From: Patescibacteria group bacterium
Lineage (GTDB): Bacteria; Patescibacteriota; Patescibacteriia; PEXW01
Direction: 5' to 3'
Length of the DNA: 64,000 bases
Assembly: GCA_041671325.1 (NCBI GenBank)
Contig: JBAZBR010000003.1
Coordinates: 132,506-196,505 of the forward strand
The notes beneath the pieces were generated by a model. It searched no databases, had not been told where the DNA came from, and saw only the letters and a list, made by a program, of their open reading frames with translations. Shown one piece after another: positions 1-64,000 of this stretch. Each line of letters begins with the position of its first letter. The first letter of the stretch is position 1. The translations under genes and the position numbers were made by a program.

Positions 1-300
1 ATGGGAAATGACCAAAGGCGCGGGCTTGCCGAGCCTGGCGGCAAATTCCCGCACCGTGATTCTGGAAGGAATTTCAATTTTGCCCACTGGGCCAGAGGTT
101 TCAGCTTTGGCAATTTCATCAATTTCTTTTTCTGGTTCAAATAGTTCTGGAGTTTCCTTAAATTTCTTGATTATGCCCAAGCCGACTACATCTGAAACTT
201 TATGGGCTTTGGAGCCAATGCCAAAACCAAGCCTAGGCAAGGCTTGCCTTAAATCTTGAACCGGAATCCGAAGCCGGCGGGCGAGTTCAGTGACATTCAT
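1..300 (-). CDS. infB: Translation initiation factor IF-2, N-terminal fragment; gene continues beyond the window start
   Basis: Reverse-strand translation from ATG at 300: MNVTELARRLRIPVQDLRQALPRLGFGIGSKAHKV...IEIPSRITVREFAARLGKPAPLVISH. These are two IF2_N-type subdomains typical of bacterial IF-2 N-termini. Not in the ORF track because it is truncated by the window edge. Confidence 0.5.
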   Translation of the reverse strand, partial: MNVTELARRLRIPVQDLRQALPRLGFGIGSKAHKVSDVVGLGIIKKFKETPELFEPEKEIDEIAKAETSGPVGKIEIPSRITVREFAARLGKPAPLVISH

Positions 301-346
301 AAGTGGGTGAATTCTACTAAAAATTTAGCTTAAAGTCAACAGAAAT

Positions 347-373
347 ACCCCGGAAAACTGCGTTTCCCGGGGT
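347..373 (-). terminator. GC hairpin (ACCCCGG-loop-CCGGGGT) between the 170-aa gene and infB; possible terminator or attenuator
   Basis: Perfect 7-bp stem seen in the sequence, lying downstream of the minus-strand 390..902 CDS. Confidence 0.35.
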
Positions 374-389
374 ATGAGTAAAAATCGAT

Positions 390-902
390 TCAAACCAATC
401 CGTGTTTTTTCAAAGTATCAGCAAAGAGCCTTAGGCCAGCTTCGGAATCAATGTGATAGCCGATGATATACGGTTTGGCGCCAACCGAAGCAAGATCGTC
501 AGAAAATATATACTTGTCCAGCACCTCGGCGGAAAGTAAATTTTTCTGGATGAGGCTGTCATAACCTGCTTTTTGATCGGTTGGGATGATTTCTTTACCA
601 GCTGAAGTAAGCCACTTAACCCATGGCTTTTCGGGAGGTGGGCAACCACCGTTCCCTTCAATTCGGATGTCAGTTTTGCCGATTGGGTCGGCATACAATT
701 CCTGCGCGACTTCAAGCGGTAATAGGCCTTTAACGCGCCAGTAACTCCAAGCACGGGTGAAGCTAAAACCTCCAAGTTGACCAGTAAGAGAGTAAGGAAC
801 TTCATCCCCAACCCTGTCTACGCGCATCCCTTGAATGCCAGATCGTAGTAATTCATTTTCAATCTGCAGATCGCAATCCTGATTGCCAGCTAGGTTTTTC
901 AT
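390..902 (-). CDS. hypothetical protein (170 aa), relatively GC-rich
   Basis: Intact ORF with diverse amino-acid composition. No recognisable motif. Confidence 0.5.
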   Translation of the reverse strand: MKNLAGNQDCDLQIENELLRSGIQGMRVDRVGDEVPYSLTGQLGGFSFTRAWSYWRVKGLLPLEVAQELYADPIGKTDIRIEGNGGCPPPEKPWVKWLTSAGKEIIPTDQKAGYDSLIQKNLLSAEVLDKYIFSDDLASVGAKPYIIGYHIDSEAGLRLFADTLKKHGLV

Positions 903-1004
903 GAAAGCCTCCTGTTTTTGGTATGTTTGGATTTTCCGATTAACTTAGCACAGGCTTTTAAAAAGTCAATAGAAAACCCGGTTTTTAACAGATTTTTAAA
1001 ACAG

Positions 1005-1032
1005 AAAACCCCGCGAATGACCGCAGGGTTTT
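1005..1032 (-). terminator. Stem-loop AAAACCCCGCG/CGCAGGGTTTT followed by a T-run on the minus strand; candidate bidirectional terminator
   Basis: 10-bp stem with one mismatch, directly downstream of the minus-strand Cys-rich gene. Confidence 0.4.
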
Positions 1033-1045
1033 AAAAGAGATTAAT

Positions 1046-1624
1046 TCAATTCGCCTTGTGCCTGACTATTTCATCAAGCACACTGGCAATTTCCGCGATT
1101 CTCAGCCTGTATTGCCGGACAGGACAGACCTCGTCATGCTGCCGAATACCAGAGGCAGTCACATCATATGTTTGGTGGCAGTATGGACATTTGCCCTGTC
1201 CGTCGACTGTATGGCATTGGCATGCACAACCGTCTGCTCCAGTCAGCGTCTGTTGCGCGTCAGGCTCTTGCGAATGCGCAAGTTGATAGGCTGCGCAGTT
1301 TTTCAAATGCGCTTCCATATTGCCCATGATGTGGAAATGGCAATATGAACACCAAGAGCAACCACAAACCAGATGCATTTTACGGGGTCCGGGATTTTCC
1401 TGGTGGCAGGTACACCGGCAAAGACCCCAAGAGGCATCATTGGCCGAGATTTGCAGATTCTGTTCCGCGGCATGGCATTTTTTTGCATGGTCATCTTGAT
1501 GGCCGACCTTGATATTTTGGCCGCAAAGCGGACAAATATCGCAACAAGCCCTGCAATGTTTCACGCCGGGATGTATATGGCATTGGCAATCGCAAACATC
1601 AAAATCTGGCGTGCAATTGTTCAT
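1046..1624 (-). CDS. Cysteine/histidine-rich repeat protein (192 aa) with three tandem ~55-aa units, each carrying CxCHxxxG and CxxC...H...H/C ligand clusters; putative metal-binding or zinc-finger-like
   Basis: About 27 Cys and 15 His. Repeats: CQCHIHPG...CPLCGQNIKVGHQDDHAKKCH / CTCHQENPG...CSYCHFHIMGNMEAHLKNC / CQCHTVDGQG...CPYCHQTYD...HDEVC. Overlapping + strand ORFs are short antisense artefacts. Confidence 0.55.
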   Translation of the reverse strand: MNNCTPDFDVCDCQCHIHPGVKHCRACCDICPLCGQNIKVGHQDDHAKKCHAAEQNLQISANDASWGLCRCTCHQENPGPRKMHLVCGCSWCSYCHFHIMGNMEAHLKNCAAYQLAHSQEPDAQQTLTGADGCACQCHTVDGQGKCPYCHQTYDVTASGIRQHDEVCPVRQYRLRIAEIASVLDEIVRHKAN

Positions 1625-1748
1625 TTTTCAAACTCCTTTTTTGTGATCTTGGTTTTGCTAAAAGTTTAGGCTTTTATAAAAATCTGTCAAACTAAAAAAA
1701 TAGGTCTAAGAAACATTTAAGCCTTTAAATAAAATCTATTTTCTGTAA

Positions 1749-2492
1749 TTAAAAATCGCGTTTTTTGCCGACTATAATCTTGATTCGCTTTGGCACAACT
1801 TCAATTGTGGCCGGGGTTTTAATGATGGTTTCGCCATCGGCCATGATTGGCATGGAATCCCCGCCACTCCTGATAGTTAATTTTTTAAAGGGGAAAACGC
1901 TTTTTTTTGAATAGCTGGGTTTTTTCATGAAACCAAAAATTGATTTTTCAGCCTGGGGCCTGACGATTACTTCTAATTTGCCGTCATGCGGGTTGCTGGC
2001 TTCACTAAAATTCGAAATATCAATAGTGGAAGGGGTGACAGTTGAAACTTGGAATTGGTTATCGCAATCTAAAGTTAAAGTCCGGCAATCTGGAACATGC
2101 AAAGCCGAAAGGAAATACCGGTTATTAACCCTTCCCAAATCCAAAGCGCTGGTAATTCTGGCTGAAAGAGTGTCGCAGGCTTCCATGCCATACGGGATGC
2201 CAAGTGATTGAGCGATAAGCGTTGGTTCGCCTAAAGGAATTATGCCAATAGTAGTCTTAAATTCAGCTAAAGTTGAAATGGCGTTGTTAATTAATTTGTC
2301 AGTGCCAATCAAAACAATAGTTTCGGACTGGTTTCTGACTGCATCTTTAATCGTTTCGGCCAAGCTTTTTAAAATAGTTAATTTTTCAACCCGCCCGCGG
2401 ATTTCCAATTCAATCAAACGGTTTTCGATCTTAGTAAGATCGGCTTCGTATTTCTTATTATTAATTTCTGATTCAACTATATAAGTGTACAT
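1749..2492 (-). CDS. Diacylglycerol-kinase catalytic-domain-like (YegS/BmrU family-like) protein; the GGDGT motif is degenerate (IGTDK)
   Basis: VLIGTDKLINNAISTL...IGIIPLGEPTLIAQSLGIP resembles the DAGK_cat signature ...GGDGT...IPLGTGNDFAR. Confidence 0.5.
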   Translation of the reverse strand: MYTYIVESEINNKKYEADLTKIENRLIELEIRGRVEKLTILKSLAETIKDAVRNQSETIVLIGTDKLINNAISTLAEFKTTIGIIPLGEPTLIAQSLGIPYGMEACDTLSARITSALDLGRVNNRYFLSALHVPDCRTLTLDCDNQFQVSTVTPSTIDISNFSEASNPHDGKLEVIVRPQAEKSIFGFMKKPSYSKKSVFPFKKLTIRSGGDSMPIMADGETIIKTPATIEVVPKRIKIIVGKKRDF

Positions 2493-2500
2493 TAAATAAA

Positions 2501-2887
2501 TTATTTTACTTTTTCAATCTTTTCAGGAATATAAGTTTCAGAAGTCATAATACATTTACCATTAAGTATTGCCCCAGGTTCAATTGCTAAAGAACTTGTT
2601 TCAATATTGCCGATCAATTTTGCGGAGGAGGTTACCTGTAATTTGCCATTAGCTTTGATATTGCCATGAACCTCTCCTGCCAAGTAAACATCCTGGGCTT
2701 CAATGTTTGCTTTAACTCTAGCGCCAGTGCCAATGCTGACGTTATGCTTGGTTTTAAGTGTTCCCTGTAATTGGCCTTCAATAATTACATTTCCTTCACC
2801 GGAAAAATTACCCTCTACCTTGACTGAAGAACCAATAATTGTTTCTGTTTGTTTGGAAGGGGTTGAATCAGGCTTGAACATAGCCAT
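2501..2887 (-). CDS. Bactofilin (polymer-forming cytoskeletal protein, CcmA-like)
   Basis: 128 aa of repetitive beta-helix-like segments: VKVEGNFSGEGNVIIEGQLQGTL...VHGNIKANGKLQVTSSAKLIGNIE, typical of the bactofilin DUF583 domain. Confidence 0.8.
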   Translation of the reverse strand: MAMFKPDSTPSKQTETIIGSSVKVEGNFSGEGNVIIEGQLQGTLKTKHNVSIGTGARVKANIEAQDVYLAGEVHGNIKANGKLQVTSSAKLIGNIETSSLAIEPGAILNGKCIMTSETYIPEKIEKVK

Positions 2888-3211
2888 ATATTTATAAATT
2901 AATAATAAAGGCTTATATAACGAGATTGTACTTTAGGATAAGATAAAGGTCAAAAATTGTGCATAAATAAAATGTTCGCTACACTGCATGACGTAAAAGC
3001 CCAATTAATTAACAATTATTATGAGTGAAAATTTACACTTTCAAGCCTTGAATATAAAAAAGGATTTAAAAACTTTATTAATTTTAATAATTTGCATCGG
3101 ATTATTTTTTGGACTAATTCTAGTATTAGAAGAAAAAACTGGAATTATTGAAACAATAATTGCTAAATTGCATTTAGCGACACTTGGAAATAGCTAATAT
3201 TAGCCATTTTT

Positions 3212-3286
3212 GCCCCCGTAGCTCAATGGATAGAGCTATCCCGTCCTAAGGGAGAGATGGAGGTTCGATTCCTTTCGGGGGCACCA
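3212..3286 (+). tRNA. tRNA-Arg (anticodon CCT), 75 nt including encoded CCA
   Basis: Cloverleaf folded by hand: acceptor GCCCCCG/CGGGGGC, D-arm GCTC-AATGGATA-GAGC, anticodon arm ATCCC-GTCCTAA-GGGAG, T-arm GGAGG-TTCGATT-CCTTT, then A and CCA. Confidence 0.85.
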
Positions 3287-4720
3287 CCCAGAATATGAGG
3301 CGCTTTGCGCCGCTATACCCCAGCCCAAATGGGCTTCAAATCGAAGCGTTTTGCCTTTCAAAAGAAAGTTCGAGCCGATATTTTTCATTGAATTCTTAAT
3401 TTCCAAGAGGTCGCGCGAGATTGCGACTTTTTTGGCTTGTTTACTTAATAAAATGAACTCTCGCATTGGTTCGAGCCAAACTAAACCCTCGCCCCGTAAT
3501 TGAGCGAATTTATCCTCAATTCTCACTTTTTCATTTACAAGCGTATCTTTCTTAGATAAATACTCCGAAGTGGTAATTGAACGCTCCAATTTTGCATCTA
3601 AAAGATTATCCAGCTTCTTTTCCACAACAACCAATGTATCTTTTTTCTTTTGGGCGAGGGCTTGAGTGGTCTGCTCGTTTCTCTCTTTTTCTTGGTCTAG
3701 CTTGACCAACATTTTATCCGCCCAGTCATCACGGATGGAATGAGTGGCTAAGGTCGCCCTCATTTGCTCCACTAGCGCTTCTTCACGCAAGAATTTCGTT
3801 TCACATCTGCCTTTCTTTTTGGTACAGCGGTAATACGTGTGTCCCTTCTGGCTTTCTGCCGTAATGTAGCAACCGCAAGAAGCGCATTTAATCAAGCCAA
3901 GAAAGGCAAAGTTATGTTTCTTTATTTCCCTCGCGCGACCTCGTTTACGCATCATCGCCTGGGCTTTATCAAACAATTCCCTTGAGATGAACGTATCATG
4001 GCTTCCCTGGTATGTCTCCCCGCAATAAGTAAACACGCCGCAGTAAAAAGTGTTTTTAAGCATGTTTTGTATCATGCTGGCAGAGTTTGGGTGGTTGTAG
4101 TGGCTTTTGAGCTTCACACGATTACACCAGTTGGCTAGAGCAGTTAATGTCCAGTCGCCGGTTACATACATAGTAAATAGCTTTTTGACTATTTTCGCTT
4201 CTCGTTTTTCAATGAGGATATTTCTACTTTTGGCGTCGTTGAAATAGCCAAGTGGCGCCATAGACGGCCACACACCGCGTCGTAGCTTCTGTCGTAGCCC
4301 ACGTTTCACGTTTTCCGATAGATTGTCTATGTAATACTTACTTTGTCCAAAAGCGATATTCAGCATGAATTTCCCTTGCGGCGTGTTCTCAAACCAAAAC
4401 GTGGGGAATTTCAGATTTTGGATTTTATCCCGATCGGTCAGGTAAATGACCTGTCCGCCGTCTACGGGATTTCTGGCCAGCCGATCAGGATGCCAGGCGA
4501 TGATGCCATTGGCTTCGCCCTTTTCTATTCTCTTCAGCATTTCATTGAAGATTTTCCGTCCGGGTTCTTTGGCAGTTTTTGCCTCGCAGAGCGAGGCGAC
4601 GATTTCAAGTTTTTCTTTGGCGGCAAATTCTTTTAATTCATCTATTTGAGATTCAATGCTTAACACCTGACGATCTTCCTCGTCAGTAGATTTCCTGGCA
4701 TAGAGAAAATATTTGTTCAT
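3236..4720 (-). CDS. Large serine recombinase (resolvase/invertase N-terminal catalytic domain + recombinase domain + zinc ribbon)
   Basis: N-terminus YARKSTDEEDRQVLSIESQ (catalytic Ser motif), ...DRLARN..., central recombinase domain, Cys cluster CASCGCY...YYRC, C-terminal coiled coil. Its 3' end runs into the 76-bp inverted repeat and the tRNA-Arg 3' end. Confidence 0.85.
   Translation of the reverse strand: MNKYFLYARKSTDEEDRQVLSIESQIDELKEFAAKEKLEIVASLCEAKTAKEPGRKIFNEMLKRIEKGEANGIIAWHPDRLARNPVDGGQVIYLTDRDKIQNLKFPTFWFENTPQGKFMLNIAFGQSKYYIDNLSENVKRGLRQKLRRGVWPSMAPLGYFNDAKSRNILIEKREAKIVKKLFTMYVTGDWTLTALANWCNRVKLKSHYNHPNSASMIQNMLKNTFYCGVFTYCGETYQGSHDTFISRELFDKAQAMMRKRGRAREIKKHNFAFLGLIKCASCGCYITAESQKGHTYYRCTKKKGRCETKFLREEALVEQMRATLATHSIRDDWADKMLVKLDQEKERNEQTTQALAQKKKDTLVVVEKKLDNLLDAKLERSITTSEYLSKKDTLVNEKVRIEDKFAQLRGEGLVWLEPMREFILLSKQAKKVAISRDLLEIKNSMKNIGSNFLLKGKTLRFEAHLGWGIAAQSASYSGWCPRKESNLHLSLRTG
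3281..3356. repeat. IR1-L: left copy of a perfect 76-bp inverted repeat; it starts inside the last 6 nt of tRNA-Arg
   Basis: 3281-3356 is the exact reverse complement of 4787-4860, checked base by base. Confidence 0.9.
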
Positions 4721-4786
4721 ATATTTTTAAGATTAAGAATTAAGAGGGGGAAGTGCGCTTCTGGCCCCTCCGCTTCGCGGAGAAAG

Positions 4787-4860
4787 GCAAAACGCTTCGA
4801 TTTGAAGCCCATTTGGGCTGGGGTATAGCGGCGCAAAGCGCCTCATATTCTGGGTGGTGC
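4787..4860. repeat. IR1-R: right copy of the 76-bp perfect inverted repeat flanking the recombinase gene
   Basis: Exact reverse complement of 3281-3356. Confidence 0.9.
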
Positions 4861-4944
4861 GGTCTTTTTGAGAAAATACGAACCGAGTTTGCGGGCGGCG
4901 GCTCGCGCGCGGAGGAGACCCAGCCGCCGCCCGCTGCCGCGCCG
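4853..4944. repeat. IR2-L: left copy of a second perfect inverted repeat (~92 bp, GC-rich); it overlaps IR1-R over the GCACCAC core
   Basis: 4853-4944 is the reverse complement of 6438-6529. Confidence 0.85.
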
Positions 4945-5086
4945 TGTTAAAAAACTACCAAAGAACCCTAGAAAAATATCGACTCTCACTTTCTTTTAGG
5001 CCAGAAGCGCACTTCCCCCTATTGCTTTAAGTCCAATTTGGACTATTCCATACTGGACTTTATCATGAATTTGTGAAACAATCAAT

Positions 5087-5308
5087 ATGAATAGCGAAAT
5101 CTACTCAAAAGAACATAAAAAGCTCATAGAACGCATAATACAGGCCCGAAAAGAGGCAGATTTAAGCCAGATGGAAGCAGCCAAGCGACTTGGCCGATCC
5201 CAGTCTTATATCTCAAAAATCGAGGTTGGACAGCGGAAGATTGACGTGATTGAGTTGAAAAAAATTGCCAAAGTATATAATGTTGCCATCAGTAGTTTAA
5301 TTAATTAA
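5087..5308 (+). CDS. XRE-family helix-turn-helix transcriptional regulator (73 aa)
   Basis: LSQMEAAKRLGRSQSYISKIEVGQRKIDVIELKKIAKVYNV is a classic HTH_XRE pattern. Confidence 0.75.
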   Translation: MNSEIYSKEHKKLIERIIQARKEADLSQMEAAKRLGRSQSYISKIEVGQRKIDVIELKKIAKVYNVAISSLIN

Positions 5309-5326
5309 TTTTTTTAAAATATATCT

Positions 5327-5950
5327 ATGATTTTTCTGTACATTTTATTAGCCATAATAGCATATATACTTTGGCGCATTTATCGCCAAAAGGAAGTGGA
5401 AAAAGAACGAATTACAAGTGAAAAGTTTAACGCTGAATGGGAACAAATTAGGAAAGAAGAATTTAAAAACTACCCTCATTTGATTGGAAAAGTTGATTAC
5501 GCCTGGCTTGAGCTTTTTGGGAAAGTTTTTGTCGAAAAAGATATGTCACACATAAACGCTGCTTTTTTAATATATGCAAAAGAAGCAAACAATACAAAGT
5601 TAGATATTATTGAGGTGGATCATCTATTTGACTCATTATGGGATCTTTCAGAGGAGCTCCTTGAGCATTTGGAAAAATATCACGAAAGCACTAAATACGA
5701 ATATGAAATAGCAATTCTTGCATTTTGGCAGATTGCCGCGCAAGGAGCTGACTCTTTTGTTGGAAAAGATATTGAAACAATAACAAAGATGTTCCAATCT
5801 GCCCCATTTACCGACATAGAAAAAATTCCTTCATGGTTTCCTAAAAAAGATAATCATCCAGTTAAAGAACTTTCTTTTAGAGGTGAAAACGCTAATTTCC
5901 CAAGAAAATCTGAAGGCTCGAAACTAATTCACGAAAGAATAACAGTCTAA
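5327..5950 (+). CDS. hypothetical protein with N-terminal TM helix (207 aa); cargo of the tRNA-Arg element
   Basis: Intact ORF. Hydrophobic N-terminus MIFLYILLAIIAYILW. No recognisable motif. Confidence 0.5.
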   Translation: MIFLYILLAIIAYILWRIYRQKEVEKERITSEKFNAEWEQIRKEEFKNYPHLIGKVDYAWLELFGKVFVEKDMSHINAAFLIYAKEANNTKLDIIEVDHLFDSLWDLSEELLEHLEKYHESTKYEYEIAILAFWQIAAQGADSFVGKDIETITKMFQSAPFTDIEKIPSWFPKKDNHPVKELSFRGENANFPRKSEGSKLIHERITV

Positions 5951-5971
5951 GAATTTGAAGCTGACAAATGA

Positions 5972-6400
5972 TTGCCGAAGATGAGCATATATAATAAAAC
6001 AAGAAAAATACCATTCGTATATTACTTATGCTATTTATTATGGATTTTGTTTATATGGGTTCTATTGTTGTCCCTCGAAATTAATATTACTTTAGAGTTC
6101 CTGAAAGAATATCTAAAAGTTGTTTTAAATACATTTATTGCAACAATTGTACTCATATTTGCGATTCAAATACCGCGTTTAGAAAAATTCAAAGACGATA
6201 AAGAAAAACAAACTGAAATAAAGAAAGATTGGGGTAAATTTCTGCAAAGATTTGTATTATTAATAATTTTTATCTTAGTAACTTTTCTTTCTCTAGAATT
6301 TTTTATTTTTGGTTTCTTAAAAGATTTTGTTTTGGCAGTAACGATTGTTGGACTGTTTTATCTTTTTAAATCTATCTTTTCATATCTAAGGAATATTTAA
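5972..6400 (+). CDS. hypothetical small membrane protein (142 aa, about 3-4 TM helices)
   Basis: Highly hydrophobic segments: YLCYLLWILFIWVLLLS; LLIIFILVTFLSLEFFIFGFL. Confidence 0.45.
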   Translation: MPKMSIYNKTRKIPFVYYLCYLLWILFIWVLLLSLEINITLEFLKEYLKVVLNTFIATIVLIFAIQIPRLEKFKDDKEKQTEIKKDWGKFLQRFVLLIIFILVTFLSLEFFIFGFLKDFVLAVTIVGLFYLFKSIFSYLRNI

Positions 6401-6437
6401 TTAGAACTTGCCGCTAAAGAAAAACTCGAAATCGTCA

Positions 6438-6529
6438 AAACGGCGCGGCAGCGGGCGGCGGCTGGGTCTCCTCCGCGCGCGAGCCGCCGCCCGCAAACTC
6501 GGTTCGTATTTTCTCAAAAAGACCGCACC
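6438..6529. repeat. IR2-R: right copy of the ~92-bp inverted repeat; it ends with GCACCAC, a direct repeat of the tRNA-Arg 3' end
   Basis: Reverse complement of 4853-4944. The terminal GCACCAC (6523-6529) duplicates 3281-3287. Confidence 0.85.
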
Positions 6530-6608
6530 ACGCGTCATCGCTTGCTTCACCCTTCGCGTGCTTGAGGTCTCAAGCCCGCTGCGGGTTCCTCAAGCGTGCC
6601 ACTTTCCC
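6523..6608 (+). repeat. Trailer element copy T-A (part 1), GC-rich, beginning GCACCACGCGTCATC
   Basis: Aligns with T-B (7336-) and T-C (7894-): CCACCACG..TCATC/AATC...CTTCACCC..., about 65-70% identity. Contains alternative-pairing stems GCTTGAGG / TCTCAAGC / CCTCAAGC. Confidence 0.5.
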
Positions 6609-6643
6609 CAATTTATAAAAAATAAATCGGGGACCCCATAAAA
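6606..6643. repeat. Mini-palindrome H-A: CCCCAATTTAT-aaaaa-ATAAATCGGGG followed by the conserved tail ACCCCATAAAA
   Basis: Four similar hairpins (6606, 7497, 7975, 8040) share CCCC(A)AAT..palindrome..ATTGGGG + (A/G)ACCCCAT(A/G)A. Confidence 0.6.
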
Positions 6644-6844
6644 TCACTTATAACTCTCTGCAAGGTTATCGCTTTTCCTCCCGAATGCTTGCTCCTTCCC
6701 ATCAACTGAGTTCGGAGTCGTGCGCACCTCATTCGTGAAGCTATGTTCCAGGCGCAGCCCGCTCTCCCTAAATTTTAAATTTGAAAATTTAGAGGCACCC
6801 ATTCAATTGATTATTTCGCAGACAGCAGCTTATCATATTTAAAA

Positions 6845-6960
6845 ATGTTACACGTGCCTGCCCGCCATCTGTAAATACTCCTATGTTTTATATACAATTC
6901 ATGAATTGTTCCACGTGGAACAATTTCAGTAATATAGACTAGGCATGGCAGGCGGGGAAC
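6845..6960. repeat. Module U1: ~115-bp imperfect palindrome centred on TTCCACGTGGAA, upstream of tRNA-Ala(CGC)
   Basis: AATGTTACACGTGCCTGCCCGCC ... TTGTTCCACGTGGAACAATTTCA ... GGCATGGCAGGCGGGGAAC. The second copy, U2 (7545-7660), has the same architecture and spacing. Confidence 0.7.
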
Positions 6961-7176
6961 GTTTTATAGATAAACTGTATTAACAACCAATTTAGCCTAT
7001 GGTTTAATGGTAGACTTTCCCGTCGAACCGCCTGTCTGCCGGTAGGCAGGGCAATGCAGGCGGGACGCGTCATTCGCACCCGCCTACCGGAGTACGGGCC
7101 GTTAGCTTCCGTCTTTACGAAGACGCTTCGTCGGACAAGCAGTTGGCAGAATTTTAACATAAATGACTTAATTTCC

Positions 7177-7250
7177 GGGGATATCGTATAGCGGTAATAC
7201 ACGGCATTCGCATTGCCGAGACCCGGGTTCGATTCCCGGTATCTCCACCA
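7177..7250 (+). tRNA. tRNA-Ala (anticodon CGC), 74 nt including encoded CCA
   Basis: Acceptor GGGGATA/TATCTCC with the G3:U70 Ala identity pair; D-arm GTAT-AGCGGTA-ATAC; anticodon arm CGGCA-TTCGCAT-TGCCG; T-arm CCGGG-TTCGATT-CCCGG; then A and CCA. Confidence 0.8.
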
Positions 7251-7335
7251 AGCCCGTACGGCATATAGGTTACCGAGGAGGTGGTCCCCCGCCTGCCTCA
7301 CAAGTGAGTCAAGTGGGCAGGGATTCCGCCTAGGC

Positions 7336-7496
7336 CCACCACGCGTCAATCCTTGCGTCGGGTTACGTGTGCTCAAAGTCTTGAGCCCACTCCACCCTTT
7401 ACAAGATTGCCGCTTTTCCTCGCAAACGCGTGCTCGTCCTGCATAGCAGGACTGCGCTCCACGCTTGCTTGGTAGATCCTGCAAGCATCCCGCTTA
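7336..7496 (+). repeat. Trailer element copy T-B (parts 1 and 2 contiguous), beginning CCACCACGCGTCAATC
   Basis: Homologous to 6523-6608 plus 6650-6760. Shared block CGCTTTTCCTC(G/C)C(A/G)AA(C/T)GC(G/T)TGCTC. Confidence 0.5.
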
Positions 7497-7529
7497 CCCA
7501 ATTTCATTGGTATTGATGATGAAATGGGG
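7497..7529. repeat. Mini-palindrome H-B: CCCAATTTCAT...ATGAAATGGGG
   Basis: Same hairpin class as H-A, H-C and H-D. Confidence 0.5.
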
Positions 7530-7544
7530 ACTCCTAATAAGTAA

Positions 7545-7660
7545 AATGTTCCACGTGCTTGCCCGCCACCTACAATTTATTCAATATTTACTTTATAATT
7601 ATTAAAATGTTCCACGTGGAACAATTTCAAACTTATCCCAAGGCATGGCAGGCGGGGAAC
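7545..7660. repeat. Module U2: second copy of the ~115-bp palindromic module (TTCCACGTGGAA core), upstream of tRNA-Ala(GGC)
   Basis: AATGTTCCACGTGCTTGCCCGCC...AATGTTCCACGTGGAACAATTTCA...GGCATGGCAGGCGGGGAAC. Confidence 0.7.
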
Positions 7661-7693
7661 ATATTGGAAATAAACGCTATAATTAGCAAAAAT

Positions 7694-7766
7694 ATGGGCC
7701 TCTAGTCCCGACTCCGCTATGCGGAGTCGAGGATCCACGTCCCGCCAAGCGGGACGGGACTCATTT
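7694..7766 (+). other. Partial duplicate of the tRNA-Ala(GGC) 5' end (GGGCCTCTAG ... CTCATTTAG), split by a 54-nt insert of two perfect GC hairpins
   Basis: GGGCCTCTAG and CTCATTT(G/A)G match tRNA positions 1-10 and 11-19. Insert hairpins: CGACTCCGC-tat-GCGGAGTCG and CGTCCCGC-caa-GCGGGACG. Confidence 0.6.
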
Positions 7767-7823
7767 AGAACAAATCTATATTTTTTCAGGCTTTTGATTG
7801 ATATATAATGTAGTATATTTTCT

Positions 7824-7899
7824 GGGCCTCTAGCTCATTTGGTAGAGCGCTTCCATGGCATGGAAGAGGTGAGGAGTTCGAGCCTCCTGAGGTCCACCA
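7824..7899 (+). tRNA. tRNA-Ala (anticodon GGC), 76 nt including encoded CCA
   Basis: Acceptor GGGCCTC/GAGGTCC with G3:U70; D-arm GCTC-ATTTGGTA-GAGC; anticodon arm CTTCC-ATGGCAT-GGAAG; T-arm AGGAG-TTCGAGC-CTCCT; then A and CCA. Confidence 0.85.
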
Positions 7900-7974
7900 C
7901 GAATCATCACGAACTTCACCCTACATTTGCTCGCTTAGGCGAGCCTATTTCGGGTTACGTTCGTGTGCTTCTTA
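7894..7974 (+). repeat. Trailer element copy T-C, starting within the tRNA-Ala(GGC) 3' end (CCACCACGAATCATC...)
   Basis: Aligns with T-A and T-B part 1. Ends CTTACCCC immediately before hairpin H-C. Confidence 0.45.
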
Positions 7975-8014
7975 CCCCAAATATTAGTTCCTAATATTTG
8001 GGGACCCCATGAAG
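7975..8014. repeat. Mini-palindrome H-C: CCCCAAATATTAG-ttc-CTAATATTTGGGG + ACCCCATGAAG
   Basis: Perfect 13-bp arms. Confidence 0.6.
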
Positions 8015-8039
8015 TGGGGTTTCACAAACGTGCCGCTTA

Positions 8040-8078
8040 CCCCAATTTTTTGATAAAAAATTGGGAACCCCATAATAC
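8040..8078. repeat. Mini-palindrome H-D: CCCCAATTTTTT-gat-AAAAAATTGGG + AACCCCATAATAC
   Basis: Preceded by CAAACGTGCCGCTTACCCC, which repeats the end of T-A (CAAGCGTGCCACTTTCCCC). Confidence 0.6.
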
Positions 8079-8212
8079 ATCGGGTTCCGATTGTGTACCA
8101 CTTAACAGGGTTTATAAAAGTAAATAATCACGAAATCTCGCTTCCCCACACGCCAGTTTCGCCGCATGGGGTTCCCTGAATGAAAAAAATGCGTTAAGTA
8201 GACTGCAATGCT

Positions 8213-8746
8213 CTAATCGGCAGTGGAAATTTGGCTACCGAGGTCTTTTGTTAATGCCCACCAGAGCGAGGTTTTTGTTACGCGGGGCAATGAACCGGCC
8301 TCTGTGTTTGGGATGGAAAGGATATCGTTATAAAGGTTCGCCTCGATGAATTTTCCTTGCGTGAATATAGAAACCAAGGTCGGATAGTCGGGATTTGGAT
8401 GATAAAGTAAGCTAACTTCCCCATTTTTCTTAGTAACATCCCTAAGCATAAGAATTGGCCGGTAATCGCCTTCAGAAACTTGGAATGGGTCATCTTTTGG
8501 AGCGAGAGCTGTATAAGCGTAAAAGCGGAAAGTACTGGCAAATGTAGGGCTGAGATGGTAATAAAAGCCAACTAGAATGATCGCAAATCCAAAAAGCATA
8601 AAAAGGCCACCTATTGAAACTACGATACGTCTCCAAAGACTGGTATGTTTTTTAACAATCACCCGGATGGTAGCCACTACTACAATAAGCCAAATTGGCA
8701 GGAGGACAAGCATTGGTATGTAATTTGTTCCAAGGTGTGATTCCAT
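8213..8746 (-). CDS. hypothetical membrane protein (177 aa; two N-terminal TM helices)
   Basis: Hydrophobic stretches IPMLVLLPIWLIVVVATI and VVSIGGLFMLFGFAIILVGFYY. Confidence 0.5.
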   Translation of the reverse strand: MESHLGTNYIPMLVLLPIWLIVVVATIRVIVKKHTSLWRRIVVSIGGLFMLFGFAIILVGFYYHLSPTFASTFRFYAYTALAPKDDPFQVSEGDYRPILMLRDVTKKNGEVSLLYHPNPDYPTLVSIFTQGKFIEANLYNDILSIPNTEAGSLPRVTKTSLWWALTKDLGSQISTAD

Positions 8747-8771
8747 AAAGTTTTCATTAAAGGCTAAATGA

Positions 8772-9515
8772 CTATTTCGATTTTAAACTCGATTGCCAAA
8801 GTAAATTAAAAAAGCCTTCTATTACTTGCTTAAAATCCAGACTCTCAATCATCAATCCGTAATTTTCTTTTTTTGAAGAAATTATAATAACTTTATTATC
8901 ATAAATAATTAAGCCGATTGAAAAGTCAAAATCTTTAGGTGCATACTTTAATTCACGATAATATTGTTTACCATGTCCAGATGCCTTATATTCACGTTCT
9001 TTTGATTTGATTCGAATGGTTTTTATATATATTTTTCGTTTAATTCTCTCTTGGATAAAATTTTCGATTTCTTCCTTACCAATAGTTTCAAACATATCCG
9101 TTACCGGCCATAAATAGTAAATCATTTTTGATTGGCAATTTAAGCCGTCATACATAAGATCAATTAAACCTTGTCTACCCTCGTAAAATTTTACTTTTGG
9201 TTTTTGACTACCTCGATTAAATAATGCTTCTAACACGGGTAAGGAATTTTTTATCAATTTTGACTTTCGTTCCAGGTCCTCCAAGATAAGTAAAGGTTTC
9301 TCAGCGCTATAAAATAATTTATCTTCTTTTGGGGTTGTCGCCACTAAGCCTTTAGATTTTAATTCATCTAAAATACGATAAACAGTCGGACGTTTTAATT
9401 CTGATTTTTTTGATAATTCTAAAACCGTACATGTTCCTAATTCAAGGATAGCTAAATAGACCTTTGCTTCTTTTTCGTTTAAACCATACTGCTTTAGTAT
9501 TTGCTCCAAGGTCAT
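8772..9515 (-). CDS. TrmB-family transcriptional regulator (paralog 1)
   Basis: N-terminal winged HTH: LGLNEKEAKVYLAILELGTCTVLELSKKSELKRPTVYRILDELKSKGLV. Overall architecture is shared with the 10796 and 21672 genes. Confidence 0.7.
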   Translation of the reverse strand: MTLEQILKQYGLNEKEAKVYLAILELGTCTVLELSKKSELKRPTVYRILDELKSKGLVATTPKEDKLFYSAEKPLLILEDLERKSKLIKNSLPVLEALFNRGSQKPKVKFYEGRQGLIDLMYDGLNCQSKMIYYLWPVTDMFETIGKEEIENFIQERIKRKIYIKTIRIKSKEREYKASGHGKQYYRELKYAPKDFDFSIGLIIYDNKVIIISSKKENYGLMIESLDFKQVIEGFFNLLWQSSLKSK

Positions 9516-9546
9516 ATGTTCTTATATTATCAAACTGAGGATATTT

Positions 9547-9563
9547 TGTCCATAATTTGGACA
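9547..9563. promoter_or_regulatory. Palindrome TGTCCA-taatt-TGGACA, 32 nt upstream of the TrmB paralog 1 start; candidate (auto)operator
   Basis: Perfect 6-5-6 inverted repeat in the divergent intergenic region. Confidence 0.4.
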
Positions 9564-9630
9564 TCAAACAAGCTAATGATTAAAATACCCATTATTTTAT
9601 AGAGTTATTAGTAAAATAGTGTCCATAGTA

Positions 9631-9659
9631 TTGACAATCAGATATTGTTTTGTTAAATT
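9631..9659 (+). promoter_or_regulatory. sigma70-like promoter (TTGACA - 17 nt - TAAATT) for the 9706 gene
   Basis: Consensus -35 hexamer, 17-nt spacer, and an AT-rich -10 hexamer. Confidence 0.5.
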
Positions 9660-9705
9660 GTATCGTTGCTCTTTTCGTTCTTTAAAAACTAAAAAGGAGT
9701 GCTTT

Positions 9706-10041
9706 ATGCCATGGAAATGCATCAAAGAAAATCGAATTTATAGAATACACTGCGGCTTAACTAATGTTTACGTAAATTGGAACCGTGAGAATGGTGAATT
9801 TCATATTTTTGCTGGGGGTTATCAAGCATCACATTATTTGCCGCCACCAGGTAATACGGAAAAAATATTATCCGTTGATGAACCAGAGTTCTTCTATAAA
9901 CTATGGTCAAGGTTTAGGCTGGAAAAAGGATTACCCGATCACTTTTATGAGCTGCTTGATCATCTGTTTATCGCTTTGCATATCGAAGTAATTTATCTTA
10001 AAAGACCGGGTAAGTATTTCAAACTGGTTAATGATGATTAA
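9706..10041 (+). CDS. hypothetical protein (111 aa)
   Basis: Start chosen at the ATG preceded by AAAGGAG. The upstream in-frame extension overlaps the promoter. Confidence 0.45.
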   Translation: MPWKCIKENRIYRIHCGLTNVYVNWNRENGEFHIFAGGYQASHYLPPPGNTEKILSVDEPEFFYKLWSRFRLEKGLPDHFYELLDHLFIALHIEVIYLKRPGKYFKLVNDD

Positions 10042-10113
10042 ATAACTTAAATCATATCAGCTGTTTTGGGCTTCTTTAATGCTAATGAAGGATTTTAAGC
10101 TCGAGGAGATGAA

Positions 10114-10617
10114 ATGCTGACAATAGTTTTTTGCGTGTTAGGTTGCGCTATTTGGCTGATAAACCGTTATGGAGGCAAGCCGTTAAGCTTTGAAAAAGTC
10201 GTGCTTGGCTTCATTATGCTTTTTCTCAGCACGTGCCTGGGATTAATCTTGGCATTTTTGGTCGGTAGTTGCTTTAAGCAACAGATGGTTCAGGTGCAAG
10301 AAATTCCCTTGATTGCATTACGGGGCAGTGCACTGCCAAGCGGAAATTTTTTTCTTGGCACTGGCCAATTAGATGCCGAAATGTACTACTGGTTCTATCG
10401 TCGATTGCCGGAGGATGATAATTGCTTTCAGGTGGAAAAGCTAAAGGCTGATAACGAAGTAATTTATCTTTATGAAGAAGACAGGCCCGATGGTGTACTT
10501 CGCAAGTTCCAAAGTGATTTTGTGAACCATAGCCATCTATTTGGATTTCCAGCTATCAAGCTGCGTTTTGAATTTCATGTCCCACGTGGCAGTATCGCCA
10601 GGAACTTTGCGTTATAA
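10114..10617 (+). CDS. hypothetical membrane protein (167 aa, 2 TM helices)
   Basis: RBS GGAGAT before the ATG. TM segments IVFCVLGCAIWLI and LGFIMLFLSTCLGLILAFLVG. Confidence 0.5.
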   Translation: MLTIVFCVLGCAIWLINRYGGKPLSFEKVVLGFIMLFLSTCLGLILAFLVGSCFKQQMVQVQEIPLIALRGSALPSGNFFLGTGQLDAEMYYWFYRRLPEDDNCFQVEKLKADNEVIYLYEEDRPDGVLRKFQSDFVNHSHLFGFPAIKLRFEFHVPRGSIARNFAL

Positions 10618-10795
10618 AATTCTTATAACGGGTGGAGAATATCCACCCGTTTGGTAATTTTGTCGGGAGCAGAAATTATGGCGACGAAAATTCTTTTGAT
10701 TAGGAATTACAAAAAAACTGGCCAGAAGCCTTCAAGGCTTCGGGATACAAGCTAAAATAGTCCAAAATTAACCGGATGCATCAAGTGATCCGGTT

Positions 10796-11551
10796 TTATT
10801 TTAAAACTTTACTTATCCGCCATAGCATGTCAAAAAGCGCCTTCTGATTGTAAGCAAATTCTTCGGATTCAATAATCATCCCAAAATTTTCTTTTTTTGA
10901 GGAAATAATAGAAACAATATTGTCGTACAAATACATAGTCATTGAAAATTTGAAATCTTTAGGCGTTAAGCGGACTTCACGCTTATCTTTAATACTGCTT
11001 GCCCACTTATATTTTTTAACTGTTTTTATTACCTCCTTGCTTTCCGGCCTTAAAGATAATAAGTTGTAACCTTTTTTGATCCGATCTTGAGTAAGTTTTT
11101 CAAAAAATTCCTCTCCGACTAAATCTAAAATATCCTTTAAAGGTAATATGCTTCTTAAAGTTTTTTCTTGGGCTTCCAAAGTTTTTTCCAAAACAGTTTT
11201 GACTCCAGTTGCACCTTCGTAATATTCCATGCGAGGCTTGACGCCGGGGACATAGAACATTGATTTCAGCTGGGGCAATAAGGCGTCAAGCTCCGCTTCT
11301 TTTTGCCGAATAGAATTTTTCAACGTACTCGGGTCTTCGGCGACAAACAACCTTTTTTTGCCCTTGATGGTCTGGGTAACCAATTGCTTATTAATCAAAT
11401 TCTGAAGAAGGTCATAGACTGAAGTTCTTTTGATTTGGGTAATATCCGCAATTTTTTGGACAGAGGATTGGCCGAGCTCCAAGCAGGCGAGATACACCTC
11501 AGCTTGTTTTTGGTTTAGCCCGAAATTTTCTAGTTTTTTTGATATTTCCAT
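10796..11551 (-). CDS. TrmB-family transcriptional regulator (paralog 2)
   Basis: LGLNQKQAEVYLACLELGQSSVQKIADITQIKRTSVYDLLQNLINKQLV. Confidence 0.7.
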   Translation of the reverse strand: MEISKKLENFGLNQKQAEVYLACLELGQSSVQKIADITQIKRTSVYDLLQNLINKQLVTQTIKGKKRLFVAEDPSTLKNSIRQKEAELDALLPQLKSMFYVPGVKPRMEYYEGATGVKTVLEKTLEAQEKTLRSILPLKDILDLVGEEFFEKLTQDRIKKGYNLLSLRPESKEVIKTVKKYKWASSIKDKREVRLTPKDFKFSMTMYLYDNIVSIISSKKENFGMIIESEEFAYNQKALFDMLWRISKVLK

Positions 11552-11712
11552 AAATGTCGACTAATTCCGACAACAATTTAAGTATAACGCATATATAGAA
11601 TATGTCAATAGTTATGCACATAATAATCAAACAATTTGAGATAAATAACGAAATTAGATGTTGATAAATTGGTAAAATAACCATTAAATACTGTCTTTTT
11701 GTCGGAAGCTCT

Positions 11713-11740
11713 TGACAAATTTTTCAAACGGATATATACT
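11713..11740 (+). promoter_or_regulatory. sigma70-like promoter (TTGACA - 16 nt - TATACT)
   Basis: Near-consensus hexamers upstream of the 11780 gene. Confidence 0.55.
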
Positions 11741-11779
11741 GGTTTGTTAACAATAAACACAAAAAAAGCGAGGTTTGAA

Positions 11780-12337
11780 ATGAAGTGCTTTGAAATCAGC
11801 AATGACAAAGGCCAAGAGGGGTTTCGAATTGAAAAGTGCGCGTATTCCAACGGTAACAAGTATGACGCCATAGCTGTCGGCGAATTAAAAATACCGGCTT
11901 TTGGTTGGCGAAACGACGAAAACCGACTGTTGGATGCGGAGCTTTGCTTCCAGCCAGCTGGCGTGAGAAGCAATGTCCCGGGTTTAGGCCGAGTTGAATT
12001 TCGGAAGCCGGAATTGACTGGTGTTGAGTCCGCCATCGTCAAATGGGAGCTGTCCGGCAGGGATTTGTACGAAATCACCACGGACGGGACAGTTGTCGCC
12101 ATTGAATACGAAGACAGGGTTGTCGACGGCGACGGCAGCGTGCATCTCAAGAATCCTACCCTTTTGGTGATTCTGAATCCCGGCCAAGGAATTTTTGCCC
12201 ACACCAGCAAGATAGCCAAATGTATCAGTGTTTTTTACGAATCAGCGTTCAAGCTCCCTATAGCTCAGTGGGACACTGATCAGTGGGGCATCAGGAATCC
12301 TCACACGGGAGTAGAAATGATTGAAGGGAGATCCTAA
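11780..12337 (+). CDS. hypothetical protein (185 aa), GC-rich relative to neighbours; monocistronic unit bounded by a promoter and a strong terminator
   Basis: GAGG RBS lies 7 nt before the ATG. The antisense 204-aa ORF on the minus strand is S/P-rich and artefactual. Confidence 0.55.
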   Translation: MKCFEISNDKGQEGFRIEKCAYSNGNKYDAIAVGELKIPAFGWRNDENRLLDAELCFQPAGVRSNVPGLGRVEFRKPELTGVESAIVKWELSGRDLYEITTDGTVVAIEYEDRVVDGDGSVHLKNPTLLVILNPGQGIFAHTSKIAKCISVFYESAFKLPIAQWDTDQWGIRNPHTGVEMIEGRS

Positions 12338-12391
12338 ATCATGCAAAAGGATTTTCCACTTCCGTCTCCTTGTTTTAAAAATGCTCACATT

Positions 12392-12428
12392 GGGAGCCGG
12401 CGACTGCCAAGCCGGCTCCCTTTTCTAT
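12392..12428 (+). terminator. Rho-independent terminator (GGGAGCCGGC-loop-GCCGGCTCCC + TTTTCT)
   Basis: Perfect 10-bp GC stem followed by a T tract. Confidence 0.75.
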
Positions 12429-12499
12429 TCCATTTAATAATTTAGTTGTTGGCTGAAATAGAAAAATGAACTTTAACAATTGAATTAAGGAGGTAAAAA

Positions 12500-13102
12500 A
12501 TGAATGATCAATCCGAATCCGCGGTTATTCTGATTGGTTTTGTCTGCAATACCAGTACGAACTGGGTTCGTGAGTCTTTGGCGGGACTAAATTTGATTTT
12601 TCTTTTTGTTAGTTCTTCGGTAACAAGTTATGAAGAAAATGTTTTACGATTGATACTTAAGAACCAAGTCAAAACTGTTCTGATAAGGATTAGTGGCGAT
12701 GAAAACGGTTCTGAGATATTGGGTCTATTCAAACTGATTAGCGCAATCAAACTTTATTGTTCTGAAATCAAGGTGCTGACCATAAAACATGGTTTTGTTG
12801 AATTTAACAAACCAAAAAGTCGTCAGGCAGATGTAGACGGCAATATTGAATTATTCACGGAAGGTAATATCTTGCGCGGTTTTGTTGAGAGGCAAATTAG
12901 CCAAGATTCCGCTAAAGCAGTCTTGTCTGATGAGCAAATCACTAAAATACAAAATCGTCTTGCTGTACTTGAAAAAGCAAAAACAAAGTGGCAAACGATT
13001 GATAAGTATTTCGCAGTGGTCGGTAGTGTGTTAGATATGATTTGGTATGGTTTTTGGATTTTGCTCGTATTTGGCCTTATTTTTATTATATTCACTAGTT
13101 GA
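12500..13102 (+). CDS. hypothetical protein with C-terminal TM anchor (200 aa)
   Basis: RBS AAGGAGG. C-terminal segment MIWYGFWILLVFGLIFIIF. Confidence 0.55.
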   Translation: MNDQSESAVILIGFVCNTSTNWVRESLAGLNLIFLFVSSSVTSYEENVLRLILKNQVKTVLIRISGDENGSEILGLFKLISAIKLYCSEIKVLTIKHGFVEFNKPKSRQADVDGNIELFTEGNILRGFVERQISQDSAKAVLSDEQITKIQNRLAVLEKAKTKWQTIDKYFAVVGSVLDMIWYGFWILLVFGLIFIIFTS

Positions 13103-13344
13103 AGACAAATCATAAATCCGTTTTAACTAACAAGTTAAGGCGGGTTTTTTATTGACAAAAAATAATAATTTTGATAACAATAAAGCATGTTCAAACATTC
13201 TAAAAATTTATTGAATCGTCGCAACGGTCTTTTATTGAGGCCGTTTAATGGTGTTTGAATATTTTTTAAGTAATTTATTAAAACTCTCCAAGCGGCCTAA
13301 ATAGCCGTTTTTTGTTCTTTTCAAACTTCAACAAAGGAGAGTTT

Positions 13345-14013
13345 ATGAACTCGCTAGTCATTAGAAACGCTTCACTTCAAAATTTGGAGCAATTACGCCA
13401 AATAGAAGAGAAGGCCTGGTCAACCCCAGGAGAAAACGTCTGTGCAAATCCTGAAAAGATTAAGCAAAGAATCCTTACTTACCCAATCGGGACAAGTGTT
13501 GCTTTTTGTGAAAAACAGCCAATCGGCAGCCAATACGCGTTTAAAATGCAGTGGGATGGGAATATTGAAAGTCTAAAAAGCTGGGATTTTCACACCAAAG
13601 AAGGCTGGATCAATCAGGCTCATGACCCAAGCGGGGGCACAGGCTTTTTAGTGGGCGTGGGTGTTGTCCCAGAATTTAGAGGCATACGCTTTGAACAAGG
13701 GATTATTGATAATCAGAAAAAGTACAAGGCTTCGCAAATGCTTATTGCTTTTACATTAAAAAACCTTTTTGCTGATCAGGTGAGGCGGGTTATTGGTTGC
13801 GCCAGGGTTCCTTTCTACCATCAAAAATCCCAGCTTTCAATCGGCGATTATTGCGCATTAAGATTACCTGATGGCAGGCTTTTTGATCCCGTCTTGAGAT
13901 TTCATGAATTTATGGGCGCGCAAATCGTCAAACCCATTAAGTATGCTATGGAAGACCAGGAAAGTCTGAATGCTGGTTGCTGGGTGGTTTATAAATATCC
14001 TTTTAAGGGTTAA
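13345..14013 (+). CDS. GNAT-fold acyltransferase-like protein (N-acyltransferase family), tentative
   Basis: GTGFLVGVGVVPEFRGIRFEQGII resembles the GNAT motif A (acetyl-CoA-binding) region. RBS AAAGGAGA. Confidence 0.45.
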   Translation: MNSLVIRNASLQNLEQLRQIEEKAWSTPGENVCANPEKIKQRILTYPIGTSVAFCEKQPIGSQYAFKMQWDGNIESLKSWDFHTKEGWINQAHDPSGGTGFLVGVGVVPEFRGIRFEQGIIDNQKKYKASQMLIAFTLKNLFADQVRRVIGCARVPFYHQKSQLSIGDYCALRLPDGRLFDPVLRFHEFMGAQIVKPIKYAMEDQESLNAGCWVVYKYPFKG

Positions 14014-14017
14014 AATA

Positions 14018-14038
14018 GGAGGGCAGGCATACTGCCCT
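14018..14038 (+). terminator. Hairpin GAGGGCAG-gcata-CTGCCCTC followed by an A/T-rich tract
   Basis: Perfect 8-bp stem between the GNAT and MBL genes. Confidence 0.4.
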
Positions 14039-14050
14039 CCTCAAAATTTT

Positions 14051-14725
14051 ATGAAAAACGAATTTAGTTTAAAGAAATTAATAAATAATTATTATTTAAT
14101 TACGGATAACCAACCAGAAGCCTCAAATATTTTTGTTTACCTTAATAAAGGGCAGGCTCTGGTAATTGATAGTGGTGTCAGTAAAAAAAATTTAAAACAA
14201 TTTATCAGCAGTAAATTCAAAATTAAAAAAATTAAAATTACATTGACGCATGTACACTTTGATCATATTGGCGGCTTAAAATATTTCAAACCCTCAGAGG
14301 TGTTTTTGCCAAAACAAATAAAGAATAACCTAAAAAATAAAAAGAATTGGGCTTTGGAATATATTACCGATAAAGAAACGCAAAAATTATTTAAAAATCT
14401 AAGTTTAAATAGTATACTTTACCAAAATTCAGAAGGTAATTTAAAAATATTCAAAATAATAAATGCATTGGGCCATACAAATGAATCGGTAATGTTTTTT
14501 GATAAGCAGAATAAGGTTTTAATTACGGGAGACAGTTTATATTCAGGCAAACCTTATTGCTTTTTTTATAATTCCTCCAAAACTAACTTTATAAAAACTT
14601 TGAACAAGATCAAGAACCTGAAATTTAATTATATTTTGCCCGGCCATGGCAAAATCCTAAATAGAAAAGCCGCCCTAAGCACGATTGATAATTGGATAAA
14701 GGCATTAAAAGCAAAAAAGCTATAG
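14051..14725 (+). CDS. MBL-fold metallo-hydrolase (metallo-beta-lactamase superfamily)
   Basis: THVHFDHIGG (the HxHxDH zinc-binding motif) and downstream ...GHT....GD... Extremely AT-rich. Confidence 0.7.
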   Translation: MKNEFSLKKLINNYYLITDNQPEASNIFVYLNKGQALVIDSGVSKKNLKQFISSKFKIKKIKITLTHVHFDHIGGLKYFKPSEVFLPKQIKNNLKNKKNWALEYITDKETQKLFKNLSLNSILYQNSEGNLKIFKIINALGHTNESVMFFDKQNKVLITGDSLYSGKPYCFFYNSSKTNFIKTLNKIKNLKFNYILPGHGKILNRKAALSTIDNWIKALKAKKL

Positions 14726-14924
14726 AATTGGCTTTTGTGATCCAAAATGCCAATCTGGCGTTCCTTATCGCCTTAAAAGCATAATTTTAAGAAAGATTTT
14801 AACTGTCCTGGCCGACTGATTATAACGCTATTCCTAAGGAAAATTCGACCTTTTTAATCATCCATTGAAATTTGTTTTTACTTCAACTATCATAGATTCA
14901 CTAAAGCTTTAATTTTTTTCATCT

Positions 14925-15251
14925 ATGCCAGAAATCCAATTCACTGACCAGAATTTCAAGAAAGAAGTCTTGGATGAAAAAACCAAGCCGGTTTTGGTGG
15001 ATTTTTGGGCAACTTGGTGCGGGCCGTGCAAGGTCCAAGGGCCGATCATTGAAGAGGTCGCCAAGATAATCGGCGATAAAGCCAAAGTGGGCAAATTGGA
15101 AGTAGATGAAAACCCGCAGACCGCCCAGGAAAACGGAATAATGAGCATCCCAACCTTAATAATTTTTAAGGCCGGCAAGCCAGTTTGGCGGATATCCGCG
15201 GTTCAGTCAAAGGAGGCTATAACGAAAGAACTAGAAGCTCATTTGAAATAA
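14925..15251 (+). CDS. trxA: Thioredoxin
   Basis: WCGPC active site in VLVDFWATWCGPCKVQGPIIEEVA; 108 aa. Confidence 0.9.
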   Translation: MPEIQFTDQNFKKEVLDEKTKPVLVDFWATWCGPCKVQGPIIEEVAKIIGDKAKVGKLEVDENPQTAQENGIMSIPTLIIFKAGKPVWRISAVQSKEAITKELEAHLK

Positions 15252-15252
15252 T

Positions 15253-16224
15253 ATGCTAAACAAAAAAATTGAACAATTTGATGTAATAATTGTCGGTGGC
15301 GGCGCTTCAGGCTTGGTAGCCGGGCTTTTTACCAGCCGCCGGCTTTTAAAAACCTTAATTATTTCCCAAGACGTTGGCGGCCAAGCCGCCACGACGCCTG
15401 AAATCGAGAATTACCCTGGCTATGATAAGGTTGATGGTTTGGATTTGATGAAAAATTTTAAAAGCCAGGCAGAAAAGTTTGGCGCGGATTTCAGATTGGA
15501 AACCGTGAACAGCATTGATGCCTTGCCAGAAAACCGTTACCGCGTAAACACCAATACTTTTTTCGCTGAAGCTGACATGGTGATTCTGGCTTTTGGATTA
15601 TCACACAGGCACTTGAATATCCCGGGCGAAGAAACGCACGTGGGTAAGGGTGTTTTTTATTGCGCCATTTGCGATCCCAAATATTATGAAAAGAAAAAAG
15701 TCGTGGTGGTGGGCGGCGGTTCGTCCGCAGTCCAAGCTGCACTTTCCATCAGCGAATTGGCCAAACAAGTAATTATCGTGAATGTCACGGCGGCTTTGTC
15801 AGCAGAAACAGTTTTAGTGGAACGTTTGAAAGAAAAGAATAATGTTCAGGTCATCAATAACGTTTCAGCCAAAGAAATTCAAGGCAAAGATTGGTTGGAT
15901 CAAATTATTGTCACCCATTCTGATACTAAAAAAGATGAAACCATTGCCTGTGATTGTGTTTTTGTGGAAATTGGTTACATGGCTAAAGCTGAATGGGTCA
16001 AACATTTAGTAGTAACTGATCAGCGGAACCAAATAATCATTTCCCCAAATTGCGAGACTAATCGGCCAGGCATTTTTGCGGCCGGCGACATTACCACCAT
16101 CGCCTTCAAACAAGTAATAATTTCGGCGGGCGAAGGTGCCAAAGCCGCTTTACAGGCTTTTCAATATCACTTAGCCAAAGAAGGCAAGCGCGCAGGCAAT
16201 ATTGATTGGGGAAAGAAAAAATAA
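15253..16224 (+). CDS. trxB: Thioredoxin-disulfide reductase-like FAD/NAD(P)-dependent oxidoreductase
   Basis: FAD motif VIIVGGGASGL, redox-active CAICD, second Rossmann motif VVVVGGGSSAV. It lies immediately after trxA. Confidence 0.8.
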   Translation: MLNKKIEQFDVIIVGGGASGLVAGLFTSRRLLKTLIISQDVGGQAATTPEIENYPGYDKVDGLDLMKNFKSQAEKFGADFRLETVNSIDALPENRYRVNTNTFFAEADMVILAFGLSHRHLNIPGEETHVGKGVFYCAICDPKYYEKKKVVVVGGGSSAVQAALSISELAKQVIIVNVTAALSAETVLVERLKEKNNVQVINNVSAKEIQGKDWLDQIIVTHSDTKKDETIACDCVFVEIGYMAKAEWVKHLVVTDQRNQIIISPNCETNRPGIFAAGDITTIAFKQVIISAGEGAKAALQAFQYHLAKEGKRAGNIDWGKKK

Positions 16225-16246
16225 TTTGTTAATGTAGTAATAGATC

Positions 16247-17515
16247 ATGGCGAACCCATTTCTTGGCGCGATGACGCAGTTAGAACGCGCTTCAAAAATC
16301 ATCGATTTAGAACCGCATGTCTTGGATATCCTCAAAAGGCCAGTGCGGATTTTGGAAACCGGCATACCCGTGAAAATGGATGACGGTTCGACCAAAATTT
16401 TCCAGGCTTACCGCGTGCAATATAATGACGCCCGTGGGCCTTTTAAGGGCGGTATCCGTTTTCACCCCAATACTGATTTGGACGAAGTTAAAGCTTTGGC
16501 GTTTTGGATGACTATTAAATGCGCAGTAGTTAATATTCCTTTTGGCGGGGGTAAGGGCGGGATTACAGTTGAACCAAAGACTTTAAGCCAACGGGAACTT
16601 CAGAATCTTTCCCGAGGTTGGGTTAGAGCTTTTGCTAAATATTTAGGACCCAGAAAAGATGTGCCTGCCCCAGATGTTTACACCAACCCGATGATAATGG
16701 GTTGGATGGCTGATGAGTTTGGCCAAGTTTCCGGCGAATGGCAACCCGGCGCTTTTACGGGTAAGCCTTTGTCATTAGGAGGTTCCGAAGGTCGAACTGA
16801 AGCCACGGGTCAGGGTGGCTTTTTGGCAGTTGAAGCTTTGGTTAAAAAACTTGGTCTGGAAAAAAATAAAACTACTGTGGCTGTCCAAGGTTTTGGGAAT
16901 GTCGGTTTTTATATTGCGAAAAAACTACATGATGCAGGTTATAATATTGTAGCTTTATCTGATTCCAAAGGCGGCATCCAAGACAAGCGCAATCACGGCA
17001 TGGACCCGGAAAATATCATGAAATCCAAAAAAGAAAGGGGCATGATTGATGGCTGTTATTGCGCAGGTACGGTTTGCGATTGCGAAAATTACCAAAAAAT
17101 TTCCAATGAAGAATTGCTGGAAATGGAAGTTGACATTTTAATCCCGGCGGCCTTGGAAAATGTCATAACCAAAGAAAATGCTGGCAAGATAAAAGCTAAA
17201 GCAATTGTGGAAATGGCTAATGGCCCGACCACGCCTGAAGCTGATGAAATTTTAAATCAAAAAAATATTCCCGTAGTACCAGATGTCTTGGCTAATGCTG
17301 GCGGAGTGACAGTTTCCTATTTTGAATGGGTCCAGAACAATCTGGGCGAAGCCTGGACCGAAGAAACAGTCTTGAATAAGTTAAAGCCGATTATGGAAAA
17401 AAGTTTTGACGAAGTTTGGGATATGTCTGTTGAGAAAAAAATTAGTTTGCGGACCGCGGCTTTTGTCATAGCTTTGCGAAGGGTTGCCGAAGCGATTAAA
17501 GCTAGGGGGTTGTAA
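16247..17515 (+). CDS. gdhA: Glutamate dehydrogenase (Glu/Leu/Phe/Val dehydrogenase family)
   Basis: KGGIRFHP, FGGGKGG, and the NAD(P) fold GFGNVG. Confidence 0.9.
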   Translation: MANPFLGAMTQLERASKIIDLEPHVLDILKRPVRILETGIPVKMDDGSTKIFQAYRVQYNDARGPFKGGIRFHPNTDLDEVKALAFWMTIKCAVVNIPFGGGKGGITVEPKTLSQRELQNLSRGWVRAFAKYLGPRKDVPAPDVYTNPMIMGWMADEFGQVSGEWQPGAFTGKPLSLGGSEGRTEATGQGGFLAVEALVKKLGLEKNKTTVAVQGFGNVGFYIAKKLHDAGYNIVALSDSKGGIQDKRNHGMDPENIMKSKKERGMIDGCYCAGTVCDCENYQKISNEELLEMEVDILIPAALENVITKENAGKIKAKAIVEMANGPTTPEADEILNQKNIPVVPDVLANAGGVTVSYFEWVQNNLGEAWTEETVLNKLKPIMEKSFDEVWDMSVEKKISLRTAAFVIALRRVAEAIKARGL

Positions 17516-17520
17516 ATTCT

Positions 17521-17626
17521 CTGTCATTCTGAATCCCGCCATAAGGCGGGATGAAGAATCTTAATAAATATTAATCCCTATAAAGATCCTTCCTCCCTGC
17601 CCATAGGCAGGTCGTCAGGATGACAG
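17521..17626. repeat. Palindromic element (RPE/MITE-like), copy 1: termini CTGTCATTCTGA...TCAGGATGACAG, with internal hairpins ATCCCGCC-ataa-GGCGGGAT and CCTGCC-cata-GGCAGG
   Basis: Starts 6 nt after the gdh stop codon. Termini and the central GAAGAATCTTAATAA are shared with the copies at 45732, 50557 and 62704. Confidence 0.7.
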
Positions 17627-17710
17627 AAATAACGTCTTCAAAAAATTGACGCTTCTTTTGGATTAGTTTAGGCTAAGTTAAAATCGACCATTTAAAAAGG
17701 GGGAGAAGAA

Positions 17711-18268
17711 ATGTGGCGGCAAGTCTGGCGGCATGTTAATGTGCCAAACGCTTTTTCTTTTTTAAGAATGCTATTAGTAATCCCGATTTGGATTTTAAAC
17801 AGTCAGCAGACTTTTTTGGCCATTTTGTTCGCCTTTGTAGTTTATTTATTCGCTTTAGCCACTGACGCCCTTGACGGTTACACTGCCAGAAAAAGGAATT
17901 GCGTAACCGATGTGGGTAAACTACTGGATCCTTTGGCGGATAAGGTGTTGCACGTGGGGATCCTGCTCCAATTTCAAAGGTTTTACCCCCAGATCAATAT
18001 CCAATTTGCCCTAATCGTCATTTTGGCGGTAGTTCTGGCGGCTTTACCTGGTATGGTGGTTTTTTTCAAAGTAAAGAAGAAACTAGGCTCGAATATCTTT
18101 GGCCAAATCAAAATGTGTGTCGAAGGGGCTGCCGTTAGTTGCCTTTTTTTACGCCAGATGGATTGGGCTTGGTGGTTATTGTGGGGAGCCGTGTTAATGG
18201 CTGGTATCAGCATTCTGGGGCACTTGCTCATCAAGGACAAAAGTCCTGAAGCCAAAATCGCTAATTAA
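17711..18268 (+). CDS. pgsA: CDP-alcohol phosphatidyltransferase (PgsA-like)
   Basis: DALDGYTARKRNCVTDVGKLLDPLADKV (the D..DG..AR...G...D...D motif), with several TM helices. Confidence 0.75.
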   Translation: MWRQVWRHVNVPNAFSFLRMLLVIPIWILNSQQTFLAILFAFVVYLFALATDALDGYTARKRNCVTDVGKLLDPLADKVLHVGILLQFQRFYPQINIQFALIVILAVVLAALPGMVVFFKVKKKLGSNIFGQIKMCVEGAAVSCLFLRQMDWAWWLLWGAVLMAGISILGHLLIKDKSPEAKIAN

Positions 18269-18305
18269 AAACGACCGTTGGAAATTCCTGGCGGCCGTTT
18301 TTTTG
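18269..18305 (+). terminator. Terminator hairpin AAAACGACCG...CGGCCGTTTTTTT
   Basis: Stem plus a 7-T tract after pgsA. Confidence 0.55.
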
Positions 18306-18370
18306 TTGCAAAAGATTACTTTAGGCCTTAGAGTGAAAAGTGATAGAATGCGGATATATAATAGAAACTT

Positions 18371-21300
18371 ATGAAAAAGGGCGTAGAATTTAATATTCAT
18401 GAAAACTCACAAGAGGAAATTTTTTCCATTGAAGATAAGGCTCCAGAAAGAGAACTTAAAGGTTTTCGGAAATATTTTTTTGAAAGAGTAAGAACACCAG
18501 GCTTGGATCAAAATGTTACGTATACTGAGCAGGATTATGATATTGAGGAAACCAGAAGTGCGGATCAAATTACAATGGAGCGTGGTATCGCTGAAAAAAT
18601 AAGAGCGTCTGTTGATAATTTTTGTACAGAAAATGAGAGTGATTCGAAAGAATCACATGAGCAGACCAAAGAGAGGTGCCAAACAATCTTGGATGATCTC
18701 GTGGTTAATTATTGGAAAAGCCTTATGTCAACAGCTGGTAGGTCAGAATTTGAAGGATTGTTTAATAAAATGTTTGAAGCTGCCCCTAGTGAGGTAGAAA
18801 ATTATTTTAAGACTTTGGCTAGTGACGATAATGAAAGTAGTATTATTAAAACCAATCATTGGGTTGAAATCTTAAAAAATGTTTATTGGTCTGAGAAAGA
18901 AAAAGAGTGGCAGGATAATCACGGAGAGTCCGAACAGACCAATGATAAAGTTTATGAAAAAATTAAATTGTTGTTAAAAAATCTTGACGAAAAAAGCCAA
19001 GACAAATATTTTTTACATAATCGTTTGGCTAATATCTTAAAAGATATCGATACAGGCTTAAGTCCCATAGGAGATCGTCTACCTTTTGAAATCAATTTTG
19101 AGCATTACGCCATCTGGCTGGATAATGGCGGATTAGCAATTACCCCCATGATGGACGACGGTTCCATAGAAGATGATGTAAAGATGTACGAAGAATTTGA
19201 AGCATACTATTTACGTAAGTTATCAGAAATTTCTGACCCTGATGAAAAAAATGAATTTATTAGTCAGATGAACAATGATCTAAAAAAAGCAGAAGAATCA
19301 ATTAGAAGAAATTTTTATTTTGAAAAGATTGATCCTAAAACATTTGCTAATTCAATCGTGAGTAAAGGAAATTCAGAAGACAGCGTTACTAAGTTAGTTA
19401 ATTTTCGTTTTTTATATAATCGAGAAATTATCGGAGAGATTAGCAGGGATTTTCATATCGTTTTCGTTTATGAACCACCCGAGACGGTTTATCGTTTTTT
19501 AAATTTTGCTCAAAGCAAAACCCGCGAGGAATTACGTAGAGTCATGGATTTTTCTAGAATGTATAGTACCGACGGATTAAATTCTTTCTTATCAACCGAG
19601 CTTGATCCCGCTATGGGAGAAAGAATTTTGTCGATCGGAGAAAATCTACAGGATTCGCCGGAACTAGCAAATAAATTGTTTCGCGAGTATTCGATGGTTG
19701 CTCATCGTGCCACACAAACGGCTGGAGAAATCATCAAGTCATTTAGCTTGATATTTCCAGATAAACTAATAGAACAAAGCCAGGTAGTTGAGGCAATACT
19801 TATTAAGGCTAAAGATTTGCTTTTTCAGGTCAGCGAGGAAATCGGGACAAGTGATGACGAAGATAAGGAAGCGATTGTTAATCATGCAATTACTCAGTTA
19901 GAGAAACAGTTAGCAACTCAGAAAAAAGAAATTGGGGAGTTTGCGGAAATCGCTGGGCAGTTAAATGGGAAGTACCAGGAATTATTGAGTTCAGAGTTAG
20001 GCACAAAATTAGTAAATGATCTGGCAGAATTTCAAAAACACCTTCTGGATATGGAAGATACAGAGTTAAAACAACGTTTGCTGCAGGAACAAGAAATTTC
20101 AGGGAAGTTTTCAAGCGCCAGAATTGGTGAGATAATCGATCATTACCAAAGCGAGGTTGATTTTGAGCAAAGCAAGGAATTTCAAATCTTTAGAGGGCAA
20201 CTGTCTGTCGACCAACTTAGTGAATACATTGCTAAACAGAGGCAAAAGATTGAAACAACGTATAAACCCTTAATTCAAAAACTGGAAAAACTTTTGTCAT
20301 TTCAGGTTAATTTTGAAAAAAAGTTGGAACAAATTGTCATCGGCCACGAATCCGGAGTGCTGCCAAAAAATCTGTTAGAACGCTTGCCTGAAGAGGTCCA
20401 AGAAGTAAGACCGGAACGTCTGCCTGACAAAGAGCCGTTGTTTTTTCCTGTTGGCATTACCAAGGATCTGCCGGCAATGCAAGAGGTTTGGGCGGGTAAA
20501 AAAGAAACCGCCAAACCTATTGATATGTATGGCTATCTTTTTTGGCTCAACAATCAAGACCGGCCGGTTGAATTAGTCGTTTGCGACGAGATTCAAACCT
20601 CTAATTATCAAGCGCTGTACCCAGAATTATTAGCAGGCGGATCAGATGATCAGGCTCGCGAACAAGCGCGCCGTATTGGCAGGCAAGAAGTTGAACAATA
20701 TCAAAGAATTATTGAAACATTTGGTTTGTCAAACATAACCATTATTGATTATCACACCTTTAAGGAACGTAATGGTAATGCCATTGAAAAATATAAAGAG
20801 CTTTGTGAGCGGTTGGCGAAGAATGAAACTTGGAGAAACGCTTTTCTCTCAATGGTTCAGGAGTCGGTGTCTGGCGAAGAGCGGGAAAAATTTCTTGCTT
20901 ATGCCATTGAAGAGGTCAGCTGGATTTTGTCCAATGATGGCACCAAAGTTAGTCATGAAAATGAAACCCGCTATGATGCCATTGCCGCAATCATCAGGAA
21001 TATTGAAAATTACGGCCAGAAAAGACAGATAGATATTCTTGATCCAGAAAACGAAGCGCAATTTAATCAAGCTGCCTTAGCTGCCATAGCGGGGCTGCGT
21101 AATTTGATTAACGGGCGAAAGGATCGTGTCACGAAGGATTCTTCAGAGTACCGTTATTATCAAAGAATTGGTGAACATTTAGGAAAGATAAAACTTGGTC
21201 AGGTCGGCCAGCCTGATGATTTTGACGGGAAAACCATCGCGTTCAATTTCGCCATACCGTCGACCGGAGCGCAGAGTTTTGGCTGGCGCAGCCGCGGAGA

Positions 21301-21697
21301 GAAAGGATCCGAAAGCGTTCTAAAATTCAAGGAGCCGTATAGTACATATTTTTACCAGGGTGGGGCTGAACTTTTTCTTAACAGCGACCAGGTCGTAGCC
21401 GTTCCTGAAGGGCAGATAGCCGGAAAAATTTTAGCGCTTGATATCAATCAGCAGCAGGAATACGCGGAAAAAGTCGTGAAGCCAATCCTGGTCCACTATT
21501 TTAAAACTCTGGAAAATGCGCCAGCAGGATTTTTCAAGCTTATTGGCAAATCTCGAACAGAGCTTATAGCCGAATGCCAGTCCTCAGAAACCCTTATGGA
21601 TTTATTACAATTTGTTCAAAAAAATATTATTTCTCCCGTACAGCACAAGGAAACAAAACCAGTTGAATCTATTAGTTCGAAGCAGAAAGCGGCGTAA
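18371..21697 (+). CDS. Large acidic hypothetical protein (1108 aa), no recognisable domain
   Basis: Long intact ORF with E/D/K-rich coiled-coil-like segments. The 3' end overlaps the convergent TrmB paralog 3 by 26 nt. Confidence 0.7.
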   Translation: MKKGVEFNIHENSQEEIFSIEDKAPERELKGFRKYFFERVRTPGLDQNVTYTEQDYDIEETRSADQITMERGIAEKIRASVDNFCTENESDSKESHEQTKERCQTILDDLVVNYWKSLMSTAGRSEFEGLFNKMFEAAPSEVENYFKTLASDDNESSIIKTNHWVEILKNVYWSEKEKEWQDNHGESEQTNDKVYEKIKLLLKNLDEKSQDKYFLHNRLANILKDIDTGLSPIGDRLPFEINFEHYAIWLDNGGLAITPMMDDGSIEDDVKMYEEFEAYYLRKLSEISDPDEKNEFISQMNNDLKKAEESIRRNFYFEKIDPKTFANSIVSKGNSEDSVTKLVNFRFLYNREIIGEISRDFHIVFVYEPPETVYRFLNFAQSKTREELRRVMDFSRMYSTDGLNSFLSTELDPAMGERILSIGENLQDSPELANKLFREYSMVAHRATQTAGEIIKSFSLIFPDKLIEQSQVVEAILIKAKDLLFQVSEEIGTSDDEDKEAIVNHAITQLEKQLATQKKEIGEFAEIAGQLNGKYQELLSSELGTKLVNDLAEFQKHLLDMEDTELKQRLLQEQEISGKFSSARIGEIIDHYQSEVDFEQSKEFQIFRGQLSVDQLSEYIAKQRQKIETTYKPLIQKLEKLLSFQVNFEKKLEQIVIGHESGVLPKNLLERLPEEVQEVRPERLPDKEPLFFPVGITKDLPAMQEVWAGKKETAKPIDMYGYLFWLNNQDRPVELVVCDEIQTSNYQALYPELLAGGSDDQAREQARRIGRQEVEQYQRIIETFGLSNITIIDYHTFKERNGNAIEKYKELCERLAKNETWRNAFLSMVQESVSGEEREKFLAYAIEEVSWILSNDGTKVSHENETRYDAIAAIIRNIENYGQKRQIDILDPENEAQFNQAALAAIAGLRNLINGRKDRVTKDSSEYRYYQRIGEHLGKIKLGQVGQPDDFDGKTIAFNFAIPSTGAQSFGWRSRGEKGSESVLKFKEPYSTYFYQGGAELFLNSDQVVAVPEGQIAGKILALDINQQQEYAEKVVKPILVHYFKTLENAPAGFFKLIGKSRTELIAECQSSETLMDLLQFVQKNIISPVQHKETKPVESISSKQKAA

Positions 21698-22526
21698 TTT
21701 TTTTCATCTGTATTTTTAACCAGTCCGGCTGTTTGTCCTGGCAGTATTTGTTGCCTAACGCCCAACAAAAATTAAAGATTGAGGCCAGCATCGAATAAAT
21801 TTCGTTATTTTCCACGATAACACCAACGTGGTTTTTTTCGGAAAAGGTTACAAAGGACGCTTTGTTTTCGTAGATGTTTATTTCCGTGGCAAATGGGTAA
21901 AGCGTGTGATCGATAAAAATTATTTCCGTTAGTTCATTGGCTTGGTAGCCTTTCATGTAATCAAGTGCCTGGGCATTGTCAGGAATGATGACTTTTTCAA
22001 AAATCTGGAGTTTTTTTCTTTTAGGGGCGTAGTAATTCGTATTCCAGTCTTTAAGGTACTTTGCGTACCCAGCTACGTCAGAAAAAGTTAATAATTTTTT
22101 CTCCTTATTATCAATCAGCGTATCCTCAAGGACTTCTTTAATTCCATCCAAACCTTCAAAAAATCTAACACCCGGCTTGTTCATAGCCAATCGGTAAGCA
22201 GAAGCAATGCTATTAAAACTGGTTTTTAAAATGCGATCCTGCTGTTGGATTAATTTTTCCTGTTCTTCCAGGAGTATTTTAAACCGATCTGGAGGCTCCA
22301 CCATAAAGACTTTTTTGCCGCGTTCTTCGGTTTCCGTCACTAAGCCTTTGTGGGTTAAATCTTTCAGAATGTCATAGGTATTACCGCGCTTATAAGGCGT
22401 TTTAGGCAAGAGCTTGCCCATATTGACCTTGCCTAAAGAGAGCAGGGCTTCGTAAACCACGGCTTCTTTCTCTGAAAGGCCGATTTGGGTAAGAGTTTTA
22501 GCTAAAGAGGAGGCTATTTTTGGCAT
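21672..22526 (-). CDS. TrmB-family transcriptional regulator (paralog 3, 284 aa)
   Basis: IGLSEKEAVVYEALLSLGKVNMGKLLPKTPYKRGNTYDILKDLTHKGLV. Confidence 0.7.
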   Translation of the reverse strand: MPKIASSLAKTLTQIGLSEKEAVVYEALLSLGKVNMGKLLPKTPYKRGNTYDILKDLTHKGLVTETEERGKKVFMVEPPDRFKILLEEQEKLIQQQDRILKTSFNSIASAYRLAMNKPGVRFFEGLDGIKEVLEDTLIDNKEKKLLTFSDVAGYAKYLKDWNTNYYAPKRKKLQIFEKVIIPDNAQALDYMKGYQANELTEIIFIDHTLYPFATEINIYENKASFVTFSEKNHVGVIVENNEIYSMLASIFNFCWALGNKYCQDKQPDWLKIQMKKITPLSASN

Positions 22527-22747
22527 GTTTTTTAGAGTAAATTAAGCTTATTTGATGGGTTGAACCTGTGGATAACTTTATTTCAAACTAAAGATTAATT
22601 GACAAGAAAGCGTTATTACGTAATCAAGTTTAGCAAAAATAAAATATATTGTCAAATATATATGACATAATTATACATATAAATATTAATTATTTATGCT
22701 ATTAATATTAATAAATGACAAAATGATGTATTTTTTGGCACTATGAC

Positions 22748-22776
22748 TTGACAGTTTTTCAATATGGGTATATACT
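22748..22776 (+). promoter_or_regulatory. Consensus sigma70-type promoter TTGACA - 17 nt - TATACT
   Basis: Perfect -35 hexamer, 17-nt spacer, and a -10 of TATACT. Followed by ~500 nt with no ORF. Confidence 0.6.
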
Positions 22777-22789
22777 CCCTTGTTACGCT

Positions 22790-23290
22790 AGAAATGGTTA
22801 CCAAAGGAACTCCTGAACTTTGAAAAATGAATAGCGATAAATTCCACTCACCTTTAAAAAGCACTCGGGGTGAGCATGGAGAGAGCGCCTTCCCCCGCGT
22901 TTGCGGGGATGGCGAAAAGATAGCGAAAGCTATTTAGAGCTTGCTTATTAATTTATTATTCAAATGAATTTAAACCAATAAAAGGGACTCTCTCAAGTTT
23001 TTGAGCAGAGTCCCTTTTAATTTGGTAAATCTCCAGGGGTATAGAGAGGATCCGCCTTCGTCCCGCTTTACGCGGGACTTCGGCGGACAAAGAGAAGGAT
23101 TGAATAACCATAATAATCATTTACAGTCCTTATCTCTTCTCTAAACTCTTTTGAGAGAGAAAGAGTGAATAAATGTTCTTAAAAAACAAAATAAAAATTT
23201 GTTCTTAGTAATTGCTCTTTATTTGTTCTTTATATCAGCTGTTTGAAATTTTATTTCTGGAATTTTTGGAGAGAGAGATTGAAATAAGAT
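22790..23290 (+). ncRNA. Candidate non-coding RNA or long structured leader downstream of the consensus promoter; multiple perfect GC hairpins in AT-rich background
   Basis: Hairpins CCCCGC-gttt-GCGGGG, GGGACTCT...AGAGTCCC, GTCCCGC-tttac-GCGGGAC. No convincing ORF (the 103-aa and 76-aa ORFs are low-complexity). No match to the conserved motifs I checked by eye for tmRNA, RNase P or SRP RNA. Confidence 0.3.
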
Positions 23291-23450
23291 TTTGAACTTG
23301 ATTTGGCGAGTCGTAGTCGGGAATCCATAAGCTACGTTGAATGACGTGGCGCGGTTAACAAGATCACTAAACTCGCCCCAAGTGCGCGCCCTCATTACAT
23401 TTGTAGTGGGGGTTGCAGTTGGGAAACCAACAAAAAAAAGAAAAACAGCT

Positions 23451-23529
23451 CGAACCACAACGGTTCGGGTAGAAGATAAAACAAACCAAGTCCCATTTTG
23501 CTCAAAGCGAAGATGGGCGTGGAGGAACA
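23451..23529 (+). promoter_or_regulatory. Island module (a): palindrome CGAACC-acaac-GGTTCG + GGGTAGAAGATAAAAC + A-rich + AAGTCCCAT-hairpin-ATGGGCG + TGGAGGA RBS
   Basis: Conserved with modules at 24267, 26936 and 28547, with compensatory changes in both hairpins. Confidence 0.6.
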
Positions 23530-24159
23530 ATGAAAAATTTGAAATGGGTTCCTATTGTAATATGTAGGAGCCTAGAAATAATCTGTTGCATACCCTTATG
23601 GGTAGTGCAGCAGATAATAACCCGCCCCTTATTGGGGTGGAGAGTTCGTCGTACCGTCATTGACGGTAAGATTTCGTGTACGATGTCCAGAGGTTGTTGG
23701 GTTGAAAATCCAAACGGCCAGGACGTATATTCATTTGGTCCCCACGGAAACCCCGGGGACCAAATTCAACTCGTGTATCTTGGTGGATTGATTGGTTGGA
23801 GAATTTCTCCAACCAACCTCTCCACCTCCCCGAGGATGGAGCTGGAGGGAAGGAAGGGGTACCGTCGCGGCTACGAGGCCGCGATTACGGAATTACTGGG
23901 CAGCCTGACCGGCAGCTATTACCAGGAGGTAATAGGGCCGGGGGGATTTATAGAAGAGGGTCAGATGACCCTCAAGAATTTCTTGCAGGCCGGCTGGGCG
24001 TCGGCCTGCAATTACGACTATTCTTCCGAAAGCGCCTCTTTTAGAGGCGAGACGGAAGAATGCGTGGTAGAAGCCAACCACTATTCTGGTGGGTGGGATG
24101 ACGGGGTGATAAATATAGTCATCACCCATAAGGAGGCCATAAAGAAAGCCGCCGGCTAG
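23530..24159 (+). CDS. hypothetical protein (209 aa), GC-rich island ORF1
   Basis: ATG 5 nt after the GGAGGA of the conserved module. No known motif. Confidence 0.6.
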   Translation: MKNLKWVPIVICRSLEIICCIPLWVVQQIITRPLLGWRVRRTVIDGKISCTMSRGCWVENPNGQDVYSFGPHGNPGDQIQLVYLGGLIGWRISPTNLSTSPRMELEGRKGYRRGYEAAITELLGSLTGSYYQEVIGPGGFIEEGQMTLKNFLQAGWASACNYDYSSESASFRGETEECVVEANHYSGGWDDGVINIVITHKEAIKKAAG

Positions 24160-24178
24160 CACTGCCGTTCGGCTTCAT

Positions 24179-24226
24179 GAGGAAACAGGCGAGCTCGCAC
24201 GCTTGTCTGTTTCCTCTCTCAAATTT
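24179..24226 (+). terminator. Terminator GAGGAAACAG-loop-CTGTTTCCTC + TCTCAAATTT
   Basis: Perfect 10-bp stem. Confidence 0.65.
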
Positions 24227-24266
24227 AGCTTGTGGAAATTTTTACAGGCTGAAACATGGGAAAATA

Positions 24267-24357
24267 GCCCGGACCACAACAGTTCGGGCAAAAGATAAAA
24301 AACACAAAAAAACAAAGTCCCACATTGCATGATGTAATAGTGGGCGTGGAGGATGAG
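24267..24357 (+). promoter_or_regulatory. Island module (b): GCCCG-GACCACAACAGTT-CGGGC + AAAAGATAAAAAAC... AAAGTCCCAC-hairpin-GTGGGCG + TGGAGGA
   Basis: Homologous to module (a). Stem changes CCCAT/ATGGG -> CCCAC/GTGGG are compensatory. Confidence 0.6.
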
Positions 24358-24705
24358 ATGAAGCTAAATACACTTTTGGAAAGTCTCTCGTTACTTGGGG
24401 AATTATTTCCCCAAGGCCAGGACATCGTTGTTCTGTTGGGGGAGGCGTCCACATCCCTGCAACGGGATGTGGATATAGTTGAAATCTCGGTAGTCTCTCG
24501 GGAAGACTTTGGTAAATTCCAAAGTCTTCCCGCAAAGGAGTTTGGCACTGAGCCGTACACAGGCTCGGACGACTGTCAAACATGGACCCACTGCTTCAAA
24601 CGCGGTGGGTTCGTCCTAGTAGTTACAGGGTTCCATGCCGGCTTCGAAACCGGCGCGGACGAACAGAAGTGGGAGGGGGGTAGAATATATTACCTACCCC
24701 TTTGA
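24358..24705 (+). CDS. hypothetical protein (115 aa), island ORF2
   Basis: Start placed at the ATG 5 nt after GGAGGA, by analogy with the other modules. Confidence 0.55.
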   Translation: MKLNTLLESLSLLGELFPQGQDIVVLLGEASTSLQRDVDIVEISVVSREDFGKFQSLPAKEFGTEPYTGSDDCQTWTHCFKRGGFVLVVTGFHAGFETGADEQKWEGGRIYYLPL

Positions 24706-24722
24706 AAGTTCGGAGCACTTAG

Positions 24723-24762
24723 ACAGGATGCGTTATGCACATACGCATCCTGTCACTTTTTC
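24723..24762 (+). terminator. Terminator ACAGGATGCGT-tatgcacat-ACGCATCCTGT + CACTTTTTC
   Basis: Perfect 11-bp stem plus a T tract. Confidence 0.7.
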
Positions 24763-24819
24763 AGAATTCTTCAATTGTTGGAGATTTCTGAAGAAGAAAA
24801 CTGGTAGAAAGGAGGATTA

Positions 24820-25749
24820 ATGAACTATCGGTTTGGAATTCTTGATCCGCGGCAGATTCCGGCGGCGGAAGAAAACAATGCTAAGGTGCTCGGTCCGAGT
24901 ACCTTAGGGGTTGAAGTCACCGTGCCGGCACTTGCCACACGGTGCGGGCTGGGGAATATCGATCCCCAGCACTCTGACGGCCAGGTTGACTTGGCCGCCA
25001 TCGAAGTTGCTCTGACGGCAGAATTGCAGCCCGACGGAGCGACTTTGGTTACCAACCGCGCCGACTTGGATGCGGTTGGTACTATGGCGGTATTTTCGCT
25101 CCGCGCCAAAGGCGTCGAATTGACGCCGGAGACGCTTGAGCGGTTCCGCCTCATTGCCGAGGCGGACAAGTTCGCCCGCGGGGGTTGGTCTGGTCCGCGG
25201 CTGCTGCCGACCGTCGAACAGCTGTTCGACGATTCGATGGCGTCGGCCGATACCGACAGCCGGCTGGCGCCGATGTCAGCCGCGATCGGGGATTTTAAGA
25301 TCCCGATAGCGGATCGGGTCGCCTGGATGGAGCACTGGCTCCTGACAGGCGAGGAGCCGGACGGGTACCGCGATCGTTGGCTCGCGGAACGCCGGCAGAT
25401 CGCCGAGGCCATCGCCAACGGCTCGATGAAAGTCGAGCTGGCGGCTGACGGCCAAATTGCCACGGTGGTTAGCACCCACCGTGCAGCTACGACGCTGGGT
25501 TACTGCTTAGCGCCGGTGGTTATCGCCCTCAATCCGGAGTTCCGGGTGCAGGGCAGTGAGGCACACCCGAAATTTACGGTGTGCCAATTCCAGGTCGGCC
25601 ATGCCGATCTGGTCGCGGCGAAGAAAGATCTCGCCGCCAAAGAAACTGGGTGGGGCGGTAGTCCCACCATCATTGGATCTCCTCAAGGAGTCGGCAGTTC
25701 GCTGACCCTGGAGGAGGTTATTGAGGTGGTTGCACGCCATCTCAAATAG
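24820..25749 (+). CDS. hypothetical protein (309 aa), island ORF3
   Basis: RBS AAAGGAGGA. GC-rich, Ala/Leu-rich. No recognisable domain. Confidence 0.6.
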   Translation: MNYRFGILDPRQIPAAEENNAKVLGPSTLGVEVTVPALATRCGLGNIDPQHSDGQVDLAAIEVALTAELQPDGATLVTNRADLDAVGTMAVFSLRAKGVELTPETLERFRLIAEADKFARGGWSGPRLLPTVEQLFDDSMASADTDSRLAPMSAAIGDFKIPIADRVAWMEHWLLTGEEPDGYRDRWLAERRQIAEAIANGSMKVELAADGQIATVVSTHRAATTLGYCLAPVVIALNPEFRVQGSEAHPKFTVCQFQVGHADLVAAKKDLAAKETGWGGSPTIIGSPQGVGSSLTLEEVIEVVARHLK

Positions 25750-25758
25750 TATTTTTTT

Positions 25759-25796
25759 GGGGAGCCGTGTGTGTTTGCACAAACACGCGGCCCCCC
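25759..25796 (+). terminator. Terminator GGGGAGCCGTGTGTGTTTG-ca-CAAACACGCGGCCCCCC
   Basis: Long GC stem with a palindromic centre, followed by TCTTTATCC. Confidence 0.65.
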
Positions 25797-25893
25797 TCTT
25801 TATCCGAATTCATCATTACTACGAATTTGTACGAATTCGTAAAAACAAATGGTGGGTTCAGAAAAAGTAGCCATAAATATTTCTCTTCCCACA

Positions 25894-25982
25894 CCGGGTC
25901 AGATCCTTGCGTTGCATCATTACCTAATGGCGAAACGCAAGATTGCTCTTTCCAATCTGACCCGCTGTAGAGAGAGAAAAAA
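25894..25982 (+). ncRNA. Structured RNA element copy 1 (leader of ORF4): CCGGGTCAG [inner hairpin CTTGCGTT/AACGCAAG] CTGACCCG + CTGTAGAGAGAGAAAAAA
   Basis: Outer 8-9-bp stem and tail are conserved with 29538-29620. The inner stem differs in sequence but stays paired (covariation). Confidence 0.5.
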
Positions 25983-26007
25983 TAAGACAAGAAGAAAGGA
26001 AGTAAAA

Positions 26008-26793
26008 ATGGGCATTGGGGAATTTATGTTTGAGGGGCTAGAGTGGTTGGGCCATGACGAAGATGGCCCGGACCCTGTGGCGAGTATCGAGTGCCACGAT
26101 CTTGCAAAGCCGGGAGGGTTTTGTGGGATCAAGGTGGAGAGAACCCATGATGGAAGCGTATACAATGTATTTTCATACGGGTTCAGGGATCATTATGATC
26201 CCGAGAAAGCAGCTCAAATAAATGAACTGATTGGCGGGGATCGGATTATTTTGTTCCGTCCCCAATGGACTCTTAACAACGCCTTCACGGAAACGTGCAA
26301 GGAATTGTTAAGGAAAGTCAGGGTCGGCTGGAAATGGCATCCAGTCGAAATCATCCTATCTCTCCGGGAGCTTGCGCTAGCTCCCATGTCTAGTTCCGAG
26401 GGAAACCAGCTTTCCTGGAAAAGATGTTTCCCGGTTTCCACCTATTTTAAAAAGAGGTGGGATAAAGTTGACGAGTTATGGGCAGTGTTGGAAGGAAACA
26501 CCCAACTCGTCGAGATATGGATCAAGGCGATCCAAGAAAGCGTCATCTTGATTGGGGGATTGGAAAAGTATAGCTGGGTGGACGCCAACACCCGTCTTGA
26601 ATGGGTCGGGTTTCGGGAAGGGAAGAATGGAGCAATCCTGGGTCGAACTGACGATGGGAAAATTTCCTTCCCGGAAAGGAGAGGAATTATTCCCAAGGAT
26701 GGCGACAGGTGGCTGGTTGCAATCGTTGGCACCAATCTGAAAGGAAGCGTGAACTTCCTGCGGTTGGTGTCTAATAAGGAAATAAGTTGGTAA
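26008..26793 (+). CDS. hypothetical protein (261 aa), island ORF4
   Basis: RBS AAAGGAAG, 6 nt before the ATG. Confidence 0.55.
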   Translation: MGIGEFMFEGLEWLGHDEDGPDPVASIECHDLAKPGGFCGIKVERTHDGSVYNVFSYGFRDHYDPEKAAQINELIGGDRIILFRPQWTLNNAFTETCKELLRKVRVGWKWHPVEIILSLRELALAPMSSSEGNQLSWKRCFPVSTYFKKRWDKVDELWAVLEGNTQLVEIWIKAIQESVILIGGLEKYSWVDANTRLEWVGFREGKNGAILGRTDDGKISFPERRGIIPKDGDRWLVAIVGTNLKGSVNFLRLVSNKEISW

Positions 26794-26801
26794 TTTTTTC
26801 C

Positions 26802-26929
26802 GGGCCACGTGAGGAGGGCCCATTGTCCGGCGCAAGCTGGATAAAAAGTCTTGGTTTGTCTGCACGGGCATACCTTGATCTCCTCTCTCTTTTCTACCTC
26901 ATAGCAATTTGTGTGAGGTGGAAGTGGAG
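26802..26929 (+). repeat. Direct repeat DR1 (~127 bp), beginning GGGCCACGTGAGGAGGGCCC right after the ORF4 stop
   Basis: About 88% identical to 27689-27815, which lies after the ORF5 stop. Confidence 0.8.
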
Positions 26930-26935
26930 AAAGAA

Positions 26936-27025
26936 AACCGCCCGCGCCATTACGGTTCGGGTAAAAGATACAAAAACAAACAAAGTCCCATCCCGCATCA
27001 GGCGAGGGTGGGTGAGGAGGAAGAA
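26936..27025 (+). promoter_or_regulatory. Island module (c): AACCG-CCCGCGCCATTA-CGGTT + CGGGTAAAAGATACAAAAAC ... AAAGTCCCATCC-hairpin-GGGTGGG + TGAGGAGGA
   Basis: Same architecture as modules (a) and (b). Confidence 0.55.
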
Positions 27026-27685
27026 ATGAGAACCGAAAAAGGTTGGCCGTCGCAGGCCGACAGCGGCTCAGAAAAGGGCTGCTTAGTTTTTAAGGAAGGG
27101 GGCGAAACGACGACAACTTACTTCGATAGCTTCGAAGAGGCGGTCGCTGTTTTCCTGGGTCTCTACAACGAGTACCCAGGAATTATTTGGCGGGGGGATT
27201 GTTGGAAACCTGATCTTAACCACCGCTGCAGCGTGCCCCACAAGCCGTGGGGCAGCAACGGCGGTAGGTGGTACAATCCCGAGTATGGCCGAGAAGTAAT
27301 CCTTTATTACAAGGACGGCCGCCGTGAGGGATGGCAGAGTCCGTGTTGCGACAAGACCGGCCGTTTCTATCGCGGCGCGTTTGTACGTCAGACCATGCCG
27401 CATATCGTACCAGGATATGGGTACATGCAGCGACGCAAACCACGCCGTGACGACCTTCTCCCTGCTGGGACGGCACGGAGTGATTGGGCATACAATAACC
27501 CGGATCCCGTGAACATTGGCGGGGTGATCGTGGATCAGCGGGAGATCAACCGCATCCGGAAATTGACCGAAGCGCTCCCAACCCACATCACCACGTGGGA
27601 CGCTTCGGGGAGCTACCTTTATTTGGAGGAAATTGTTTGGGGTGATGAACCCCAGCTAATGTTTGAGAAGGCGGTTAGACAGTAA
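27026..27685 (+). CDS. hypothetical protein (219 aa), island ORF5
   Basis: Start at the ATG after the module's GGAGGA. W/Y/R/G-rich with several Cys. Confidence 0.55.
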   Translation: MRTEKGWPSQADSGSEKGCLVFKEGGETTTTYFDSFEEAVAVFLGLYNEYPGIIWRGDCWKPDLNHRCSVPHKPWGSNGGRWYNPEYGREVILYYKDGRREGWQSPCCDKTGRFYRGAFVRQTMPHIVPGYGYMQRRKPRRDDLLPAGTARSDWAYNNPDPVNIGGVIVDQREINRIRKLTEALPTHITTWDASGSYLYLEEIVWGDEPQLMFEKAVRQ

Positions 27686-27688
27686 TTC

Positions 27689-27815
27689 GGGCCATGTGAG
27701 GAGGGCCCATTGTCCAGCGCACGCTGGATGAAAAGTCTTGGATTGTTTGCACAAACATACCTAGACCTCCTCTCTCTTTTCTACCTCATAGCATTTGTGT
27801 GAGGTGGAAGTGGAG
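27689..27815 (+). repeat. Direct repeat DR2 (~127 bp), second copy
   Basis: See DR1. Substitutions are mixed transitions and transversions. Confidence 0.8.
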
Positions 27816-27883
27816 ATTGTTCCATACACCGGACGACGCGGTAAACCGGTCGAGCCATTAATCAGCCTAAAGGAGGTGAAAAA

Positions 27884-28309
27884 ATGGCAAAGTACGTTAT
27901 CGCCCAAGAGGGCGATCGCGTGGGAGAGGTGAAATCCACTCTACGGGCTGAAATTAATCTCGGCCTGAAGAAGGGGTATGCCGGTTTCCTCCAGGAGAAA
28001 GAGGAAGTAATCTCTTTCTTGAAGGAGGAGTATCGGCAGGCCTTGGCCGCCGGTCTGAACTTTATCCCGGTCGGGATACAGCAGACCGACTTAGTGTACG
28101 CATACCCAGTCGAGGGTGGCGTGCACGCCGAGGCTGAACCGTCGTTGACGCTTTTCGCCGACAGGAATCCGTTGTACTCAACGGAGTCGGAAGAAGAGTG
28201 GCAGGCGATGGTGGAAGATCTCGCCTCCAAGCTGGCCGAAAAGTTCGACCAGTTCCGGGTGTACGTTACGTACATTCGCGTGGAGGTGAAGATTTTCCAG
28301 AAGGCCTAA
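27884..28309 (+). CDS. hypothetical protein (141 aa), island ORF6
   Basis: RBS AAAGGAGGTG. Confidence 0.6.
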   Translation: MAKYVIAQEGDRVGEVKSTLRAEINLGLKKGYAGFLQEKEEVISFLKEEYRQALAAGLNFIPVGIQQTDLVYAYPVEGGVHAEAEPSLTLFADRNPLYSTESEEEWQAMVEDLASKLAEKFDQFRVYVTYIRVEVKIFQKA

Positions 28310-28472
28310 GGCCTTCTATGTCTCCCACAAAACCCCGGCACCGAGGGTTCATATCGGGCGGCTGTAGCATAAGACAGCCTGAATTGGAGGCTCGAAAAAA
28401 GCAATAGTTCGGATGGCCGAATATTGATAATTCGAGTTGAGCCAATATCTTACAAAGTTTTTGGGAAACGGT

Positions 28473-28508
28473 TGCGCGCACTATTGCATCCGTTTCCCTC
28501 TCTTTTTC
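28473..28508 (+). terminator. Terminator GGGAAACGG-loop-CCGTTTCCC + TCTCTTTTTC
   Basis: Perfect 9-bp stem. Same TTTCC(T)C-TCTC ending as the 24179 terminator. Confidence 0.65.
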
Positions 28509-28546
28509 AGCTCTTAAATCGAGGGTTGAAAGTGGAGAAAAAATAG

Positions 28547-28600
28547 TCCAAACCACTACGGTTTGGGCAAAAATAAAAAAAGTTATTCCAGGAGGAAAAG
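28547..28600 (+). promoter_or_regulatory. Island module (e): CCAAACC-actac-GGTTTGG + GCAAAAATAAAAAAAG + GGAGGA
   Basis: The palindrome covaries with module (a): GAACC/GGTTC here becomes AAACC/GGTTT. Confidence 0.55.
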
Positions 28601-29437
28601 ATGGATAGATCACAAAAGTTTTGGACGGGTAACTCAGTCAACCCGGTGGCGGAGCATTATCGTCGGGTGATTGAAGACAATCGGCAGAAAGAGGCCGAGT
28701 TGGTGGCTCATGAAGCAGTTCTTGCGGCGCATGGCCCCGAGTTTGCCGCTAAACAAGGACTTCGGTTCCTTGGAACTCGACGGCGTTATCCGGAGGGGAC
28801 GAGGATCGAGAAAGATCCCAGGCTCTCATGGATGACTCCGCCAAAGAGTGTCATCGAACTGGGGTTTGAGGTCGCTCCAGCCGGCACCGCTGGCTGGAGG
28901 GTGCGTGGAAAGCTTGCCCCATGGGTTCAACTGTCGGGCAAGCAATCTTCCGGCTGGATCATCTGGCTGGAAGAAAAGGATATCGCTCGTTTGAGTGAGA
29001 TTTGGAGGAAACCCGATATCCCTCCGGTTGAGGAGCGCTCAGTTCCGCAACCAAACGGAACTCTAACAAATTTTGGAGGGGTATTTCGGGAATGTGGCTA
29101 TTCGAATAATAAAGAATATTTTGTCATAGCCACAGACGGAATCCTCCGGAACCCGGATATAACCACCAAGGATGAGAAGCTGTGGAAGGTGGTAGCGGGT
29201 ACTGACCTGGCGCTCTATCACGCCAAGTCATTTCAGCATGCCGAACATGTTTTTGAAGTTCGGCATTTGCCGGTCGGCGGTTTGACCGAGGCCCAAAAGG
29301 AGACGGTAAACCGTCTGCAAGAGGTGATCGCCGAAAAATGGGAAGGGCGGGTAACTGGAAACCACAATCTAAGCCCTTCCATGGGCGATGGCTGGGGACT
29401 AACGGTCCCGACCTATCGCCGTATTGGAAACCTATAA
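28601..29437 (+). CDS. hypothetical protein (278 aa), island ORF7
   Basis: RBS CAGGAGGAAAAG. No known motif. Confidence 0.6.
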   Translation: MDRSQKFWTGNSVNPVAEHYRRVIEDNRQKEAELVAHEAVLAAHGPEFAAKQGLRFLGTRRRYPEGTRIEKDPRLSWMTPPKSVIELGFEVAPAGTAGWRVRGKLAPWVQLSGKQSSGWIIWLEEKDIARLSEIWRKPDIPPVEERSVPQPNGTLTNFGGVFRECGYSNNKEYFVIATDGILRNPDITTKDEKLWKVVAGTDLALYHAKSFQHAEHVFEVRHLPVGGLTEAQKETVNRLQEVIAEKWEGRVTGNHNLSPSMGDGWGLTVPTYRRIGNL

Positions 29438-29460
29438 ATTGTTCAATTAAGAGGAGCTCT

Positions 29461-29491
29461 GCATGCACAATGCATCTCCTCTCTCTTATCC
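29461..29491 (+). terminator. Hairpin GAGGAG-ctctgcatgcacaatgcat-CTCCTC + TCTCTTATCC
   Basis: Same terminator + TCTCTT architecture as the other island intergenic regions. Confidence 0.5.
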
Positions 29492-29537
29492 AGTTCTTGA
29501 TTCCATCGAGGATTGAAAAAGAGTTTATCTCCCGAAG

Positions 29538-29620
29538 CCGGGTCAGGTGTTACGTGTTTTTGTTTATTCAGAAATACGCAACACGTTTTCTCTCCACTGA
29601 CCCGACTTGGAGAGAGAAAT
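29538..29620 (+). ncRNA. Structured RNA element copy 2 (orphan, at the island's right edge): CCGGGTCAG [inner GTGTTACGT/ACGCAACAC] CTGACCCG + ACTTGGAGAGAGAAAT
   Basis: See copy 1. Followed by the terminator at 29637; it is not followed by an island gene. Confidence 0.45.
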
Positions 29621-29636
29621 TAATTACTATTAAGTC

Positions 29637-29662
29637 TAAAAACGACCGTTTGAAATCAGATG
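29637..29662 (+). terminator. Rho-independent terminator AAAAACGACC-gtttgaaatcagat-GGTCGTTTTTT
   Basis: Perfect stem plus a T tract; marks the right edge of the GC-rich island. Confidence 0.65.
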
Positions 29663-29747
29663 GTCGTTTTTTATTTGACTTATTTTTGGAATGTAATTAG
29701 GATAATACAAAACAAAAGAAAATCGTGAAACAGAGGAGGTTTGAAAA

Positions 29748-30014
29748 ATGTTTGTTGCCATCTTTATCTTTTTAGGCGCCTTGGGATTTTTAGCTTCATT
29801 TGTTACGACAAATCGAAAAAAGAGAATTGGATTTCTTGTCGCGGGAATGATTTTCTGGGTTTTAAGCGTAGTGTTTGGTTGGCTGCAATATCAGTACGAA
29901 AAGAAACAACCCCAGCGTCATTTTATCGGGGAATATCAGCAAAATGTCGAGCAACATTCCTTTGCTTGGCTAAACTTCGATGGCGTTGAAACCGAACCGA
30001 TGAACAACGCTTGA
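29748..30014 (+). CDS. small membrane protein (88 aa, 2 TM helices)
   Basis: RBS AGAGGAGG. TM segments FVAIFIFLGALGFLASFV and GFLVAGMIFWVLSVVFGWL. Confidence 0.5.
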   Translation: MFVAIFIFLGALGFLASFVTTNRKKRIGFLVAGMIFWVLSVVFGWLQYQYEKKQPQRHFIGEYQQNVEQHSFAWLNFDGVETEPMNNA

Positions 30015-30266
30015 TTCGCCAAATCCTTTCAAAGATATTTTTAAAAAGAGCGGGCTTAACCACCTACTCTTTTTTATTTGACTAAATAAAGCTTAAGGCG
30101 TAGATTAATTTAAAACAAAATGAAATAGAGCAAAGCTTGAAAATAACAGCTATTTTAATTGTTTCACATTTAGGGCTGAAGAGTTTGAAGTCTAAATTGC
30201 TTAGCAAATTCCGAGAGGTAAAAAACCAAGCCGAGAGGCTATACCAGAGATGGAAAGGAGATCTAA

Positions 30267-30677
30267 ATGGAAATAACACGTATTGATTGCGAACGCTTCT
30301 TTAGTGGTTCACAAGAGATCGACCGTAAAAGATTGATTATTGCCTTAGTTCTTTCAACGGTTGAACATATGGCGTGGACTATCAAGAGAAAAAGCCATGG
30401 ATGGAAGAGTGGCCAAAGGATTCTTAGCATTGCGTTTGGCGAGTTAGAATTCGTTTGGGAAGCTGATGATAATTCTGTGTGTGGTCGATTTTACCACAAA
30501 AGACAATATACTAGGTGGTGGGGGTATTCAGGTGAGGTAATTCCGGCTAGTTTAGTCTCGACTATTTACGAGCACCTATCAGAAATAGTTGAAAAAACGG
30601 CAGAGGCATTCCCACGGCTTGGCATCATTGAGCACTTTCAGTTTTTTATGAACCAAGCACCAGCCAAGTCAGTTTAA
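30267..30677 (+). CDS. hypothetical protein (136 aa)
   Basis: RBS AAAGGAGA, 6 nt before the ATG. Confidence 0.5.
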   Translation: MEITRIDCERFFSGSQEIDRKRLIIALVLSTVEHMAWTIKRKSHGWKSGQRILSIAFGELEFVWEADDNSVCGRFYHKRQYTRWWGYSGEVIPASLVSTIYEHLSEIVEKTAEAFPRLGIIEHFQFFMNQAPAKSV

Positions 30678-30748
30678 AATTATATAGTATTTTTTTGAAA
30701 AATCCCGTTCTTACTATGAGAATGGGATTTTGTTATATCTTTTTGTGA

Positions 30749-30803
30749 ATCTCACCCGGTTCCGCCTTGGCGGAGCCGCCCCCTCCTATACAGGAGAGGG
30801 GGT
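30749..30803. repeat. REP-like element E1: CTCACCC + GC-rich hairpin TCCGCC-tt-GGCGGA + CCCCTCC-tataca-GGAGAGGGGG
   Basis: Family members lie at 31825, 32222, 47041 and 47111, in both orientations. Confidence 0.6.
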
Positions 30804-30804
30804 A

Positions 30805-31797
30805 TTACAATGCAAGTTTTATTAATTTAGTAATTAATTCTTTGTAAGGAATACCAGAAATTTCCCAGAGTTTTGGGTAAAGAGAAATTGGCGTAAAACC
30901 AGGCAAGGTGTTAATTTCATTCAAATAGACTTTTAAATTTCTATCTAATAAAAAATCAACCCTGGCTAAGCCGCGACAGCCAGCTATTTTATATGCCGTT
31001 AGAGCAATAATTTGGATCTCCTTAATTTTTGCTAAAGGCAATTTCGCGGGTAATTCAAAAGATGCATGGTTATCCAAATACTTATCGTTATAATTATAAA
31101 AATCGTTATGCGGAATGACCCGACCTGGCAAGGTAACTTTATAATTTTTTTCAGAATTTCCCAAGACTGAAATTTCGATTTCTTTACAATTCTTGATGGT
31201 TTCTTCGATGACAATTTTATTATCAAACTTTTTGGCCTTATTGATAGCTTTTAATAGCAATCTGTTTGATGCAACTTTGGAAATTCCGACTGAAGAGCCA
31301 GTTCTAGCTGGTTTAACAAAAAGCGGATATTTTAATCTATTAATCTGAGATAGGTTTTTTGATGTTATGTCATTTAAGATAACGAATTTTGGTTTGGGTA
31401 ATCCAGAAGTTGACATTAACTGATTAAATATTCCTTTATCAAGACAAATTGTGGAACTTGGTACATCAGCGCCAACATAAGTGACGCCTAGGGTTTCAAA
31501 AAAGCCCTGGATTGTTCCATCCTCCCCGCCTTTGCCGTGTAAAACCGGAAAAGCCACATCAATCATGGCGGGAATTTTATTCAAATCAGCATTTTTCAAT
31601 TTTGAAAATTGTTTTTTTAAAACTGAATCTAAGGCATTATTGGCCTGCCAGATAATTCCCTTTTTATCAATCCAAAATTCCTGGACTTGGAATTTGGTCC
31701 GATCAATATTCTTAATTATCCCTTGAGCTGACCATAAAGAAACCTGGTGTTCGGGAGATATACTGCCAAAGAAAATGCCAACTTTTATTTTTTTCAT
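30805..31797 (-). CDS. ddl: D-alanine--D-alanine ligase
   Basis: N-terminal VGIFFGSISPEHQVSLWS; an ATP-grasp region with the Ddl-typical EETIKNCKEIEISVLGNSEKNYKVTLPG and C-terminal ...GLARVDFLLD. Confidence 0.85.
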   Translation of the reverse strand: MKKIKVGIFFGSISPEHQVSLWSAQGIIKNIDRTKFQVQEFWIDKKGIIWQANNALDSVLKKQFSKLKNADLNKIPAMIDVAFPVLHGKGGEDGTIQGFFETLGVTYVGADVPSSTICLDKGIFNQLMSTSGLPKPKFVILNDITSKNLSQINRLKYPLFVKPARTGSSVGISKVASNRLLLKAINKAKKFDNKIVIEETIKNCKEIEISVLGNSEKNYKVTLPGRVIPHNDFYNYNDKYLDNHASFELPAKLPLAKIKEIQIIALTAYKIAGCRGLARVDFLLDRNLKVYLNEINTLPGFTPISLYPKLWEISGIPYKELITKLIKLAL

Positions 31798-31824
31798 AGC
31801 AGAAAAGATACTTATAAATTGTTA

Positions 31825-31885
31825 ACCCCCTCTCCCTCTGGGAGAGGGTACGCGAAGCGGGGGTGAGGGTTACTCGGAAATTAAT
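31825..31885. repeat. REP-like element E2 (inverted orientation): CCCTCTCC-ctctgg-GAGAGGG + GC segment + GGGTGAGGGTTACTCGGAAATTAAT
   Basis: Reverse-complement architecture of E1. The tail matches E4. Confidence 0.6.
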
Positions 31886-32214
31886 CGACTAATAATTTCC
31901 AAGATATCCTCAGGATTTTTCTGGAGGTCATTGGTCCAGACTCGGACTACTTTATAACCGCATTCCTTGAGATAGGCATCTCTTTGCTTATCCTTGGTTA
32001 TTTGAACTGGATCTGCATGCCCACTGCCATCTAATTCAATGACTAACCGTTTTTCCCGGCAACAAAAATCAGCGATGTACCTACCAACTGGGAATTGTCG
32101 ATGAAACTTTAAGCCAAGAAAGTTTCTATTACGTAAATAAAACCACAATTTCAATTCATGGGGATTTTGCGTCTTTCTAAGCTTGCGAGCTAAAGGTGTT
32201 AATTCTTGTTTCAT
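31870..32214 (-). CDS. DUF559 / very-short-patch-repair-like endonuclease domain protein
   Basis: ARKLRKTQNPHELKLWFYLRNRNFLGLKFHRQFPVGRYIADFCCREKRLVIELDGSGH is the characteristic DUF559 sequence. Confidence 0.75.
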   Translation of the reverse strand: MKQELTPLARKLRKTQNPHELKLWFYLRNRNFLGLKFHRQFPVGRYIADFCCREKRLVIELDGSGHADPVQITKDKQRDAYLKECGYKVVRVWTNDLQKNPEDILEIISRLISE

Positions 32215-32221
32215 GCTTGAT

Positions 32222-32338
32222 CAACCTCACCCGGCCTTCCTGCCCGTCACCCGCCCGACAGCTTCGCTTCCGAAGCGGGCGGGTCGCTACGCTCAGGCGT
32301 TGCAGACGGGTGGCCACCCTCTCCTACGAGGAGAGGGG
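32222..32338. repeat. REP-like element E3 (long form): AACCTCACCC + CCCGCCCG-acagcttcgcttccgaag-CGGGCGGG + ... CCCTCTCC-tacgag-GAGAGGGG
   Basis: Same termini as E1 and E5, with an expanded internal perfect hairpin. Confidence 0.6.
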
Positions 32339-32343
32339 ATAAA

Positions 32344-32883
32344 TTATTTTATATGTTTTAATCCTTGCACCAAAATCGTGACTTTTCTTTCCCGATCATG
32401 GTCGAGTTCCACCAGCATAATTTGTTGCCAATGGCCTTTGACTAATTTGCCATCTTCGATAATTAAAGTTACCGAGCAATGCAAAAGCATGGCTTGGGCA
32501 TGGGCATGGCCATTAATGCATTCATGGACGATACCGCAGGAATCTGGGGTGCAAAGATGCGTATCTCTTTTGCCACCTGGATTCCGGACATCCCTGACGT
32601 CATTATGTTTGTAATCAGCATCTGGGTGCGCAAAGTTATCCAAGACTTTGGAAAGGTCGTGGATATAGCCCAGTTTTTCCCTGGGGCCGATCAAATTTTT
32701 TTCGTCTTCGTTCACCCAAATGCTGGCAGTGGTGTGGTGGGATTGGATGGTTACTGTTCCGGTAATCACCCCAGTTTTTTTGATGAAAGCCTCAACTTCC
32801 TTGGTTAGGTTCAAAAATTCCTGACGATGGTGGGTCTTGAGGCTTAAATGCTTGGTTTGGGCAAAGGCTGATAATTTTTCCAT
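32344..32883 (-). CDS. YjbQ/UPF0047 family protein (secondary thiamine-phosphate synthase-like), with an internal insertion
   Basis: HHTTASIWVNEDE and ...KHNDVRDV...GHAHAQAMLLHCSVTLIIEDGKLVKGHWQQIMLVELD match YjbQ family signatures. Confidence 0.6.
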   Translation of the reverse strand: MEKLSAFAQTKHLSLKTHHRQEFLNLTKEVEAFIKKTGVITGTVTIQSHHTTASIWVNEDEKNLIGPREKLGYIHDLSKVLDNFAHPDADYKHNDVRDVRNPGGKRDTHLCTPDSCGIVHECINGHAHAQAMLLHCSVTLIIEDGKLVKGHWQQIMLVELDHDRERKVTILVQGLKHIK

Positions 32884-33002
32884 AAAATTTAGCTGGCACG
32901 ATGCTTGTATTTACGTGAGATAGATAATACCAAATTGTTATGATTCCGCAAGTTTTATTGATAAACAAACCAGGAACTTGCGTTATTATAAAAAATAAAA
33001 GG

Positions 33003-33114
33003 GTCAACCCCGCACCACTTTCCAAAATAAATCTGAGAATAGTTGTAGAAATTTCTTGCGATAAATATCCATGTTTTTAATAAATATTTTTATGGAAAGT
33101 GGTGCGGGGTTGAC
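33003..33114. promoter_or_regulatory. Perfect 21-bp inverted repeat pair (GTCAACCCCGCACCACTTTCC / GGAAAGTGGTGCGGGGTTGAC) enclosing a 70-bp AT-rich segment, upstream of the surface-protein locus; candidate invertible promoter or operator
   Basis: Arms at 33003-33023 and 33094-33114 are exact reverse complements. Confidence 0.5.
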
Positions 33115-33179
33115 AATTACTGACAATTTGTTAACTTGTATTATTAAAACAAAGAACCAAAAACAGCAAAGGAGATAGT

Positions 33180-33410
33180 ATGCCAATAATGGACTTAGCA
33201 GCAAGGGAAGCGCCTCTTAAGGCAGAGCTCAATTCAAGGTTTGCCAGAGACAAATATGGAACCAAAGTCGGCGACCTTCTTTGTCCGGGTGGCCACCAAA
33301 ACTTGGTTTTTAGCCATACTAATGGCGAGCAGGGGCATAAGCCAGTTATATTCCTATCCGTAAGATGCGATGAATGCGGATGGGTACACGAGAAGAAAAT
33401 ATGTGAGTAA
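33180..33410 (+). CDS. small zinc-ribbon-like protein (76 aa)
   Basis: RBS AAAGGAGATAGT. Cys pairs CPGG...CDECGW. Confidence 0.45.
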   Translation: MPIMDLAAREAPLKAELNSRFARDKYGTKVGDLLCPGGHQNLVFSHTNGEQGHKPVIFLSVRCDECGWVHEKKICE

Positions 33411-33426
33411 AGCTATTTTTTTCAAA

Positions 33427-33460
33427 TAAGCGGGAACCGAAAACCCCGCTTATTTAATTT
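33427..33460 (+). terminator. Terminator AAGCGGG-aaccgaaaa-CCCCGCTT + ATTTAATTTT
   Basis: Stem-loop plus a T-rich tract. Confidence 0.55.
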
Positions 33461-33598
33461 TATAATAACTGGATTGAGCGATTGATAAAAATGCGGTTTT
33501 TTGGCATAATAAAGATAAGATTTTTGTGAAATAGTTTGGTTTTTTGGAAAAAGACCAAAGAGCGTTGTATATAGGATTTAGCATACAAAAATTAACAA

Positions 33599-36500
33599 AT
33601 GCCAAAAGCTAAAAGAAGAAAATCGAAGAATAAAATAACAAGGACTAAAAAGCTTTTTAATGTTTTTGAATTTTTTAAGCATAATTTAAAGCAATCAGCC
33701 GGCATGGCCGTGATTTTTTTGGTTTTTGGAGTTTGGATGCTTGTGCAGGCGCAAAATCCTGAAGCGCCAATCTACCAGGCCAAGCCAGCGACTTGCTCTG
33801 GTTGGCAGGCACCTGACCAAGCCAAGGCAATTAACCTGATGGCTTCGGCTGGCCGAGAGGATTTTTCTACGGAAAATTCAGCATATATTTCCAATGTAAA
33901 TTTTATTGCTAATCAGAATAATAACGATCTCAAAGTCAATTTAACTGATTCGCAAACCATACTCAGCTGTTCTGGCTTTACCTTGCCAGATAACTTGCCA
34001 AAAAATGGCCGTTTAGTTTCTAATAAATTGATAGTTTCTTTGGCTGCTAATGGCTTTACGGAAAGTGAAGATGTTTTAGTTTTACAATACAGCCTGGATG
34101 GTAAGACTTGGCAAAAAATTGATTCGTTTGCGATCACGGATTCCATCAGCAATGCCACGCATGGTGATTTTTGGCAGGTAGAAATTCCAAATTTTAGCCT
34201 CGACCAAGTTTCCAAGCTACAATTCCGGGCGGATTTCCAAACCTTGCCTTCCGACGAAGTTTCCACGGTCTTGTTTGACGGCGTGAATTTGGAATTGGTC
34301 GTGGATAAGCCGTTATCTGGTAAACCTGCTGATTTATCAAAGGACATCATAAAAATAAACAAGACAACTTTTAATAAGTTTGAAGATCCAGTCATTACTT
34401 TAGAAACTGAAAAAAAATCTAGACTTGATTTTTTGGGCTTTGATGGCACCCAGCGAAAAATTGAAGAAGTGAGCATGATTGATCCAAGTGGCCAGGAAAT
34501 TATCCCAGATTTTGAAACTGACAAGATTGTGCAAGGTTCAAGCACGTATGACGCCTATAAAATAAAAACCCAGAACTATAAACGGCCGGGGAAATACCGA
34601 GTGGAATTTACCGTAATTCAGGATAATAACCAAGATGTAATAACCCGGGAGTTTTATTGGGGGGTTTTAGTAGTGAACTCGGATAAGTCTGTTTATCATC
34701 CGGGTGAAACCGCTTCTATCGGCATGGCGGTTTTGGATAGTTTCGGCAGTACGCTCTGTGATGCCAAGGTCGATTTAAGCGTTGCCGCGCCAAACGGTGA
34801 AGTCAAGACATTTTCAACCGACGATAATAGCGTAGAGAGGTCTGCAAAATGCGGAGCCCATACAGTCACCAATTTGCCGGATTACAGCGCCAAATATGAT
34901 ACTTCTGACGAAGGCGAATATACCCTAACCGTAACTTCAACAACAAAAGAAGGCGTGAATACCATTTCGGACAAGTTTTTCGTCAAACCGATTATTCCTT
35001 TTGACGTGATTCGCGATACGCCGACCCGAATTTATCCGGGCGCTGAATACGATACGAATTTAATTGTCACTCCCCAGCAAGATTATACCGGGACTTTTGA
35101 AGATTTTGTGCCGGATAATTTTAAAATCCTGACGGTCAGTAATTCTGGGAAAACCGAGATATTAAATAACGGTAAAATCAAAATTTTATGGAATGTCGAT
35201 TGGCAGGCGGGCAAGCAATATGTTTTAAGCTACCATTTTGATCCGCCAAAGATAAACCCGGCCATTTTTACGGTCGGGCAATTTAAAAGCGGATCCATTA
35301 ACCAGCAAGGTGAAGTTTTTGAAGAATATCGGCCCTGGCAGATTGCTTTTGACGCCACCTGTACTTCCAAAGCCACAGCTGCCTGGAACGTAGGTACGAC
35401 CTGGAATACCTGTGGGGCCAACGGGCCAGTGGCTGGTGATACCGTTATTTTAGCTTCAGGTTTTGTCGTATCCTGCCCAGCGACGATTACTTGTTCAGCC
35501 GCGACAATTACCGTGAACCAGCCATCCACGAGCAATGGTTTAATGCTGTCGGCCTCGACCAGCCGAGTGACCCTGACCGGCGCTTTGACTATTAATGGTT
35601 CGACTGGATCAAACAGCAAAAACGCTTCGATTGTGGTTGGTGCGGGTACGCTCGACGCGGCCAGTGTTTCCATGGTCACCACGGCTGGAACAAACCGGAA
35701 CGCGATATTAAGCGTCAGCACCGGGACCATTAACATTACTGGCAATATTTCTTTTTCTGGCGTTGCAGCGTTTAACAAATTGACTTTTTCCAGCACCGGT
35801 ACGCTCAACATTGGGGGGACAATTGGCACCGGCGGGACTTTAACGCCTAGCACTGGCACGGTGAATTTTAACGGCGGCGCGGCACAAACCCTGGAAAGCA
35901 CGTACACCTATAACAACGTTACCATTACCAATACTTCCGGCAATGTGGCCACCAACGGCACCACCACCATTAACGGCAATTTAACCATGACTTCCGGCTC
36001 GCTGACTGGTACTGACAATATTACCGTAATAAAGAATGTAGTTTGTGGCGTGACCTGCGGGACAATCAGCCGTACCGGCGGCACCTTTACCCAGCAAGTC
36101 GGCGCCGCGCAAAATTTTGGCACCAATGTGGCCGTGGCCACGGATTGGACTTTCAATGATTTGGTGTTTGACCAGGGCGCGGCCGGATCATTCACCATCA
36201 CCACGTCAGCTACCGGTACGGGCGCGAATATTGTCAACGGAAATTTAAGCACCACCCTAACAACGGGAACCACCTTAACAATAGACAACAATACTAATGA
36301 TCGGATTTTTGACGTGGCTGGCAATTTTACGGTTGGCGCGAATACGGTTTGGAGCTCTTCCAGTGGTACCGCTTTAACTTCTTTTACCATCGGCGGGAGT
36401 TTTGCCAATAATGGGACCTTTACCCACAATAGCGGCACCGTTACTTTTGATTCAGCTGGAACCGGCAATACCGTCAATACCGCAACTTTTTATAATATTA

Positions 36501-39500
36501 TTTTTTATGGCGCTGGCGCTTGGTCCCCGGCGACTGGTTCGACCGTAACTATCGACAACATCATGTATATGTCCAACGGCACCCTAAACAATGATGCCGG
36601 AACAGGGAATATCATAGTCAAAGAGCGAGTGGCATGTATAATCTCTTGCGGAACAATCAATTTAACTTCGAGTTCATCGACTTTTACCCAATCAGTTGCT
36701 TCAAGCGTGAGTTTTGGCACTAACCTGGCAAGTGCCATCAATTGGACTTTTTATAATCTGACCTTTGACAATTCTACGGCCTCTTCTTATACCATAACTA
36801 CATACCCTACGGGCACTGGCCAAATAATCGTGGGCGGCTTGCTGAGTTTGACTACTACGGGTGGCGGAGCATTGATAGTGGATAATTCAACCAATGACAG
36901 GATTTTTGATTTAAATGGCGGGCTGACAATCAGTGCCAGTACCACCTTTCAAGCTTCGGATTTGGATAATTTTACCATTGCGGGCAACCTGGCTAATAGC
37001 GGGACTTTTACGGCTGGTTCTTCAGGCACAGTGACTATAGACGGTACGGGCAATACTTTTACTGGCACCTGGACCGGTGGTTCAGCTTTTTATAATTTGA
37101 AATTCAGCAATGCCAGCGGAGCTTGGTCACCTGGAGTGGCGTTGACCGTGGGCGGTGGGCTGACAATTTCTTCTGGTACTTTAACCATGGCTGCGGTGGC
37201 TTTTACCATAACTGGCGCTACTTCAGTCACGGGCACTATAACCATATCCTCGGCCACTGGCACCAAAACTTTTACGGGTAACATTACGATAAACAATGGC
37301 GGTACTTGGAACAATACTTCAGCAAATGTCGCCTTGAGTTTGGCTGGCAGTTTGCAGAATGACGGGGCTTTTAACGCTGGCACGGGTGTTTACACTTTTA
37401 CTGGCGCCGCGCAAACTTTTAGCGGTGCAAATGCCATAACCATACCCAGTCTGACGGTTTCCGGCACATACACCAATAACGGCACTTTGACCGTAACCAC
37501 GGCTTTAGCTGGGGCTGGCACCTTGACCCAAGGCGCTACTGGCTGGCTGGATGTGGATGTGGCAAATGCCAGTTTTACTTTAAGCAACTATGTTTTTTCT
37601 ACCACCGGCAATACGGTAGATTATGGCTATGCCGACGTGCAAACCATACAGGTCACTACTTATTCCAATTTAAGCTTGTCCGGCAGCGGCGTTAAGACTT
37701 TTACTAATGTATCTGTCTATAATGGCAATTTGACCTTGAGCGGCACGGCTTCGGCCACCATGGGTGGATCAACGGCCTGGACTATTGGCGGCAATATTAC
37801 GGTCAATACTGGTGCGGCGCTGACCCAAAACAATGCGGCCAATTTGACGATTAATGGCGGCAGTTTAACAGCTAACAGCACGGGTACTTTTAGTACGAAT
37901 GAGTTTTGTCTAAACTGCGCCATGATCATTGGGGCGACTGGCAGTATCACTGGAGACGGCGCTATTACCCTTAATGCTTTGGCGACGTTAGGCACAGGTA
38001 CAACAACTATTAATGCTACTAATCTGACGGTTAGGGGCAATGTTACGGTGGGTACTGGCACAACTTTGACGATTGGCGTGTCTTTAAGCCTGGTGGGAAA
38101 TTTAGTTAATACCACAACCGGCATAATAAATTATTCCGGGTTACCCACCCTGACCATGTCCACTGGTACATTAGGCGGGGGTGCCGGTACCATCACTCTT
38201 TATAATCTGACTAAAACCGGCGCCGGCATTCTGAACCTTGCTTCGGCAGTAACTTGCGATAATGATGTCGCAGTTGATGCTGGTACTTTATCCGGCTCGG
38301 TTGATTTGACCGTCACTGGCGGAGATTTGGCTGGCGATGGCATCGTGACCATGACTGGCGGCACTGTCACCATAGTTAACGACGGCACTATCGGGACAAA
38401 TACTGCCGTTGATAAAGACTGGACGTTTTATAATCTTTTTTTGGATATCAGCGGCACTTGCACATTGAAAACCACCGAAAGCAACGCTGGGACTGGAGAC
38501 ATTACGGTCACTTCCGCCCTGACCATAGATTCTTGTTCTGGAGGCGAAGGCACTAATTACCATAGATTTTCTCCCAATACCCGCACCTGGATTTTTTCCG
38601 GTACGGGCACTCCTTTACCCGCCTCGTCAATATCCACAACTGGCTATGGCACGTCCATTGTCAGGTTTACCGGCACTAGTTCGGCCGTGACTGTCGGCGC
38701 TAACAGGTTTTATACTTTGGAATTACAGCCGACTTCGTCAAATAGCTACATATTAAGCAATGGAGTTAATTATTATATTTATGGCAACTTGACTATTTCC
38801 AGTAATGCTAGCCTGACGGCCGGTACATCATCAGTTAATATGTATGGCGCAGGTACTACCCTGGATGGCGGCGGTGCCACGCTTTCCACCTTGAATATTG
38901 ATCCTGATTCACCAGACGGCACGGTCGCAATTGCAAATACGGACGTTACAGTCTCTAACACCCTTATCGTCTGGGATGCGGGCGACACATTATCGATTCC
39001 TTCTGGACGAACAGTGAGCGCTACCGGCGCGTTTGCAATTGTTGGCGCTGTCTCTGGCGCCGGCACCCTGCGCTTTACTAACACTTCAGCAGGTCCTGGC
39101 GCAACCGGTACAATCAGCACCATTGTCCGCTATGACGCCAGTGCCGGGAATATCGCTACGGGCACTTTTGACGCCCGGACCTATGGCGGGGATGTGGAAG
39201 TTTATTCGAATGTCGCGGATACGACCCGCTCCATTGCCATGGCTTCAAGTACGCAAACTATTACTGGCAATTTGAAAATTATCACTGGCGCTGCCCAAAA
39301 TTTAGTTCCCACCTTGGATGTTACTGCCAATCCGACCGTAAACATTACCGGCAATGTTTCCTTCACCAAAGGCGGCGCTGGTACGCCCGCAATTACCTCT
39401 GGCACTGGCGCTTGGACCGTAACCGGCAATGTGGATTTTACCGATGGGACTTATACGGCCACTTCGGGAAACACCTTGACCATGAATGGCACTTCAAATT

Positions 39501-42325
39501 CCATCAAAGGCGCCAGTCAAACTTTGTATAATTTTACGGTTGATCCTGCAAGCCCTGGCACGATCAGTCTTGCTACTTCAGATTTGGCCGTAAGTAATAC
39601 GCTTAATATCGCTTCCAGCGATGCCCTGACCCTGGATGCCAGCCGAACCCTGGCCCATACTGGCGCCACCTTGACTTTAACCGGGACAATCAACGGCCCT
39701 GGCCGCCTGACTTACCAATCCGCTTCGGCTTTTCCAACAGGCGGAACTTTAGCCAGCAGCTTAATCCTAAGGTTTAATGCCACGGCCAATGACCAGACTA
39801 TGAGCAACCGGACGGATTACGGCCTTATTGAAATTGATAATAGCGGCGTTACTGACGGTAGGACAGTAACCATGTCAGCTTCAACGCATACTTTATCCGG
39901 CGGCTTGACCGTGCTTTCTTCAGGGGGCGGCTCGGTTGCTTTAGTCGGTGCCACTAATGATCCCACGGTAAATGTTGGCGGTGATCTGACTTTTACTGCT
40001 GGCGGCGGCGTCAAAACCATTTCTACCGGTACGGGCAATTGGAAAGTCAGCGGCAGTGTGAATTTGACCAATGGGACTTTTACGGCCACGGCCAATAACA
40101 CTTTGGAAATGGATGGCGGATCTAAAACCATTACTTCCGCAGCCCAAGGACTCCAGAAATTCAAAGTTTCTGGCGGCAGCGTTGCCAGCGCCGATGCCAT
40201 GTTGGTCAACAAGACTTTTGATGTGACTGCTGGCGGCTTTACCCAGGCTGCAGAAGCTAACCTGACTGTTTATGGTAATTTTTCTTTGACTTTAGGCACC
40301 ACTTTTACCGCCGCAACAGGCGCGGGCAAATTAATTTTAGACGGCAATCCTTCGCCCAATACTTTCACTGACAGCACTTCGCCCCAGCAGGATATGGGCA
40401 ATGTGGAAATTGGCTTGTCGCCTGGCACCACGGATTTAGCTTCTGATTTGACGGCCAAAAGCGTAACTGTCAACGCGGGGGATGTTTTGAATACTAATGG
40501 TTATGATTTAAATATTGGTATTGGCGGGATTACCATCAAAGGCACTATGGACGTCAATGATGACGTGGAAACCGATGGCACGGTAATGGAAACTGATAAT
40601 ATTTTTGACCTGCAAGCCGGCGCAACTTTAGCTAATCCTGCTGGCACAAACGTCGGCTCCACTTTATCTTTTACCATGCCAGTAACTTTAGTAGATATCG
40701 CCAATAATTTGATAACCGCGGGTACAGGCAGTCTTTATGATTTATTAGTTAACGATGGTGGCGGGGCGCGTACTTTGACGGTTAATGTCCAGGACCCATT
40801 AGTGGTACTGAATAATGTTACGATTACCGGCGGAGTTTTGGATACCGTTGATACAGAGAATAACCAAATTAACGTCGGCGGTAATTGGACAAATAGCGAT
40901 TTATTTACTGCCCGTTCTGGCACCGTAGTTTTTGATGATACTAATGTTGACGCTCAAGACCAAACCATTAATCCAGGCGCGTCGTCTTTTTACAAAGTTA
41001 TTTTTGACGGTTCAGGCGGAGTCTGGTCGCCTTTGACTAATACCATGACAGTGACGAACGATTTAATCATGACTAATGGAACGTTCAATACAAGCAATGG
41101 CACGGCAAATGTCACCGTGAATGGTACGGTGCAGTGTGGCGCCACTTGCGGTACGATTACTATGAATACTGCGGGGACTAACACCTTCACCCAATCGGTT
41201 TCGGCTGACAAGAGTTTTGGCACTAATGTGGCAGTGGCCACCAATTGGACTTTTTACAACCTGACTTTTACGGGTACGTCAGGCGTACGGACTATTACAA
41301 CAAACAGCACGGGTACTGGCCAGATAATTGTTGCTAATGATTTGTCTCTGACCAATACTGGAACCTCCTTGGCCTTGGAAAACAATACCAATGACCGGAT
41401 TTTGGATGTGAATGGTTCGGTTTCTATTGGTGCTGGCACCACCCTTTCGGCTTCCAGTTCTGCATCATTCACCGTGGCAAAATCCTGGACAAACAGCGGT
41501 GCTTTAACTGCAAATGGCGGTACGGTTACTTTAGACTCAGCCAATGCGGCCACCATAATCGGTGATACAACCTTTAATAACTTATTAACTTCAGGTATTG
41601 GCGCAGCCAAGACCATCACTTTTACGGAAAATTCTACCCAGATAATTTCTGATACTTGGACAGTAACTGGCGCGGGCGGTCAAAAAGTCACTTTGGCGTC
41701 TTCAAACCCGGGTACCCAATGGATAGTAAACCCAACCGCGGCCGCGCTTAGTTATGTCCAAGTTTCTGATGCCCACAATGACGGAGCGGAAATCTGTGCA
41801 ACCTATTCCACGGCCACGGGCGACAACAACACTAATTTGCTTGTTTCAGCTGGCGCCTCTTGTGTTACCGACCCGACCTTGACTGTAACCTTAAGCGGAA
41901 ATAGCGCAGCCCTTGGTTTATTAGATACTGAACACGTGAACCAAGCCGGAATTTCCAGCGAAGTAACGACCAATGCGGTCGATGGCTATATTTCCACGGT
42001 GAAATATGACCACACCTTAACTTCGGGTACAGACACAATACCTGACACAATTGGCGGAAACATTCCCATTGGTTCGGCAGAATTTGGCGCATCTTCATCG
42101 CAAGCTGGAAATGCCATTGCCCAATGGAGCCCAGCAGCCTGTTCAACAACCACCAGCACGACCAATGCAACCGCGCTATCAACCAGTTTTCAAACATTCG
42201 CTTCAAATGCAGGTCCGGCAACTTCTGAATCCACAACCCTTTGCTTTGCGGCCAGTATTTCCGGCGTAACTCCAGCAGGTTCATATTCCAGCAGTATGAC
42301 CATAATAACCACCGGAAGATTTTGA
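33599..42325 (+). CDS. Giant cell-surface protein (2908 aa): N-terminal signal/anchor, then long Thr/Gly/Ser/Asn-rich beta-helix-like region with an internally repeated ~200-aa module
   Basis: N-terminal MPKAKRRKSKNK + TM segment AVIFLVFGVWMLV. Repeated module ...FGTN(V/L)A(V/S)A(T/I)(D/N)WTF(N/Y)(D/N)L(V/T)F...NDRI(F/L)D(V/L)(A/N)G... appears at least 3 times. Antisense ORFs inside are artefacts. Confidence 0.85.
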   Translation: MPKAKRRKSKNKITRTKKLFNVFEFFKHNLKQSAGMAVIFLVFGVWMLVQAQNPEAPIYQAKPATCSGWQAPDQAKAINLMASAGREDFSTENSAYISNVNFIANQNNNDLKVNLTDSQTILSCSGFTLPDNLPKNGRLVSNKLIVSLAANGFTESEDVLVLQYSLDGKTWQKIDSFAITDSISNATHGDFWQVEIPNFSLDQVSKLQFRADFQTLPSDEVSTVLFDGVNLELVVDKPLSGKPADLSKDIIKINKTTFNKFEDPVITLETEKKSRLDFLGFDGTQRKIEEVSMIDPSGQEIIPDFETDKIVQGSSTYDAYKIKTQNYKRPGKYRVEFTVIQDNNQDVITREFYWGVLVVNSDKSVYHPGETASIGMAVLDSFGSTLCDAKVDLSVAAPNGEVKTFSTDDNSVERSAKCGAHTVTNLPDYSAKYDTSDEGEYTLTVTSTTKEGVNTISDKFFVKPIIPFDVIRDTPTRIYPGAEYDTNLIVTPQQDYTGTFEDFVPDNFKILTVSNSGKTEILNNGKIKILWNVDWQAGKQYVLSYHFDPPKINPAIFTVGQFKSGSINQQGEVFEEYRPWQIAFDATCTSKATAAWNVGTTWNTCGANGPVAGDTVILASGFVVSCPATITCSAATITVNQPSTSNGLMLSASTSRVTLTGALTINGSTGSNSKNASIVVGAGTLDAASVSMVTTAGTNRNAILSVSTGTINITGNISFSGVAAFNKLTFSSTGTLNIGGTIGTGGTLTPSTGTVNFNGGAAQTLESTYTYNNVTITNTSGNVATNGTTTINGNLTMTSGSLTGTDNITVIKNVVCGVTCGTISRTGGTFTQQVGAAQNFGTNVAVATDWTFNDLVFDQGAAGSFTITTSATGTGANIVNGNLSTTLTTGTTLTIDNNTNDRIFDVAGNFTVGANTVWSSSSGTALTSFTIGGSFANNGTFTHNSGTVTFDSAGTGNTVNTATFYNIIFYGAGAWSPATGSTVTIDNIMYMSNGTLNNDAGTGNIIVKERVACIISCGTINLTSSSSTFTQSVASSVSFGTNLASAINWTFYNLTFDNSTASSYTITTYPTGTGQIIVGGLLSLTTTGGGALIVDNSTNDRIFDLNGGLTISASTTFQASDLDNFTIAGNLANSGTFTAGSSGTVTIDGTGNTFTGTWTGGSAFYNLKFSNASGAWSPGVALTVGGGLTISSGTLTMAAVAFTITGATSVTGTITISSATGTKTFTGNITINNGGTWNNTSANVALSLAGSLQNDGAFNAGTGVYTFTGAAQTFSGANAITIPSLTVSGTYTNNGTLTVTTALAGAGTLTQGATGWLDVDVANASFTLSNYVFSTTGNTVDYGYADVQTIQVTTYSNLSLSGSGVKTFTNVSVYNGNLTLSGTASATMGGSTAWTIGGNITVNTGAALTQNNAANLTINGGSLTANSTGTFSTNEFCLNCAMIIGATGSITGDGAITLNALATLGTGTTTINATNLTVRGNVTVGTGTTLTIGVSLSLVGNLVNTTTGIINYSGLPTLTMSTGTLGGGAGTITLYNLTKTGAGILNLASAVTCDNDVAVDAGTLSGSVDLTVTGGDLAGDGIVTMTGGTVTIVNDGTIGTNTAVDKDWTFYNLFLDISGTCTLKTTESNAGTGDITVTSALTIDSCSGGEGTNYHRFSPNTRTWIFSGTGTPLPASSISTTGYGTSIVRFTGTSSAVTVGANRFYTLELQPTSSNSYILSNGVNYYIYGNLTISSNASLTAGTSSVNMYGAGTTLDGGGATLSTLNIDPDSPDGTVAIANTDVTVSNTLIVWDAGDTLSIPSGRTVSATGAFAIVGAVSGAGTLRFTNTSAGPGATGTISTIVRYDASAGNIATGTFDARTYGGDVEVYSNVADTTRSIAMASSTQTITGNLKIITGAAQNLVPTLDVTANPTVNITGNVSFTKGGAGTPAITSGTGAWTVTGNVDFTDGTYTATSGNTLTMNGTSNSIKGASQTLYNFTVDPASPGTISLATSDLAVSNTLNIASSDALTLDASRTLAHTGATLTLTGTINGPGRLTYQSASAFPTGGTLASSLILRFNATANDQTMSNRTDYGLIEIDNSGVTDGRTVTMSASTHTLSGGLTVLSSGGGSVALVGATNDPTVNVGGDLTFTAGGGVKTISTGTGNWKVSGSVNLTNGTFTATANNTLEMDGGSKTITSAAQGLQKFKVSGGSVASADAMLVNKTFDVTAGGFTQAAEANLTVYGNFSLTLGTTFTAATGAGKLILDGNPSPNTFTDSTSPQQDMGNVEIGLSPGTTDLASDLTAKSVTVNAGDVLNTNGYDLNIGIGGITIKGTMDVNDDVETDGTVMETDNIFDLQAGATLANPAGTNVGSTLSFTMPVTLVDIANNLITAGTGSLYDLLVNDGGGARTLTVNVQDPLVVLNNVTITGGVLDTVDTENNQINVGGNWTNSDLFTARSGTVVFDDTNVDAQDQTINPGASSFYKVIFDGSGGVWSPLTNTMTVTNDLIMTNGTFNTSNGTANVTVNGTVQCGATCGTITMNTAGTNTFTQSVSADKSFGTNVAVATNWTFYNLTFTGTSGVRTITTNSTGTGQIIVANDLSLTNTGTSLALENNTNDRILDVNGSVSIGAGTTLSASSSASFTVAKSWTNSGALTANGGTVTLDSANAATIIGDTTFNNLLTSGIGAAKTITFTENSTQIISDTWTVTGAGGQKVTLASSNPGTQWIVNPTAAALSYVQVSDAHNDGAEICATYSTATGDNNTNLLVSAGASCVTDPTLTVTLSGNSAALGLLDTEHVNQAGISSEVTTNAVDGYISTVKYDHTLTSGTDTIPDTIGGNIPIGSAEFGASSSQAGNAIAQWSPAACSTTTSTTNATALSTSFQTFASNAGPATSESTTLCFAASISGVTPAGSYSSSMTIITTGRF

Positions 42326-42644
42326 TGTTAAAATTTTTATGGCAAAAAACCTTTTTTATCAATTGGAAGGAGAAGCGTATTTAAAACTTTTTAAAATTTT
42401 AATTCTTATAAGTTAAAATTCCTGTGACACTGGCGCTGGAACTTATAATGCGCCAACGCTTTCAACCGCGCCAAAGATTTTTACCTCGGCTTCAGACAAT
42501 TATGTCTGTACAAAACAAGATTGCCACGCTCACCCGCGATAGTGGGTTCGCTCGCAATGACCCTAAAATTGACGTGAGTTTAGGAATGTGCTATAATTAT
42601 CTTAGAAAATAAAAATAAATATTAACTTTTAACCCAAATTTCTT

Positions 42645-43733
42645 ATGAAACAAAGATTACTTTTATCAAAACCAAGCGTTATCTTGGCCATGCTTGCCAT
42701 GGTTTTTGCGTTTTCTATACCGGCTAAAACCACCAAAGCCGCGGCTTTGACTGGCCTAAAAGATACCGCCTCCAGGCTTGAGCAGGGCATACAGGGAACC
42801 CATTCATTCGCTTTTACGACTACTGATGAGCTTTCAGCCACAGAAACAATCAAGATTCTTTTCGATTCACCAGCGGATTCCTTTACCCTCGATGGGACGA
42901 TTGTCGCTACTGATTTTTCAGCCTTAACTGGTATTGCCGTGGTAGACAACATTGCCGCCTGTAGCGGTACAGCTTCAGAAGTCTACCCGACAGTAATTAC
43001 GGCCAATGATGACGAAAGCTACACTCTAACCGTCTGTACTGGTGATACGGTTGCTGGCGGGGCAATAGCCTTTACTATCGATAATAATGAAATAACCAAC
43101 CCTGCTGCAGCTGGAGTCTATGTGATTGATGTTTCAACTACGGCAACCACCCCGGATAGCGGCTCGCTGGCACTGGCGATTATCGCTGACGACACGGTCA
43201 GTGTAACCGCTACGGTTGATCCTTCAGTTACCTTTTCTATCTCTGATGTGGCAATTGGTTTTGGCGTACTAGACGCAACTAATGATTGCTGGGCTTTAGG
43301 CGTGCCGCCTGCTGCCTGCGATACAGTTTATCCTCCTACTGCGGCCCACACCTTTTCACTTGGCACCAACGCTACTGACGGTGTTGCCCTGACCTATTCT
43401 GGTGCGACGCTTACTAATCTTGCTGCTGATACTATTACCGTGGCGACTGTTGCTGGTGATACCTCGGATCCGGTTGGCACGCCAAACACTGAACAATTTG
43501 CCATTGGTTTTGATGATAACGCCGCGACCTATACTTTCGCTGATACCGCCGCTTACGACCAAAGTCTTGGAAATTATAAATTTGTCGCTGGTGCAACCAC
43601 TCCGATTCTCTCAATCGCTGGTCCAGTGGCGGCTACGAGCATAGATGCCCACTATTTGGCAAACATTTCGGCGGCCACCGAATCCGGCGCCTACTCAACG
43701 TCAATCACCTACATCGCTACCGGAACTTTTTAA
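42645..43733 (+). CDS. Secreted surface protein (362 aa). Its C-terminal ~100 aa resemble the giant protein's C-terminus, ending ...SGAYSTSITYIATGTF versus ...AGSYSSSMTIITTGRF
   Basis: Signal peptide MKQRLLLSKPSVILAMLAMVFAFSIPAKTTKAAA. Thr/Ala/Val-rich. The shared C-terminal motif is seen directly. Confidence 0.7.
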   Translation: MKQRLLLSKPSVILAMLAMVFAFSIPAKTTKAAALTGLKDTASRLEQGIQGTHSFAFTTTDELSATETIKILFDSPADSFTLDGTIVATDFSALTGIAVVDNIAACSGTASEVYPTVITANDDESYTLTVCTGDTVAGGAIAFTIDNNEITNPAAAGVYVIDVSTTATTPDSGSLALAIIADDTVSVTATVDPSVTFSISDVAIGFGVLDATNDCWALGVPPAACDTVYPPTAAHTFSLGTNATDGVALTYSGATLTNLAADTITVATVAGDTSDPVGTPNTEQFAIGFDDNAATYTFADTAAYDQSLGNYKFVAGATTPILSIAGPVAATSIDAHYLANISAATESGAYSTSITYIATGTF

Positions 43734-43806
43734 AGTTCCAGTCCTAAGACCCTAATTTTTAGACGGTAAAATAAAAGCAAGAATTTTAGGTTTAATTAAT
43801 AAACCC

Positions 43807-44847
43807 TTGAAATACATTTTCTCAACCAACACTAAAACGAAAATACTTAAATTTAGCTTGCTTGCCGCTTTAGTTTTCATGCTCTTTCCGTTTACTGGTA
43901 AGGCTTTAACAGTCAGTCCCCCACAGGTTGAAATGACTTTGGTGCCTGGGCAGAAGGCAGAGATGGTAATCAAGCTTTATAACGAGGAAGAGACTGACCT
44001 GACTCTTTATACCGATTCCGCGCTTTTTACTTCTAACAATGTTGATGGTTTACCGGTTTATGATTTTAATGCCAGTAAAGAAGATATTAGTACTTGGTTT
44101 GAAGTGGAAAAAGGCCCAATCACCCTAAAGTCAAAAGAAAGAAAATCAATTCCAGTCACCATTAATACCCCAACTAATGCCGGACCAGGCGGTCATTATG
44201 CGGTTTTAGCTTTTTCAAAAAATCCGCCGAAGAGTGATTCTGGCACTACTCAAATCAGCATTGCTTCTCAAATTGGGGTTTTAATCTTGGCACGGATCGA
44301 AGGAGAAATTCAAGAAGCCGGGCAAATTTCCAGTTTTATTTCAGACGCTAAGCAATATAGGTATTTACCTGTAAATTTCCGGACTATCTTCAATAATACT
44401 GGCAATGTCCACTTGCGGCCTACTGGTAAAATAATCATTAATAATACTTTTGGCAAGAAAACCGCAGAACTTAATTTTAATGAAGCCAATTCAGCTGTCC
44501 TGCCGGATTCTTCCCGGACTTATGATTCGGTTTGGCAAAAAGCCCAAAATGTTTCGGAAAACGGGAATATCTGGTCAAAATTCTGGCAAGCCTATAAAAA
44601 CGAGAAAAATAATTTTGGTCTTGGCAAATATACGGCTAATCTGCAGATCCAGGCTGGGACGAATAAGCCATTTACGACTGCAGCCAGCGCCACTTTTTGG
44701 GTCTTGCCATGGCACATGTTGTTGGTTTGGCTGATTGTCTTAGTGATTGTTGTCATTTTATTGATTGTCTTGATAAAACGCTATAACCGCTGGGTTATCC
44801 GCAAAGCCCAAGAGCGTGGCAAAAATCCCCCAGCAGATAAAAAGTAA
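43807..44847 (+). CDS. Cell-surface protein with signal peptide and C-terminal TM anchor + basic tail; tentatively DUF916/DUF3324-like (CscA-like of WxL loci)
   Basis: N-terminus LTVSPPQVEMTLVPGQKAEMVIKLYN..., middle GGHYAVLAF, C-terminal WVLPWHMLLVWLIVLVIVVILLIVLIKRYNRW. Family call from memory. Confidence 0.5.
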   Translation: MKYIFSTNTKTKILKFSLLAALVFMLFPFTGKALTVSPPQVEMTLVPGQKAEMVIKLYNEEETDLTLYTDSALFTSNNVDGLPVYDFNASKEDISTWFEVEKGPITLKSKERKSIPVTINTPTNAGPGGHYAVLAFSKNPPKSDSGTTQISIASQIGVLILARIEGEIQEAGQISSFISDAKQYRYLPVNFRTIFNNTGNVHLRPTGKIIINNTFGKKTAELNFNEANSAVLPDSSRTYDSVWQKAQNVSENGNIWSKFWQAYKNEKNNFGLGKYTANLQIQAGTNKPFTTAASATFWVLPWHMLLVWLIVLVIVVILLIVLIKRYNRWVIRKAQERGKNPPADKK

Positions 44848-44860
44848 ATTAATCGAATAG

Positions 44861-45727
44861 ATGAATAATTTTAAAGCCCGCTGGAAATATTTGCTGGCCC
44901 TAATTTTTTTTGTAATAGCCAGCACTTTTAGCTGGCCAGGCCTGGCCAGGGCTTTGGACGTGAGCGTTACTGCCACGGTACCAAGCGCCACTCCGCCAGA
45001 AACTCCCATAACCTCTGTTGTTTTAAAAGGCATTGCCTACCCATCTTCCACGGTTACTATTTTAAAAGACGGGGCTTTGGCCGTGGCAGTACCAGCCGAC
45101 CCAACCGCCAGGTTTGATGTAACCCTTGGCAGCTTGACTGCCGGCACTTACACTTTTGGAGTTTATGGCAAGGACCGGGATGGCAGGCAGGGGCCAACTT
45201 TGAATTTTACCGTAACTTTAACCACTGGCACGACCGTAACCATAACCGGGATTTTTTTGGGCCCAACCATTGAGGCTGATAAAACCATGGCTCGCTTGGG
45301 CGAGACCATAACCTTGCTTGGCGTAACTAGTCCAAGCAGTACAGTTAGTGTGTATGTCAGTTCAGAGACTGATCATTCTTTTAACGTGACTGCCAGCAGT
45401 TCAGGCGCCTGGTCAAAGCAATTCCAAGCCAGCGACTTAAGGGTCGGCAACCATGAAGCTAAATCTAAAGCTACAGATCCGGATGGCTCGGTTTCGGAAT
45501 TCAGCAACACCGTCAGTTTCCAAGTTGCCACTACAGAACTTTGTGCGGACAAGGTTAAGGCAGACTTAAACTGCGATGGCGAAGTGGATATCGTGGATTT
45601 CAGTATTTTGCTTTACTATTGGAATCAGCGTAACCCCAAGAATGCCAGGGCAGATATTAATACTGACGGCATTGTGAATATCATTGACTTCAGTATCATG
45701 CTCTATTATTGGACGGGGCCAAAGTAG
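44861..45727 (+). CDS. Secreted protein with Ig-like domains and a C-terminal dockerin (type I-like, duplicated Ca-binding repeats)
   Basis: DLNCDGEVDIVDFSILLYYW ... DINTDGIVNIIDFSIMLYYW: two 22-residue D.N.DG.V...D repeats at the extreme C-terminus. N-terminal signal peptide. Confidence 0.7.
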   Translation: MNNFKARWKYLLALIFFVIASTFSWPGLARALDVSVTATVPSATPPETPITSVVLKGIAYPSSTVTILKDGALAVAVPADPTARFDVTLGSLTAGTYTFGVYGKDRDGRQGPTLNFTVTLTTGTTVTITGIFLGPTIEADKTMARLGETITLLGVTSPSSTVSVYVSSETDHSFNVTASSSGAWSKQFQASDLRVGNHEAKSKATDPDGSVSEFSNTVSFQVATTELCADKVKADLNCDGEVDIVDFSILLYYWNQRNPKNARADINTDGIVNIIDFSIMLYYWTGPK

Positions 45728-45731
45728 CCAA

Positions 45732-45848
45732 GTCATCCTGAGTCTCGCTTTCAAGCGAGCGAAGGATCTTAATAAGCTTATTTATTAAATAAATATTAGG
45801 GGATTCTTCCCCCTCGACTCGCTTCGCTCACTCGGGGTCAGAATGACG
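45732..45848. repeat. Palindromic element (RPE/MITE-like), copy 2: termini GTCATCCTGA...TCAGAATGAC, internal CTCGCT-ttca-AGCGAG, central GAAGGATCTTAATAA
   Basis: Begins 5 nt after the dockerin-gene stop. Family similarity to 17521, 50557 and 62704. Confidence 0.7.
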
Positions 45849-45855
45849 ATAAAAT

Positions 45856-46995
45856 ATGCAAAATAAATTATTTAAAATCATCGGGTTTTGTACACTAGTC
45901 TTGGGAATTTTCTTTTTCCAAAAAACAGTTCTGGCGGCCGAGCTTTACCTTTCCCCGGAAAATGATTTGATTAATCAAGGCCAGACTGTGGTGGTGGAGC
46001 TTAGGTTGGATAGCCGGAAAGAAATTATCAATGCTGTCCAAGGCCGGATGACTTATGATCCGCAAATTTTAGAATTTGTGGAAGTATCCAAAGCCGGGAC
46101 ATTTTTGAGCTTATGGCCAGAAGAACCCAAAGCTGATACGGCCGCAGGCGTGATTACTTTTGCCGGCGGCGCGCCTAATGGCAGTTATGTGATTAATGGC
46201 CGGGTTTTGGCCGTGGTTTTTAAAGGCAAAAACCTGGGGAGTTCTAAAGTCAGTATTGATAATGGCACTAGCGGCGTGTATTTGAATGATGGTTTAGGGA
46301 CCAAGGCCGAATTAAATGTCAAAAGCGCCACTATCACAGTCCAAATTCCGACTTCAACAATTAATTTAACTTCTCCAACCCATCCAGATGAAAACACTTG
46401 GTATAAAGCCAAAGACGTAAAGTTCACTTGGAGCGTGACGCAAGACGCTTTTTACGCTTATGTCTTTGGGGTCGATCCCGCGGCTTTACCCGACGAAAGA
46501 ATTGCCACTCACCTGGGTGAAATTTCTTATTCCAACGTGGATGATGGTATCCATTATTTTATCCTGAAGGAAAAATTGCCAAATGATAAATGGGGTCCAT
46601 CCATCCGGATGCGCGTGCAAATTGATTCAACTTTGCCTGAATCAATTATTTACCAGCTGACCCAAGACGTAGTGCCAGGCAAATTAGTCTTGGTATTTAG
46701 TGCCAAAGATCGGGTTTCCCAAATAGTCAAATACCAAATTATCGAAGGTAACCAAATTACGGATAATGCCATTAGCCCCTATACTTTAAAAAACCAAAAA
46801 CAAAGCCAAGTCATTACCATAAAGGCATTTGATTCAGCTGGCAATCTCCAAGAGGCGGTTATTCCTGGCGTGAAAACCGCTTCTACCGCTACCCAATATT
46901 TGTGGCCAATAGCCATTGGTTTTTCGCTCGTTATCCTGGTAATAATCCTTGTTGTTTATTGGCCAAAAAAACCCAAGCGGAATTTAGTTAAATAG
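45856..46995 (+). CDS. Membrane-anchored protein with N-terminal cohesin-like domain (379 aa)
   Basis: Signal peptide, then LYLSPENDLINQGQTVVVELRLDS...INAVQGRMTYDPQILEFVEVSKAGT...GVITFAGG...GRVLAVVFKGKNLGSSKVSI (cohesin-like beta-sandwich signature). C-terminal TM WPIAIGFSLVILVIILVVYW + KKPKR. Confidence 0.6.
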   Translation: MQNKLFKIIGFCTLVLGIFFFQKTVLAAELYLSPENDLINQGQTVVVELRLDSRKEIINAVQGRMTYDPQILEFVEVSKAGTFLSLWPEEPKADTAAGVITFAGGAPNGSYVINGRVLAVVFKGKNLGSSKVSIDNGTSGVYLNDGLGTKAELNVKSATITVQIPTSTINLTSPTHPDENTWYKAKDVKFTWSVTQDAFYAYVFGVDPAALPDERIATHLGEISYSNVDDGIHYFILKEKLPNDKWGPSIRMRVQIDSTLPESIIYQLTQDVVPGKLVLVFSAKDRVSQIVKYQIIEGNQITDNAISPYTLKNQKQSQVITIKAFDSAGNLQEAVIPGVKTASTATQYLWPIAIGFSLVILVIILVVYWPKKPKRNLVK

Positions 46996-47040
46996 ATTTT
47001 TTATCCTCTAAATAGAATAGAAGCAGAGATTGTAAAACTA

Positions 47041-47150
47041 ACCCCCTCGCCCTCTGGGAGAGGGGTAAGGGGTGAGGGTTGCTCGGAAATATTAATATTA
47101 GGTTAATCAATCAACCTCACCCTCAGTCCCTCTCCTATATAGGAGAGGGA
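47041..47150. repeat. REP-like elements E4 and E5 in inverted orientation, forming a ~110-bp composite palindrome
   Basis: CCCTCGCCCTCTGGGAGAGGGG...GGGTGAGGGTTGCTCGGAAAT // AACCTCACCCTCAGTCCCTCTCCTATATAGGAGAGGG. Confidence 0.6.
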
Positions 47151-47237
47151 GGAAGAAGATATAAAATAACCCCCAACCTTTAAGGGGGAATTTTAATCCA
47201 ATTATTAATAAATTAATTTTTTAAGTATACTGATTAC

Positions 47238-48746
47238 ATGGCAAAGGGTCGTAGGTTAGTATCCATAAGCTTATTTATTAGCCTGTTATTAGGAGGCGTT
47301 GTTAGTTTTTATAATCATGACGTAAAAGCGGCCGATGGGGCTAGCCTGCTTTTCAGTCCGGGTAATGCCAATTTCACGGTTGGCAGCACTTTTAATATTT
47401 CCGTGGTAGTTAACACCGGCAAAAAAGCCATCAATGCCGTCAAGGCTGACATCAAATTCCCGCCCACCAAATTGCAGGTGGTAAATCCCAGCACTGGCAC
47501 CTCCTTCATTTCCATTTGGGTTGACCAGCCGGCTTATTCCAACACCGCCGGCACAGTTTCTTTCCAGGGCGGCTTGCCAAATCCCGGCATAGTCACGGAT
47601 GCCGGGGTAGTCAGCACCATAACTTTCCGCGCCACTTCCCCAGGTACGGCTAAAATAACTTTTGCGGATACTTCCAAGGTTTTAGCCAATGACGGCCAAG
47701 GCACAAATTTATTGACTTCCCGGGGAGACGCGAATTTGACTTTGAATTTGGCTGCTCCTGAAGGTCCGATTATTTCTTCGCCTTCTCATCCAGACCAAAA
47801 TGCCTGGTACCAAAATCGGACGGTAAATTTTGAATGGGAAGAAATCCCGAATGCCGTGGGCTATAGTTATGTCTTTGACCAAAATTCCAAAACCACGCCA
47901 CCGGAAAAACAGGATGCCACTTCCCAAAGGACTACCACAGTCACGACTGACAAAGATGGCCGTTGGTATTTTCATGTCCGGGCCAAGGTGGAAAGTTGGG
48001 GCGGCACCAGCCACTATGCGGTTTTAATTGATGCCACTCCGCCTGCCTCATTCACCCCGACTTTGGATCCACCAAACCCCCAGCCAGGACAGCGGGGTGA
48101 ACTGAAATTTTTCACTACTGATGCCATGTCTGGTATAGAGCATTATGAAATGCAAATCTTGCATCTGGATAATCCCGACCAAGGCACGCCTTTTTTCACT
48201 GAACAGTCCAGCCCAGTCCGGTTGCCGGATTTGCCATTGGGTAAATATGAAGTCGCAGTCAGGGCTTTTGACCAGGCAGGCAATTCCATTGATGGCAAAT
48301 TAAATTTTAGCGTCTCCACTCCTGACACAGGCCCGAAAATTGGTAAAAAGCCTTTATTGCAAAATACCTTTTTTACGAATATCGCCCTGATTGGTGCGGG
48401 TTTATTGGTTTTAATATTGCTAATCTGGTTGATTGCTCGCTGGCGCCGAAAACCTAAGGATGTTATTGAGGATATCCAGAGACTGGAGCAAGAAACCCTG
48501 CAAAAAGAATCAGAATTAGCCCGAACTATTACCGCGGCCAGGGCTTTGGAATCCGCCATCCAGCAGCAGGTTGAACATGACCAAGGCCAAGCACCTAAAC
48601 AGACCAACCAAGAGCCACCTGCAGGAAATCAGCAAGTCGCGTATAATGAGCAAGCAGGGGTACCCCAGCCTCCCCAAGAACCAGAAGCTACTAATTTTAT
48701 CAACCCCCAGCATCCCGAGGATTTAAACCAAAACCAAAAGACATGA
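47238..48746 (+). CDS. Membrane-anchored protein with N-terminal cohesin-like domain, a conserved middle domain (SHPDQNAWY...WYFHVRAK) and a C-terminal TM + cytoplasmic tail (502 aa)
   Basis: LLFSPGNANFTVGSTFNISVVVNTGKKAINAVKADIKFPPTKLQVVNPSTGT... is paralogous to the 45856 and 48743 genes. Confidence 0.65.
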   Translation: MAKGRRLVSISLFISLLLGGVVSFYNHDVKAADGASLLFSPGNANFTVGSTFNISVVVNTGKKAINAVKADIKFPPTKLQVVNPSTGTSFISIWVDQPAYSNTAGTVSFQGGLPNPGIVTDAGVVSTITFRATSPGTAKITFADTSKVLANDGQGTNLLTSRGDANLTLNLAAPEGPIISSPSHPDQNAWYQNRTVNFEWEEIPNAVGYSYVFDQNSKTTPPEKQDATSQRTTTVTTDKDGRWYFHVRAKVESWGGTSHYAVLIDATPPASFTPTLDPPNPQPGQRGELKFFTTDAMSGIEHYEMQILHLDNPDQGTPFFTEQSSPVRLPDLPLGKYEVAVRAFDQAGNSIDGKLNFSVSTPDTGPKIGKKPLLQNTFFTNIALIGAGLLVLILLIWLIARWRRKPKDVIEDIQRLEQETLQKESELARTITAARALESAIQQQVEHDQGQAPKQTNQEPPAGNQQVAYNEQAGVPQPPQEPEATNFINPQHPEDLNQNQKT

Positions 48747-50491
48747 AAAAAATATTTTTCATATTTATAATTATTGCCGGTTTAGGGGTTTGGTTTTGGC
48801 CAAGCCAATCAGAAGCCGCCAGTCTTTTATTAAGTCCAACAAGTGCCTCCTTGCAAGTCGGCCAGTCTAAAATTATTTCTATTATTGTGGCCAGTTCAGA
48901 CCAGGCCATGAATGCCAGCCAGGCAGTGCTGAGTTTTCCGACCAGCAAGCTGCAAGTCACAGGTTTATCCAAAGCTGGATTATTTTCTTACTGGACCCAA
49001 GAACCAAGTTACTCCAATTCCAGCGGCACTATAACTTTTGGCGGCGGCATGCCAACCCCAGGCTATAAAGGTTCTGGTCGAAGTATTTTTAGCATTACTT
49101 TCAAAGCTAAGGCAACTGGCACAGCAAAAATTACTTATACTTCTGGGTCAGTTTTTGCCAATGATGGCGAGGGGACAAATATCATAAAAAGTTATGGCAG
49201 CTCAACTTTAACTATTTCCGCAGCCACCCCAGTTAATACCGCGCCAGAACCAGAACCCACGCCCCAGCCAAACCAACCCAGCATAGTGGCACCCAGCGTG
49301 ACTTCCACAACCCATCCAAATTCCGATTCTTGGTATAACAAGCCGGACATTTCCTTGACTTGGACCCGGCCGAATAATAACTTTGGCGTCAGTTATATAT
49401 TGGACCAAGTTGCAACTACCACCCCAGACGAAGCCTTAGAAACCAATACTGGCAGTGAAGATTTCAAGCAAACTGCAGATGGAGTTTGGTATTTCCATAT
49501 CCGCGCCAAATACTCCACTGGCTGGTCTAACACCACGCATTTCAAAATCCAGATTGATACCCGGCCACCAGAAAATTTTTCACCCCAAATTTCCAGGGAA
49601 GGCGGCACGGGTAACCCGAACGTGATCTTGATTTTTTCTACCACTGATTCCTTAAGCGGCGTTTCTGGCTATGCCATTGCTTATGATGCGAATAATTTTG
49701 TTACAGTCACCAGTCCGTATACCTTAAAAAACCAAAAAGCCGGTTTGCACCAATACACGGTCCGCGCCACAGACCGGGCTGGCAATAGCCGGGATGCCAT
49801 TGGCCAGTTTAACGTGGAAGGCAGTCCGGCGCCCAGGATTACCCAAGTGCCCAAAACCGTGACCTTATTCGGGGAAATTCCAGTGGAAGGTTTGACGGTT
49901 AAGGGTGATGAAGTAGTTCTGTTGGTTGATGGCAAGGAAGTCGGCAGATTTATAAGTGACAATTACCAAATTGATTCCAAAAACGGCGTAGCCGTACCCG
50001 AAGGCTTAGTTTTGTGGCGCTATGTTATCCAGCCTTTTTTAATCCCGGGTGACCACCAGTTGACTGCTTATGCCATAAACCAATTTAAGATTGAAAGCCC
50101 GGCTAGCGTGCCCGTACTTTTCAAAACCCTTGGTTCAGTCACCCAGATTTTCGGGTTTTACGTTTCCACCTGGGGCTTGATAATTTCCCTCTTGCTGGTC
50201 ATCTTCATCTTAATCCTGCTCTTGCTCATCCTTTATGAGCGTTACCGGCATTGGCGCCGTCAGCAGGCTTTTGATTTGGATAAAGCCGAAGAGGAAATTA
50301 ACGAGGAAATTGAAAAGCTACAAACTGTTTTGGAAAAGGATATCGCAGGAGCCATTCGCTCATCAATTAAAGAAAAATCAATTCAATCTGCTACCCATGA
50401 CCAGATAAAAAAGGATCTAATCCAAACCCGGAGCCGGATTGACGGTTTGTTGGAGAAGGAAATCCAGCGCAAAAAGCGGAAAAGGAAATAA
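48743..50491 (+). CDS. Membrane-anchored cohesin-like domain protein, third paralog (582 aa), with extra Ig-like domain and coiled-coil basic C-terminal tail
   Basis: LLLSPTSASLQVGQSKIISIIVASSDQAMNASQAVLSFPTSKLQV...; THPNSDSWYNK...WYFHIRAK. Start overlaps the previous stop (ATGA). Confidence 0.65.
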   Translation: MKKIFFIFIIIAGLGVWFWPSQSEAASLLLSPTSASLQVGQSKIISIIVASSDQAMNASQAVLSFPTSKLQVTGLSKAGLFSYWTQEPSYSNSSGTITFGGGMPTPGYKGSGRSIFSITFKAKATGTAKITYTSGSVFANDGEGTNIIKSYGSSTLTISAATPVNTAPEPEPTPQPNQPSIVAPSVTSTTHPNSDSWYNKPDISLTWTRPNNNFGVSYILDQVATTTPDEALETNTGSEDFKQTADGVWYFHIRAKYSTGWSNTTHFKIQIDTRPPENFSPQISREGGTGNPNVILIFSTTDSLSGVSGYAIAYDANNFVTVTSPYTLKNQKAGLHQYTVRATDRAGNSRDAIGQFNVEGSPAPRITQVPKTVTLFGEIPVEGLTVKGDEVVLLVDGKEVGRFISDNYQIDSKNGVAVPEGLVLWRYVIQPFLIPGDHQLTAYAINQFKIESPASVPVLFKTLGSVTQIFGFYVSTWGLIISLLLVIFILILLLLILYERYRHWRRQQAFDLDKAEEEINEEIEKLQTVLEKDIAGAIRSSIKEKSIQSATHDQIKKDLIQTRSRIDGLLEKEIQRKKRKRK

Positions 50492-50556
50492 GGTTTTTTG
50501 GAATTGACTAAAGACCATTAATAAAGGGCAGTTTTTTATAATTATTATTTTTATTT

Positions 50557-50678
50557 GTCATTCCGACTGAGCCCGATTCATAGAAGGGCGAGTGGAGGAA
50601 TCTCTATTGAACAAACGAGATCCCTCGGCTCCCGCCCGCTGTGCCTGTGGCGCTGGCTGGCGGGTCGCTCGGGATGAC
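50557..50678. repeat. Palindromic element (RPE/MITE-like), copy 3: termini GTCATTCCGA...TCGGGATGAC
   Basis: GC-rich internal hairpins in an AT-rich intergenic region, downstream of the 582-aa gene. Confidence 0.6.
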
Positions 50679-51046
50679 AAAAGGCGGAAGCAATGCTCTT
50701 AAAACTGATACTAAAAAAAGTTGACTTTTTCCGCTTTTTGCGCTATAATTAGTATGTAAAATAAAAAAATTAAAACAAAAACTATGTTTTGTCAGCGCGC
50801 GCCACAAAAAAGTATTAAGCTCTCCGTAATTTGGCTAGCGATTTTTGTTATCTTAGCCGGGATCCTGGCTGCCACTTACGGACCGAAAAGCATCCCCGAT
50901 AAAGTCAGTTCTGCCACTGATTCCGTAATTGTCCCGTAAAAAACAATCACCAATCCACGAAATCACAAATGCTCGGCGGAGCATTTTTATAAAAGGTAAA
51001 TTTTGGCTAGAATTAAAGACTATTGATTTTAAAAAAATAAGCATTT

Positions 51047-51916
51047 ATGTCAGTCATTAGCGTTAAGAATTTAGTTAAACATTTTGGCCAAGTCAAGGCC
51101 GTTGATGGCGTTTCCTTTGAAATCGAGCAAGGCGAAGTTTTTGGTTTCTTAGGACCAAACGGCGCAGGCAAAACCACGACCATCAGGTGCATGATGGATT
51201 TTATCAGGCCAACCAGCGGGTCGATTGACATTTTGGGCTTGAATGCCCAGAAAAATTCCACCAAGCTGAAGCGCCGTATTGGTTTTTTGTCCGGTTATGT
51301 CAGGCTGTGCAGTAATTGGACGGGGGAGGAGCATATCAACTTTGCCAAGAATTTGAACGGTGAACATGATGACTCAACCGAATTAGTCGCCAGGTTTAAT
51401 TTTGATCCAACCAAAAAAGCCAAATCACTTTCTTCCGGCAACCGCCAAAAGCTGGGCTTGATCCTGGCACTTTTTAACCAGCCAGAGGTGATTATCATGG
51501 ATGAGCCGACAAATGCCTTGGATCCGCTCTTGCAGAATGAGGTTTACCAGCTTTTGGATGAAGCCAAAAAAAGAGGGGCGACAGTTTTCATGTCCTCCCA
51601 TAATTTGGCTGAAGTAGATCGGGTCTGTACCAAGGTTTGTGTCATCAAAGAGGGCAAAGCTATAGCCACAGAAAGCATCAATAACCTCAAGCAAAAAAGA
51701 TTATATTCGGTTCATGCGCATTTTGCCAAAACCGCACCCACCGAGGCGTTTCAAAAAATCGGCGCTACCATCCTTGAACAGCGGAATGATTACTTGACCC
51801 TAAAGATCAAAGGCAATATCGAACCAGTCATCAAACTTCTGGGCACTTTCCCTTTGCGGGATTTGCAGATCCAGCATGCTTCTTTGGAGGAAATTTTTAT
51901 GGAATATTACCGTTAA
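51047..51916 (+). CDS. ABC transporter ATP-binding protein
   Basis: Walker A GPNGAGKTTT, signature LSSGNRQKLGL, Walker B IIMDEPTNALD. Confidence 0.85.
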   Translation: MSVISVKNLVKHFGQVKAVDGVSFEIEQGEVFGFLGPNGAGKTTTIRCMMDFIRPTSGSIDILGLNAQKNSTKLKRRIGFLSGYVRLCSNWTGEEHINFAKNLNGEHDDSTELVARFNFDPTKKAKSLSSGNRQKLGLILALFNQPEVIIMDEPTNALDPLLQNEVYQLLDEAKKRGATVFMSSHNLAEVDRVCTKVCVIKEGKAIATESINNLKQKRLYSVHAHFAKTAPTEAFQKIGATILEQRNDYLTLKIKGNIEPVIKLLGTFPLRDLQIQHASLEEIFMEYYR

Positions 51917-52724
51917 GCTTATGTTGGACATAACTTTACGATTTTTAAAAGATAAATGGAAGTCGATCCTGGTTTACGTTATTGCCGGTATTGGATTTAT
52001 GTGGATGTACGTGGGCATGTTCCCTTCCATTCAGAAACAGGCGGGAAATTACGCTGATATCGCCAAGGCTTTTCCTGAAGCCATGCTCAAAGCTTTTGGC
52101 ATCCAGAATTTTTCCATCAGTCACCTGGAGAACTTCCTTTCCATTGAGCATTTCAGCCTGATTTGGCCATTGATGCTGATTTTACTGGTTACTGCTTTTG
52201 CGGCCAATGCCATTGCTGCGGAAGTTGAAAAAGGCACAATTGAACTTACCCTGGCTCGGCCGGTTTCTCGCCTCTCAGTTTTTTGGGGAAAGTACTTGGC
52301 TGGGATCATTGCCCTGCTAGTTTTTGTCGCCCTTTCAATTTTCAGCATTGCTCCGCTAGCTGGAATTCACCAGGTCTCCTATACTTTTTCGCACTTCGTT
52401 ACCATGGCAGTCTTGGGCGCGCTTTTTGGCTGGGCGATTTTTTCCTGCGGCATGATGTTTTCAGCTTTTGTTTCCGACAAAAGCAAAGTCGGCATGTACA
52501 TTGGCGCAGTCTTGATTGTCATGTACGTGCTTAATATTATTTCCGGTTTGAAAGAAAGTTTTCAGAACCTGCAATACTTTTCGCTTTTCCATTATTTTAC
52601 CAGCGAAGCAGCCTTGGTCAACAATAATTTGCCAACCAATTCAGTCCTAGTTTTTGTGGGCGTTGCCATTGTCTGCACATTGCTGGCAGCTTGGCGGTTT
52701 GCCAAAAGGGATATTGCCACCTAA
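51876..52724 (+). CDS. ABC-2 type transporter permease (6 TM). Start uncertain: 51876, or in-frame 51921
   Basis: Multi-pass hydrophobic protein immediately following, and overlapping, the ATPase gene. Confidence 0.65.
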   Translation: MLLWRKFLWNITVKLMLDITLRFLKDKWKSILVYVIAGIGFMWMYVGMFPSIQKQAGNYADIAKAFPEAMLKAFGIQNFSISHLENFLSIEHFSLIWPLMLILLVTAFAANAIAAEVEKGTIELTLARPVSRLSVFWGKYLAGIIALLVFVALSIFSIAPLAGIHQVSYTFSHFVTMAVLGALFGWAIFSCGMMFSAFVSDKSKVGMYIGAVLIVMYVLNIISGLKESFQNLQYFSLFHYFTSEAALVNNNLPTNSVLVFVGVAIVCTLLAAWRFAKRDIAT

Positions 52725-52730
52725 AAAAAT

Positions 52731-52758
52731 TAAAACCCGCACCAAAGATGCGGGTTTA
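52731..52758 (+). terminator. Terminator AACCCGC-accaaagat-GCGGGTT + TATT
   Basis: Stem-loop after the permease stop. Confidence 0.55.
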
Positions 52759-52935
52759 TTAAAGAAATCAAGCCTGGAGTGAAAAGGATTATTTGCCAAC
52801 CCGAATGATAATTTCTTTTCGCCCGAAAATTCCCAAAGCCTCAAAAATGGCGGTGATCAGCTGGTTTAAAAAAAGAATTCTGTATTGACCAGATGGAATT
52901 GGGTCCTCAGTGGTTTTGACGATTTTAGTCACAAA

Positions 52936-52988
52936 GGAGTAGAGACTTTAGTCTCTTAAATCCAGCCAGAGACTAAAGTCTCTACTCC
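52936..52988. promoter_or_regulatory. Double palindrome: two copies of the 16-bp palindrome AGAGACT(TT/AA)AGTCTCT nested in an outer inverted repeat GGAGT...ACTCC; candidate operator for a dimer-of-dimers regulator
   Basis: Exact 20-bp inverted arms at 52936-52955 and 52969-52988. Lies ~120 bp upstream of the dksA-like gene. Confidence 0.45.
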
Positions 52989-53104
52989 GGATTTCCATTC
53001 AAACCCGTAAAACTTGCCAAGTTTTAGGGCTTTTGGTATAGTTTTATGTGACAAGAGCATATCTAGTTTTGTAAGCGCTTGTTTTTTATTTTTAGGCTTA
53101 TTAT

Positions 53105-53500
53105 ATGGGGAAAACCAAAAAAGACGAACCAAAGAAGCCCAGCCCAGATCGTGGCCGTTTAGCCTTTTTAACTGACGTAAAAAACCGGCTGGTTAAGGAT
53201 TATAATGCCATCACTTCCAGGATCGGTTCGCTGATTTCCAAAGGCAAAGGCTTGTTTGAAGAGCATGGCATTAAGGATGAAGAAAATGCGGCTGAAGTCG
53301 CTGAATACCAGAATCGGCTGTCGTTGGAAAAAAACCTGGAAAAAGCTAAGGGCGAAATTGAAGAAGCTTTGAAAAAAGTTGAAGCCGGGACTTATGGTAT
53401 TTGCCAAGAGTGCGGCAACCAGATTGAAAGCGAGCGGCTGAAAATTTTGCCTTCAGCCACTATTTGCGCTGCCTGCATTAAAAAAGCCCGGCAGAAATAA
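53105..53500 (+). CDS. DksA/TraR-family C4 zinc-finger protein
   Basis: N-terminal coiled coil and a C-terminal CQECGNQIESERLKILPSATICAAC (CxxC-x17-CxxC). Confidence 0.7.
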   Translation: MGKTKKDEPKKPSPDRGRLAFLTDVKNRLVKDYNAITSRIGSLISKGKGLFEEHGIKDEENAAEVAEYQNRLSLEKNLEKAKGEIEEALKKVEAGTYGICQECGNQIESERLKILPSATICAACIKKARQK

Positions 53501-53505
53501 TTTTT

Positions 53506-53967
53506 ATGAGTAAAAGATTTTGGCTGGCCACGCTTGCGGGTGTGGGATTGTTTATTCTGGACCGGGTCACTAGGACGCTGGCTTTTGGTCACGGGGATAC
53601 GGTACTAATACCCAAAATTTTAAAAAGCCTGCCAATTAAAAATTTTGGCGTTGCTTTGGGCCTAAATTTTACTAATGGCCAAATCAGCGCCGTGGTCATT
53701 AGCAGTTTGCTCTTAGTCGTGGTGATTGTCCTGGCCACCCAAGGCTTAAAAAGGAAAAATTTTTATACTTGGCTTTCAACTAATTTGATTTTTCTTGGCG
53801 CCTTTTCCAACCTGCTTGACCGCGTAATTTACGGCAGCGTCAGGGACTTTTTAAAATTTTCTTTTTGGCCAACTACAAACAATATTGGCGATCTCATGGT
53901 AACCGTTGGCGCCATAATCCTGATCATTACTTATAAACCAAACCCTAAAAAATTATTAAAACATTAA
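53506..53967 (+). CDS. lspA: Lipoprotein signal peptidase (signal peptidase II)
   Basis: KNFGVALG, GAFSNLLDRVIYGSVRDF and NNIGDL are the conserved LspA boxes. Confidence 0.8.
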   Translation: MSKRFWLATLAGVGLFILDRVTRTLAFGHGDTVLIPKILKSLPIKNFGVALGLNFTNGQISAVVISSLLLVVVIVLATQGLKRKNFYTWLSTNLIFLGAFSNLLDRVIYGSVRDFLKFSFWPTTNNIGDLMVTVGAIILIITYKPNPKKLLKH

Positions 53968-54026
53968 AATTTTAATTGCCGCCGTTGATTTTTTGGAAAG
54001 GAGAAAGTCCACGGCGTGAGAGGAAA

Positions 54027-55544
54027 ATGTCTACAACGATTTTGTCCGCTACTACTTTTGGCATCGAAGGCAGGACGGTTAAGGTTGAAGCCGATACCCA
54101 GTTTGGTTTGCCGAATTTCATGGTGGTCGGCCTGCCAGATGTGGCAGTCCAAGAAGCCAGGGAAAGAGTCAGGTCAGCCATCAAGGCGGCCGGTTTTGAA
54201 TTTTATCGGCATAAAATAACCGTCAATTTAGCGCCAGCTGACTTAAAAAAAGCCGGTCCGGGCTTTGATTTGCCAATAGCCATAGCTCTATTGGTCCAGA
54301 CCCAGCAATTACCAATTGAGTTGTGTGATAACCTATATTTTATTGGTGAATTGGGCCTAGATGCCAGTTTGCGGCCAGTTAGGGGCGCTTTAGCCTTAGC
54401 CCGAGTAGCTAAGCATATGCAGGCCCGGGCTTGCGTAGTGCCTTTTGCAAATGGCCCAGAAGCCGCTTTGGTTGAGGGCTTAAAAGTCATTGCGCCGAAA
54501 ACCATGCCAGAATTAATTGCGCATTTGACTAAGACAAAATTGCTTGATGAAGTTAAAGCTTCAAAGCCAAAGCGGACAGAATATGAGACTTTAGACTTTT
54601 CTTTTATCCGCGGCCAAACCCAGGCTAAAAGGGCCATGGAAATTGCGGCGGCCGGCGGGCATAACATCCTTTTAGTCGGCCCGCCAGGCAGCGGCAAAAC
54701 CATACTCGCCAGGAGCCTGCCTTCAATTTTGCCAGAATTGAATTATGAGGAAGCTTTGGAAGTCACCACTATCCATAGTATTGGCGGGATTTTGGCAAAC
54801 GACGCGCCTTTGCAATTAACCCGGCCCTTCCGCACGCCGCACCATACCACTTCGACTGTTGCCTTGGTTGGCGGCGGTTCAACGCCCAAGCCTGGCGAAG
54901 TGTCTTTGGCGCATCATGGGGTTTTGTATTTGGATGAGTTGCCGGAATTTCCAAGGCAGGCTTTGGAAGCTTTGAGGCAGCCTTTGGAAGACGGCGTGGT
55001 TACGGTTTCCCGGGCTAGTCAAACCCTGAAGTTTCCAGCCTGCTTTACCTTGGTTGCCAGCCAGAATCCCTGTCCCTGCGGTTTTCGGGGTGATCCAAAA
55101 AAAAATTGCATTTGCAGCCCGGCGAATTTGATAAAATACGAAAGGAAAATTTCTGGGCCTTTATTGGACCGGATTGATTTGCATATCCAGGTTGCCAGCC
55201 AGAATTTCAAAACTTTGAGGCTGGATGGCGAAAAGTCTGAAAACTCAAAAGCAATCCGAAAAAGAGTGGTAATGGCCAGGAGGCTTCAGAATAAAAGGTT
55301 TAGGTTAGAAAAAATTTCCACCAATTCCCAAATGCACCCTAAATTAGTCGCTAAGCATTGTGGGTTGGATGCAGCCAGCCAAGCCTTGGTTCAGCAGGCG
55401 GTTGACCAAATGCATCTGTCTGCCCGAGGTTATGTTCGGGTTCTAAAGGTTGCCAGGACAATTGCGGATCTAGAAAATTCCGAAAAAATTTTACTGCCTC
55501 ATTTAGCTGAGGCTTTGCAATACCGCAACCAGCCGAATTATTAG
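54027..55544 (+). CDS. comM: YifB/ComM family Mg-chelatase-like AAA+ ATPase
   Basis: N-terminal ILSATTFGIEGRTVKVEADT...GLPDVAVQEARERVRSAI, Walker A GPPGSGKT, and a C-terminal Mg-chelatase domain. Confidence 0.85.
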   Translation: MSTTILSATTFGIEGRTVKVEADTQFGLPNFMVVGLPDVAVQEARERVRSAIKAAGFEFYRHKITVNLAPADLKKAGPGFDLPIAIALLVQTQQLPIELCDNLYFIGELGLDASLRPVRGALALARVAKHMQARACVVPFANGPEAALVEGLKVIAPKTMPELIAHLTKTKLLDEVKASKPKRTEYETLDFSFIRGQTQAKRAMEIAAAGGHNILLVGPPGSGKTILARSLPSILPELNYEEALEVTTIHSIGGILANDAPLQLTRPFRTPHHTTSTVALVGGGSTPKPGEVSLAHHGVLYLDELPEFPRQALEALRQPLEDGVVTVSRASQTLKFPACFTLVASQNPCPCGFRGDPKKNCICSPANLIKYERKISGPLLDRIDLHIQVASQNFKTLRLDGEKSENSKAIRKRVVMARRLQNKRFRLEKISTNSQMHPKLVAKHCGLDAASQALVQQAVDQMHLSARGYVRVLKVARTIADLENSEKILLPHLAEALQYRNQPNY

Positions 55545-55601
55545 TTGACGAAAAGTGAAAAAAATGCTACAATTACATAGTAAAAATAAAAAGTCAAAAC
55601 C

Positions 55602-57017
55602 ATGCAAATTGAAGTTTTAAATGAACTCGAAAAACAAGAGCGGCAAAAACGGCTACAATGGTCAGTTGTTATCCGTTATATTGTGATATTCATAATTGTC
55701 TTTTTGTCTTGGTTATGTTCATTATTTGGCGTTTCCTTTTACTTGCCCGGAATTCTTTTTTCAGTTTCTTTAGCTTTGGCTTTTAACCTGATTTTAAGTT
55801 ACATCTACAGCCAAAAAGCAGTCAGGCCATTTTGGCCTTATCTGGGTATTGTGGTCGACATGTTGGTTATCACCACTATTGTCCATTTTACCGGTGGTAT
55901 AACTAGCGTATTTTTACCCCTGTACCTGTTGCAAATAGTCGGAACTAATGTGCAATTTTCCAGGCTAGCAGGCCCGATAAACTTTTTCATCGGCACTTTG
56001 CTTTTTGCCATATTATTTACCTTGGAAGATCAGGGTATTATGGTGCATTACACTCCTTTTCCAATTGCCCCGGACTTGCACCAGAATTACGCTTTTATTG
56101 CGGCCACGGGCCTGACCTTAGTTGTTTTAATGGCGGTTTCAACTTATCGCTCTGGTTATGTGGTTAGAAGTTTGGAGAAAGTTGAAACGGAATTGGCCAA
56201 AGTTAACGAAGATTTATTGAGAGCCAATAAAGCTTTTCAAATTGCCAATCAAAGGCTTAAGGATTTAGATGTTCTTAAAACCGAATTTATCTCAGTCGCT
56301 AGCCATCAATTACGGACACCCTTGTCTGCTATCAAGTGGTCATTAAAAATGCTTTTAGACAAAGATTTGGGACCAATAAACGATGAACAAGAAGAGTTAA
56401 TTAAAAAAGGATACCAAAGCAATGAACGCATGATAAACATGATTAATGATTTATTAGATGTCTCCAGAATCGAAGAAGGCAGAATGTCGTATTTGTTCGT
56501 TGAACAATCAATTGACCCAATTTTAATTGAACTGATTGAAGAGCAGCAGCATTTTGCAAGAGATAAAAAAATTGAAATTGATTTTAACTCAGATAAAAAG
56601 CGTTCAGCTTTAGTCAAGGTAGATACCCAAAAAATTCATCTTGCCCTTCAAAATATTTTGGATAATTCCATAAAATACACGCCTTTGGGCGGAAAGATTA
56701 ATATCAAATCAAAAATGGAAAAAGAAGAGTTGGTAATAAGCATTTCAGATACTGGGGTTGGCATCCCAGTAAACCAGCAAGCCCGAATATTTTCCAAATT
56801 TTTCCGGGGTGATAATGTTATGCGGATGCAAACCGAGGGAACAGGTTTGGGCTTATTTATCGCCAAAAATATTATTGAAAAGCATCATGGCCGAATTTGG
56901 TTTGAAAGCCATGAAGGCAAAGGTACAACCTTTTACGCAGCCTTACCCTTACCAAAAGGCAAAGTCTTGGCCAATGAATACAGCGAAGAGTTTGAACACG
57001 CCTTACAAAATTTTTAA
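55602..57017 (+). CDS. Sensor histidine kinase (multi-TM sensor + HisKA + HATPase_c)
   Basis: H-box SHQLRTPLSAIKW, N-box, and G-boxes DTGVGIP / GTGLGLFIAKNIIEKHHGRIWFES. Confidence 0.85.
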   Translation: MQIEVLNELEKQERQKRLQWSVVIRYIVIFIIVFLSWLCSLFGVSFYLPGILFSVSLALAFNLILSYIYSQKAVRPFWPYLGIVVDMLVITTIVHFTGGITSVFLPLYLLQIVGTNVQFSRLAGPINFFIGTLLFAILFTLEDQGIMVHYTPFPIAPDLHQNYAFIAATGLTLVVLMAVSTYRSGYVVRSLEKVETELAKVNEDLLRANKAFQIANQRLKDLDVLKTEFISVASHQLRTPLSAIKWSLKMLLDKDLGPINDEQEELIKKGYQSNERMINMINDLLDVSRIEEGRMSYLFVEQSIDPILIELIEEQQHFARDKKIEIDFNSDKKRSALVKVDTQKIHLALQNILDNSIKYTPLGGKINIKSKMEKEELVISISDTGVGIPVNQQARIFSKFFRGDNVMRMQTEGTGLGLFIAKNIIEKHHGRIWFESHEGKGTTFYAALPLPKGKVLANEYSEEFEHALQNF

Positions 57018-57023
57018 AAATTT

Positions 57024-57755
57024 ATGGCTTTACAAGTTTCCACTATAATCGATCTAACTAATGCCGGGGTGACTGGTTATTTGGCTTTTCGGCTGTATTC
57101 AGCCTTTGTGCAAAACCCCAAAAGCCAAACCCTTAAGAACTTTTTTTACCTGTATAGCATGTTGGCCATTGCCTACATTTTTCTTTTCGTGCCGAGGATT
57201 ATTGCCAGCGACCAAACAAGGTTTTTAGGTTATAGTTTTGCGGTTGGGAACTGCTTTTTTTTGATTGCCGCGGCTTTTTATGGCAAGATAATCCTTTTTT
57301 TCACCAAACCACAGTGGGCCAAAAAGTTTTTTGTAATTTTTTTAATATTAACCGGCATTGGTTTAGTCAGGGCTTTTTATGAGCCGGCAAAACCGTTTGT
57401 TGATTCAACTACGGGCATTACCAATTGGAATGTTGATCTGGCTTTAGGAATTTATTATGGCATCATGATTTTGGCCATATTAATTCCTGGGATAATTTTC
57501 TTTTTAACAAGGGGGATTCAGGCCAAAACCAACCACGTGGTCAGGATACGTTCAAATACCATTGCCATTGGCACAATATTATTGATATTTACGGTAATAA
57601 CTTTTTATTTAGCCAACACTGAGACTTTGGCCATACTTGGCGATTTATTTTCGGTAGCAGCTTTGCTTACCGTATTTTTAGGGGTAATATATCATCGTCC
57701 CAAACCAATACCCCAGATTATGCCAAACAATTCATTAAATAATCCAAAAGAATAA
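57024..57755 (+). CDS. hypothetical polytopic membrane protein (243 aa, about 7 TM)
   Basis: Seven hydrophobic segments; lies between the kinase and the response regulator. Confidence 0.5.
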   Translation: MALQVSTIIDLTNAGVTGYLAFRLYSAFVQNPKSQTLKNFFYLYSMLAIAYIFLFVPRIIASDQTRFLGYSFAVGNCFFLIAAAFYGKIILFFTKPQWAKKFFVIFLILTGIGLVRAFYEPAKPFVDSTTGITNWNVDLALGIYYGIMILAILIPGIIFFLTRGIQAKTNHVVRIRSNTIAIGTILLIFTVITFYLANTETLAILGDLFSVAALLTVFLGVIYHRPKPIPQIMPNNSLNNPKE

Positions 57756-57759
57756 TTTT

Positions 57760-58581
57760 ATGCCAAGCCGACATATCGTCATAATCGAAGATGAAGACAT
57801 ATTAAGGGAAGTTTTGGTTAAGAAATTTATCCACGAAGGCTTTCGCGTTGATTCGGCAACTAATGGCGAAGATGGCTTGGCCCTAATCCAGTCAGCCAGG
57901 CCAGACGTAGTTTTACTGGATATCTTAATGCCAAAAATGAATGGTTATGAAGTATTAAAAAATTTACAGGCCACGGGCGATAAATTGCCGCCAATTATCA
58001 TAATTTCAAATTCCGGGCAGCCAATTGAAGTGGATAAAGCCGTAAGTTTGGGCGCCATAGATTTTATAATTAAAGCCCAAATAACCCCTGAAGAAGTTTA
58101 CTTAAAGGTTAATAAAATTTTTGAGCCAAAAATTCAAAAACCAAAGACCCAAGTTCAAAACGATGAAAGCCAAGAAGCAGACACGAAAATTTCAAAAAAA
58201 AGCAATGGAGAGTATAGGATTTTATTGGTTGAGGATGACCAATTTTTAAGGGATTTACTGGCAGGCAAATTAAAAAGAGAGGGCTTTGATGTGACTGCTT
58301 GTGTCGACGGCCAAGAAGGTTTGAGGACAATCCAGAAACAAAAGCCAGATTTAGTCTTATTGGATATTATCTTGCCAGGGTTGGATGGTTTTAATGTTTT
58401 GCAGCAAGTTCGTTTTTCCGCTGATAAGCAAGTATCAGAAGTGCCAATAGTCCTTTTATCAAACCTCGGTCAAGATTCTGACGTGGCTAAAGGCAAAAAA
58501 TTAGGGGCCAATGACTATTTAATCAAGGCAAATTTAACGATTGACGATATCATTAAGAAAATCAGGAAATTTTTGAAATAA
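57760..58581 (+). CDS. Response regulator with two tandem receiver (REC) domains and no output domain
   Basis: IVIIEDEDILREVL...VVLLDILMPKMNGYEVL and ILLVEDDQFLRDLL...LVLLDIILPGLDGFNVL, each with Asp acceptor-site context. Confidence 0.8.
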   Translation: MPSRHIVIIEDEDILREVLVKKFIHEGFRVDSATNGEDGLALIQSARPDVVLLDILMPKMNGYEVLKNLQATGDKLPPIIIISNSGQPIEVDKAVSLGAIDFIIKAQITPEEVYLKVNKIFEPKIQKPKTQVQNDESQEADTKISKKSNGEYRILLVEDDQFLRDLLAGKLKREGFDVTACVDGQEGLRTIQKQKPDLVLLDIILPGLDGFNVLQQVRFSADKQVSEVPIVLLSNLGQDSDVAKGKKLGANDYLIKANLTIDDIIKKIRKFLK

Positions 58582-58623
58582 AAAAGACCTAAGCCATAAT
58601 CAATCCAGGCTGCGGTTTATAAT

Positions 58624-59904
58624 TTAAAGATAGCTTAGCGGATTTCTTTTCCCGCCATTTTGCATTACTTCAAAATGCAGGTGTGTACCAGTTGACCGGC
58701 CGGTTGAACCGACCATGCCGATTGTTTGACCGCGTTTTACCGATTGGCCAGCCCTGACGAATATTTTACTGGCATGGCCATACAAGGTTTCCCGACCGGC
58801 GCCATGGTTAATTATAATATGGAAGCCATAGCCATAGCGGGCATAAATTACGCTTTCTACCACCCCGCTGTCGGCGGCGTAAATTGGGCTTGAATAATCG
58901 CCATCTATATCCACGCCAGTGTGCCTATATTTATAATATTGGTTAATTCTTCGGCTAATAGTGGGCCATTGCAAACGGGCGCCTGGCACGACTCGGGCGG
59001 GTGCCGGGATATTGAAAATAGCGAATTTGCGGGTTGCAGAAGTGCTGGGTTGGATTGGTTGGACTGCAGGTTCTATGCTGCCGCCAGGAATGATTAATTC
59101 TTCCCCAGCATTTAAGGCTTCACCGCTGGCTAAGCGATTAAAGGCTAAGATTTTTTCTGAATCCGCCTTATATTTTGTAGCGATTTTTTTAATTGTTTCA
59201 CCGGATTTAATGGTATGGATAACGCCGTCGATTGGCAAAATTGTTAATTTTTGGCCGGGTTTAATATAATCAGCCTCGCTTAAATTATTGGCCCATAAAA
59301 TTGTTTCCGTGCTAATGCTGAATTGCTGGGCGATTGAACTTATTGTGTCACCGCCTTCAACAATGTAATACCTGACTTCTTCAGAACTATCTTCGCTTGT
59401 ACCGCCACTGCCTAAAGCCAGCTGCTGCTCGGGGTTATTTTCTGAAGTTGAATCAGCTACCGGCCTGGCAGCAATATTCAAAGTTGGGGTCAAGGCCAAT
59501 TTTTGTTCCTTGTTAATTTGGGTTGCAGGGCCTTCGATTATTTCCAAATCCTCAGAAGGATCGCCTGGGAAAATATTGGCAAAAATGCTTTTTCGGCCGA
59601 AGGTTGCTGGATCAGAACTTTGGGCCTGGACATTGTTAAAAGCGATAAGCATAGCCACGATTGCGACCAAGGCTGTGACCGTGTTTCGGTGGAAAATAAA
59701 ATAGGCCCAGCGGTTTTTTGTCGGCGCGATTATTTTATTGAGCTTACTTTTGAAAAGCCGGTAGAGGCGGTAAAGCGGCCGTAATATGATTAGCCAAATC
59801 AAACGTCCCAACCATTTAAATGGCGTCAATAGCAATAGGATTATCTTTCCCAAACCCATTAATATTGAACCAAGAAAATTCAATATTTTTATGAGTGAGC
59901 TCAA
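58624..59904 (-). CDS. LysM-domain M23-family metallopeptidase (cell-wall hydrolase)
   Basis: Two LysM repeats (YYIVEGGDTISSIAQQF..., HTIKSGETIKKIATKY...) and an M23 motif HTGVDI...GHASK...GSTGRSTGTHLHFEV. N-terminal TM. Confidence 0.85.
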   Translation of the reverse strand: MSSLIKILNFLGSILMGLGKIILLLLTPFKWLGRLIWLIILRPLYRLYRLFKSKLNKIIAPTKNRWAYFIFHRNTVTALVAIVAMLIAFNNVQAQSSDPATFGRKSIFANIFPGDPSEDLEIIEGPATQINKEQKLALTPTLNIAARPVADSTSENNPEQQLALGSGGTSEDSSEEVRYYIVEGGDTISSIAQQFSISTETILWANNLSEADYIKPGQKLTILPIDGVIHTIKSGETIKKIATKYKADSEKILAFNRLASGEALNAGEELIIPGGSIEPAVQPIQPSTSATRKFAIFNIPAPARVVPGARLQWPTISRRINQYYKYRHTGVDIDGDYSSPIYAADSGVVESVIYARYGYGFHIIINHGAGRETLYGHASKIFVRAGQSVKRGQTIGMVGSTGRSTGTHLHFEVMQNGGKRNPLSYL

Positions 59905-60052
59905 GAAAATTTTTATGACTCGATCGCTAATAAGTTAAGCTTTAATCATAAATAGCCACCACGTCTCATATTATAAAAAATCCCTAGGGAATAATAGAGA
60001 TTGATGAATTTCCAAACTAACATGCAGGCGTTTTTATGTCAAGCCACATTTT

Positions 60053-60081
60053 GGTTTTTTGGCTAATCTAAGGCAAAAAAA
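60053..60081 (+). promoter_or_regulatory. Conserved 28-nt motif GGTTTTT(T)GGCTAATCTAAGGCAAAAAAA, copy 1 (upstream of the radical SAM gene), next to a TTGACA promoter element
   Basis: Near-identical copy at 61923-61951, upstream of leuS. Confidence 0.5.
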
Positions 60082-60206
60082 TTGAGGTATTCATTGACAG
60101 AATAATTGGAATCTATTAGTGTATCATCGGTTCCCATGAGAGCCGCGGTGGCACTCAGTTTGAAGTTCGAAACAAGTTCATTGATAAAAGATTAAGGAGT
60201 GGAAAG

Positions 60207-61202
60207 GTGTTTTTAAAATTGCCCGAACTACGCGTGACAGTTAACTCGCGATGTGAGCGCGCGTGTTTCTTCTGTCGTTACTCAGGAGAGGGGGTCGAAA
60301 CGCCAGCGATGGCAGAGTTGGATATTAGGACAGTACTTACCGTTGTTAAGATATGTGAGAGTTTTGGTGTTTCCTATGTGAAGCTTACTGGCGGTGATCC
60401 TGCGCTTTGGCAACCACTTGTGGATTGTGTAAGAGTAATCAAAGAACAGACAGCATGCCGTGTTGAGGTCATTTCTCGCCATCCTAAGATCGCGGCATAT
60501 GCACATCTTCTCGCTCAAGCAGGGGTGGATATGCTGAATATAAGCATTGATACTCTCGATCCGACTTTGCACCGCAAGATCACGGGCGTAAACGACTTGG
60601 ATGGCATCTTAGATGCACTCAAGGCATGTGTGAATACCGGCGTATCTTGTAAAGTTAATATGGTCGTACTCGCAGGCATCAATGATCACGAGATTGATGC
60701 TCTTATCTCGTTCAGTGATTCTCTTGGAGTTAAGGTGGTTAAGCTTCTTGATCTCATGACAGACATTGAGGACGGAACGGAAACTTTCGTACAACGGATG
60801 CATCTACTCGGATTCGGTTCGTTGCGTGAGGTTTATTTACCGTTGCAGAGCATTGCAAGTAGGTTGAAAAAGCGAGCGGTCGGTGAACGTAGGTTTCTAC
60901 AATTAGGAGGCCTCGGTAATCCTATGCTCAGTTTCACGATGCCATCTGGAATGGATGTGGTGATCAAAGACCACCACGCCGGTGCGTGGTACGGTTCTAT
61001 CTGTAAGGGATGTAAGTACTATCCGTGCAGTTCGGCTCTTATGGCACTTCGTCTTACAGCCGATATGCGTTTGCAGTACTGTCTATTTCGGGAAGATCTC
61101 TGTATCGACATAAAATTAATTAAGGCTAAAAGCCTTTGCAATATTATCGCCGATGTGCTTCAGGTGTACGACCAAGCCATTTTTCATGCCTGTCCCGAAT
61201 AA
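60207..61202 (+). CDS. Radical SAM protein, MoaA (GTP 3',8-cyclase)-like
   Basis: CERACFFC (CxxxCxxC) in LRVTVNSRCERACFFCRY, resembling the MoaA N-terminus. GC-rich relative to neighbours. Confidence 0.65.
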   Translation: MFLKLPELRVTVNSRCERACFFCRYSGEGVETPAMAELDIRTVLTVVKICESFGVSYVKLTGGDPALWQPLVDCVRVIKEQTACRVEVISRHPKIAAYAHLLAQAGVDMLNISIDTLDPTLHRKITGVNDLDGILDALKACVNTGVSCKVNMVVLAGINDHEIDALISFSDSLGVKVVKLLDLMTDIEDGTETFVQRMHLLGFGSLREVYLPLQSIASRLKKRAVGERRFLQLGGLGNPMLSFTMPSGMDVVIKDHHAGAWYGSICKGCKYYPCSSALMALRLTADMRLQYCLFREDLCIDIKLIKAKSLCNIIADVLQVYDQAIFHACPE

Positions 61203-61254
61203 TCAGTGGTTAATCACCACTTAGGTATTTAAGAAGAGAGGAACACTTAAAGCC

Positions 61255-61755
61255 TTATTCATTTATGAGTGAGTGAGGCTTTTTCAAATGTTCTATAGCT
61301 TTTTGCAGGATTTTTAACATTGATCCAATCATGCACATAGAATCAATTTGCGCTAAATCTTCAATATCCCACCAGATATATCGTGAATGTTCTTCCGAAA
61401 GTTGCACGTGATTGTTAGTTAGTTCAGTTAAAAAATTGAATTGCCGCGCTTTTTTTCCATCAGGTGATATGGCATCGAAAGACCCGATGTATTCATGTAT
61501 TTTTGCTACTTTTAAATTTGTTTCTTCAAATAATTCTCGTTCCACGCCCCGGAGAATATTCTCGTCGGCTTTAAGGTTACCGCCGGGTATTTCTATATAG
61601 CCTGGGAGAAAATCGTCGCGTGAAGATCGTTCAACAAGCAAAATTTTTTTATGAAAAATTGGTATTGCTCCAACGAGTATCCTTTCAATACCATCGGATT
61701 CAGCTTGTTGTTTTAATTTTTCTGCGAATTGTTGGAGTTCAAATCTTTGTTCCAT
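61255..61755 (-). CDS. NUDIX hydrolase
   Basis: Nudix box GGNLKADENILRGVERELFEETNL. Confidence 0.85.
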   Translation of the reverse strand: MEQRFELQQFAEKLKQQAESDGIERILVGAIPIFHKKILLVERSSRDDFLPGYIEIPGGNLKADENILRGVERELFEETNLKVAKIHEYIGSFDAISPDGKKARQFNFLTELTNNHVQLSEEHSRYIWWDIEDLAQIDSMCMIGSMLKILQKAIEHLKKPHSLINE

Positions 61756-61922
61756 AAGTAAGTATGTGTTGTAAAAGTTTTATTTAGTAGTCAAACTCGG
61801 GTTGGTAATACGAATCTGTTGGTCGTGGTTTTGGAATAAACACCTTATTGTATTCAAATATAACAAATGCTTATCATTTTGTCAGCCTGCCGTAAGCATG
61901 TGTTGTTAGGGCTAATTTTTCG

Positions 61923-61951
61923 GTTTTTGGCTAATCTAAGGCAAAAAAAAT
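61923..61951 (+). promoter_or_regulatory. Conserved 28-nt motif copy 2, followed by promoter TTGAAA - 17 nt - TAAATT upstream of leuS
   Basis: GGTTTTTGGCTAATCTAAGGCAAAAAAAA. Confidence 0.5.
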
Positions 61952-61990
61952 CTTGAAAAAAGCCTGGATATTTGGTAAATTGTATTGACA

Positions 61991-64000
61991 ATGGGTAGCA
62001 ACAAATACCAGCCGGAAAAGCTGGAAAATAAATGGCAGCAGGCTTGGTTGAAAGCGAAAATTTTCCAAGCCAAAGATTTTCCGAAAATGAAAAAGCATTA
62101 CGTTTTGGATATGTTCCCATATCCTTCAGCCGAGGGTTTGCATGTCGGCCATCCAGAAGGCTATACGGCTTCAGATATTTTTGCCCGATATTTGAAGATG
62201 AATGGCTTTGAAGTCCTGCACCCCATGGGTTGGGATGCTTTTGGCTTGCCCGCGGAAAATTACGCTATCAGAACCGGCACCCAGCCCGAAGCCACCACGC
62301 AGAAAAATATTAAGAATTTCAAGCGCCAAATCCAGTCCTTAGGCTTTGCCTATGATTGGTCCAGGGAAATAAACACCACCGATCCTGAATATTACAAGTG
62401 GACCCAGTGGATATTCTTGAAATTATTTGAAGCAGGTTTGGCTTATGAAGCTTTTGCGCCCATCAACTGGTGCCCGAAAGATAAGACTGGCTTAGCTAAT
62501 GAGGAAGTGGTTAACGGTAAGTGTGAAAGGTGCGGGACAGAAGTGGTGAAAAAAAATATCCGCCAATGGCTGGTAAAAATTACGGACAGGAAATATATAG
62601 ATCGCTTATTATCGGGTTTAGAAAAATTGGATTGGCCAGAATCCATAAAGTCACTCCAGAAAAATTGGATTGGTAAAAGTGAAGGAGCGACTGTGAGTTT
62701 TTCTGTCATTGCGAGGAGCGAAGCGACGACCTGCCCGCCGAACTCGCTATGGCGAGGCAGGCGGGAACAATCCCGCATTAATAATGAGATTGCCACGCCC
62801 CTTGGTAAGCTCGGGGCTCGCAATGACACAATAGAAGTCTTTACCACTCGGCCGGATACGCTTTTTGGCGCCACTTATTTGGTTTTATCGCCCGAACATC
62901 CATTAGTAGATGAAATTACCGCTCCTATGCAGAAGAAAGCGGTTGAGGATTATAAACTTCAAGCTAGTAAAAAATCAGACTTGGATAGGACAGACTTGGC
63001 TAAAGAAAAGACTGGGGTTTTTACCGGGGCTTATGCTATTAATCCGGTCAATAACAAAAAAATCCCAATCTGGATTGCGGATTATGTTTTAGCATCTTAT
63101 GGTACAGGCGCCATTATGGCTGTGCCCGCGCATGATGAACGGGATTTTGAGTTCGCCAAGAAATATAAATTACCGATTGTTAAAGTCATTGAACCACCCA
63201 AGGTGATGCCTAAACGGACTCTGGAATCGTTTGCTTCTTCAGGGGCGGCCGGTCATCTGCAAGGCGATATTGAAAGTGATTGTTGGATTGGTGGCGGAGT
63301 AATGGTCAATTCCGGGAAATACGATGGAATGGACTCTTTAAAATTTAGCAAAGTAATTACTGATTGGTTGGAAAAAAATGATAAAGGCCACCAGGCAGTC
63401 CAATACAAGCTTCGTGACTGGGTTTTTTCCAGGCAAAGGTATTGGGGCGAGCCCATCCCCATTATCCATTGCGAAAAATGCAAAACAGACGTGGAACTGA
63501 ATGCTTATGAAATACACTTTTATAATCAAGAATCTTGGGACATGATCATGTCTGGAGAAAAAACCGTTGAAACCCGGGCTTTAAACCCTGATGAAAAATT
63601 AAAATATTTTGGCAATATAAAAAAAGGCAATTTTTTAAGAGCGGTCAATAAACAGACAAAACAAGTCCAATTTTTAGAAGTTTTAGAAGCAAAAGCATTT
63701 GCTAGTTTGGAAGAACTTTTCAAACGTCCTATTTTAATCAAGCAGATTTATCCTAAAATCAGCATTAAAACCTTAAAAGATTTAAAACAAGCCTTTAGTT
63801 TTACGCCAGAATATGTGGACCGTATCCAAAGACATGGTTTGATTGCCTGGAAAATAAAGAAAATCCAGCCTGGCTTGATTGCTGTACCGGAAAAAGATTT
63901 GCCCTTGGAATTGCCAAGGGTAAAAGCATACCAACCCACTGGTACGGGCGAATCCCCTTTGGCTTCAATTGAAAAATGGGTGAAAACAAAATGCCCCAAG
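61991..64000 (+). CDS. leuS: Leucine--tRNA ligase, 5' portion; continues beyond the window end
   Basis: [15 protein letters not shown]...[25 protein letters not shown] (HIGH-type motif), ...[22 protein letters not shown], ...CEKCKTDVE. Not in the ORF track because there is no stop codon inside the window. Confidence 0.85.
62704..62828. repeat. Palindromic element (RPE/MITE-like), copy 4, inserted in-frame within leuS: termini TGTCATTGCGAG...CTCGCAATGACA
   Basis: Perfect 12-bp terminal inverted repeats. Internal GC hairpins CCTGCCCGCC.../...GCAGGCGGG. No stop codon in the leuS frame across it. Adds ~35-40 residues between ...GATVSF and [10 protein letters not shown], relative to other LeuS proteins. 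Confidence 0.65.

Follow-up and report, generated by a model that had tools for sequence, protein, structure and literature searches.

A single promoter, an array of promoterless open reading frames (ORFs), palindromes, and cassettes that vary among strains are hallmarks of chromosomal integrons. Where clustered hammerhead ribozymes flank variable genes, they are believed to divide long transcripts into mRNAs of gene length (PMC3088659), and for the long untranslated transcripts of CRISPR arrays, boxA-dependent antitermination has been documented (PMC7665894). Here we analyzed a 64,000-nucleotide stretch of Patescibacteria DNA (the window) with a GC-rich island at positions 23290 to 29700 that contains seven plus-strand ORFs of 209, 115, 309, 261, 219, 141, and 278 amino acids, just as listed in an earlier reading made from the letters alone (the sequence-only reading). 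We conclude that this island probably forms the main part of one ~6.9-kb transcription unit in which RNA hairpin modules bracket exchangeable coding sequences. The unit would occupy a fixed chromosomal site in a Patescibacteria clade, beside a divergent TrmB-family regulator, and the operon would act as a rack of exchangeable gene slots, each bracketed by conserved RNA modules.

The GC content of the island had been estimated by eye at 55 to 60%. The jump is present but smaller, with 51.4% in the island compared to 42.1% in the remaining window and 39 to 40% in the immediate flanks; no other 6.4-kb stretch of the window is as rich in GC, and the 500-nucleotide peak, within ORF3, reaches 65%. 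The ORFs are coding-like (GC1>GC2<GC3), and their GC3 of 0.54 to 0.72 exceeds the 0.31 to 0.51 of neighboring host genes. Such a shift in GC content and codon usage could stem from a foreign donor if the island were a degraded prophage, satellite, or defense island and its modules were phage-style processing sites. Most of the cargo lacks homologues in the searches run, six ORF3 relatives (29 to 44% identity) lie on contigs predicted to be viral, ORF6 weakly matches a PADLOC family (Mvol_0529, E 7.6e-5), and clustered hammerheads, as in contigs L081 and L082 described below, are typical of prophages (PMC3088659). However, the flanking genes scanned include no integrase or mobility gene, no tRNA gene lies within 15 kb of the island, and flanking direct repeats are absent. 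PHROGs gave no match for any ORF, ORF3, ORF6, and ORF7 were unmatched in 50,697 phage records, and ORF3 was unmatched in 72,556 plasmid records. In relatives whose ORF3 identity is as low as 63%, the locus still has TrmB, a large protein encoded upstream, and glutamate dehydrogenase as neighbors. In most lineages, the GC content of the ORF3 homologue exceeds that of its genome, a pattern that speaks for a lasting property of the locus and against a single recent import. We consider foreign origin unlikely; the phage, plasmid, or defense ancestry suggested by the sequence-only reading found no direct support, as essentially nothing came back from PHROGs, from PADLOC, or from collections of phage and plasmid records.

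Divergent from the island, on the minus strand at 21672 to 22526, is a TrmB-family regulator gene (PF01978, E 8e-11) of host-like GC content, whose product is 83% identical to the protein of the related locus L080. A TrmB homologue is found near the ORF3 homologue in approximately 28 of 62 related loci, mostly in divergent orientation and 1.2 to 2.2 kb upstream. The promoter region of the window gene contains a candidate TrmB operator, O1 (TTGTCAAATATATATGACAT, 22649 to 22668), of the type TTGTCA-N8-TGACAA. With at most one mismatch allowed, this palindrome has 23 matches in 883 kb of loci, 14 of which fall within 130 nucleotides of a TrmB start; it clusters at TrmB starts even in distant loci and overlaps the -35 box in several. 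Judged by this distribution, it is presumably the operator to which TrmB would bind. A second, weaker palindrome, TTGGCA-N8-TGACAG (22735 to 22754), overlaps the -35 box of the island promoter and is read as an operator only tentatively because it has two mismatches to the consensus. At the equivalent site in L003, L011, L017, L048, and L055, the right half reads TTGACA(A); in L003, this sequence forms the -35 hexamer. The island promoter itself (TTGACA-17-TATACT, plus strand, 22748 to 22776) matches the sigma-70 consensus at 11 of 12 positions, the best match between 22400 and 30200, and both it and the GTTACGCT that follows are conserved in L003, L066, L079, and L080. Across that interval, a pattern scan for promoters and terminators found one 11/12 promoter and one canonical terminator (29638 to 29671), and no sigma-70-like hexamer pair inside any module; the promoter scan covered sigma-70-type consensus sites, and Patescibacteria promoters are uncharacterized. 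Transcription would start at this one strong sigma-70 promoter, which the presumed TrmB operator overlaps.

Downstream of the promoter, from which its 5' end was placed, a long structured untranslated leader RNA is predicted on the plus strand (22783 to 23435). The leader plus the first module, M1 (22783 to 23535), folds at -258 kcal/mol (z = -11.8), and the leader has no Rfam match at E values up to 5. Compensatory changes occur at 20 of 53 predicted pairs of its 5' domain across four genomes, and a comparison of the leader with L003 gives 21 double compensatory pairs, whereas shifted partners give 8 to 11. A nearly invariant long hairpin (AAAAGGGACUCU...AGAGUCCCUUUU) followed by UAAUUU (22969 to 23030), almost identical in the window, L003, L079, and L080, appears to resemble an internal terminator or attenuator. 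Further downstream are two tandem motifs, TGCTCTTTA and TGTTCTTTA (23213 to 23232), which resemble the boxA consensus. In the 2.2 kb upstream of ORF3 homologues, the pattern TG[CT]TCTTT[AG] occurs 19 times on the plus strand versus once on the minus strand (p = 2e-5), in 12 of 64 loci. Sequence motifs of this kind suggest that the leader could be subject to Nus-factor (NusB/NusE, boxA) antitermination. The 3' domain of the leader (23300 to 23433) is a conserved two-arm structured RNA with invariant junctions and with compensatory changes at 9 of 41 predicted pairs across four genomes; its covariance model, R1, matches only the window, L079, L080, and L003. The transcript would run through this ~750-nucleotide leader, with its terminator-like hairpin, boxA-like motifs, and covarying 134-nucleotide domain, and continue across seven cassettes to the one canonical terminator.

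For none of the seven ORFs did Pfam, PHROGs, or NCBIfam yield a significant match, and PADLOC produced only the weak ORF6 match. The description of all seven as ORFans is nevertheless wrong: ORF3, ORF6, and ORF7 have homologues. ORF3 (24820 to 25749) is the only widely conserved cassette, with at least 784 homologues at ~55% identity; it is a divergent stand-alone phosphoesterase of the DHH/DHHA1 fold, and the statement that no component matches a known system was wrong for it. ORF6 (27884 to 28309) has a homologue in L081 (28% identity, E 9e-13). ORF7 (28601 to 29437), with 138 representative homologues, has two domains, and the C-terminal one (approximately residues 150 to 270) also terminates 2 of 10 scanned homologues, which are DEAD/DEAH-box helicases with Helicase_C or HA2_N. 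Its AlphaFold2 model (pLDDT 91) has no fold match in the PDB. Distant ORF7 relatives (E 1e-6) follow the ORF3 homologues of L043 and L066 and, as detected through the L066 protein, those of L058 and L016. When 5.8 billion proteins were searched by word index, ORF4 (26008 to 26793) retrieved no protein but itself; its annotated start at 25849 (314 amino acids) is probably overextended because a long hairpin (LH) module lies at 25880 to 25979. ORF1 (23530 to 24159), with a hydrophobic N terminus, has no homologue in related loci. ORF2 (24358 to 24705) and ORF5 (27026 to 27685) make up the rest of the seven; the large-database homologue searches covered ORF3, ORF4, ORF6, and ORF7.

Every intergenic region folds far better than its shuffles (z = -3.6 to -7), and a small set of plus-strand hairpin elements recurs among them. 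M1 (23436 to 23529) consists of an A-tract, a hairpin H1 (23448 to 23470), an A-rich spacer, a second hairpin H2 (23486 to 23522), and the Shine-Dalgarno (SD) sequence GGAGGA (23521 to 23526). On the minus strand, H1 and the A-tract before it can also be read as an antisense terminator. M2 (24262 to 24357; H1 24267 to 24289, H2 24317 to 24345, SD 24348 to 24353) precedes ORF2, and M3 (26930 to 27025; H1 26940 to 26962, H2 26987 to 27012, SD 27016 to 27021) precedes ORF5. The module had been described before four ORFs; full copies precede ORF1, ORF2, and ORF5, but the ORF7 copy, M4, is partial, with H1 (28546 to 28568), the box, and an SD (28590 to 28596) and without AAAGTCCCA or the second hairpin. 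The spacing from SD to ATG is 3 to 4 nucleotides, not 5 as claimed. GTTCGGGYAAAAGATA and TCCTCTCTC are confined to the island, where TCCTCTCTC occurs 4 times versus 0.16 expected. On the 3' side, the module after ORF1 (24146 to 24261; z = -7.0) comprises a GCCGCCGGCTAG stop-codon motif, hairpin HpA (24179 to 24216), a CUCUC junction, and hairpin HpB (24217 to 24261); it is conserved in L080, and its start in L079. The ORF2-ORF3 intergenic region (24706 to 24819; z = -5.8) has HpA (24722 to 24754) and HpB (24756 to 24796), followed by an SD. The LH before ORF4, closed by UUUCUCU/AGAGAGAAA (z = -5.1), is conserved in L003, which has two copies. Copy 1 of a 3' element (26794 to 26930) follows ORF4 with three hairpins, a CCUCUCUC tract, and HpB, and is 88% identical to L003 12080 to 12179; copy 2 (27686 to 27816), after ORF5, is ~90% identical to copy 1 over ~130 nucleotides, confirming the two direct repeats reported earlier. 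Between these copies, A-U/G.U and C-G/U-A changes retain pairing. HpA (28463 to 28498) and HpB (28499 to 28538) lie in the region of M4 (28463 to 28600), and the array ends (29450 to 29671) with HpA (29450 to 29482), HpB (29491 to 29515), an LH paralogue with no ORF behind it (29522 to 29621), and the only canonical intrinsic terminator; positions 29476 to 29541 are 86% identical to L080.

These modules could instead be autonomous control regions, each with its own terminator, a DNA palindrome bound by a repressor (TrmB/XRE), a -10-like AAAAGATA promoter, and a structured 5' untranslated region, so that the cassettes are separately regulated, as the sequence-only reading proposed. Stable hairpins with partial U-tracts do lie upstream of modules, one of them scored as terminator-like; the box and the H1 3' arm are conserved in sequence too, as for a protein or polymerase site; and the conserved GGGYAAAAGATA box may contain an unconventional promoter, since the scan was limited to sigma-70-type sites. 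However, the scan placed its hexamer pair in no module, ORF3, ORF4, and ORF6 lack such a module yet sit in the same array, and the palindrome conserved near TrmB in distant loci is another one, at the main promoter. Moreover, two contigs with the ORF6 and ORF7 families have self-cleaving ribozymes at equivalent positions. In most copies, the module palindrome is itself imperfect when taken as DNA, and G.U pairs maintain it. H1 contains 11 G.U cells, with an invariant 3' arm and a variable 5' arm, and we read it as RNA because these cells pair only as plus-strand RNA and are mismatches in DNA. Both H1 and H2 fold in every module copy (z = -2.5 to -4.4). Over seven copies from three genomes, 97.8% of the cells in H1 and the H2 base are paired, compared to 16 to 52% for slid partners, and the H2 tops differ in sequence yet fold in five of six copies, the sixth (L080 Mb) folding differently. 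The hairpin with compensatory changes noted earlier in the 5' untranslated region is real, with compensatory and wobble changes over the seven copies; two pairs changed on both sides, the observed values were reached in 20 of 500 shuffles, and all covariation counts here, those of the leader included, are suggestive but statistically not strong because they come from three to seven related or paralogous sequences. The modules are plus-strand RNA hairpins and probably not operators or promoters, and we regard separate regulation of the cassettes by operator palindromes and -10-like boxes as quite unlikely.

Comparison of close relatives revealed where the exchanged segments begin and end. The sister contigs L079 and L080 share the leader and the module but differ in their ORFs, which are unrelated; their sequences are 96.1% identical over 1,535 nucleotides, with the match breaking off precisely at the ATG and picking up again at the 3' module. 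Therefore, the modules define exchangeable expression slots. The window and L080 are 78.6% identical from 19598 to 23486, beyond which the modules alone match (72 to 92%) and the ORFs never do; M2 and the first L080 module are 91.8% identical, whereas the genes on either side are 78.6% identical. In L003, a nonhomologous ORF is surrounded by the LH hairpin and the 3' element, which match those of the window at 84 to 88%. The swap is documented in only three close relatives (L079, L080, and L003). The idea of a cassette system is borne out by shared noncoding modules that flank nonhomologous ORFs in sister genomes. The combination of H1, box, and H2 was found in just two other metagenome contigs and is absent from L003, where H1 is an indel. 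Taken by themselves, the module copies (62 to 77% mutually identical) and the 130-nucleotide element copies (~90%) might be neutral, functionless leftovers of a recent tandem duplication in one genome. This explanation, to which we give almost no credence, is contradicted by the presence of modules in other genomes, by their conservation (up to 91.8%) above that of the flanking genes, and by between-copy changes that preserve pairing; the ORFs that adjoin the common module are also not paralogues of each other. Instead, the modules would stay constant while the coding sequence between them is replaced, for which homologous recombination within these flanks is the simplest route, and close strains would therefore carry unrelated genes in the same slot.

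Within the single transcription unit that we favor, each stop codon would be followed by HpA and HpB, two stable hairpins connected by CCUCUCUC; next would come an A-tract, H1, an A-rich single-stranded spacer, and the clamp hairpin H2 abutting the strong GGAGGA SD. Modules of this form would act as punctuation in the polycistronic RNA. We envisage HpA and HpB as attenuators of transcription that also guard 3' ends, and the A-rich spacers as sites where nucleases enter; H1 and H2 would shield the 5' ends so created and display the ribosome-binding site. Two metagenomic contigs (L081 and L082) with ORF6 and ORF7 homologues contain type III hammerhead ribozymes between ORFs, three in all, and both hammerheads of L082 are followed by GTTCTTTGAA. 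By analogy, this suggests that the modules of the window are intercistronic RNA processing or stability elements; the analogy rests on other contigs because the window's own modules match no ribozyme or known RNA family.

We did not find this arrangement of RNA-bracketed, swappable cassettes in full-text literature searches. The hammerhead contigs have only two cassette families in common with the window. An integron-like system, in which the modules or parts of them (H1, the GCCGNCGGC stop-codon hairpin) are recombination sites and a site-specific recombinase encoded elsewhere moves the cassettes in and out, would account for the single upstream promoter, the array of promoterless and mostly uncharacterized ORFs, the repeated imperfect palindromes between ORFs, and the different cassette content of close strains. 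Yet a scan of the genes between 8 kb upstream and 3 kb downstream revealed no tyrosine recombinase, and H1 is an 8- to 9-bp hairpin whose arms, CCACAAC/GGTTCGG, are unlike the attC core, RYYYAAC ... GTTRRRY. We judge such a system very improbable here. An integron cassette carries its own attC, whereas the variable segment here extends from ATG to stop codon, with the ribosome-binding site and the hairpins lying beyond it.

The island sits among ordinary chromosomal genes, as identified by a Pfam scan of its flanks, on a 210-kb contig of a Patescibacteria metagenome-assembled genome. Upstream are genes for a thioredoxin reductase-like protein, glutamate dehydrogenase, CDP-alcohol phosphatidyltransferase, a 1108-aa domain-less protein, and a TrmB-family regulator (- strand); downstream are genes for D-Ala-D-Ala ligase, DUF559, and YjbQ. 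Three tRNA genes at 3212-3286, 7177-7250, and 7824-7899 (Arg-CCT, Ala-CGC, and Ala-GGC) all lie >15 kb away and therefore offer the island no integration site. A giant 2908-aa ORF (33599-42325, +), found 4 kb past the island on the downstream side, is moderately elevated in GC (0.47). GC content is 51.4% in 23290-29700, 39-40% in the sequence directly on either side, and 42.1% over the window as a whole apart from this stretch, which is the window's GC-richest 6.4-kb segment, with a 65% peak inside ORF3. The GC jump described in the sequence-only reading is real, albeit lower than its estimate by eye of 55-60%.

The seven + strand ORFs reported there also exist, with correct starts at 23530, 24358, 24820, 26008, 27026, 27884, and 28601. 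All seven show the coding-like pattern GC1>GC2<GC3, with GC3 of 0.54-0.72 versus 0.31-0.51 in surrounding genes; the contents of the slots are rich in both GC and GC3, and the adjoining TrmB gene has host composition. We considered whether the homologue-less ORFs could be noncoding parts of a giant RNA and rejected this because of the GC1>GC2<GC3 pattern and strong SD-ATG contexts, although for ORF1, ORF2, ORF4, and ORF5 the coding call is made without conservation support for translation. In the public annotation, ORF4 is a 314-aa protein starting at 25849, an extension that crosses a conserved 100-nt long hairpin, LH (25880-25979). Since LH is noncoding in the related locus L003, ORF4 probably starts at the ATG at 26008.

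Scanning metagenome contigs for the module pattern led us to two sister contigs, L079 and L080. The TrmB gene is present in both, as are the same promoter, leader, and module (hairpin H1, box, A-rich spacer, hairpin H2, and SD); L080 also encodes the large upstream protein. The ORFs that follow the module in the two contigs are unrelated, and the L080 array contains no DHH gene. The contigs are 96.1% identical over 1535 nt, ending exactly at the start codon, and similarity returns at the 3' module (GCCGYCGGCTAGCAC...) with nothing alignable between. The window and L080 are 78.6% identical across 19598-23486, beyond which the modules alone match: M2, the copy before ORF2, is 91.8% identical to the first L080 module, the ORF1 3' element plus M2 is 72% identical, and the tail 86%. 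Between L003 and the window, LH and the 130-nt 3' element are 84-88% identical and surround a non-homologous ORF. Even within the window, ORFs that have the module in common are not paralogues. From these swap boundaries, we conclude that the modules are constant flanks between which coding content is replaced. The intuition that the island is a cassette system therefore holds, as constant modules flank non-homologous ORFs in L079, L080, and L003. Exchange of ORFs would occur most simply by homologous recombination within the flanks; no recombinase was found among the Pfam-scanned genes in 15253-22526 and 29748-32883, nor does any of the seven ORFs have a Pfam match.

The module itself had been described as an ~80-nt unit preceding four ORFs. 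We find it complete before ORF1, ORF2, and ORF5, whereas ORF7 is preceded by the first hairpin and box only. Its core, GTTCGGGYAAAAGATA, and its tail, TCCTCTCTC, are absent elsewhere in the 64 kb, and the tail occurs 4 times versus 0.16 expected. The previously noted direct repeat was confirmed, with a length of about 130 nt and about 90% identity. Intergenic regions all fold far better than shuffled sequences (z of -3.6 to -7), and their parts are arranged in the order HpA, CCUCUCUC tract, HpB, A-tract, H1, A-rich spacer, H2, GGAGGA, and ATG, where HpA and HpB are two stable hairpins that follow stop codons. ORF4 is the exception, being preceded by LH, which is closed by UUUCUCU / AGAGAGAAA; one copy of LH stands before ORF4, another ends the array, and two are found in L003.

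Comparison of seven module copies from three genomes allowed us to assess how these structures vary. In H1 and the base of H2, 97.8% of cells are paired, compared with 16-52% when the partners are slid. Among the seven copies, H1 has 11 G.U cells and a single exchange of G-C for A-U; its 3' arm is invariant, and its 5' arm changes only where RNA pairing survives. The tops of H2 differ in sequence and keep their fold in five of six copies, with the Mb copy of L080 folding differently. Because the sequences are few and related, the pairing counts are suggestive and not statistically conclusive, and they suggest that the modules act as + strand RNA structure rather than as a DNA operator. We also inspected the sequences by eye for two further interactions, the AAAGTCCCA box with the leader hairpin and, as a pseudoknot, the H1 loop with sequence downstream of it; neither had a covarying partner, and we claim neither. 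On the minus strand, H1 with its T-run scores as an intrinsic terminator (window 23448-23470 and 28546-28568), and a further role of the hairpins could be to stop antisense transcripts from entering the array. In more distant loci that encode ORF3 homologues, an unrelated 5'-UTR module peculiar to each locus is repeated ahead of successive ORFs, and its hairpin lies directly against the SD (L066 7080-7150 and 7940-8001; L042 7285-7355 and 7730-7804; L075 130-185, 480-528, and 730-783). As judged from these sequences, repeated slot modules are a general principle, and the sequence of the module is clade-specific.

A consensus scan of 22400-30200 yielded a sole strong sigma-70 match, TTGACA-17-TATACT at 22748-22776 (11/12), and the sole canonical intrinsic terminator of that region is at 29638-29671. 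On this pattern, we read the island as probably a single transcription unit. The sequence-only reading had assigned an operator and promoter to each cassette, with the GGGYAAAAGATA box as promoter. This finds no support, as none of 14 promoter-like sites (-35/-10 hexamers with 16-18 nt spacing) falls in a module. Among the HpA hairpins, only 24185-24206 passes the scan for intrinsic terminators; the others are followed by CUCUC and then by U-runs that form the 5' arm of HpB.

Between the promoter and ORF1 lies the ~750-nt untranslated leader, which together with M1, the module before ORF1 (22783-23535), folds with z = -11.8. Alignment with three relatives revealed compensatory changes in 20 of 53 predicted pairs of the leader 5' domain. 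The 3' domain (134 nt, 23300-23433) has compensatory changes in 9 of 41 pairs, and its junction sequences are invariant. A nearly invariant hairpin followed by U-rich sequence at 22969-23030 looks like an internal attenuator. Tandem boxA-like motifs occupy 23213-23232 (TGCTCTTTA at 23213 and TGTTCTTTA at 23224), called with TGYTCTTTR, which we take to be the boxA consensus and from which that of Patescibacteria may differ. Upstream of ORF3 homologues, such motifs number 19 on the sense strand versus 1 on the antisense strand. A search of the whole window against Rfam at gathering level returned only three distant tRNAs, and matches in 22400-30200 at E up to 5 were at chance level; the leader and modules therefore lie outside known RNA families. 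Rfam searches of 10 further ORF3 loci returned tRNAs only, BLASTN and nhmmer searches with leader and module pieces against 62 ORF3 loci retrieved only the nearest relative, L003, and a covariance model of the leader 3' domain (R1) had no matches beyond the close clade. The noncoding parts diverge too fast for sequence searches. In L082, the leader of another array contains a sub-threshold SAM-I riboswitch match (3167-3267, +; 29.5 bits versus gathering 44.4, E 0.0024), and a terminator-like hairpin and boxA-like TGCTCTTTG come next. This match hints that cassette arrays can be metabolite-gated.

We compared 62 genomes with an ORF3 homologue, from Paceibacteria, Nomurabacteria, Kaiserbacteria, Woesebacteria, Saccharibacteria, and others; exact copies are confined to the window's organism. 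Only three gene families recur across these genomes, namely, ORF3, a TrmB homologue, and a large-protein family, and all other neighbors are locus-specific. The TrmB homologue is found in about 28 of the 62 loci, mostly divergent and 1.2-2.2 kb upstream, and the large-protein family is convergent with TrmB in 13 loci; the 1108-aa protein of the window is weakly similar to this family. In most lineages the GC content of the ORF3 gene is well above that of the genome carrying it (e.g., 0.62 versus 0.39 and 0.65 versus 0.43). In the three relatives whose gene calls were read, no genes are called in the 1-2 kb that separates TrmB from the first ORF; loci inspected by eye have a near-consensus promoter at the start of this gap and repeated AGGAGAGAG motifs within it.

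The regulator has the TrmB winged-helix domain (PF01978, E 8e-11, above cut-off). We observed 23 occurrences (≤1 mismatch) of the palindrome TTGTCA-N8-TGACAA in 883 kb of loci, 14 of them ≤130 nt from a TrmB start codon. In several loci, its right half coincides with the TTGACA hexamer, and in L003 it is the -35 box of the leader promoter. Sites of this type in the window lie at 22649 and, in weaker form, at 22735. Based on this placement, TTGTCA-N8-TGACAA, and not the module palindrome, is likely the TrmB operator.

Several features around these loci merit mention in their own right. The 1108-aa protein (18371-21697, +), in which Pfam recognises no domain, is encoded convergently with TrmB, and its gene overlaps the 3' end of the TrmB gene; residues 723-838 have a sub-threshold match to TIGR04539 (tRNA-dependent cyclodipeptide synthase, E 3e-4). 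Identity to the L080 protein is 80% over the C-terminal 733 aa, with no relationship over the ~375 aa at the N terminus, and weakly similar large proteins occupy the same position in five ORF3 loci. In L066, a relative with synteny to the window, TrmB and the leader promoter are separated by a gene (5519-5905, -) encoding a four-helix-bundle protein of the 23S-rRNA-IVP / bAvd-like type, and reverse transcriptase is absent from the locus's called genes. Contigs labelled Actinomycetota or Proteobacteria (L028, from Nesterenkonia flava JCM 14814, L031, L040, L041, L050, and L057), with 58-69% GC overall and one of them belonging to an isolate assembly, carry ORF3 homologues as well, which may be genuine members outside Patescibacteria or may reflect contamination or mis-binning.

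Pfam, PHROGs, and NCBIfam gave nothing significant for any of the seven ORFs. Nevertheless, calling all seven ORFans is not justified, as ORF6 and ORF7 have homologues and ORF3 has them in all 62 genomes compared. ORF3 adopts a two-domain DHH plus DHHA1 fold, with no sequence match in the PDB. Unlike stand-alone DHH/DHHA1 phosphoesterases (NrnA, Pde2, PggH, TM1595, and archaeal PAP phosphatase), ORF3 lacks a Pfam match even at E = 1, so it matches neither DHH (PF01368) nor DHHA1 (PF02272), and the canonical DHH triad is unrecognisable in it. The family has invariant D48, H51, D82, D84, D116, R221, and G277-W-G-G and nearly invariant H220; the catalytic motifs of DHH/DHHA1 phosphoesterases are DXD, D, DHH, D, and GGGH. 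A 253-aa ORF of L081 that contains "NVDHH" gave a negative hhalign result with the ORF3 family and was dropped as a second DHH cassette. For ORF7, there are 138 representative homologues and a confident structure model without a PDB fold match, and its C-terminal domain also terminates much longer proteins, 2 of 10 scanned being DEAD/DEAH-box helicases. ORF6 has a homologue in another array, L081. A word-indexed search of 5.8 billion proteins returned ORF4 alone as its own match, and ORF1, ORF2, and ORF5 have no relative among the fetched loci. In relatives, small Cys-rich cargo ORFs are seen (L003 about 9461-9775, L042 7356-7654, and L079 1523-2278), two with DnaJ-like CxxCxGxGC zinc-ribbon motifs (CEICCGNGCSNC and CPNCEGFGCEVC) and another with CDEC ... 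CHHC, and L075 slots encode 34-59 aa single-pass hydrophobic peptides.

The island had also been regarded as typical of phage, plasmid, or defense regions, an origin that receives no direct support from PHROGs, PADLOC, or phage and plasmid collections. The seven ORFs have zero PHROGs matches, tblastn against phage records found no match for ORF3, ORF6, or ORF7, a plasmid collection contained none for ORF3, and the module pattern is absent from IMG/VR. Among PADLOC defense models, the sole match is a weak one of ORF6 to the Mvol_0529 family (E 7.6e-5). We retain this origin as an alternative because six distant relatives of ORF3 are on contigs predicted as viral.

A bolder reading, which we consider less likely than not, is that the locus is an undescribed, Patescibacteria-specific chromosomal gene-cassette array. 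Its parts would be a TrmB-gated, rRNA-style platform made of a strong promoter, a putative boxA leader, and a large novel structured RNA; bare, mostly strain-unique ORFs continually replaced between constant RNA "slot" modules with no integrase; and the DHH phosphoesterase as the one cargo kept phylum-wide. If this reading is correct, the persistent GC and GC3 excess of the slots would be a signature of the exchange process, for example, gene conversion biased toward GC where recombination is concentrated or cassettes drawn from a common GC-rich pool, and the cargo would be fast-turnover proteins for interaction with host or competitors.

Overall, the initial observation was largely right, as was its intuition of cassettes, and an operator and promoter for each cassette and the label of seven ORFans are not supported. 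Patescibacteria have tiny genomes and an obligate epibiotic lifestyle, and despite those tiny genomes ~7 kb is spent here on elaborate RNA architecture and strain-specific genes. Under the slot model, gene content would be diversified at an expression site that is fixed and wired in advance, with no need for an integron integrase, which would provide a defined place to seek fast-evolving proteins possibly used on hosts or competitors. The analysis also brings out a structured leader RNA of ~750 nt that has support from covariation and belongs to no Rfam family, an unannotated family of DHH-fold enzymes that spans the phylum and is linked to a TrmB regulator with its candidate operator, and a natural set of portable 5'/3' UTR modules from which expression parts might be made for those few Patescibacteria that are genetically tractable. 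Full-text searches of the literature on Patescibacteria structured RNA/TrmB and on hammerhead/CPR returned no description of the locus; its arrangement combines known mechanisms in a form absent from those results.

The hammerhead literature offers one point of comparison: clustered hammerheads flank variable prophage genes and have been proposed to cleave long transcripts into mRNAs the length of single genes (Perreault et al. 2011, PMC3088659). Here too, repeated structured RNAs flank single genes of inconstant identity. L081 and L082, likewise arrays of domain-less ORFs, encode ORF7 homologues (66% and 48% identity), one also carries an ORF6 homologue, and both have type III hammerheads (RF00008) between ORFs: L082 4431-4485 (50.2 bits, exceeding the gathering score of 48.5), L082 4007-4057 (E 0.0016), and L081 625-679 (39.9 bits, E 6e-6). 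GTTCTTTGAA directly follows each L082 ribozyme; the L081 ribozyme is without such a motif. However, the window modules lack the hammerhead core or any other Rfam ribozyme, with no hammerhead in the window at gathering level or in 22400-30200 at E up to 5, and pattern matches to the core (CUGAUGA ... GAAA) in the island are HpB arm or coding sequence with the helices missing. The locus also differs in being chromosomal, syntenic, regulator-linked, and not prophage-like. In the island, host RNases may instead cut the A-rich spacers, and the hairpins would shield the new ends.

Antitermination by boxA and Nus factors operates in rRNA operons and CRISPR arrays (PMC7665894, PMC3177189), and in a boxA-dependent manner it protects long untranslated transcripts such as CRISPR arrays (PMC7665894). 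The island resembles these systems in its predicted layout, a strong promoter followed by a long untranslated structured RNA with sense-strand TGYTCTTTR, but its transcript continues into protein-coding genes. In L082, this motif is found again behind each ribozyme. REP elements and phage T7 RNase III sites are intercistronic hairpins that stabilize or process mRNA, and the island similarly has stable stem-loops that come after stop codons and ahead of ribosome-binding sites inside a single predicted operon. It differs from them in having four ordered hairpins per junction with conserved linkers, and its modules are better conserved between genomes than the genes and coincide with gene-replacement boundaries.

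Chromosomal integron arrays are also similar, combining a single upstream promoter, promoterless and mostly uncharacterised ORFs, repeated structured palindromic elements between them, and cassette content that varies between close strains. The island shares the one upstream promoter (the 11/12 sigma-70 site, from a consensus scan only) and promoterless cassettes. An intI tyrosine recombinase was not found among the genes in 15253-22526 and 29748-32883, nor IntI/attI near the island, and in a seven-copy alignment the H1 arms CCACAAC ... GGTTCGG fit neither the inverse core (RYYYAAC) nor the core (GTTRRRY) of attC. Whereas the mobile unit of an integron is an ORF with its own attC, here the segment from ATG to stop motif is replaced and the repeats stay put. 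The island differs from integron arrays in that a bare ORF, from ATG to stop, is exchanged and in that its repeats act as + strand RNA hairpins that include the ribosome-binding site.

Follow-up and report, generated by a model that had tools for sequence, protein, structure and literature searches.

Intercistronic hairpins processed by RNase III are known in phage early mRNAs, namely those of T7 (R0.3-R1.3) and SP82. Promoter-early stem-loop (PeSL) cassettes occur in the hyperplastic regions of T4-type phages (Arbiol et al., 2010, PMC2839356; Comeau et al., 2014, PMC4122927). SD-like STAB-SD sequences and polypurine tracts have been described as 5′ stabilisers (Hue et al., 1995; Agaisse and Lereclus, 1996; as cited in PMC5737220), and RNase III acts on an anti-SD:SD duplex (PMC3868564). 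The two repeats analysed here, which lie in a 64,000-nt stretch of a Patescibacteria chromosome (the window), are genuine representatives of a small and hitherto undescribed family of hairpins of ~100-130 nt that look more like mRNA processing or stability modules and recombination linkers than like a riboswitch.

Like the PeSL, these elements are short, conserved intergenic stem-loop modules repeated in a variable region of same-orientation ORFans, and the breakpoints of insertions, deletions and replacements of unrelated ORFs fall at the modules, implying that the modules undergo homologous recombination with one another. Unlike the PeSL, which combines a strong sigma-70 promoter with a terminator, the hairpin described here has neither promoter nor U-tract, exceeds the PeSL in size, is irregular, displays a conserved CU loop and GA tail, and resides in a chromosome of Patescibacteria rather than in a phage. 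The elements share with the RNase III sites of T7 and SP82 an intercistronic position in a polycistronic RNA and a duplex, 20 bp or longer, that an asymmetric internal loop interrupts, and, as in the combination of such a site with a 5′ stabiliser, an SD-like polypurine that lacks a start codon follows the putative cut and precedes the real SD. However, there is no sequence similarity to the phage sites, cleavage here is putative, and we know of no counterpart in T7/SP82-type sites of a CU-rich loop motif complementary to the polypurine. Such complementarity between a conserved C/U-rich loop motif and SD-like purine tracts characterizes the UCCCC/anti-SD regulators (icaR 3′ UTR, RNAIII, RsaE), where the resulting duplex is an RNase III substrate (PMC3868564); in contrast to these, the partner here lies within the same hairpin module, the motif is in an internal loop and the target is putative.

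Two further classes of palindromes are relevant. The elements resemble integron attC sites in being imperfect palindromes that conserve structure rather than sequence, and integron arrays in their location between promoterless same-orientation ORFs, mostly of unknown function, in a variable array with a single upstream promoter. Unlike attC, they contain no R''/R' core sites (RYYYAAC / GTTRRRY) and have no IntI nearby and, unlike in integron arrays, the element is present in some intergenic regions only, and each ORF has its own long structured leader. The REP/BIME sequences similarly are intergenic, often intra-operonic palindromes that are polymorphic among strains and able to stabilise the upstream mRNA, but REPs are 20-40 nt long, occur tens to hundreds of times in a genome, carry a conserved 5′ tetranucleotide and are accompanied by a RAYT, whereas the units here are ~100 nt long, with two copies in 64 kb at a single locus.

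Both copies reported in the earlier note (25894-25982 and 29538-29620) are found where it placed them: the pattern CCGGGTCAG-N40-70-CTGACCCG-N5-GAGAGAGAAA has two matches in the window (25894-25979 and 29538-29619, both on the + strand) and none in 100 dinucleotide shuffles. The proposed length of ~70 nt has to be extended to ~100 nt per copy (Table 1). The tail GAGAGAGAAA is indeed present in both copies but is not free, being paired with a CU-rich arm upstream of CCGGGTCAG (UUUCUCUUCCC / UUUAUCUCCC in the window copies), just 5′ of the start given in that note. The inner stems, described as different yet paired, are paired in both MFE folds (CUUGCGUU/AACGCAAG in copy 1, GUGUU.CGU/ACG.AACAC in copy 2); the MFE is ~-40 kcal/mol for each copy (z = -6.1 and -6.2 for copies 1 and 2, respectively), and none of 200 shuffles folds as well. 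A covariance model built from copy 1 and its orthologue in another genome (L126) recovers copy 2 (scores in Table 1), and no credible copy beyond these two was detected in the window. The copies are not part of a duplicated block: similarity of the flanks is limited to ~14 nt upstream (GGNTTNAGAAAAAG-like) and stops at the tail. An internal loop of 12-13 nt on the 3′ side, which had not been singled out before, contains the conserved motif CUCU(U/C)UCC.

Table 1. Hairpin copies and neighbouring features of the window (CM, covariance model).
Feature	Position	Strand	Remarks
Element copy 1 (w_c1)	25880..25979	+	fold z = -6.1; 93% identity to L126 orthologue; CM 129.8 bits
w_c1 lower stem	25880-25893 / 25966-25979	+	UUUCUCUUCCCACA / UGUAGAGAGAGAAA
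w_c1 middle stem	25895-25904 / 25955-25964	+	CGGGUCAGAU / AUCUGACCCG
w_c1 upper hairpin	25906-25941	+	
w_c1 3′-side internal loop	25942-25954	+	AUUGCUCUUUCCA
Element copy 2 (w_c2)	29522..29621	+	fold; CM 43.9 bits, E = 3.5e-8, model built without copy 2
w_c2 lower stem	29522-29537 / 29606-29621	+	
w_c2 middle stem	29539-29546 / 29597-29604	+	CGGGUCAG / CUGACCCG
w_c2 upper hairpin	29547-29584	+	
w_c2 internal loop	29585-29596	+	GUUUUCUCUCCA
Best sigma-70-like promoter of the region	22748..22776	+	TTGACA-17-TATACT, 11/12; divergent from TrmB gene
ORF3, 309 aa, conserved gene upstream of copy 1	24820..25749	+	784+ homologues
Hairpin directly after ORF3 stop codon	25760..25797	+	GGGGAGCCGUGUGUGUUUG-cac-AAACACGCGGCCCCCC, then UCUUUAUCC; read from sequence
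ORF4, 261 aa, "cassette" downstream of copy 1	26008..26793	+	ATG 26008; SD AAAGGAAG at 25995-26002
Intergenic module "type B", copy 1	26795..26930	+	marks 3′ boundary of swappable ORF4 slot
ORF7, 278 aa, last GC-rich gene	28601..29437	+	no family match
Intrinsic-terminator-like hairpin and T-run	29638..29671	+	15-pair stem, then TTTTT TATTT; 17 nt after copy 2

The elements are embedded in a GC-rich operon of mostly ORFan genes (the island) that adjoins a TrmB-type regulator gene. The sigma-70-like promoter listed in Table 1 is the presumed start of the leader and of the operon that holds both elements; together with the first leader bases it is kept in the related genomes L132, L175 and L177, and no convincing promoter was detected next to the elements. 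The predicted structure of ORF3 (pLDDT 90.6) has a DHH/DHHA1-phosphoesterase-like fold and matches RecJ2, NrnA and pAp-phosphatase. The hairpin that follows its stop codon shares the intergenic region with copy 1 and recurs at the same place in L126, where its stem sequence differs. Copy 1 belongs to a non-coding leader of ORF4, as the earlier note had it, and the public 314-aa call for ORF4, which starts at 25849 and runs through the element, is probably an artefact. ORF4 is an ORFan that matches only itself among 5.8e9 proteins, and the island ORFs have no match in Pfam, PHROG or NCBIfam. Copy 2 belongs to the 3′ UTR of ORF7 and is not directly followed by an ORF, and the strong terminator-like hairpin behind it, also recognized previously, is the probable end of the operon. 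Only 2 of the ~8 intergenic regions of the island carry the element; the remaining ones hold different modules, and therefore it is not a general punctuation mark.

The family consists of six members in three Patescibacteria MAGs: the two window copies, L126_a and L126_b, and L132_a and L132_b, the latter four from two further MAGs. No Rfam family matches the hairpin, and a scan of 185,579 species genomes with the exact core pattern retrieved one related genome only. The whole element is one long, irregular, nearly continuous hairpin with a ~22-25-bp duplex and an asymmetric internal loop; from the base upward, it comprises a CU/GA lower stem, a middle stem, the 3′-side internal loop with CUCU(C/U)UCC and a variable upper hairpin. 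All six members adopt this fold (z from -5.6 to -7.9) and contain both the loop motif, invariably on the 3′ side, and the tail GGAGAGA, and the CU-rich octamer comprises the sole conserved unpaired nucleotides. The proposal that selection acts on pairing rather than on sequence is strengthened by the four added members, which keep the architecture despite different helix sequences and show compensatory changes. Thus, the middle stem CGGGUCAG/CUGACCCG is common to w_c1, w_c2 and L126_a, is replaced in L126_b by CAGGUCGG/CCGACCUG, that is, by two double changes, and reads CUGCCGGGGAUG/CGUCCCCGGUAG in L132_a and CUGCUGAGAAU/AUUCUCAGCAG in L132_b; the window copies share the middle but not the upper stem, and the L132 copies the upper but not the middle one. 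Among five members, aligned in a register set by hand with the upper hairpin excised, 89.6% of cells are paired, and 6 of the 23 pairs are changed in both partners. The covariation score is reached by none of 500 shuffles, and slid controls pair at 39-52%; this signal rests on few independent events because there are only six members in three MAGs, and w_c1 and L126_a are orthologues. All members are sense to the flanking genes, a genuine SD is located 16-33 nt downstream of four (no SD adjoins copy 2 or L132_a), and a homologue of ORF3 lies directly 5′ of three.

The genes found at this locus vary among the window, L126, L132, L173 and L175. The homology between the window and L126 ends exactly at the element tail, after GAGAGAGAAAAA, and resumes at the stop codon and TTTTTCCGGGCC, with the next intergenic module; the ORFs in between are non-homologous, the orthologue of copy 1 in L126 preceding an unrelated 304-aa ORF at the position of ORF4. 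One orthologous site differs by the hairpin alone (TGAAAAAGAGTTT|GAGAAGTTAATT in L126, identical flanks with 84 nt between them in the window), with no target-site duplication, and a member precedes ORF3 in L126 but not in the window. The element had been taken to be specific to this island: it is confined to homologous variable loci, but such loci are present in at least three Patescibacteria genomes.

These exchanges raise the possibility of a small mobile or recombinogenic palindrome (MITE-like, REP/PATE-like and moved via a Y1 transposase, or a folded, attC-like single-strand recombination site), whose pairing would matter in single-stranded DNA, with any RNA structure as a by-product. The precise presence or absence of the hairpin without target-site duplication, as in IS200/IS605- and REP-type insertion, fits a mobile or deletable palindrome equally well, as do the additional L126 member and the position of the elements beside exchangeable ORFan cassettes in a same-orientation array; moreover, both strands form stable folds, copy 1 being more stable antisense (-48.3 vs. 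-40.4 kcal/mol for sense), and DNA-level processes can also maintain the complementarity of inverted repeats. We nevertheless consider this explanation rather unlikely. No transposase, RAYT or integrase was found among the island ORFs, and no integrase in the recorded Pfam matches of called genes within ~10 kb of ORF3; the attC core motifs, and terminal inverted repeats combined with a target-site duplication, are missing; and the copy number is very low, both copies in the window being within the island and a single related genome having been hit in the pattern scan. The uniform sense orientation and the fixed 3′ position of the asymmetric loop motif also speak against it, as does the better folding of the sense strand overall (in four of six members, with one tie; summed MFE -271.7 vs. 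-244.7 kcal/mol, with 9 G-U pairs on the sense strand of L132_b), and inverted repeats bound by a transposase normally keep their sequence rather than covary.

Among the regulatory alternatives, a translational switch, in which the CU-rich loop, as an anti-SD mimic, and the SD-like GGAGAGAG tail would switch between partners (one another, the genuine SD or, acting in trans, further GGAGAGAG/SD sites in the operon) and set ribosome access downstream, is distinctly unlikely despite the precedent of the UCCCC-motif regulators such as the icaR 3′ UTR (PMC3868564). All six members have three conserved segments that are complementary to one another (5′ arm, loop CUCUCUCC and tail GGAGAGAG), GGAGAGA serves as a real SD in the related genomes L134 and L175, GAGAGAGA is restricted to the island and its + strand, leader included, and, without the 5′ half, the w_c1 loop is predicted to pair with the SD region of ORF4. 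Yet the predicted full-length folds of w_c1 and L126_a leave SD and AUG unpaired, so that the SD is not masked, the long hairpin is predicted to be far more stable than the alternatives and is favoured by the co-transcriptional order, and two members are not SD-adjacent; since neither partner varies, covariation has no power to single out the alternative pairing. The earlier label "riboswitch-like", that is, a ligand-binding or temperature-sensing hairpin in control of the downstream gene, is hardly tenable: the element is a conserved, covarying structure in a 5′ UTR with a conserved unpaired motif and, being absent from Rfam, is not an already known class, but it is a quasi-continuous hairpin with neither multi-helix junction nor pseudoknot, its helices are freely replaceable even beside the loop, and there is no expression platform, with no overlapping terminator and a free SD. 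Furthermore, one member is found in a 3′ UTR and is followed by a terminator, members come and go at orthologous sites, and unrelated ORFans follow them, whereas riboswitches track a metabolic gene class. That the repeats are functionless remnants of duplicated blocks or chance palindromes is close to refuted by the covariation and the conservation across genomes. Other island modules are plainly duplicated (the second type B copy, at 27682-27816, is 89% identical to the first, 887 nt apart, and the L126 copy is 88% identical), but the hairpins do not share flanks, their inner stems differ at nearly every position and still pair, no match to the pattern is expected by chance, they recur in two other genomes with compensatory changes, and the L126 orthologue is more conserved than the adjacent gene (93% identity vs. 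72.8% for the block including ORF3).

We therefore favour, tentatively and with somewhat less than even confidence, a cis-acting intercistronic mRNA module, namely an RNase III-type processing or stability hairpin followed by an SD-like polypurine, that also serves as a linker for recombination of ORF cassettes. In this scheme, a long polycistronic transcript would carry the modules in sense orientation, and the irregular duplex with its asymmetric loop would be the substrate of a double-strand-specific endoribonuclease of the RNase III type. A cut in or near the internal loop would provide the upstream cistron with a protective 3′ hairpin and free the downstream RNA to refold, such that the loop CUCUCUCC pairs with the SD-like polypurine GGAGAGAG, and the product, a 5′-terminal hairpin and/or a ribosome-binding polypurine, could act as a 5′ stabiliser before the next cistron. 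For RNA starting at the loop, the CUCUCUCC:GGAGAGAG hairpin is predicted in L126_a, L126_b and L132_b, and in w_c1 it is weak because the loop motif there is CUCUUUCC; the lack of a cistron downstream of copy 2 argues against the stabiliser role. Cleavage followed by refolding would explain why a single GA tail has two conserved CU-rich complements. In the DNA, these conserved modules would be homology linkers at which ORF cassettes are exchanged, gained and lost, as with the PeSL in T4-type phages.

In the window the hairpin element is present in two copies, which direct reading of the sequence locates where the earlier note had placed them; the size given there does not hold, as each copy spans about 100 nt. 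The signature CCGGGTCAG-N40-70-CTGACCCG-N5-GAGAGAGAAA occurs twice in the window and is absent from 100 of 100 dinucleotide-preserving shuffles of it. The fold of each copy is a single long hairpin with an MFE near -40 kcal/mol and a z of about -6, a stability reached by none of 200 shuffles. The partner of the previously described 'tail', GAGAGAGAAA, is a CU-rich arm (UUUCUCUUCCC / UUUAUCUCCC) directly 5' of CCGGGTCAG, so that the base of the element is a CU/GA lower stem, with mismatch positions common to both copies. This stem is followed by a middle stem of 8-10 bp, an internal loop of 12-13 nt that is confined to the 3' side and carries CUCU(U/C)UCC, and a variable upper hairpin. The enclosed stems are those of the earlier note, CUUGCGUU/AACGCAAG and GUGUU.CGU/ACG.AACAC, which are unrelated in sequence and both paired. 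The hairpin tail is followed by AAAAAAUAAG in copy 1 and UUAAUUACUA in copy 2, which are A-rich rather than U-rich. A triple helix combining the CU loop with the GA tail and the CU arm was ruled out on geometry, the whole middle helix separating the loop from the lower stem. The flanks, identity of which would have pointed to a duplicated block, are unrelated beyond about 14 nt upstream, and therefore the two copies are not a segmental duplication.

Coordinates of the hairpin copies and of the neighbouring genes and modules (window positions unless another locus is named)
Feature	Position	Strand	Remark
Large ORF	18371-21697	+	convergent 3' overlap with the TrmB gene
TrmB gene	21672-22526	-	
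Best promoter of the region	22748-22776		TTGACA-17-TATACT; upstream of the elements, divergent from the TrmB-type regulator gene
Leader unit	22748-23036	+	divergent from the TrmB gene
Leader unit, L132	6075-6300		
Leader unit, L175	9860-9560	-	
Leader unit, L177		-	
Terminator-like hairpin of the leader unit	22975-23030		AAAAGGGACUCU...AGAGUCCCUUUUAAUUU
Type A modules	23433-23534, 24252-24361, 26925-27029		directly 5' of island ORFs
Type A module, partial	28540-28600		directly 5' of an island ORF
ORF3	24820-25749	+	
Public 314-aa ORF4 call	25849-26793		reads through copy 1; ATG start without SD
Hairpin copy 1	25880-25979	+	signature at 25894-25979
ORF4	26008-26793	+	261 aa
Type B modules	26795-26930, 27682-27816		directly 3' of the ORF4 and ORF5 stop codons
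Type B module, diverged	28497-28545		
Type B module, L126	4690-4590	-	88% identical
Public 76-aa ORF call	29470-29700		spans copy 2 and the terminator
Hairpin copy 2	29522-29621	+	signature at 29538-29619
Best terminator	29638-29671		17 nt after copy 2; separate from the hairpin element
REP-like palindromes	30775-30805, 31816-31849, 32316-32349, 47039-47158		unrelated to the hairpin element
DUF559 (Vsr-like endonuclease) gene	31870-32214		bracketed by two REP-like palindromes
2908-aa ORF	33599-42325	+	4 kb downstream of the island
bAvd / 23S-rRNA-IVP-type gene, L132	5519-5905	-	between TrmB and the variable operon

Searches of Rfam 15 returned only three tRNAs for the whole window at gathering thresholds and only chance-level matches for positions 22500-31000 at E <= 5, namely a miRNA hairpin model (20.9 bits vs a gathering threshold of 72) and cow-rumen-3 (19.6 vs 86.7). 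An exact-pattern scan of one genome per species, covering 185,579 species, yielded one true relative, the Patescibacteria MAG L126; the other matches, like those in metagenome contigs, are chance matches in GC-rich coding DNA. L126_a, the orthologue of copy 1, lies 3' of the ORF3 orthologue, and L126_b lies upstream of ORF3, at a site that has no element in the window. Two more members, L132_a and L132_b, are found in a further MAG, L132, which was reached via its ORF3 homologue and possesses the big-ORF/TrmB synteny. All six members in the three MAGs have a common fold architecture (z -5.6 to -7.9), with 22-25 stacked pairs below the 3'-side internal loop, which comprises 8 nt in L126_b and 10-13 nt in the other five; CUCU(C/U)UCC is the only invariant unpaired stretch across the six. 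The covariance model R1, built from two near-identical orthologues, is too specific, missing L132_a and matching L132_b on the wrong strand only. In viral contigs, the core-helix pattern gave at least 120 chance matches and no true relatives, no ORF3 relatives were found, and the matches to CTCTCTCC...GGAGAGAGAAA are short, simple hairpins or arrays of the REP-like CCCTCTCC/GGAGAGGG kind, none of them a family member; blastn against phages returned low-complexity A-rich matches only.

The middle stem reads CGGGUCAG / CUGACCCG in both window copies and L126_a, CAGGUCGG / CCGACCUG in L126_b (with G-C to A-U and A-U to G-C changes), CUGCCGGGGAUG / CGUCCCCGGUAG in L132_a and CUGCUGAGAAU / AUUCUCAGCAG in L132_b. 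The window copies have a common middle stem and different upper stems, whereas the L132 copies have a common upper stem and loop and different middle stems; therefore, different helices have been replaced in each lineage, with pairing always kept. Because MAFFT misaligns the helices when applied to all six members, covariation was assessed on hand-registered, gap-free lower and middle stems, an artificial GAAA loop connecting the two arms; L132_a, in which a 1-versus-2-nt bulge shifts the register, was excluded from the statistics. In this five-member alignment, 89.6% of the cells pair and 6 of the 23 pairs are changed on both sides; sliding the partner by 1-3 columns lowers the pairing to 39-52%. 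The covariation score is reached by none of 500 column shuffles, a comparison to be read in the light of a set of five sequences, two of them orthologous, with the register chosen by hand, and of the ability of related sequences to beat shuffles. Copy 1 and L126_a are 93% identical, compared with 72.8% for the 1.2-kb block that includes ORF3; one of the changes between the two elements is compensatory (U-A to C-G). We conclude that this structured element family is real, selected, previously undescribed, lineage-restricted and very small, and what follows on its function is a proposal only.

The elements lie within a stretch of about 6.5 kb with 49-57% G+C, in a 210-kb metagenomic contig of a Patescibacteria MAG with a genomic G+C content of about 40%. 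This stretch contains seven forward-strand ORFs with good SDs, for which searches of Pfam, PHROGs and NCBIfam gave no match; ORF4 matched only itself among 5.8 billion proteins, so tracing the leader via ORF4 homologues came to a dead end. Within the window, GAGAGAGA is confined to the island locus and is always on the forward strand. No promoter-like site adjoins either hairpin copy, and no ORF follows copy 2. Most simply, the arrangement is read as one long operon that has copy 1 between the ORF3 and ORF4 cistrons and copy 2 within the 3' UTR of the final GC-rich gene. The public 314-aa and 76-aa 'hypothetical protein' calls at the two copies are probably annotation artefacts.

ORF3 is a member of a large family of Patescibacteria proteins that lack a Pfam domain (at least 784 homologues); its AlphaFold model (pLDDT 90.6) matches in Foldseek the DHH/DHHA1 phosphoesterases RecJ2, NanoRNase A and pAp phosphatase (E down to 3e-5). 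In several unrelated contexts, the homologues are GC-rich (53-62% G+C) relative to their genomes (31-44% G+C), that of L137 being an exception, which suggests that ORF3 is a horizontally circulating gene. Among these homologues, the hairpin element is absent in six other contexts, including loci L134, L135, L137, L143 and L144; the element follows the variable locus, not ORF3. More distant genomes have related structures at this place: in loci L139-L142, a reduced hairpin plus CUCUCUCC, the hairpin being followed by AAAAUCUCUCUCCUUAGCG and lacking the GA tail, is located about 150-200 nt after the ORF3 homologue, and in L143 and L134 a simple GGAGAGA...UCUCUCC hairpin directly follows the ORF3 stop. 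The element may have evolved from such reduced or reordered forms, or they may be what is left of it.

The borders of homology between the window and L126 delimit the exchanged segments. Homology covers ORF3, the post-ORF3 hairpin and the element and stops right after GAGAGAGAAAAA; the two genomes then have unrelated SDs and ORFs (261 aa for ORF4 in the window vs 304 aa in L126), and homology restarts at the stop codon with TTTTTCCGGGCC..., that is, with the type B module (88% identity). At the island end, L126 has TGAAAAAGAGTTT followed directly by GAGAAGTTAATT..., and the window has TGAAAAAGAGTTT, an 84-nt hairpin and then GAGAAATTAATT...; therefore, one of the two genomes lacks exactly the hairpin, from stem base to stem base and without target duplication. 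In a local alignment with a low gap-extension cost, the filled site reads GAGTTT, ATCTCCC...GGAGA and GAGAAATT in succession and the empty site GAGTTT followed by GAGAAGTT, with no duplicated flank. Two orthologous intergenic positions differ by gain or loss of the element, and such gain or loss can affect precisely the hairpin itself. Taken together, the homology borders and the precise presence or absence of the hairpin indicate that the modules act as conserved linkers around exchangeable ORFs.

The island is rich in additional repeated structured intergenic modules. The leader unit, conserved in at least three genomes and without an Rfam match, consists of the promoter, a transcript start of conserved sequence (GTTACGCTAGAAMTGG...), a segment of the GGAGAGAGCGCC type and the terminator-like hairpin; it is a candidate leader, attenuator or small RNA of about 250 nt controlling the variable operon. 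The type A leader modules precede four island ORFs and comprise, in order, an A-rich tract, a first hairpin (CCCGAACC-acaac-GGUUCGGG, for which CCAAACC/GGUUUGG is one of the compensatory variants), a second A-rich tract, a GUCCCA...UGGGC hairpin with unrelated loops and inner stems, GGAGGA and ATG. Type A looks like another covarying RNA family. The two type B copies in the window, 89% identical to each other, contain GGGCC...GGCCC and a CU/GA hairpin UCUCCUCUCUCUUUUCUACCUCA...UGAGGUGGAAGUGGAGA; short-read (Logan) contigs break at type B, probably because it is repeated. Unrelated REP-like palindromes (CCCUCUCC-loop-GGAGAGGG / GGUGAGGG) are present in the window downstream of copy 2, and similar arrays occur in the viral locus L163 (an IMG/VR contig). 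Upstream of the island, a protein of 860-1160 aa, with no credible domain matches and no Pfam domain on record, is encoded convergently to TrmB and overlaps the 3' end of that gene in the window, L132, L173 and L175 alike, and the big ORF, TrmB and variable operon form a conserved three-part synteny. The syntenic loci L173 and L175 keep the layout of promoter/leader and GC-rich ORFans, with different genes and different repeated hairpin modules. L132 additionally encodes a four-helix-bundle protein of the bAvd / 23S-rRNA-IVP type without a counterpart in the window. The 2908-aa ORF downstream of the island, a Thr/Gly/Ser/Asn/Ala-rich low-complexity protein with an N-terminal hydrophobic segment, is possibly a surface protein and has no relation to the hairpin finding.

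Several known systems resemble the element in part. With its intercistronic 22-25-bp duplex and asymmetric internal loop, the element resembles phage RNase III sites in their classic anatomy. It has the features of the T7 and SP82 sites of this kind (irregular double-stranded RNA of at least about 20 bp with an internal loop, in sense orientation, between cistrons), although cleavage can only be presumed. Intrinsic terminators combine a GC-rich hairpin with an immediate U-tract, which the element lacks. REP/BIME sequences are 20-40-nt palindromes with many genome-dispersed copies and an associated RAYT, whereas the element forms units of about 100 nt, with two copies in 64 kb, both in one locus, and a core pattern found in one other genome among the 185,579 species. 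MITEs have terminal inverted repeats and a target-site duplication, and the element site has no duplicated flank. Integron arrays have an adjacent tyrosine recombinase IntI with attI and Pc; among the Pfam hits on record for called genes about 10 kb either side of ORF3, there is no integrase domain, and the island ORFs match nothing in Pfam, PHROGs or NCBIfam. The attC core sites R'' (RYYYAAC) and R' (GTTRRRY) are missing from the element boundaries, the ends being UUUCUCU... and ...AGAGAAA. The PeSL cassettes of T4-type phages are composites of a strong sigma-70 promoter and a terminator stem-loop, and the element has neither; the breakpoints of ORFan insertion, deletion and replacement nevertheless coincide with a repeated module (window vs L126), as in the linker behaviour described for PeSL cassettes in the hyperplastic regions of these phages (PMC2839356, PMC4122927). 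By analogy, the element would work most like a hybrid, with the RNA anatomy of phage RNase III/5'-stabiliser sites and the genomic behaviour of PeSL linkers.

Overall, the element probably functions at the RNA level. Sense-strand RNA is favoured by the orientation of all six members in sense to the flanking genes, by the conserved asymmetric loop on the 3' side of every member, by sense folds that are better in four of the six and tied in one (summed MFE -271.7 vs -244.7 kcal/mol antisense), by the nine G-U pairs of L132_b in sense, and by the spacing of four members that end 16-33 nt 5' of a real SD. The stronger antisense fold of copy 1 (-48.3 vs -40.4 kcal/mol) counts against sense RNA, and in the pair table of the aligned stems the ratio of G-U pairs to C/A mismatches is just 10:7 in favour of sense. 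A mobile or recombinogenic palindrome acting at the DNA level is an unlikely alternative. The reading that we tentatively favour is composite: a sense-RNA module for processing and stability with a second role as recombination linker. Conservation and mutual complementarity unite three of its segments (the 5' CU arm, the GA tail and the loop CUCUCUCC), and the duplex with its internal loop may be an RNase III-type processing site. Upon a cut at the loop, the upstream RNA would end in the upper hairpin, and the downstream RNA would form a new 5'-terminal hairpin, CUCUCUCC:GGAGAGAG, which is predicted for loop-starting RNAs of L126_a, L126_b and L132_b; alternatively, the downstream product would expose a polypurine as a ribosome-binding 5' stabiliser. 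STAB-SD and the SP82 polypurine stabiliser reportedly are precedents for such a product. Both appear in the reference list of PMC5737220 (references 13 and 15). The processing model would explain the conservation of the loop motif despite its unpaired state in the primary fold; it is weak for copy 1, because the loop there reads CUCUUUCC, and fits copy 2 poorly, because no cistron follows.

Complementarity between the CU and GA segments also suggests an anti-SD/SD translational switch or a trans-acting CU motif, as in icaR (PMC3868564). The GA tail is SD-like, and GGAGAGA is a real SD in related genomes, but no start codon lies at SD distance; in full-length folds of copy 1 and L126_a the long hairpin forms and leaves the true SD and AUG free, so that SD masking, and with it a switch of this kind, is rather improbable. 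A riboswitch or other sensor, the function suggested by the earlier note, appears very unlikely. All six members are single irregular hairpins without a multi-helix junction or pseudoknot; an aptamer has many invariant unpaired nucleotides, whereas the element has CUCU(C/U)UCC alone. The free SD and AUG and the lack of a following U-tract leave no expression platform (terminator or SD-sequestering helix), and, whereas riboswitches sit upstream of functionally related genes, the genes downstream of the element are unrelated ORFans, or, for copy 2, none. Duplication or chance is of negligible probability given the unrelated flanks. A broader conjecture, quite speculative though less so than a riboswitch, would place at the conserved Patescibacteria locus of big ORF, TrmB, promoter/leader and variable GC-rich ORFan array an integron-like cassette exchange that needs no integrase, with the hairpins and the remaining repeated structured modules as its sites of crossover or capture. 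Through these linkers, species would exchange ORF cassettes drawn from a common GC-rich gene pool, possibly as excised mini-circles, and the modules would also supply the RNA signals for expression of the captured ORFs.

Of greater interest than the element is the locus as a whole, a conserved slot next to TrmB in Patescibacteria, in which a set of covarying hairpin modules connects different GC-rich ORFans. The finding corrects public annotation, in which two protein calls cross non-coding hairpins, and the locus brings together a covarying RNA family absent from Rfam, a conserved site of GC-rich ORFan replacement and breakpoints at structured modules. In Patescibacteria (CPR), with their tiny genomes, post-transcriptional control and gene acquisition are almost uncharted. 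Should the modules combine processing and stability signalling with a role as recombination linkers, they would represent on a chromosome what PeSL cassettes are in phages and would point to how episymbiotic bacteria trial foreign genes.
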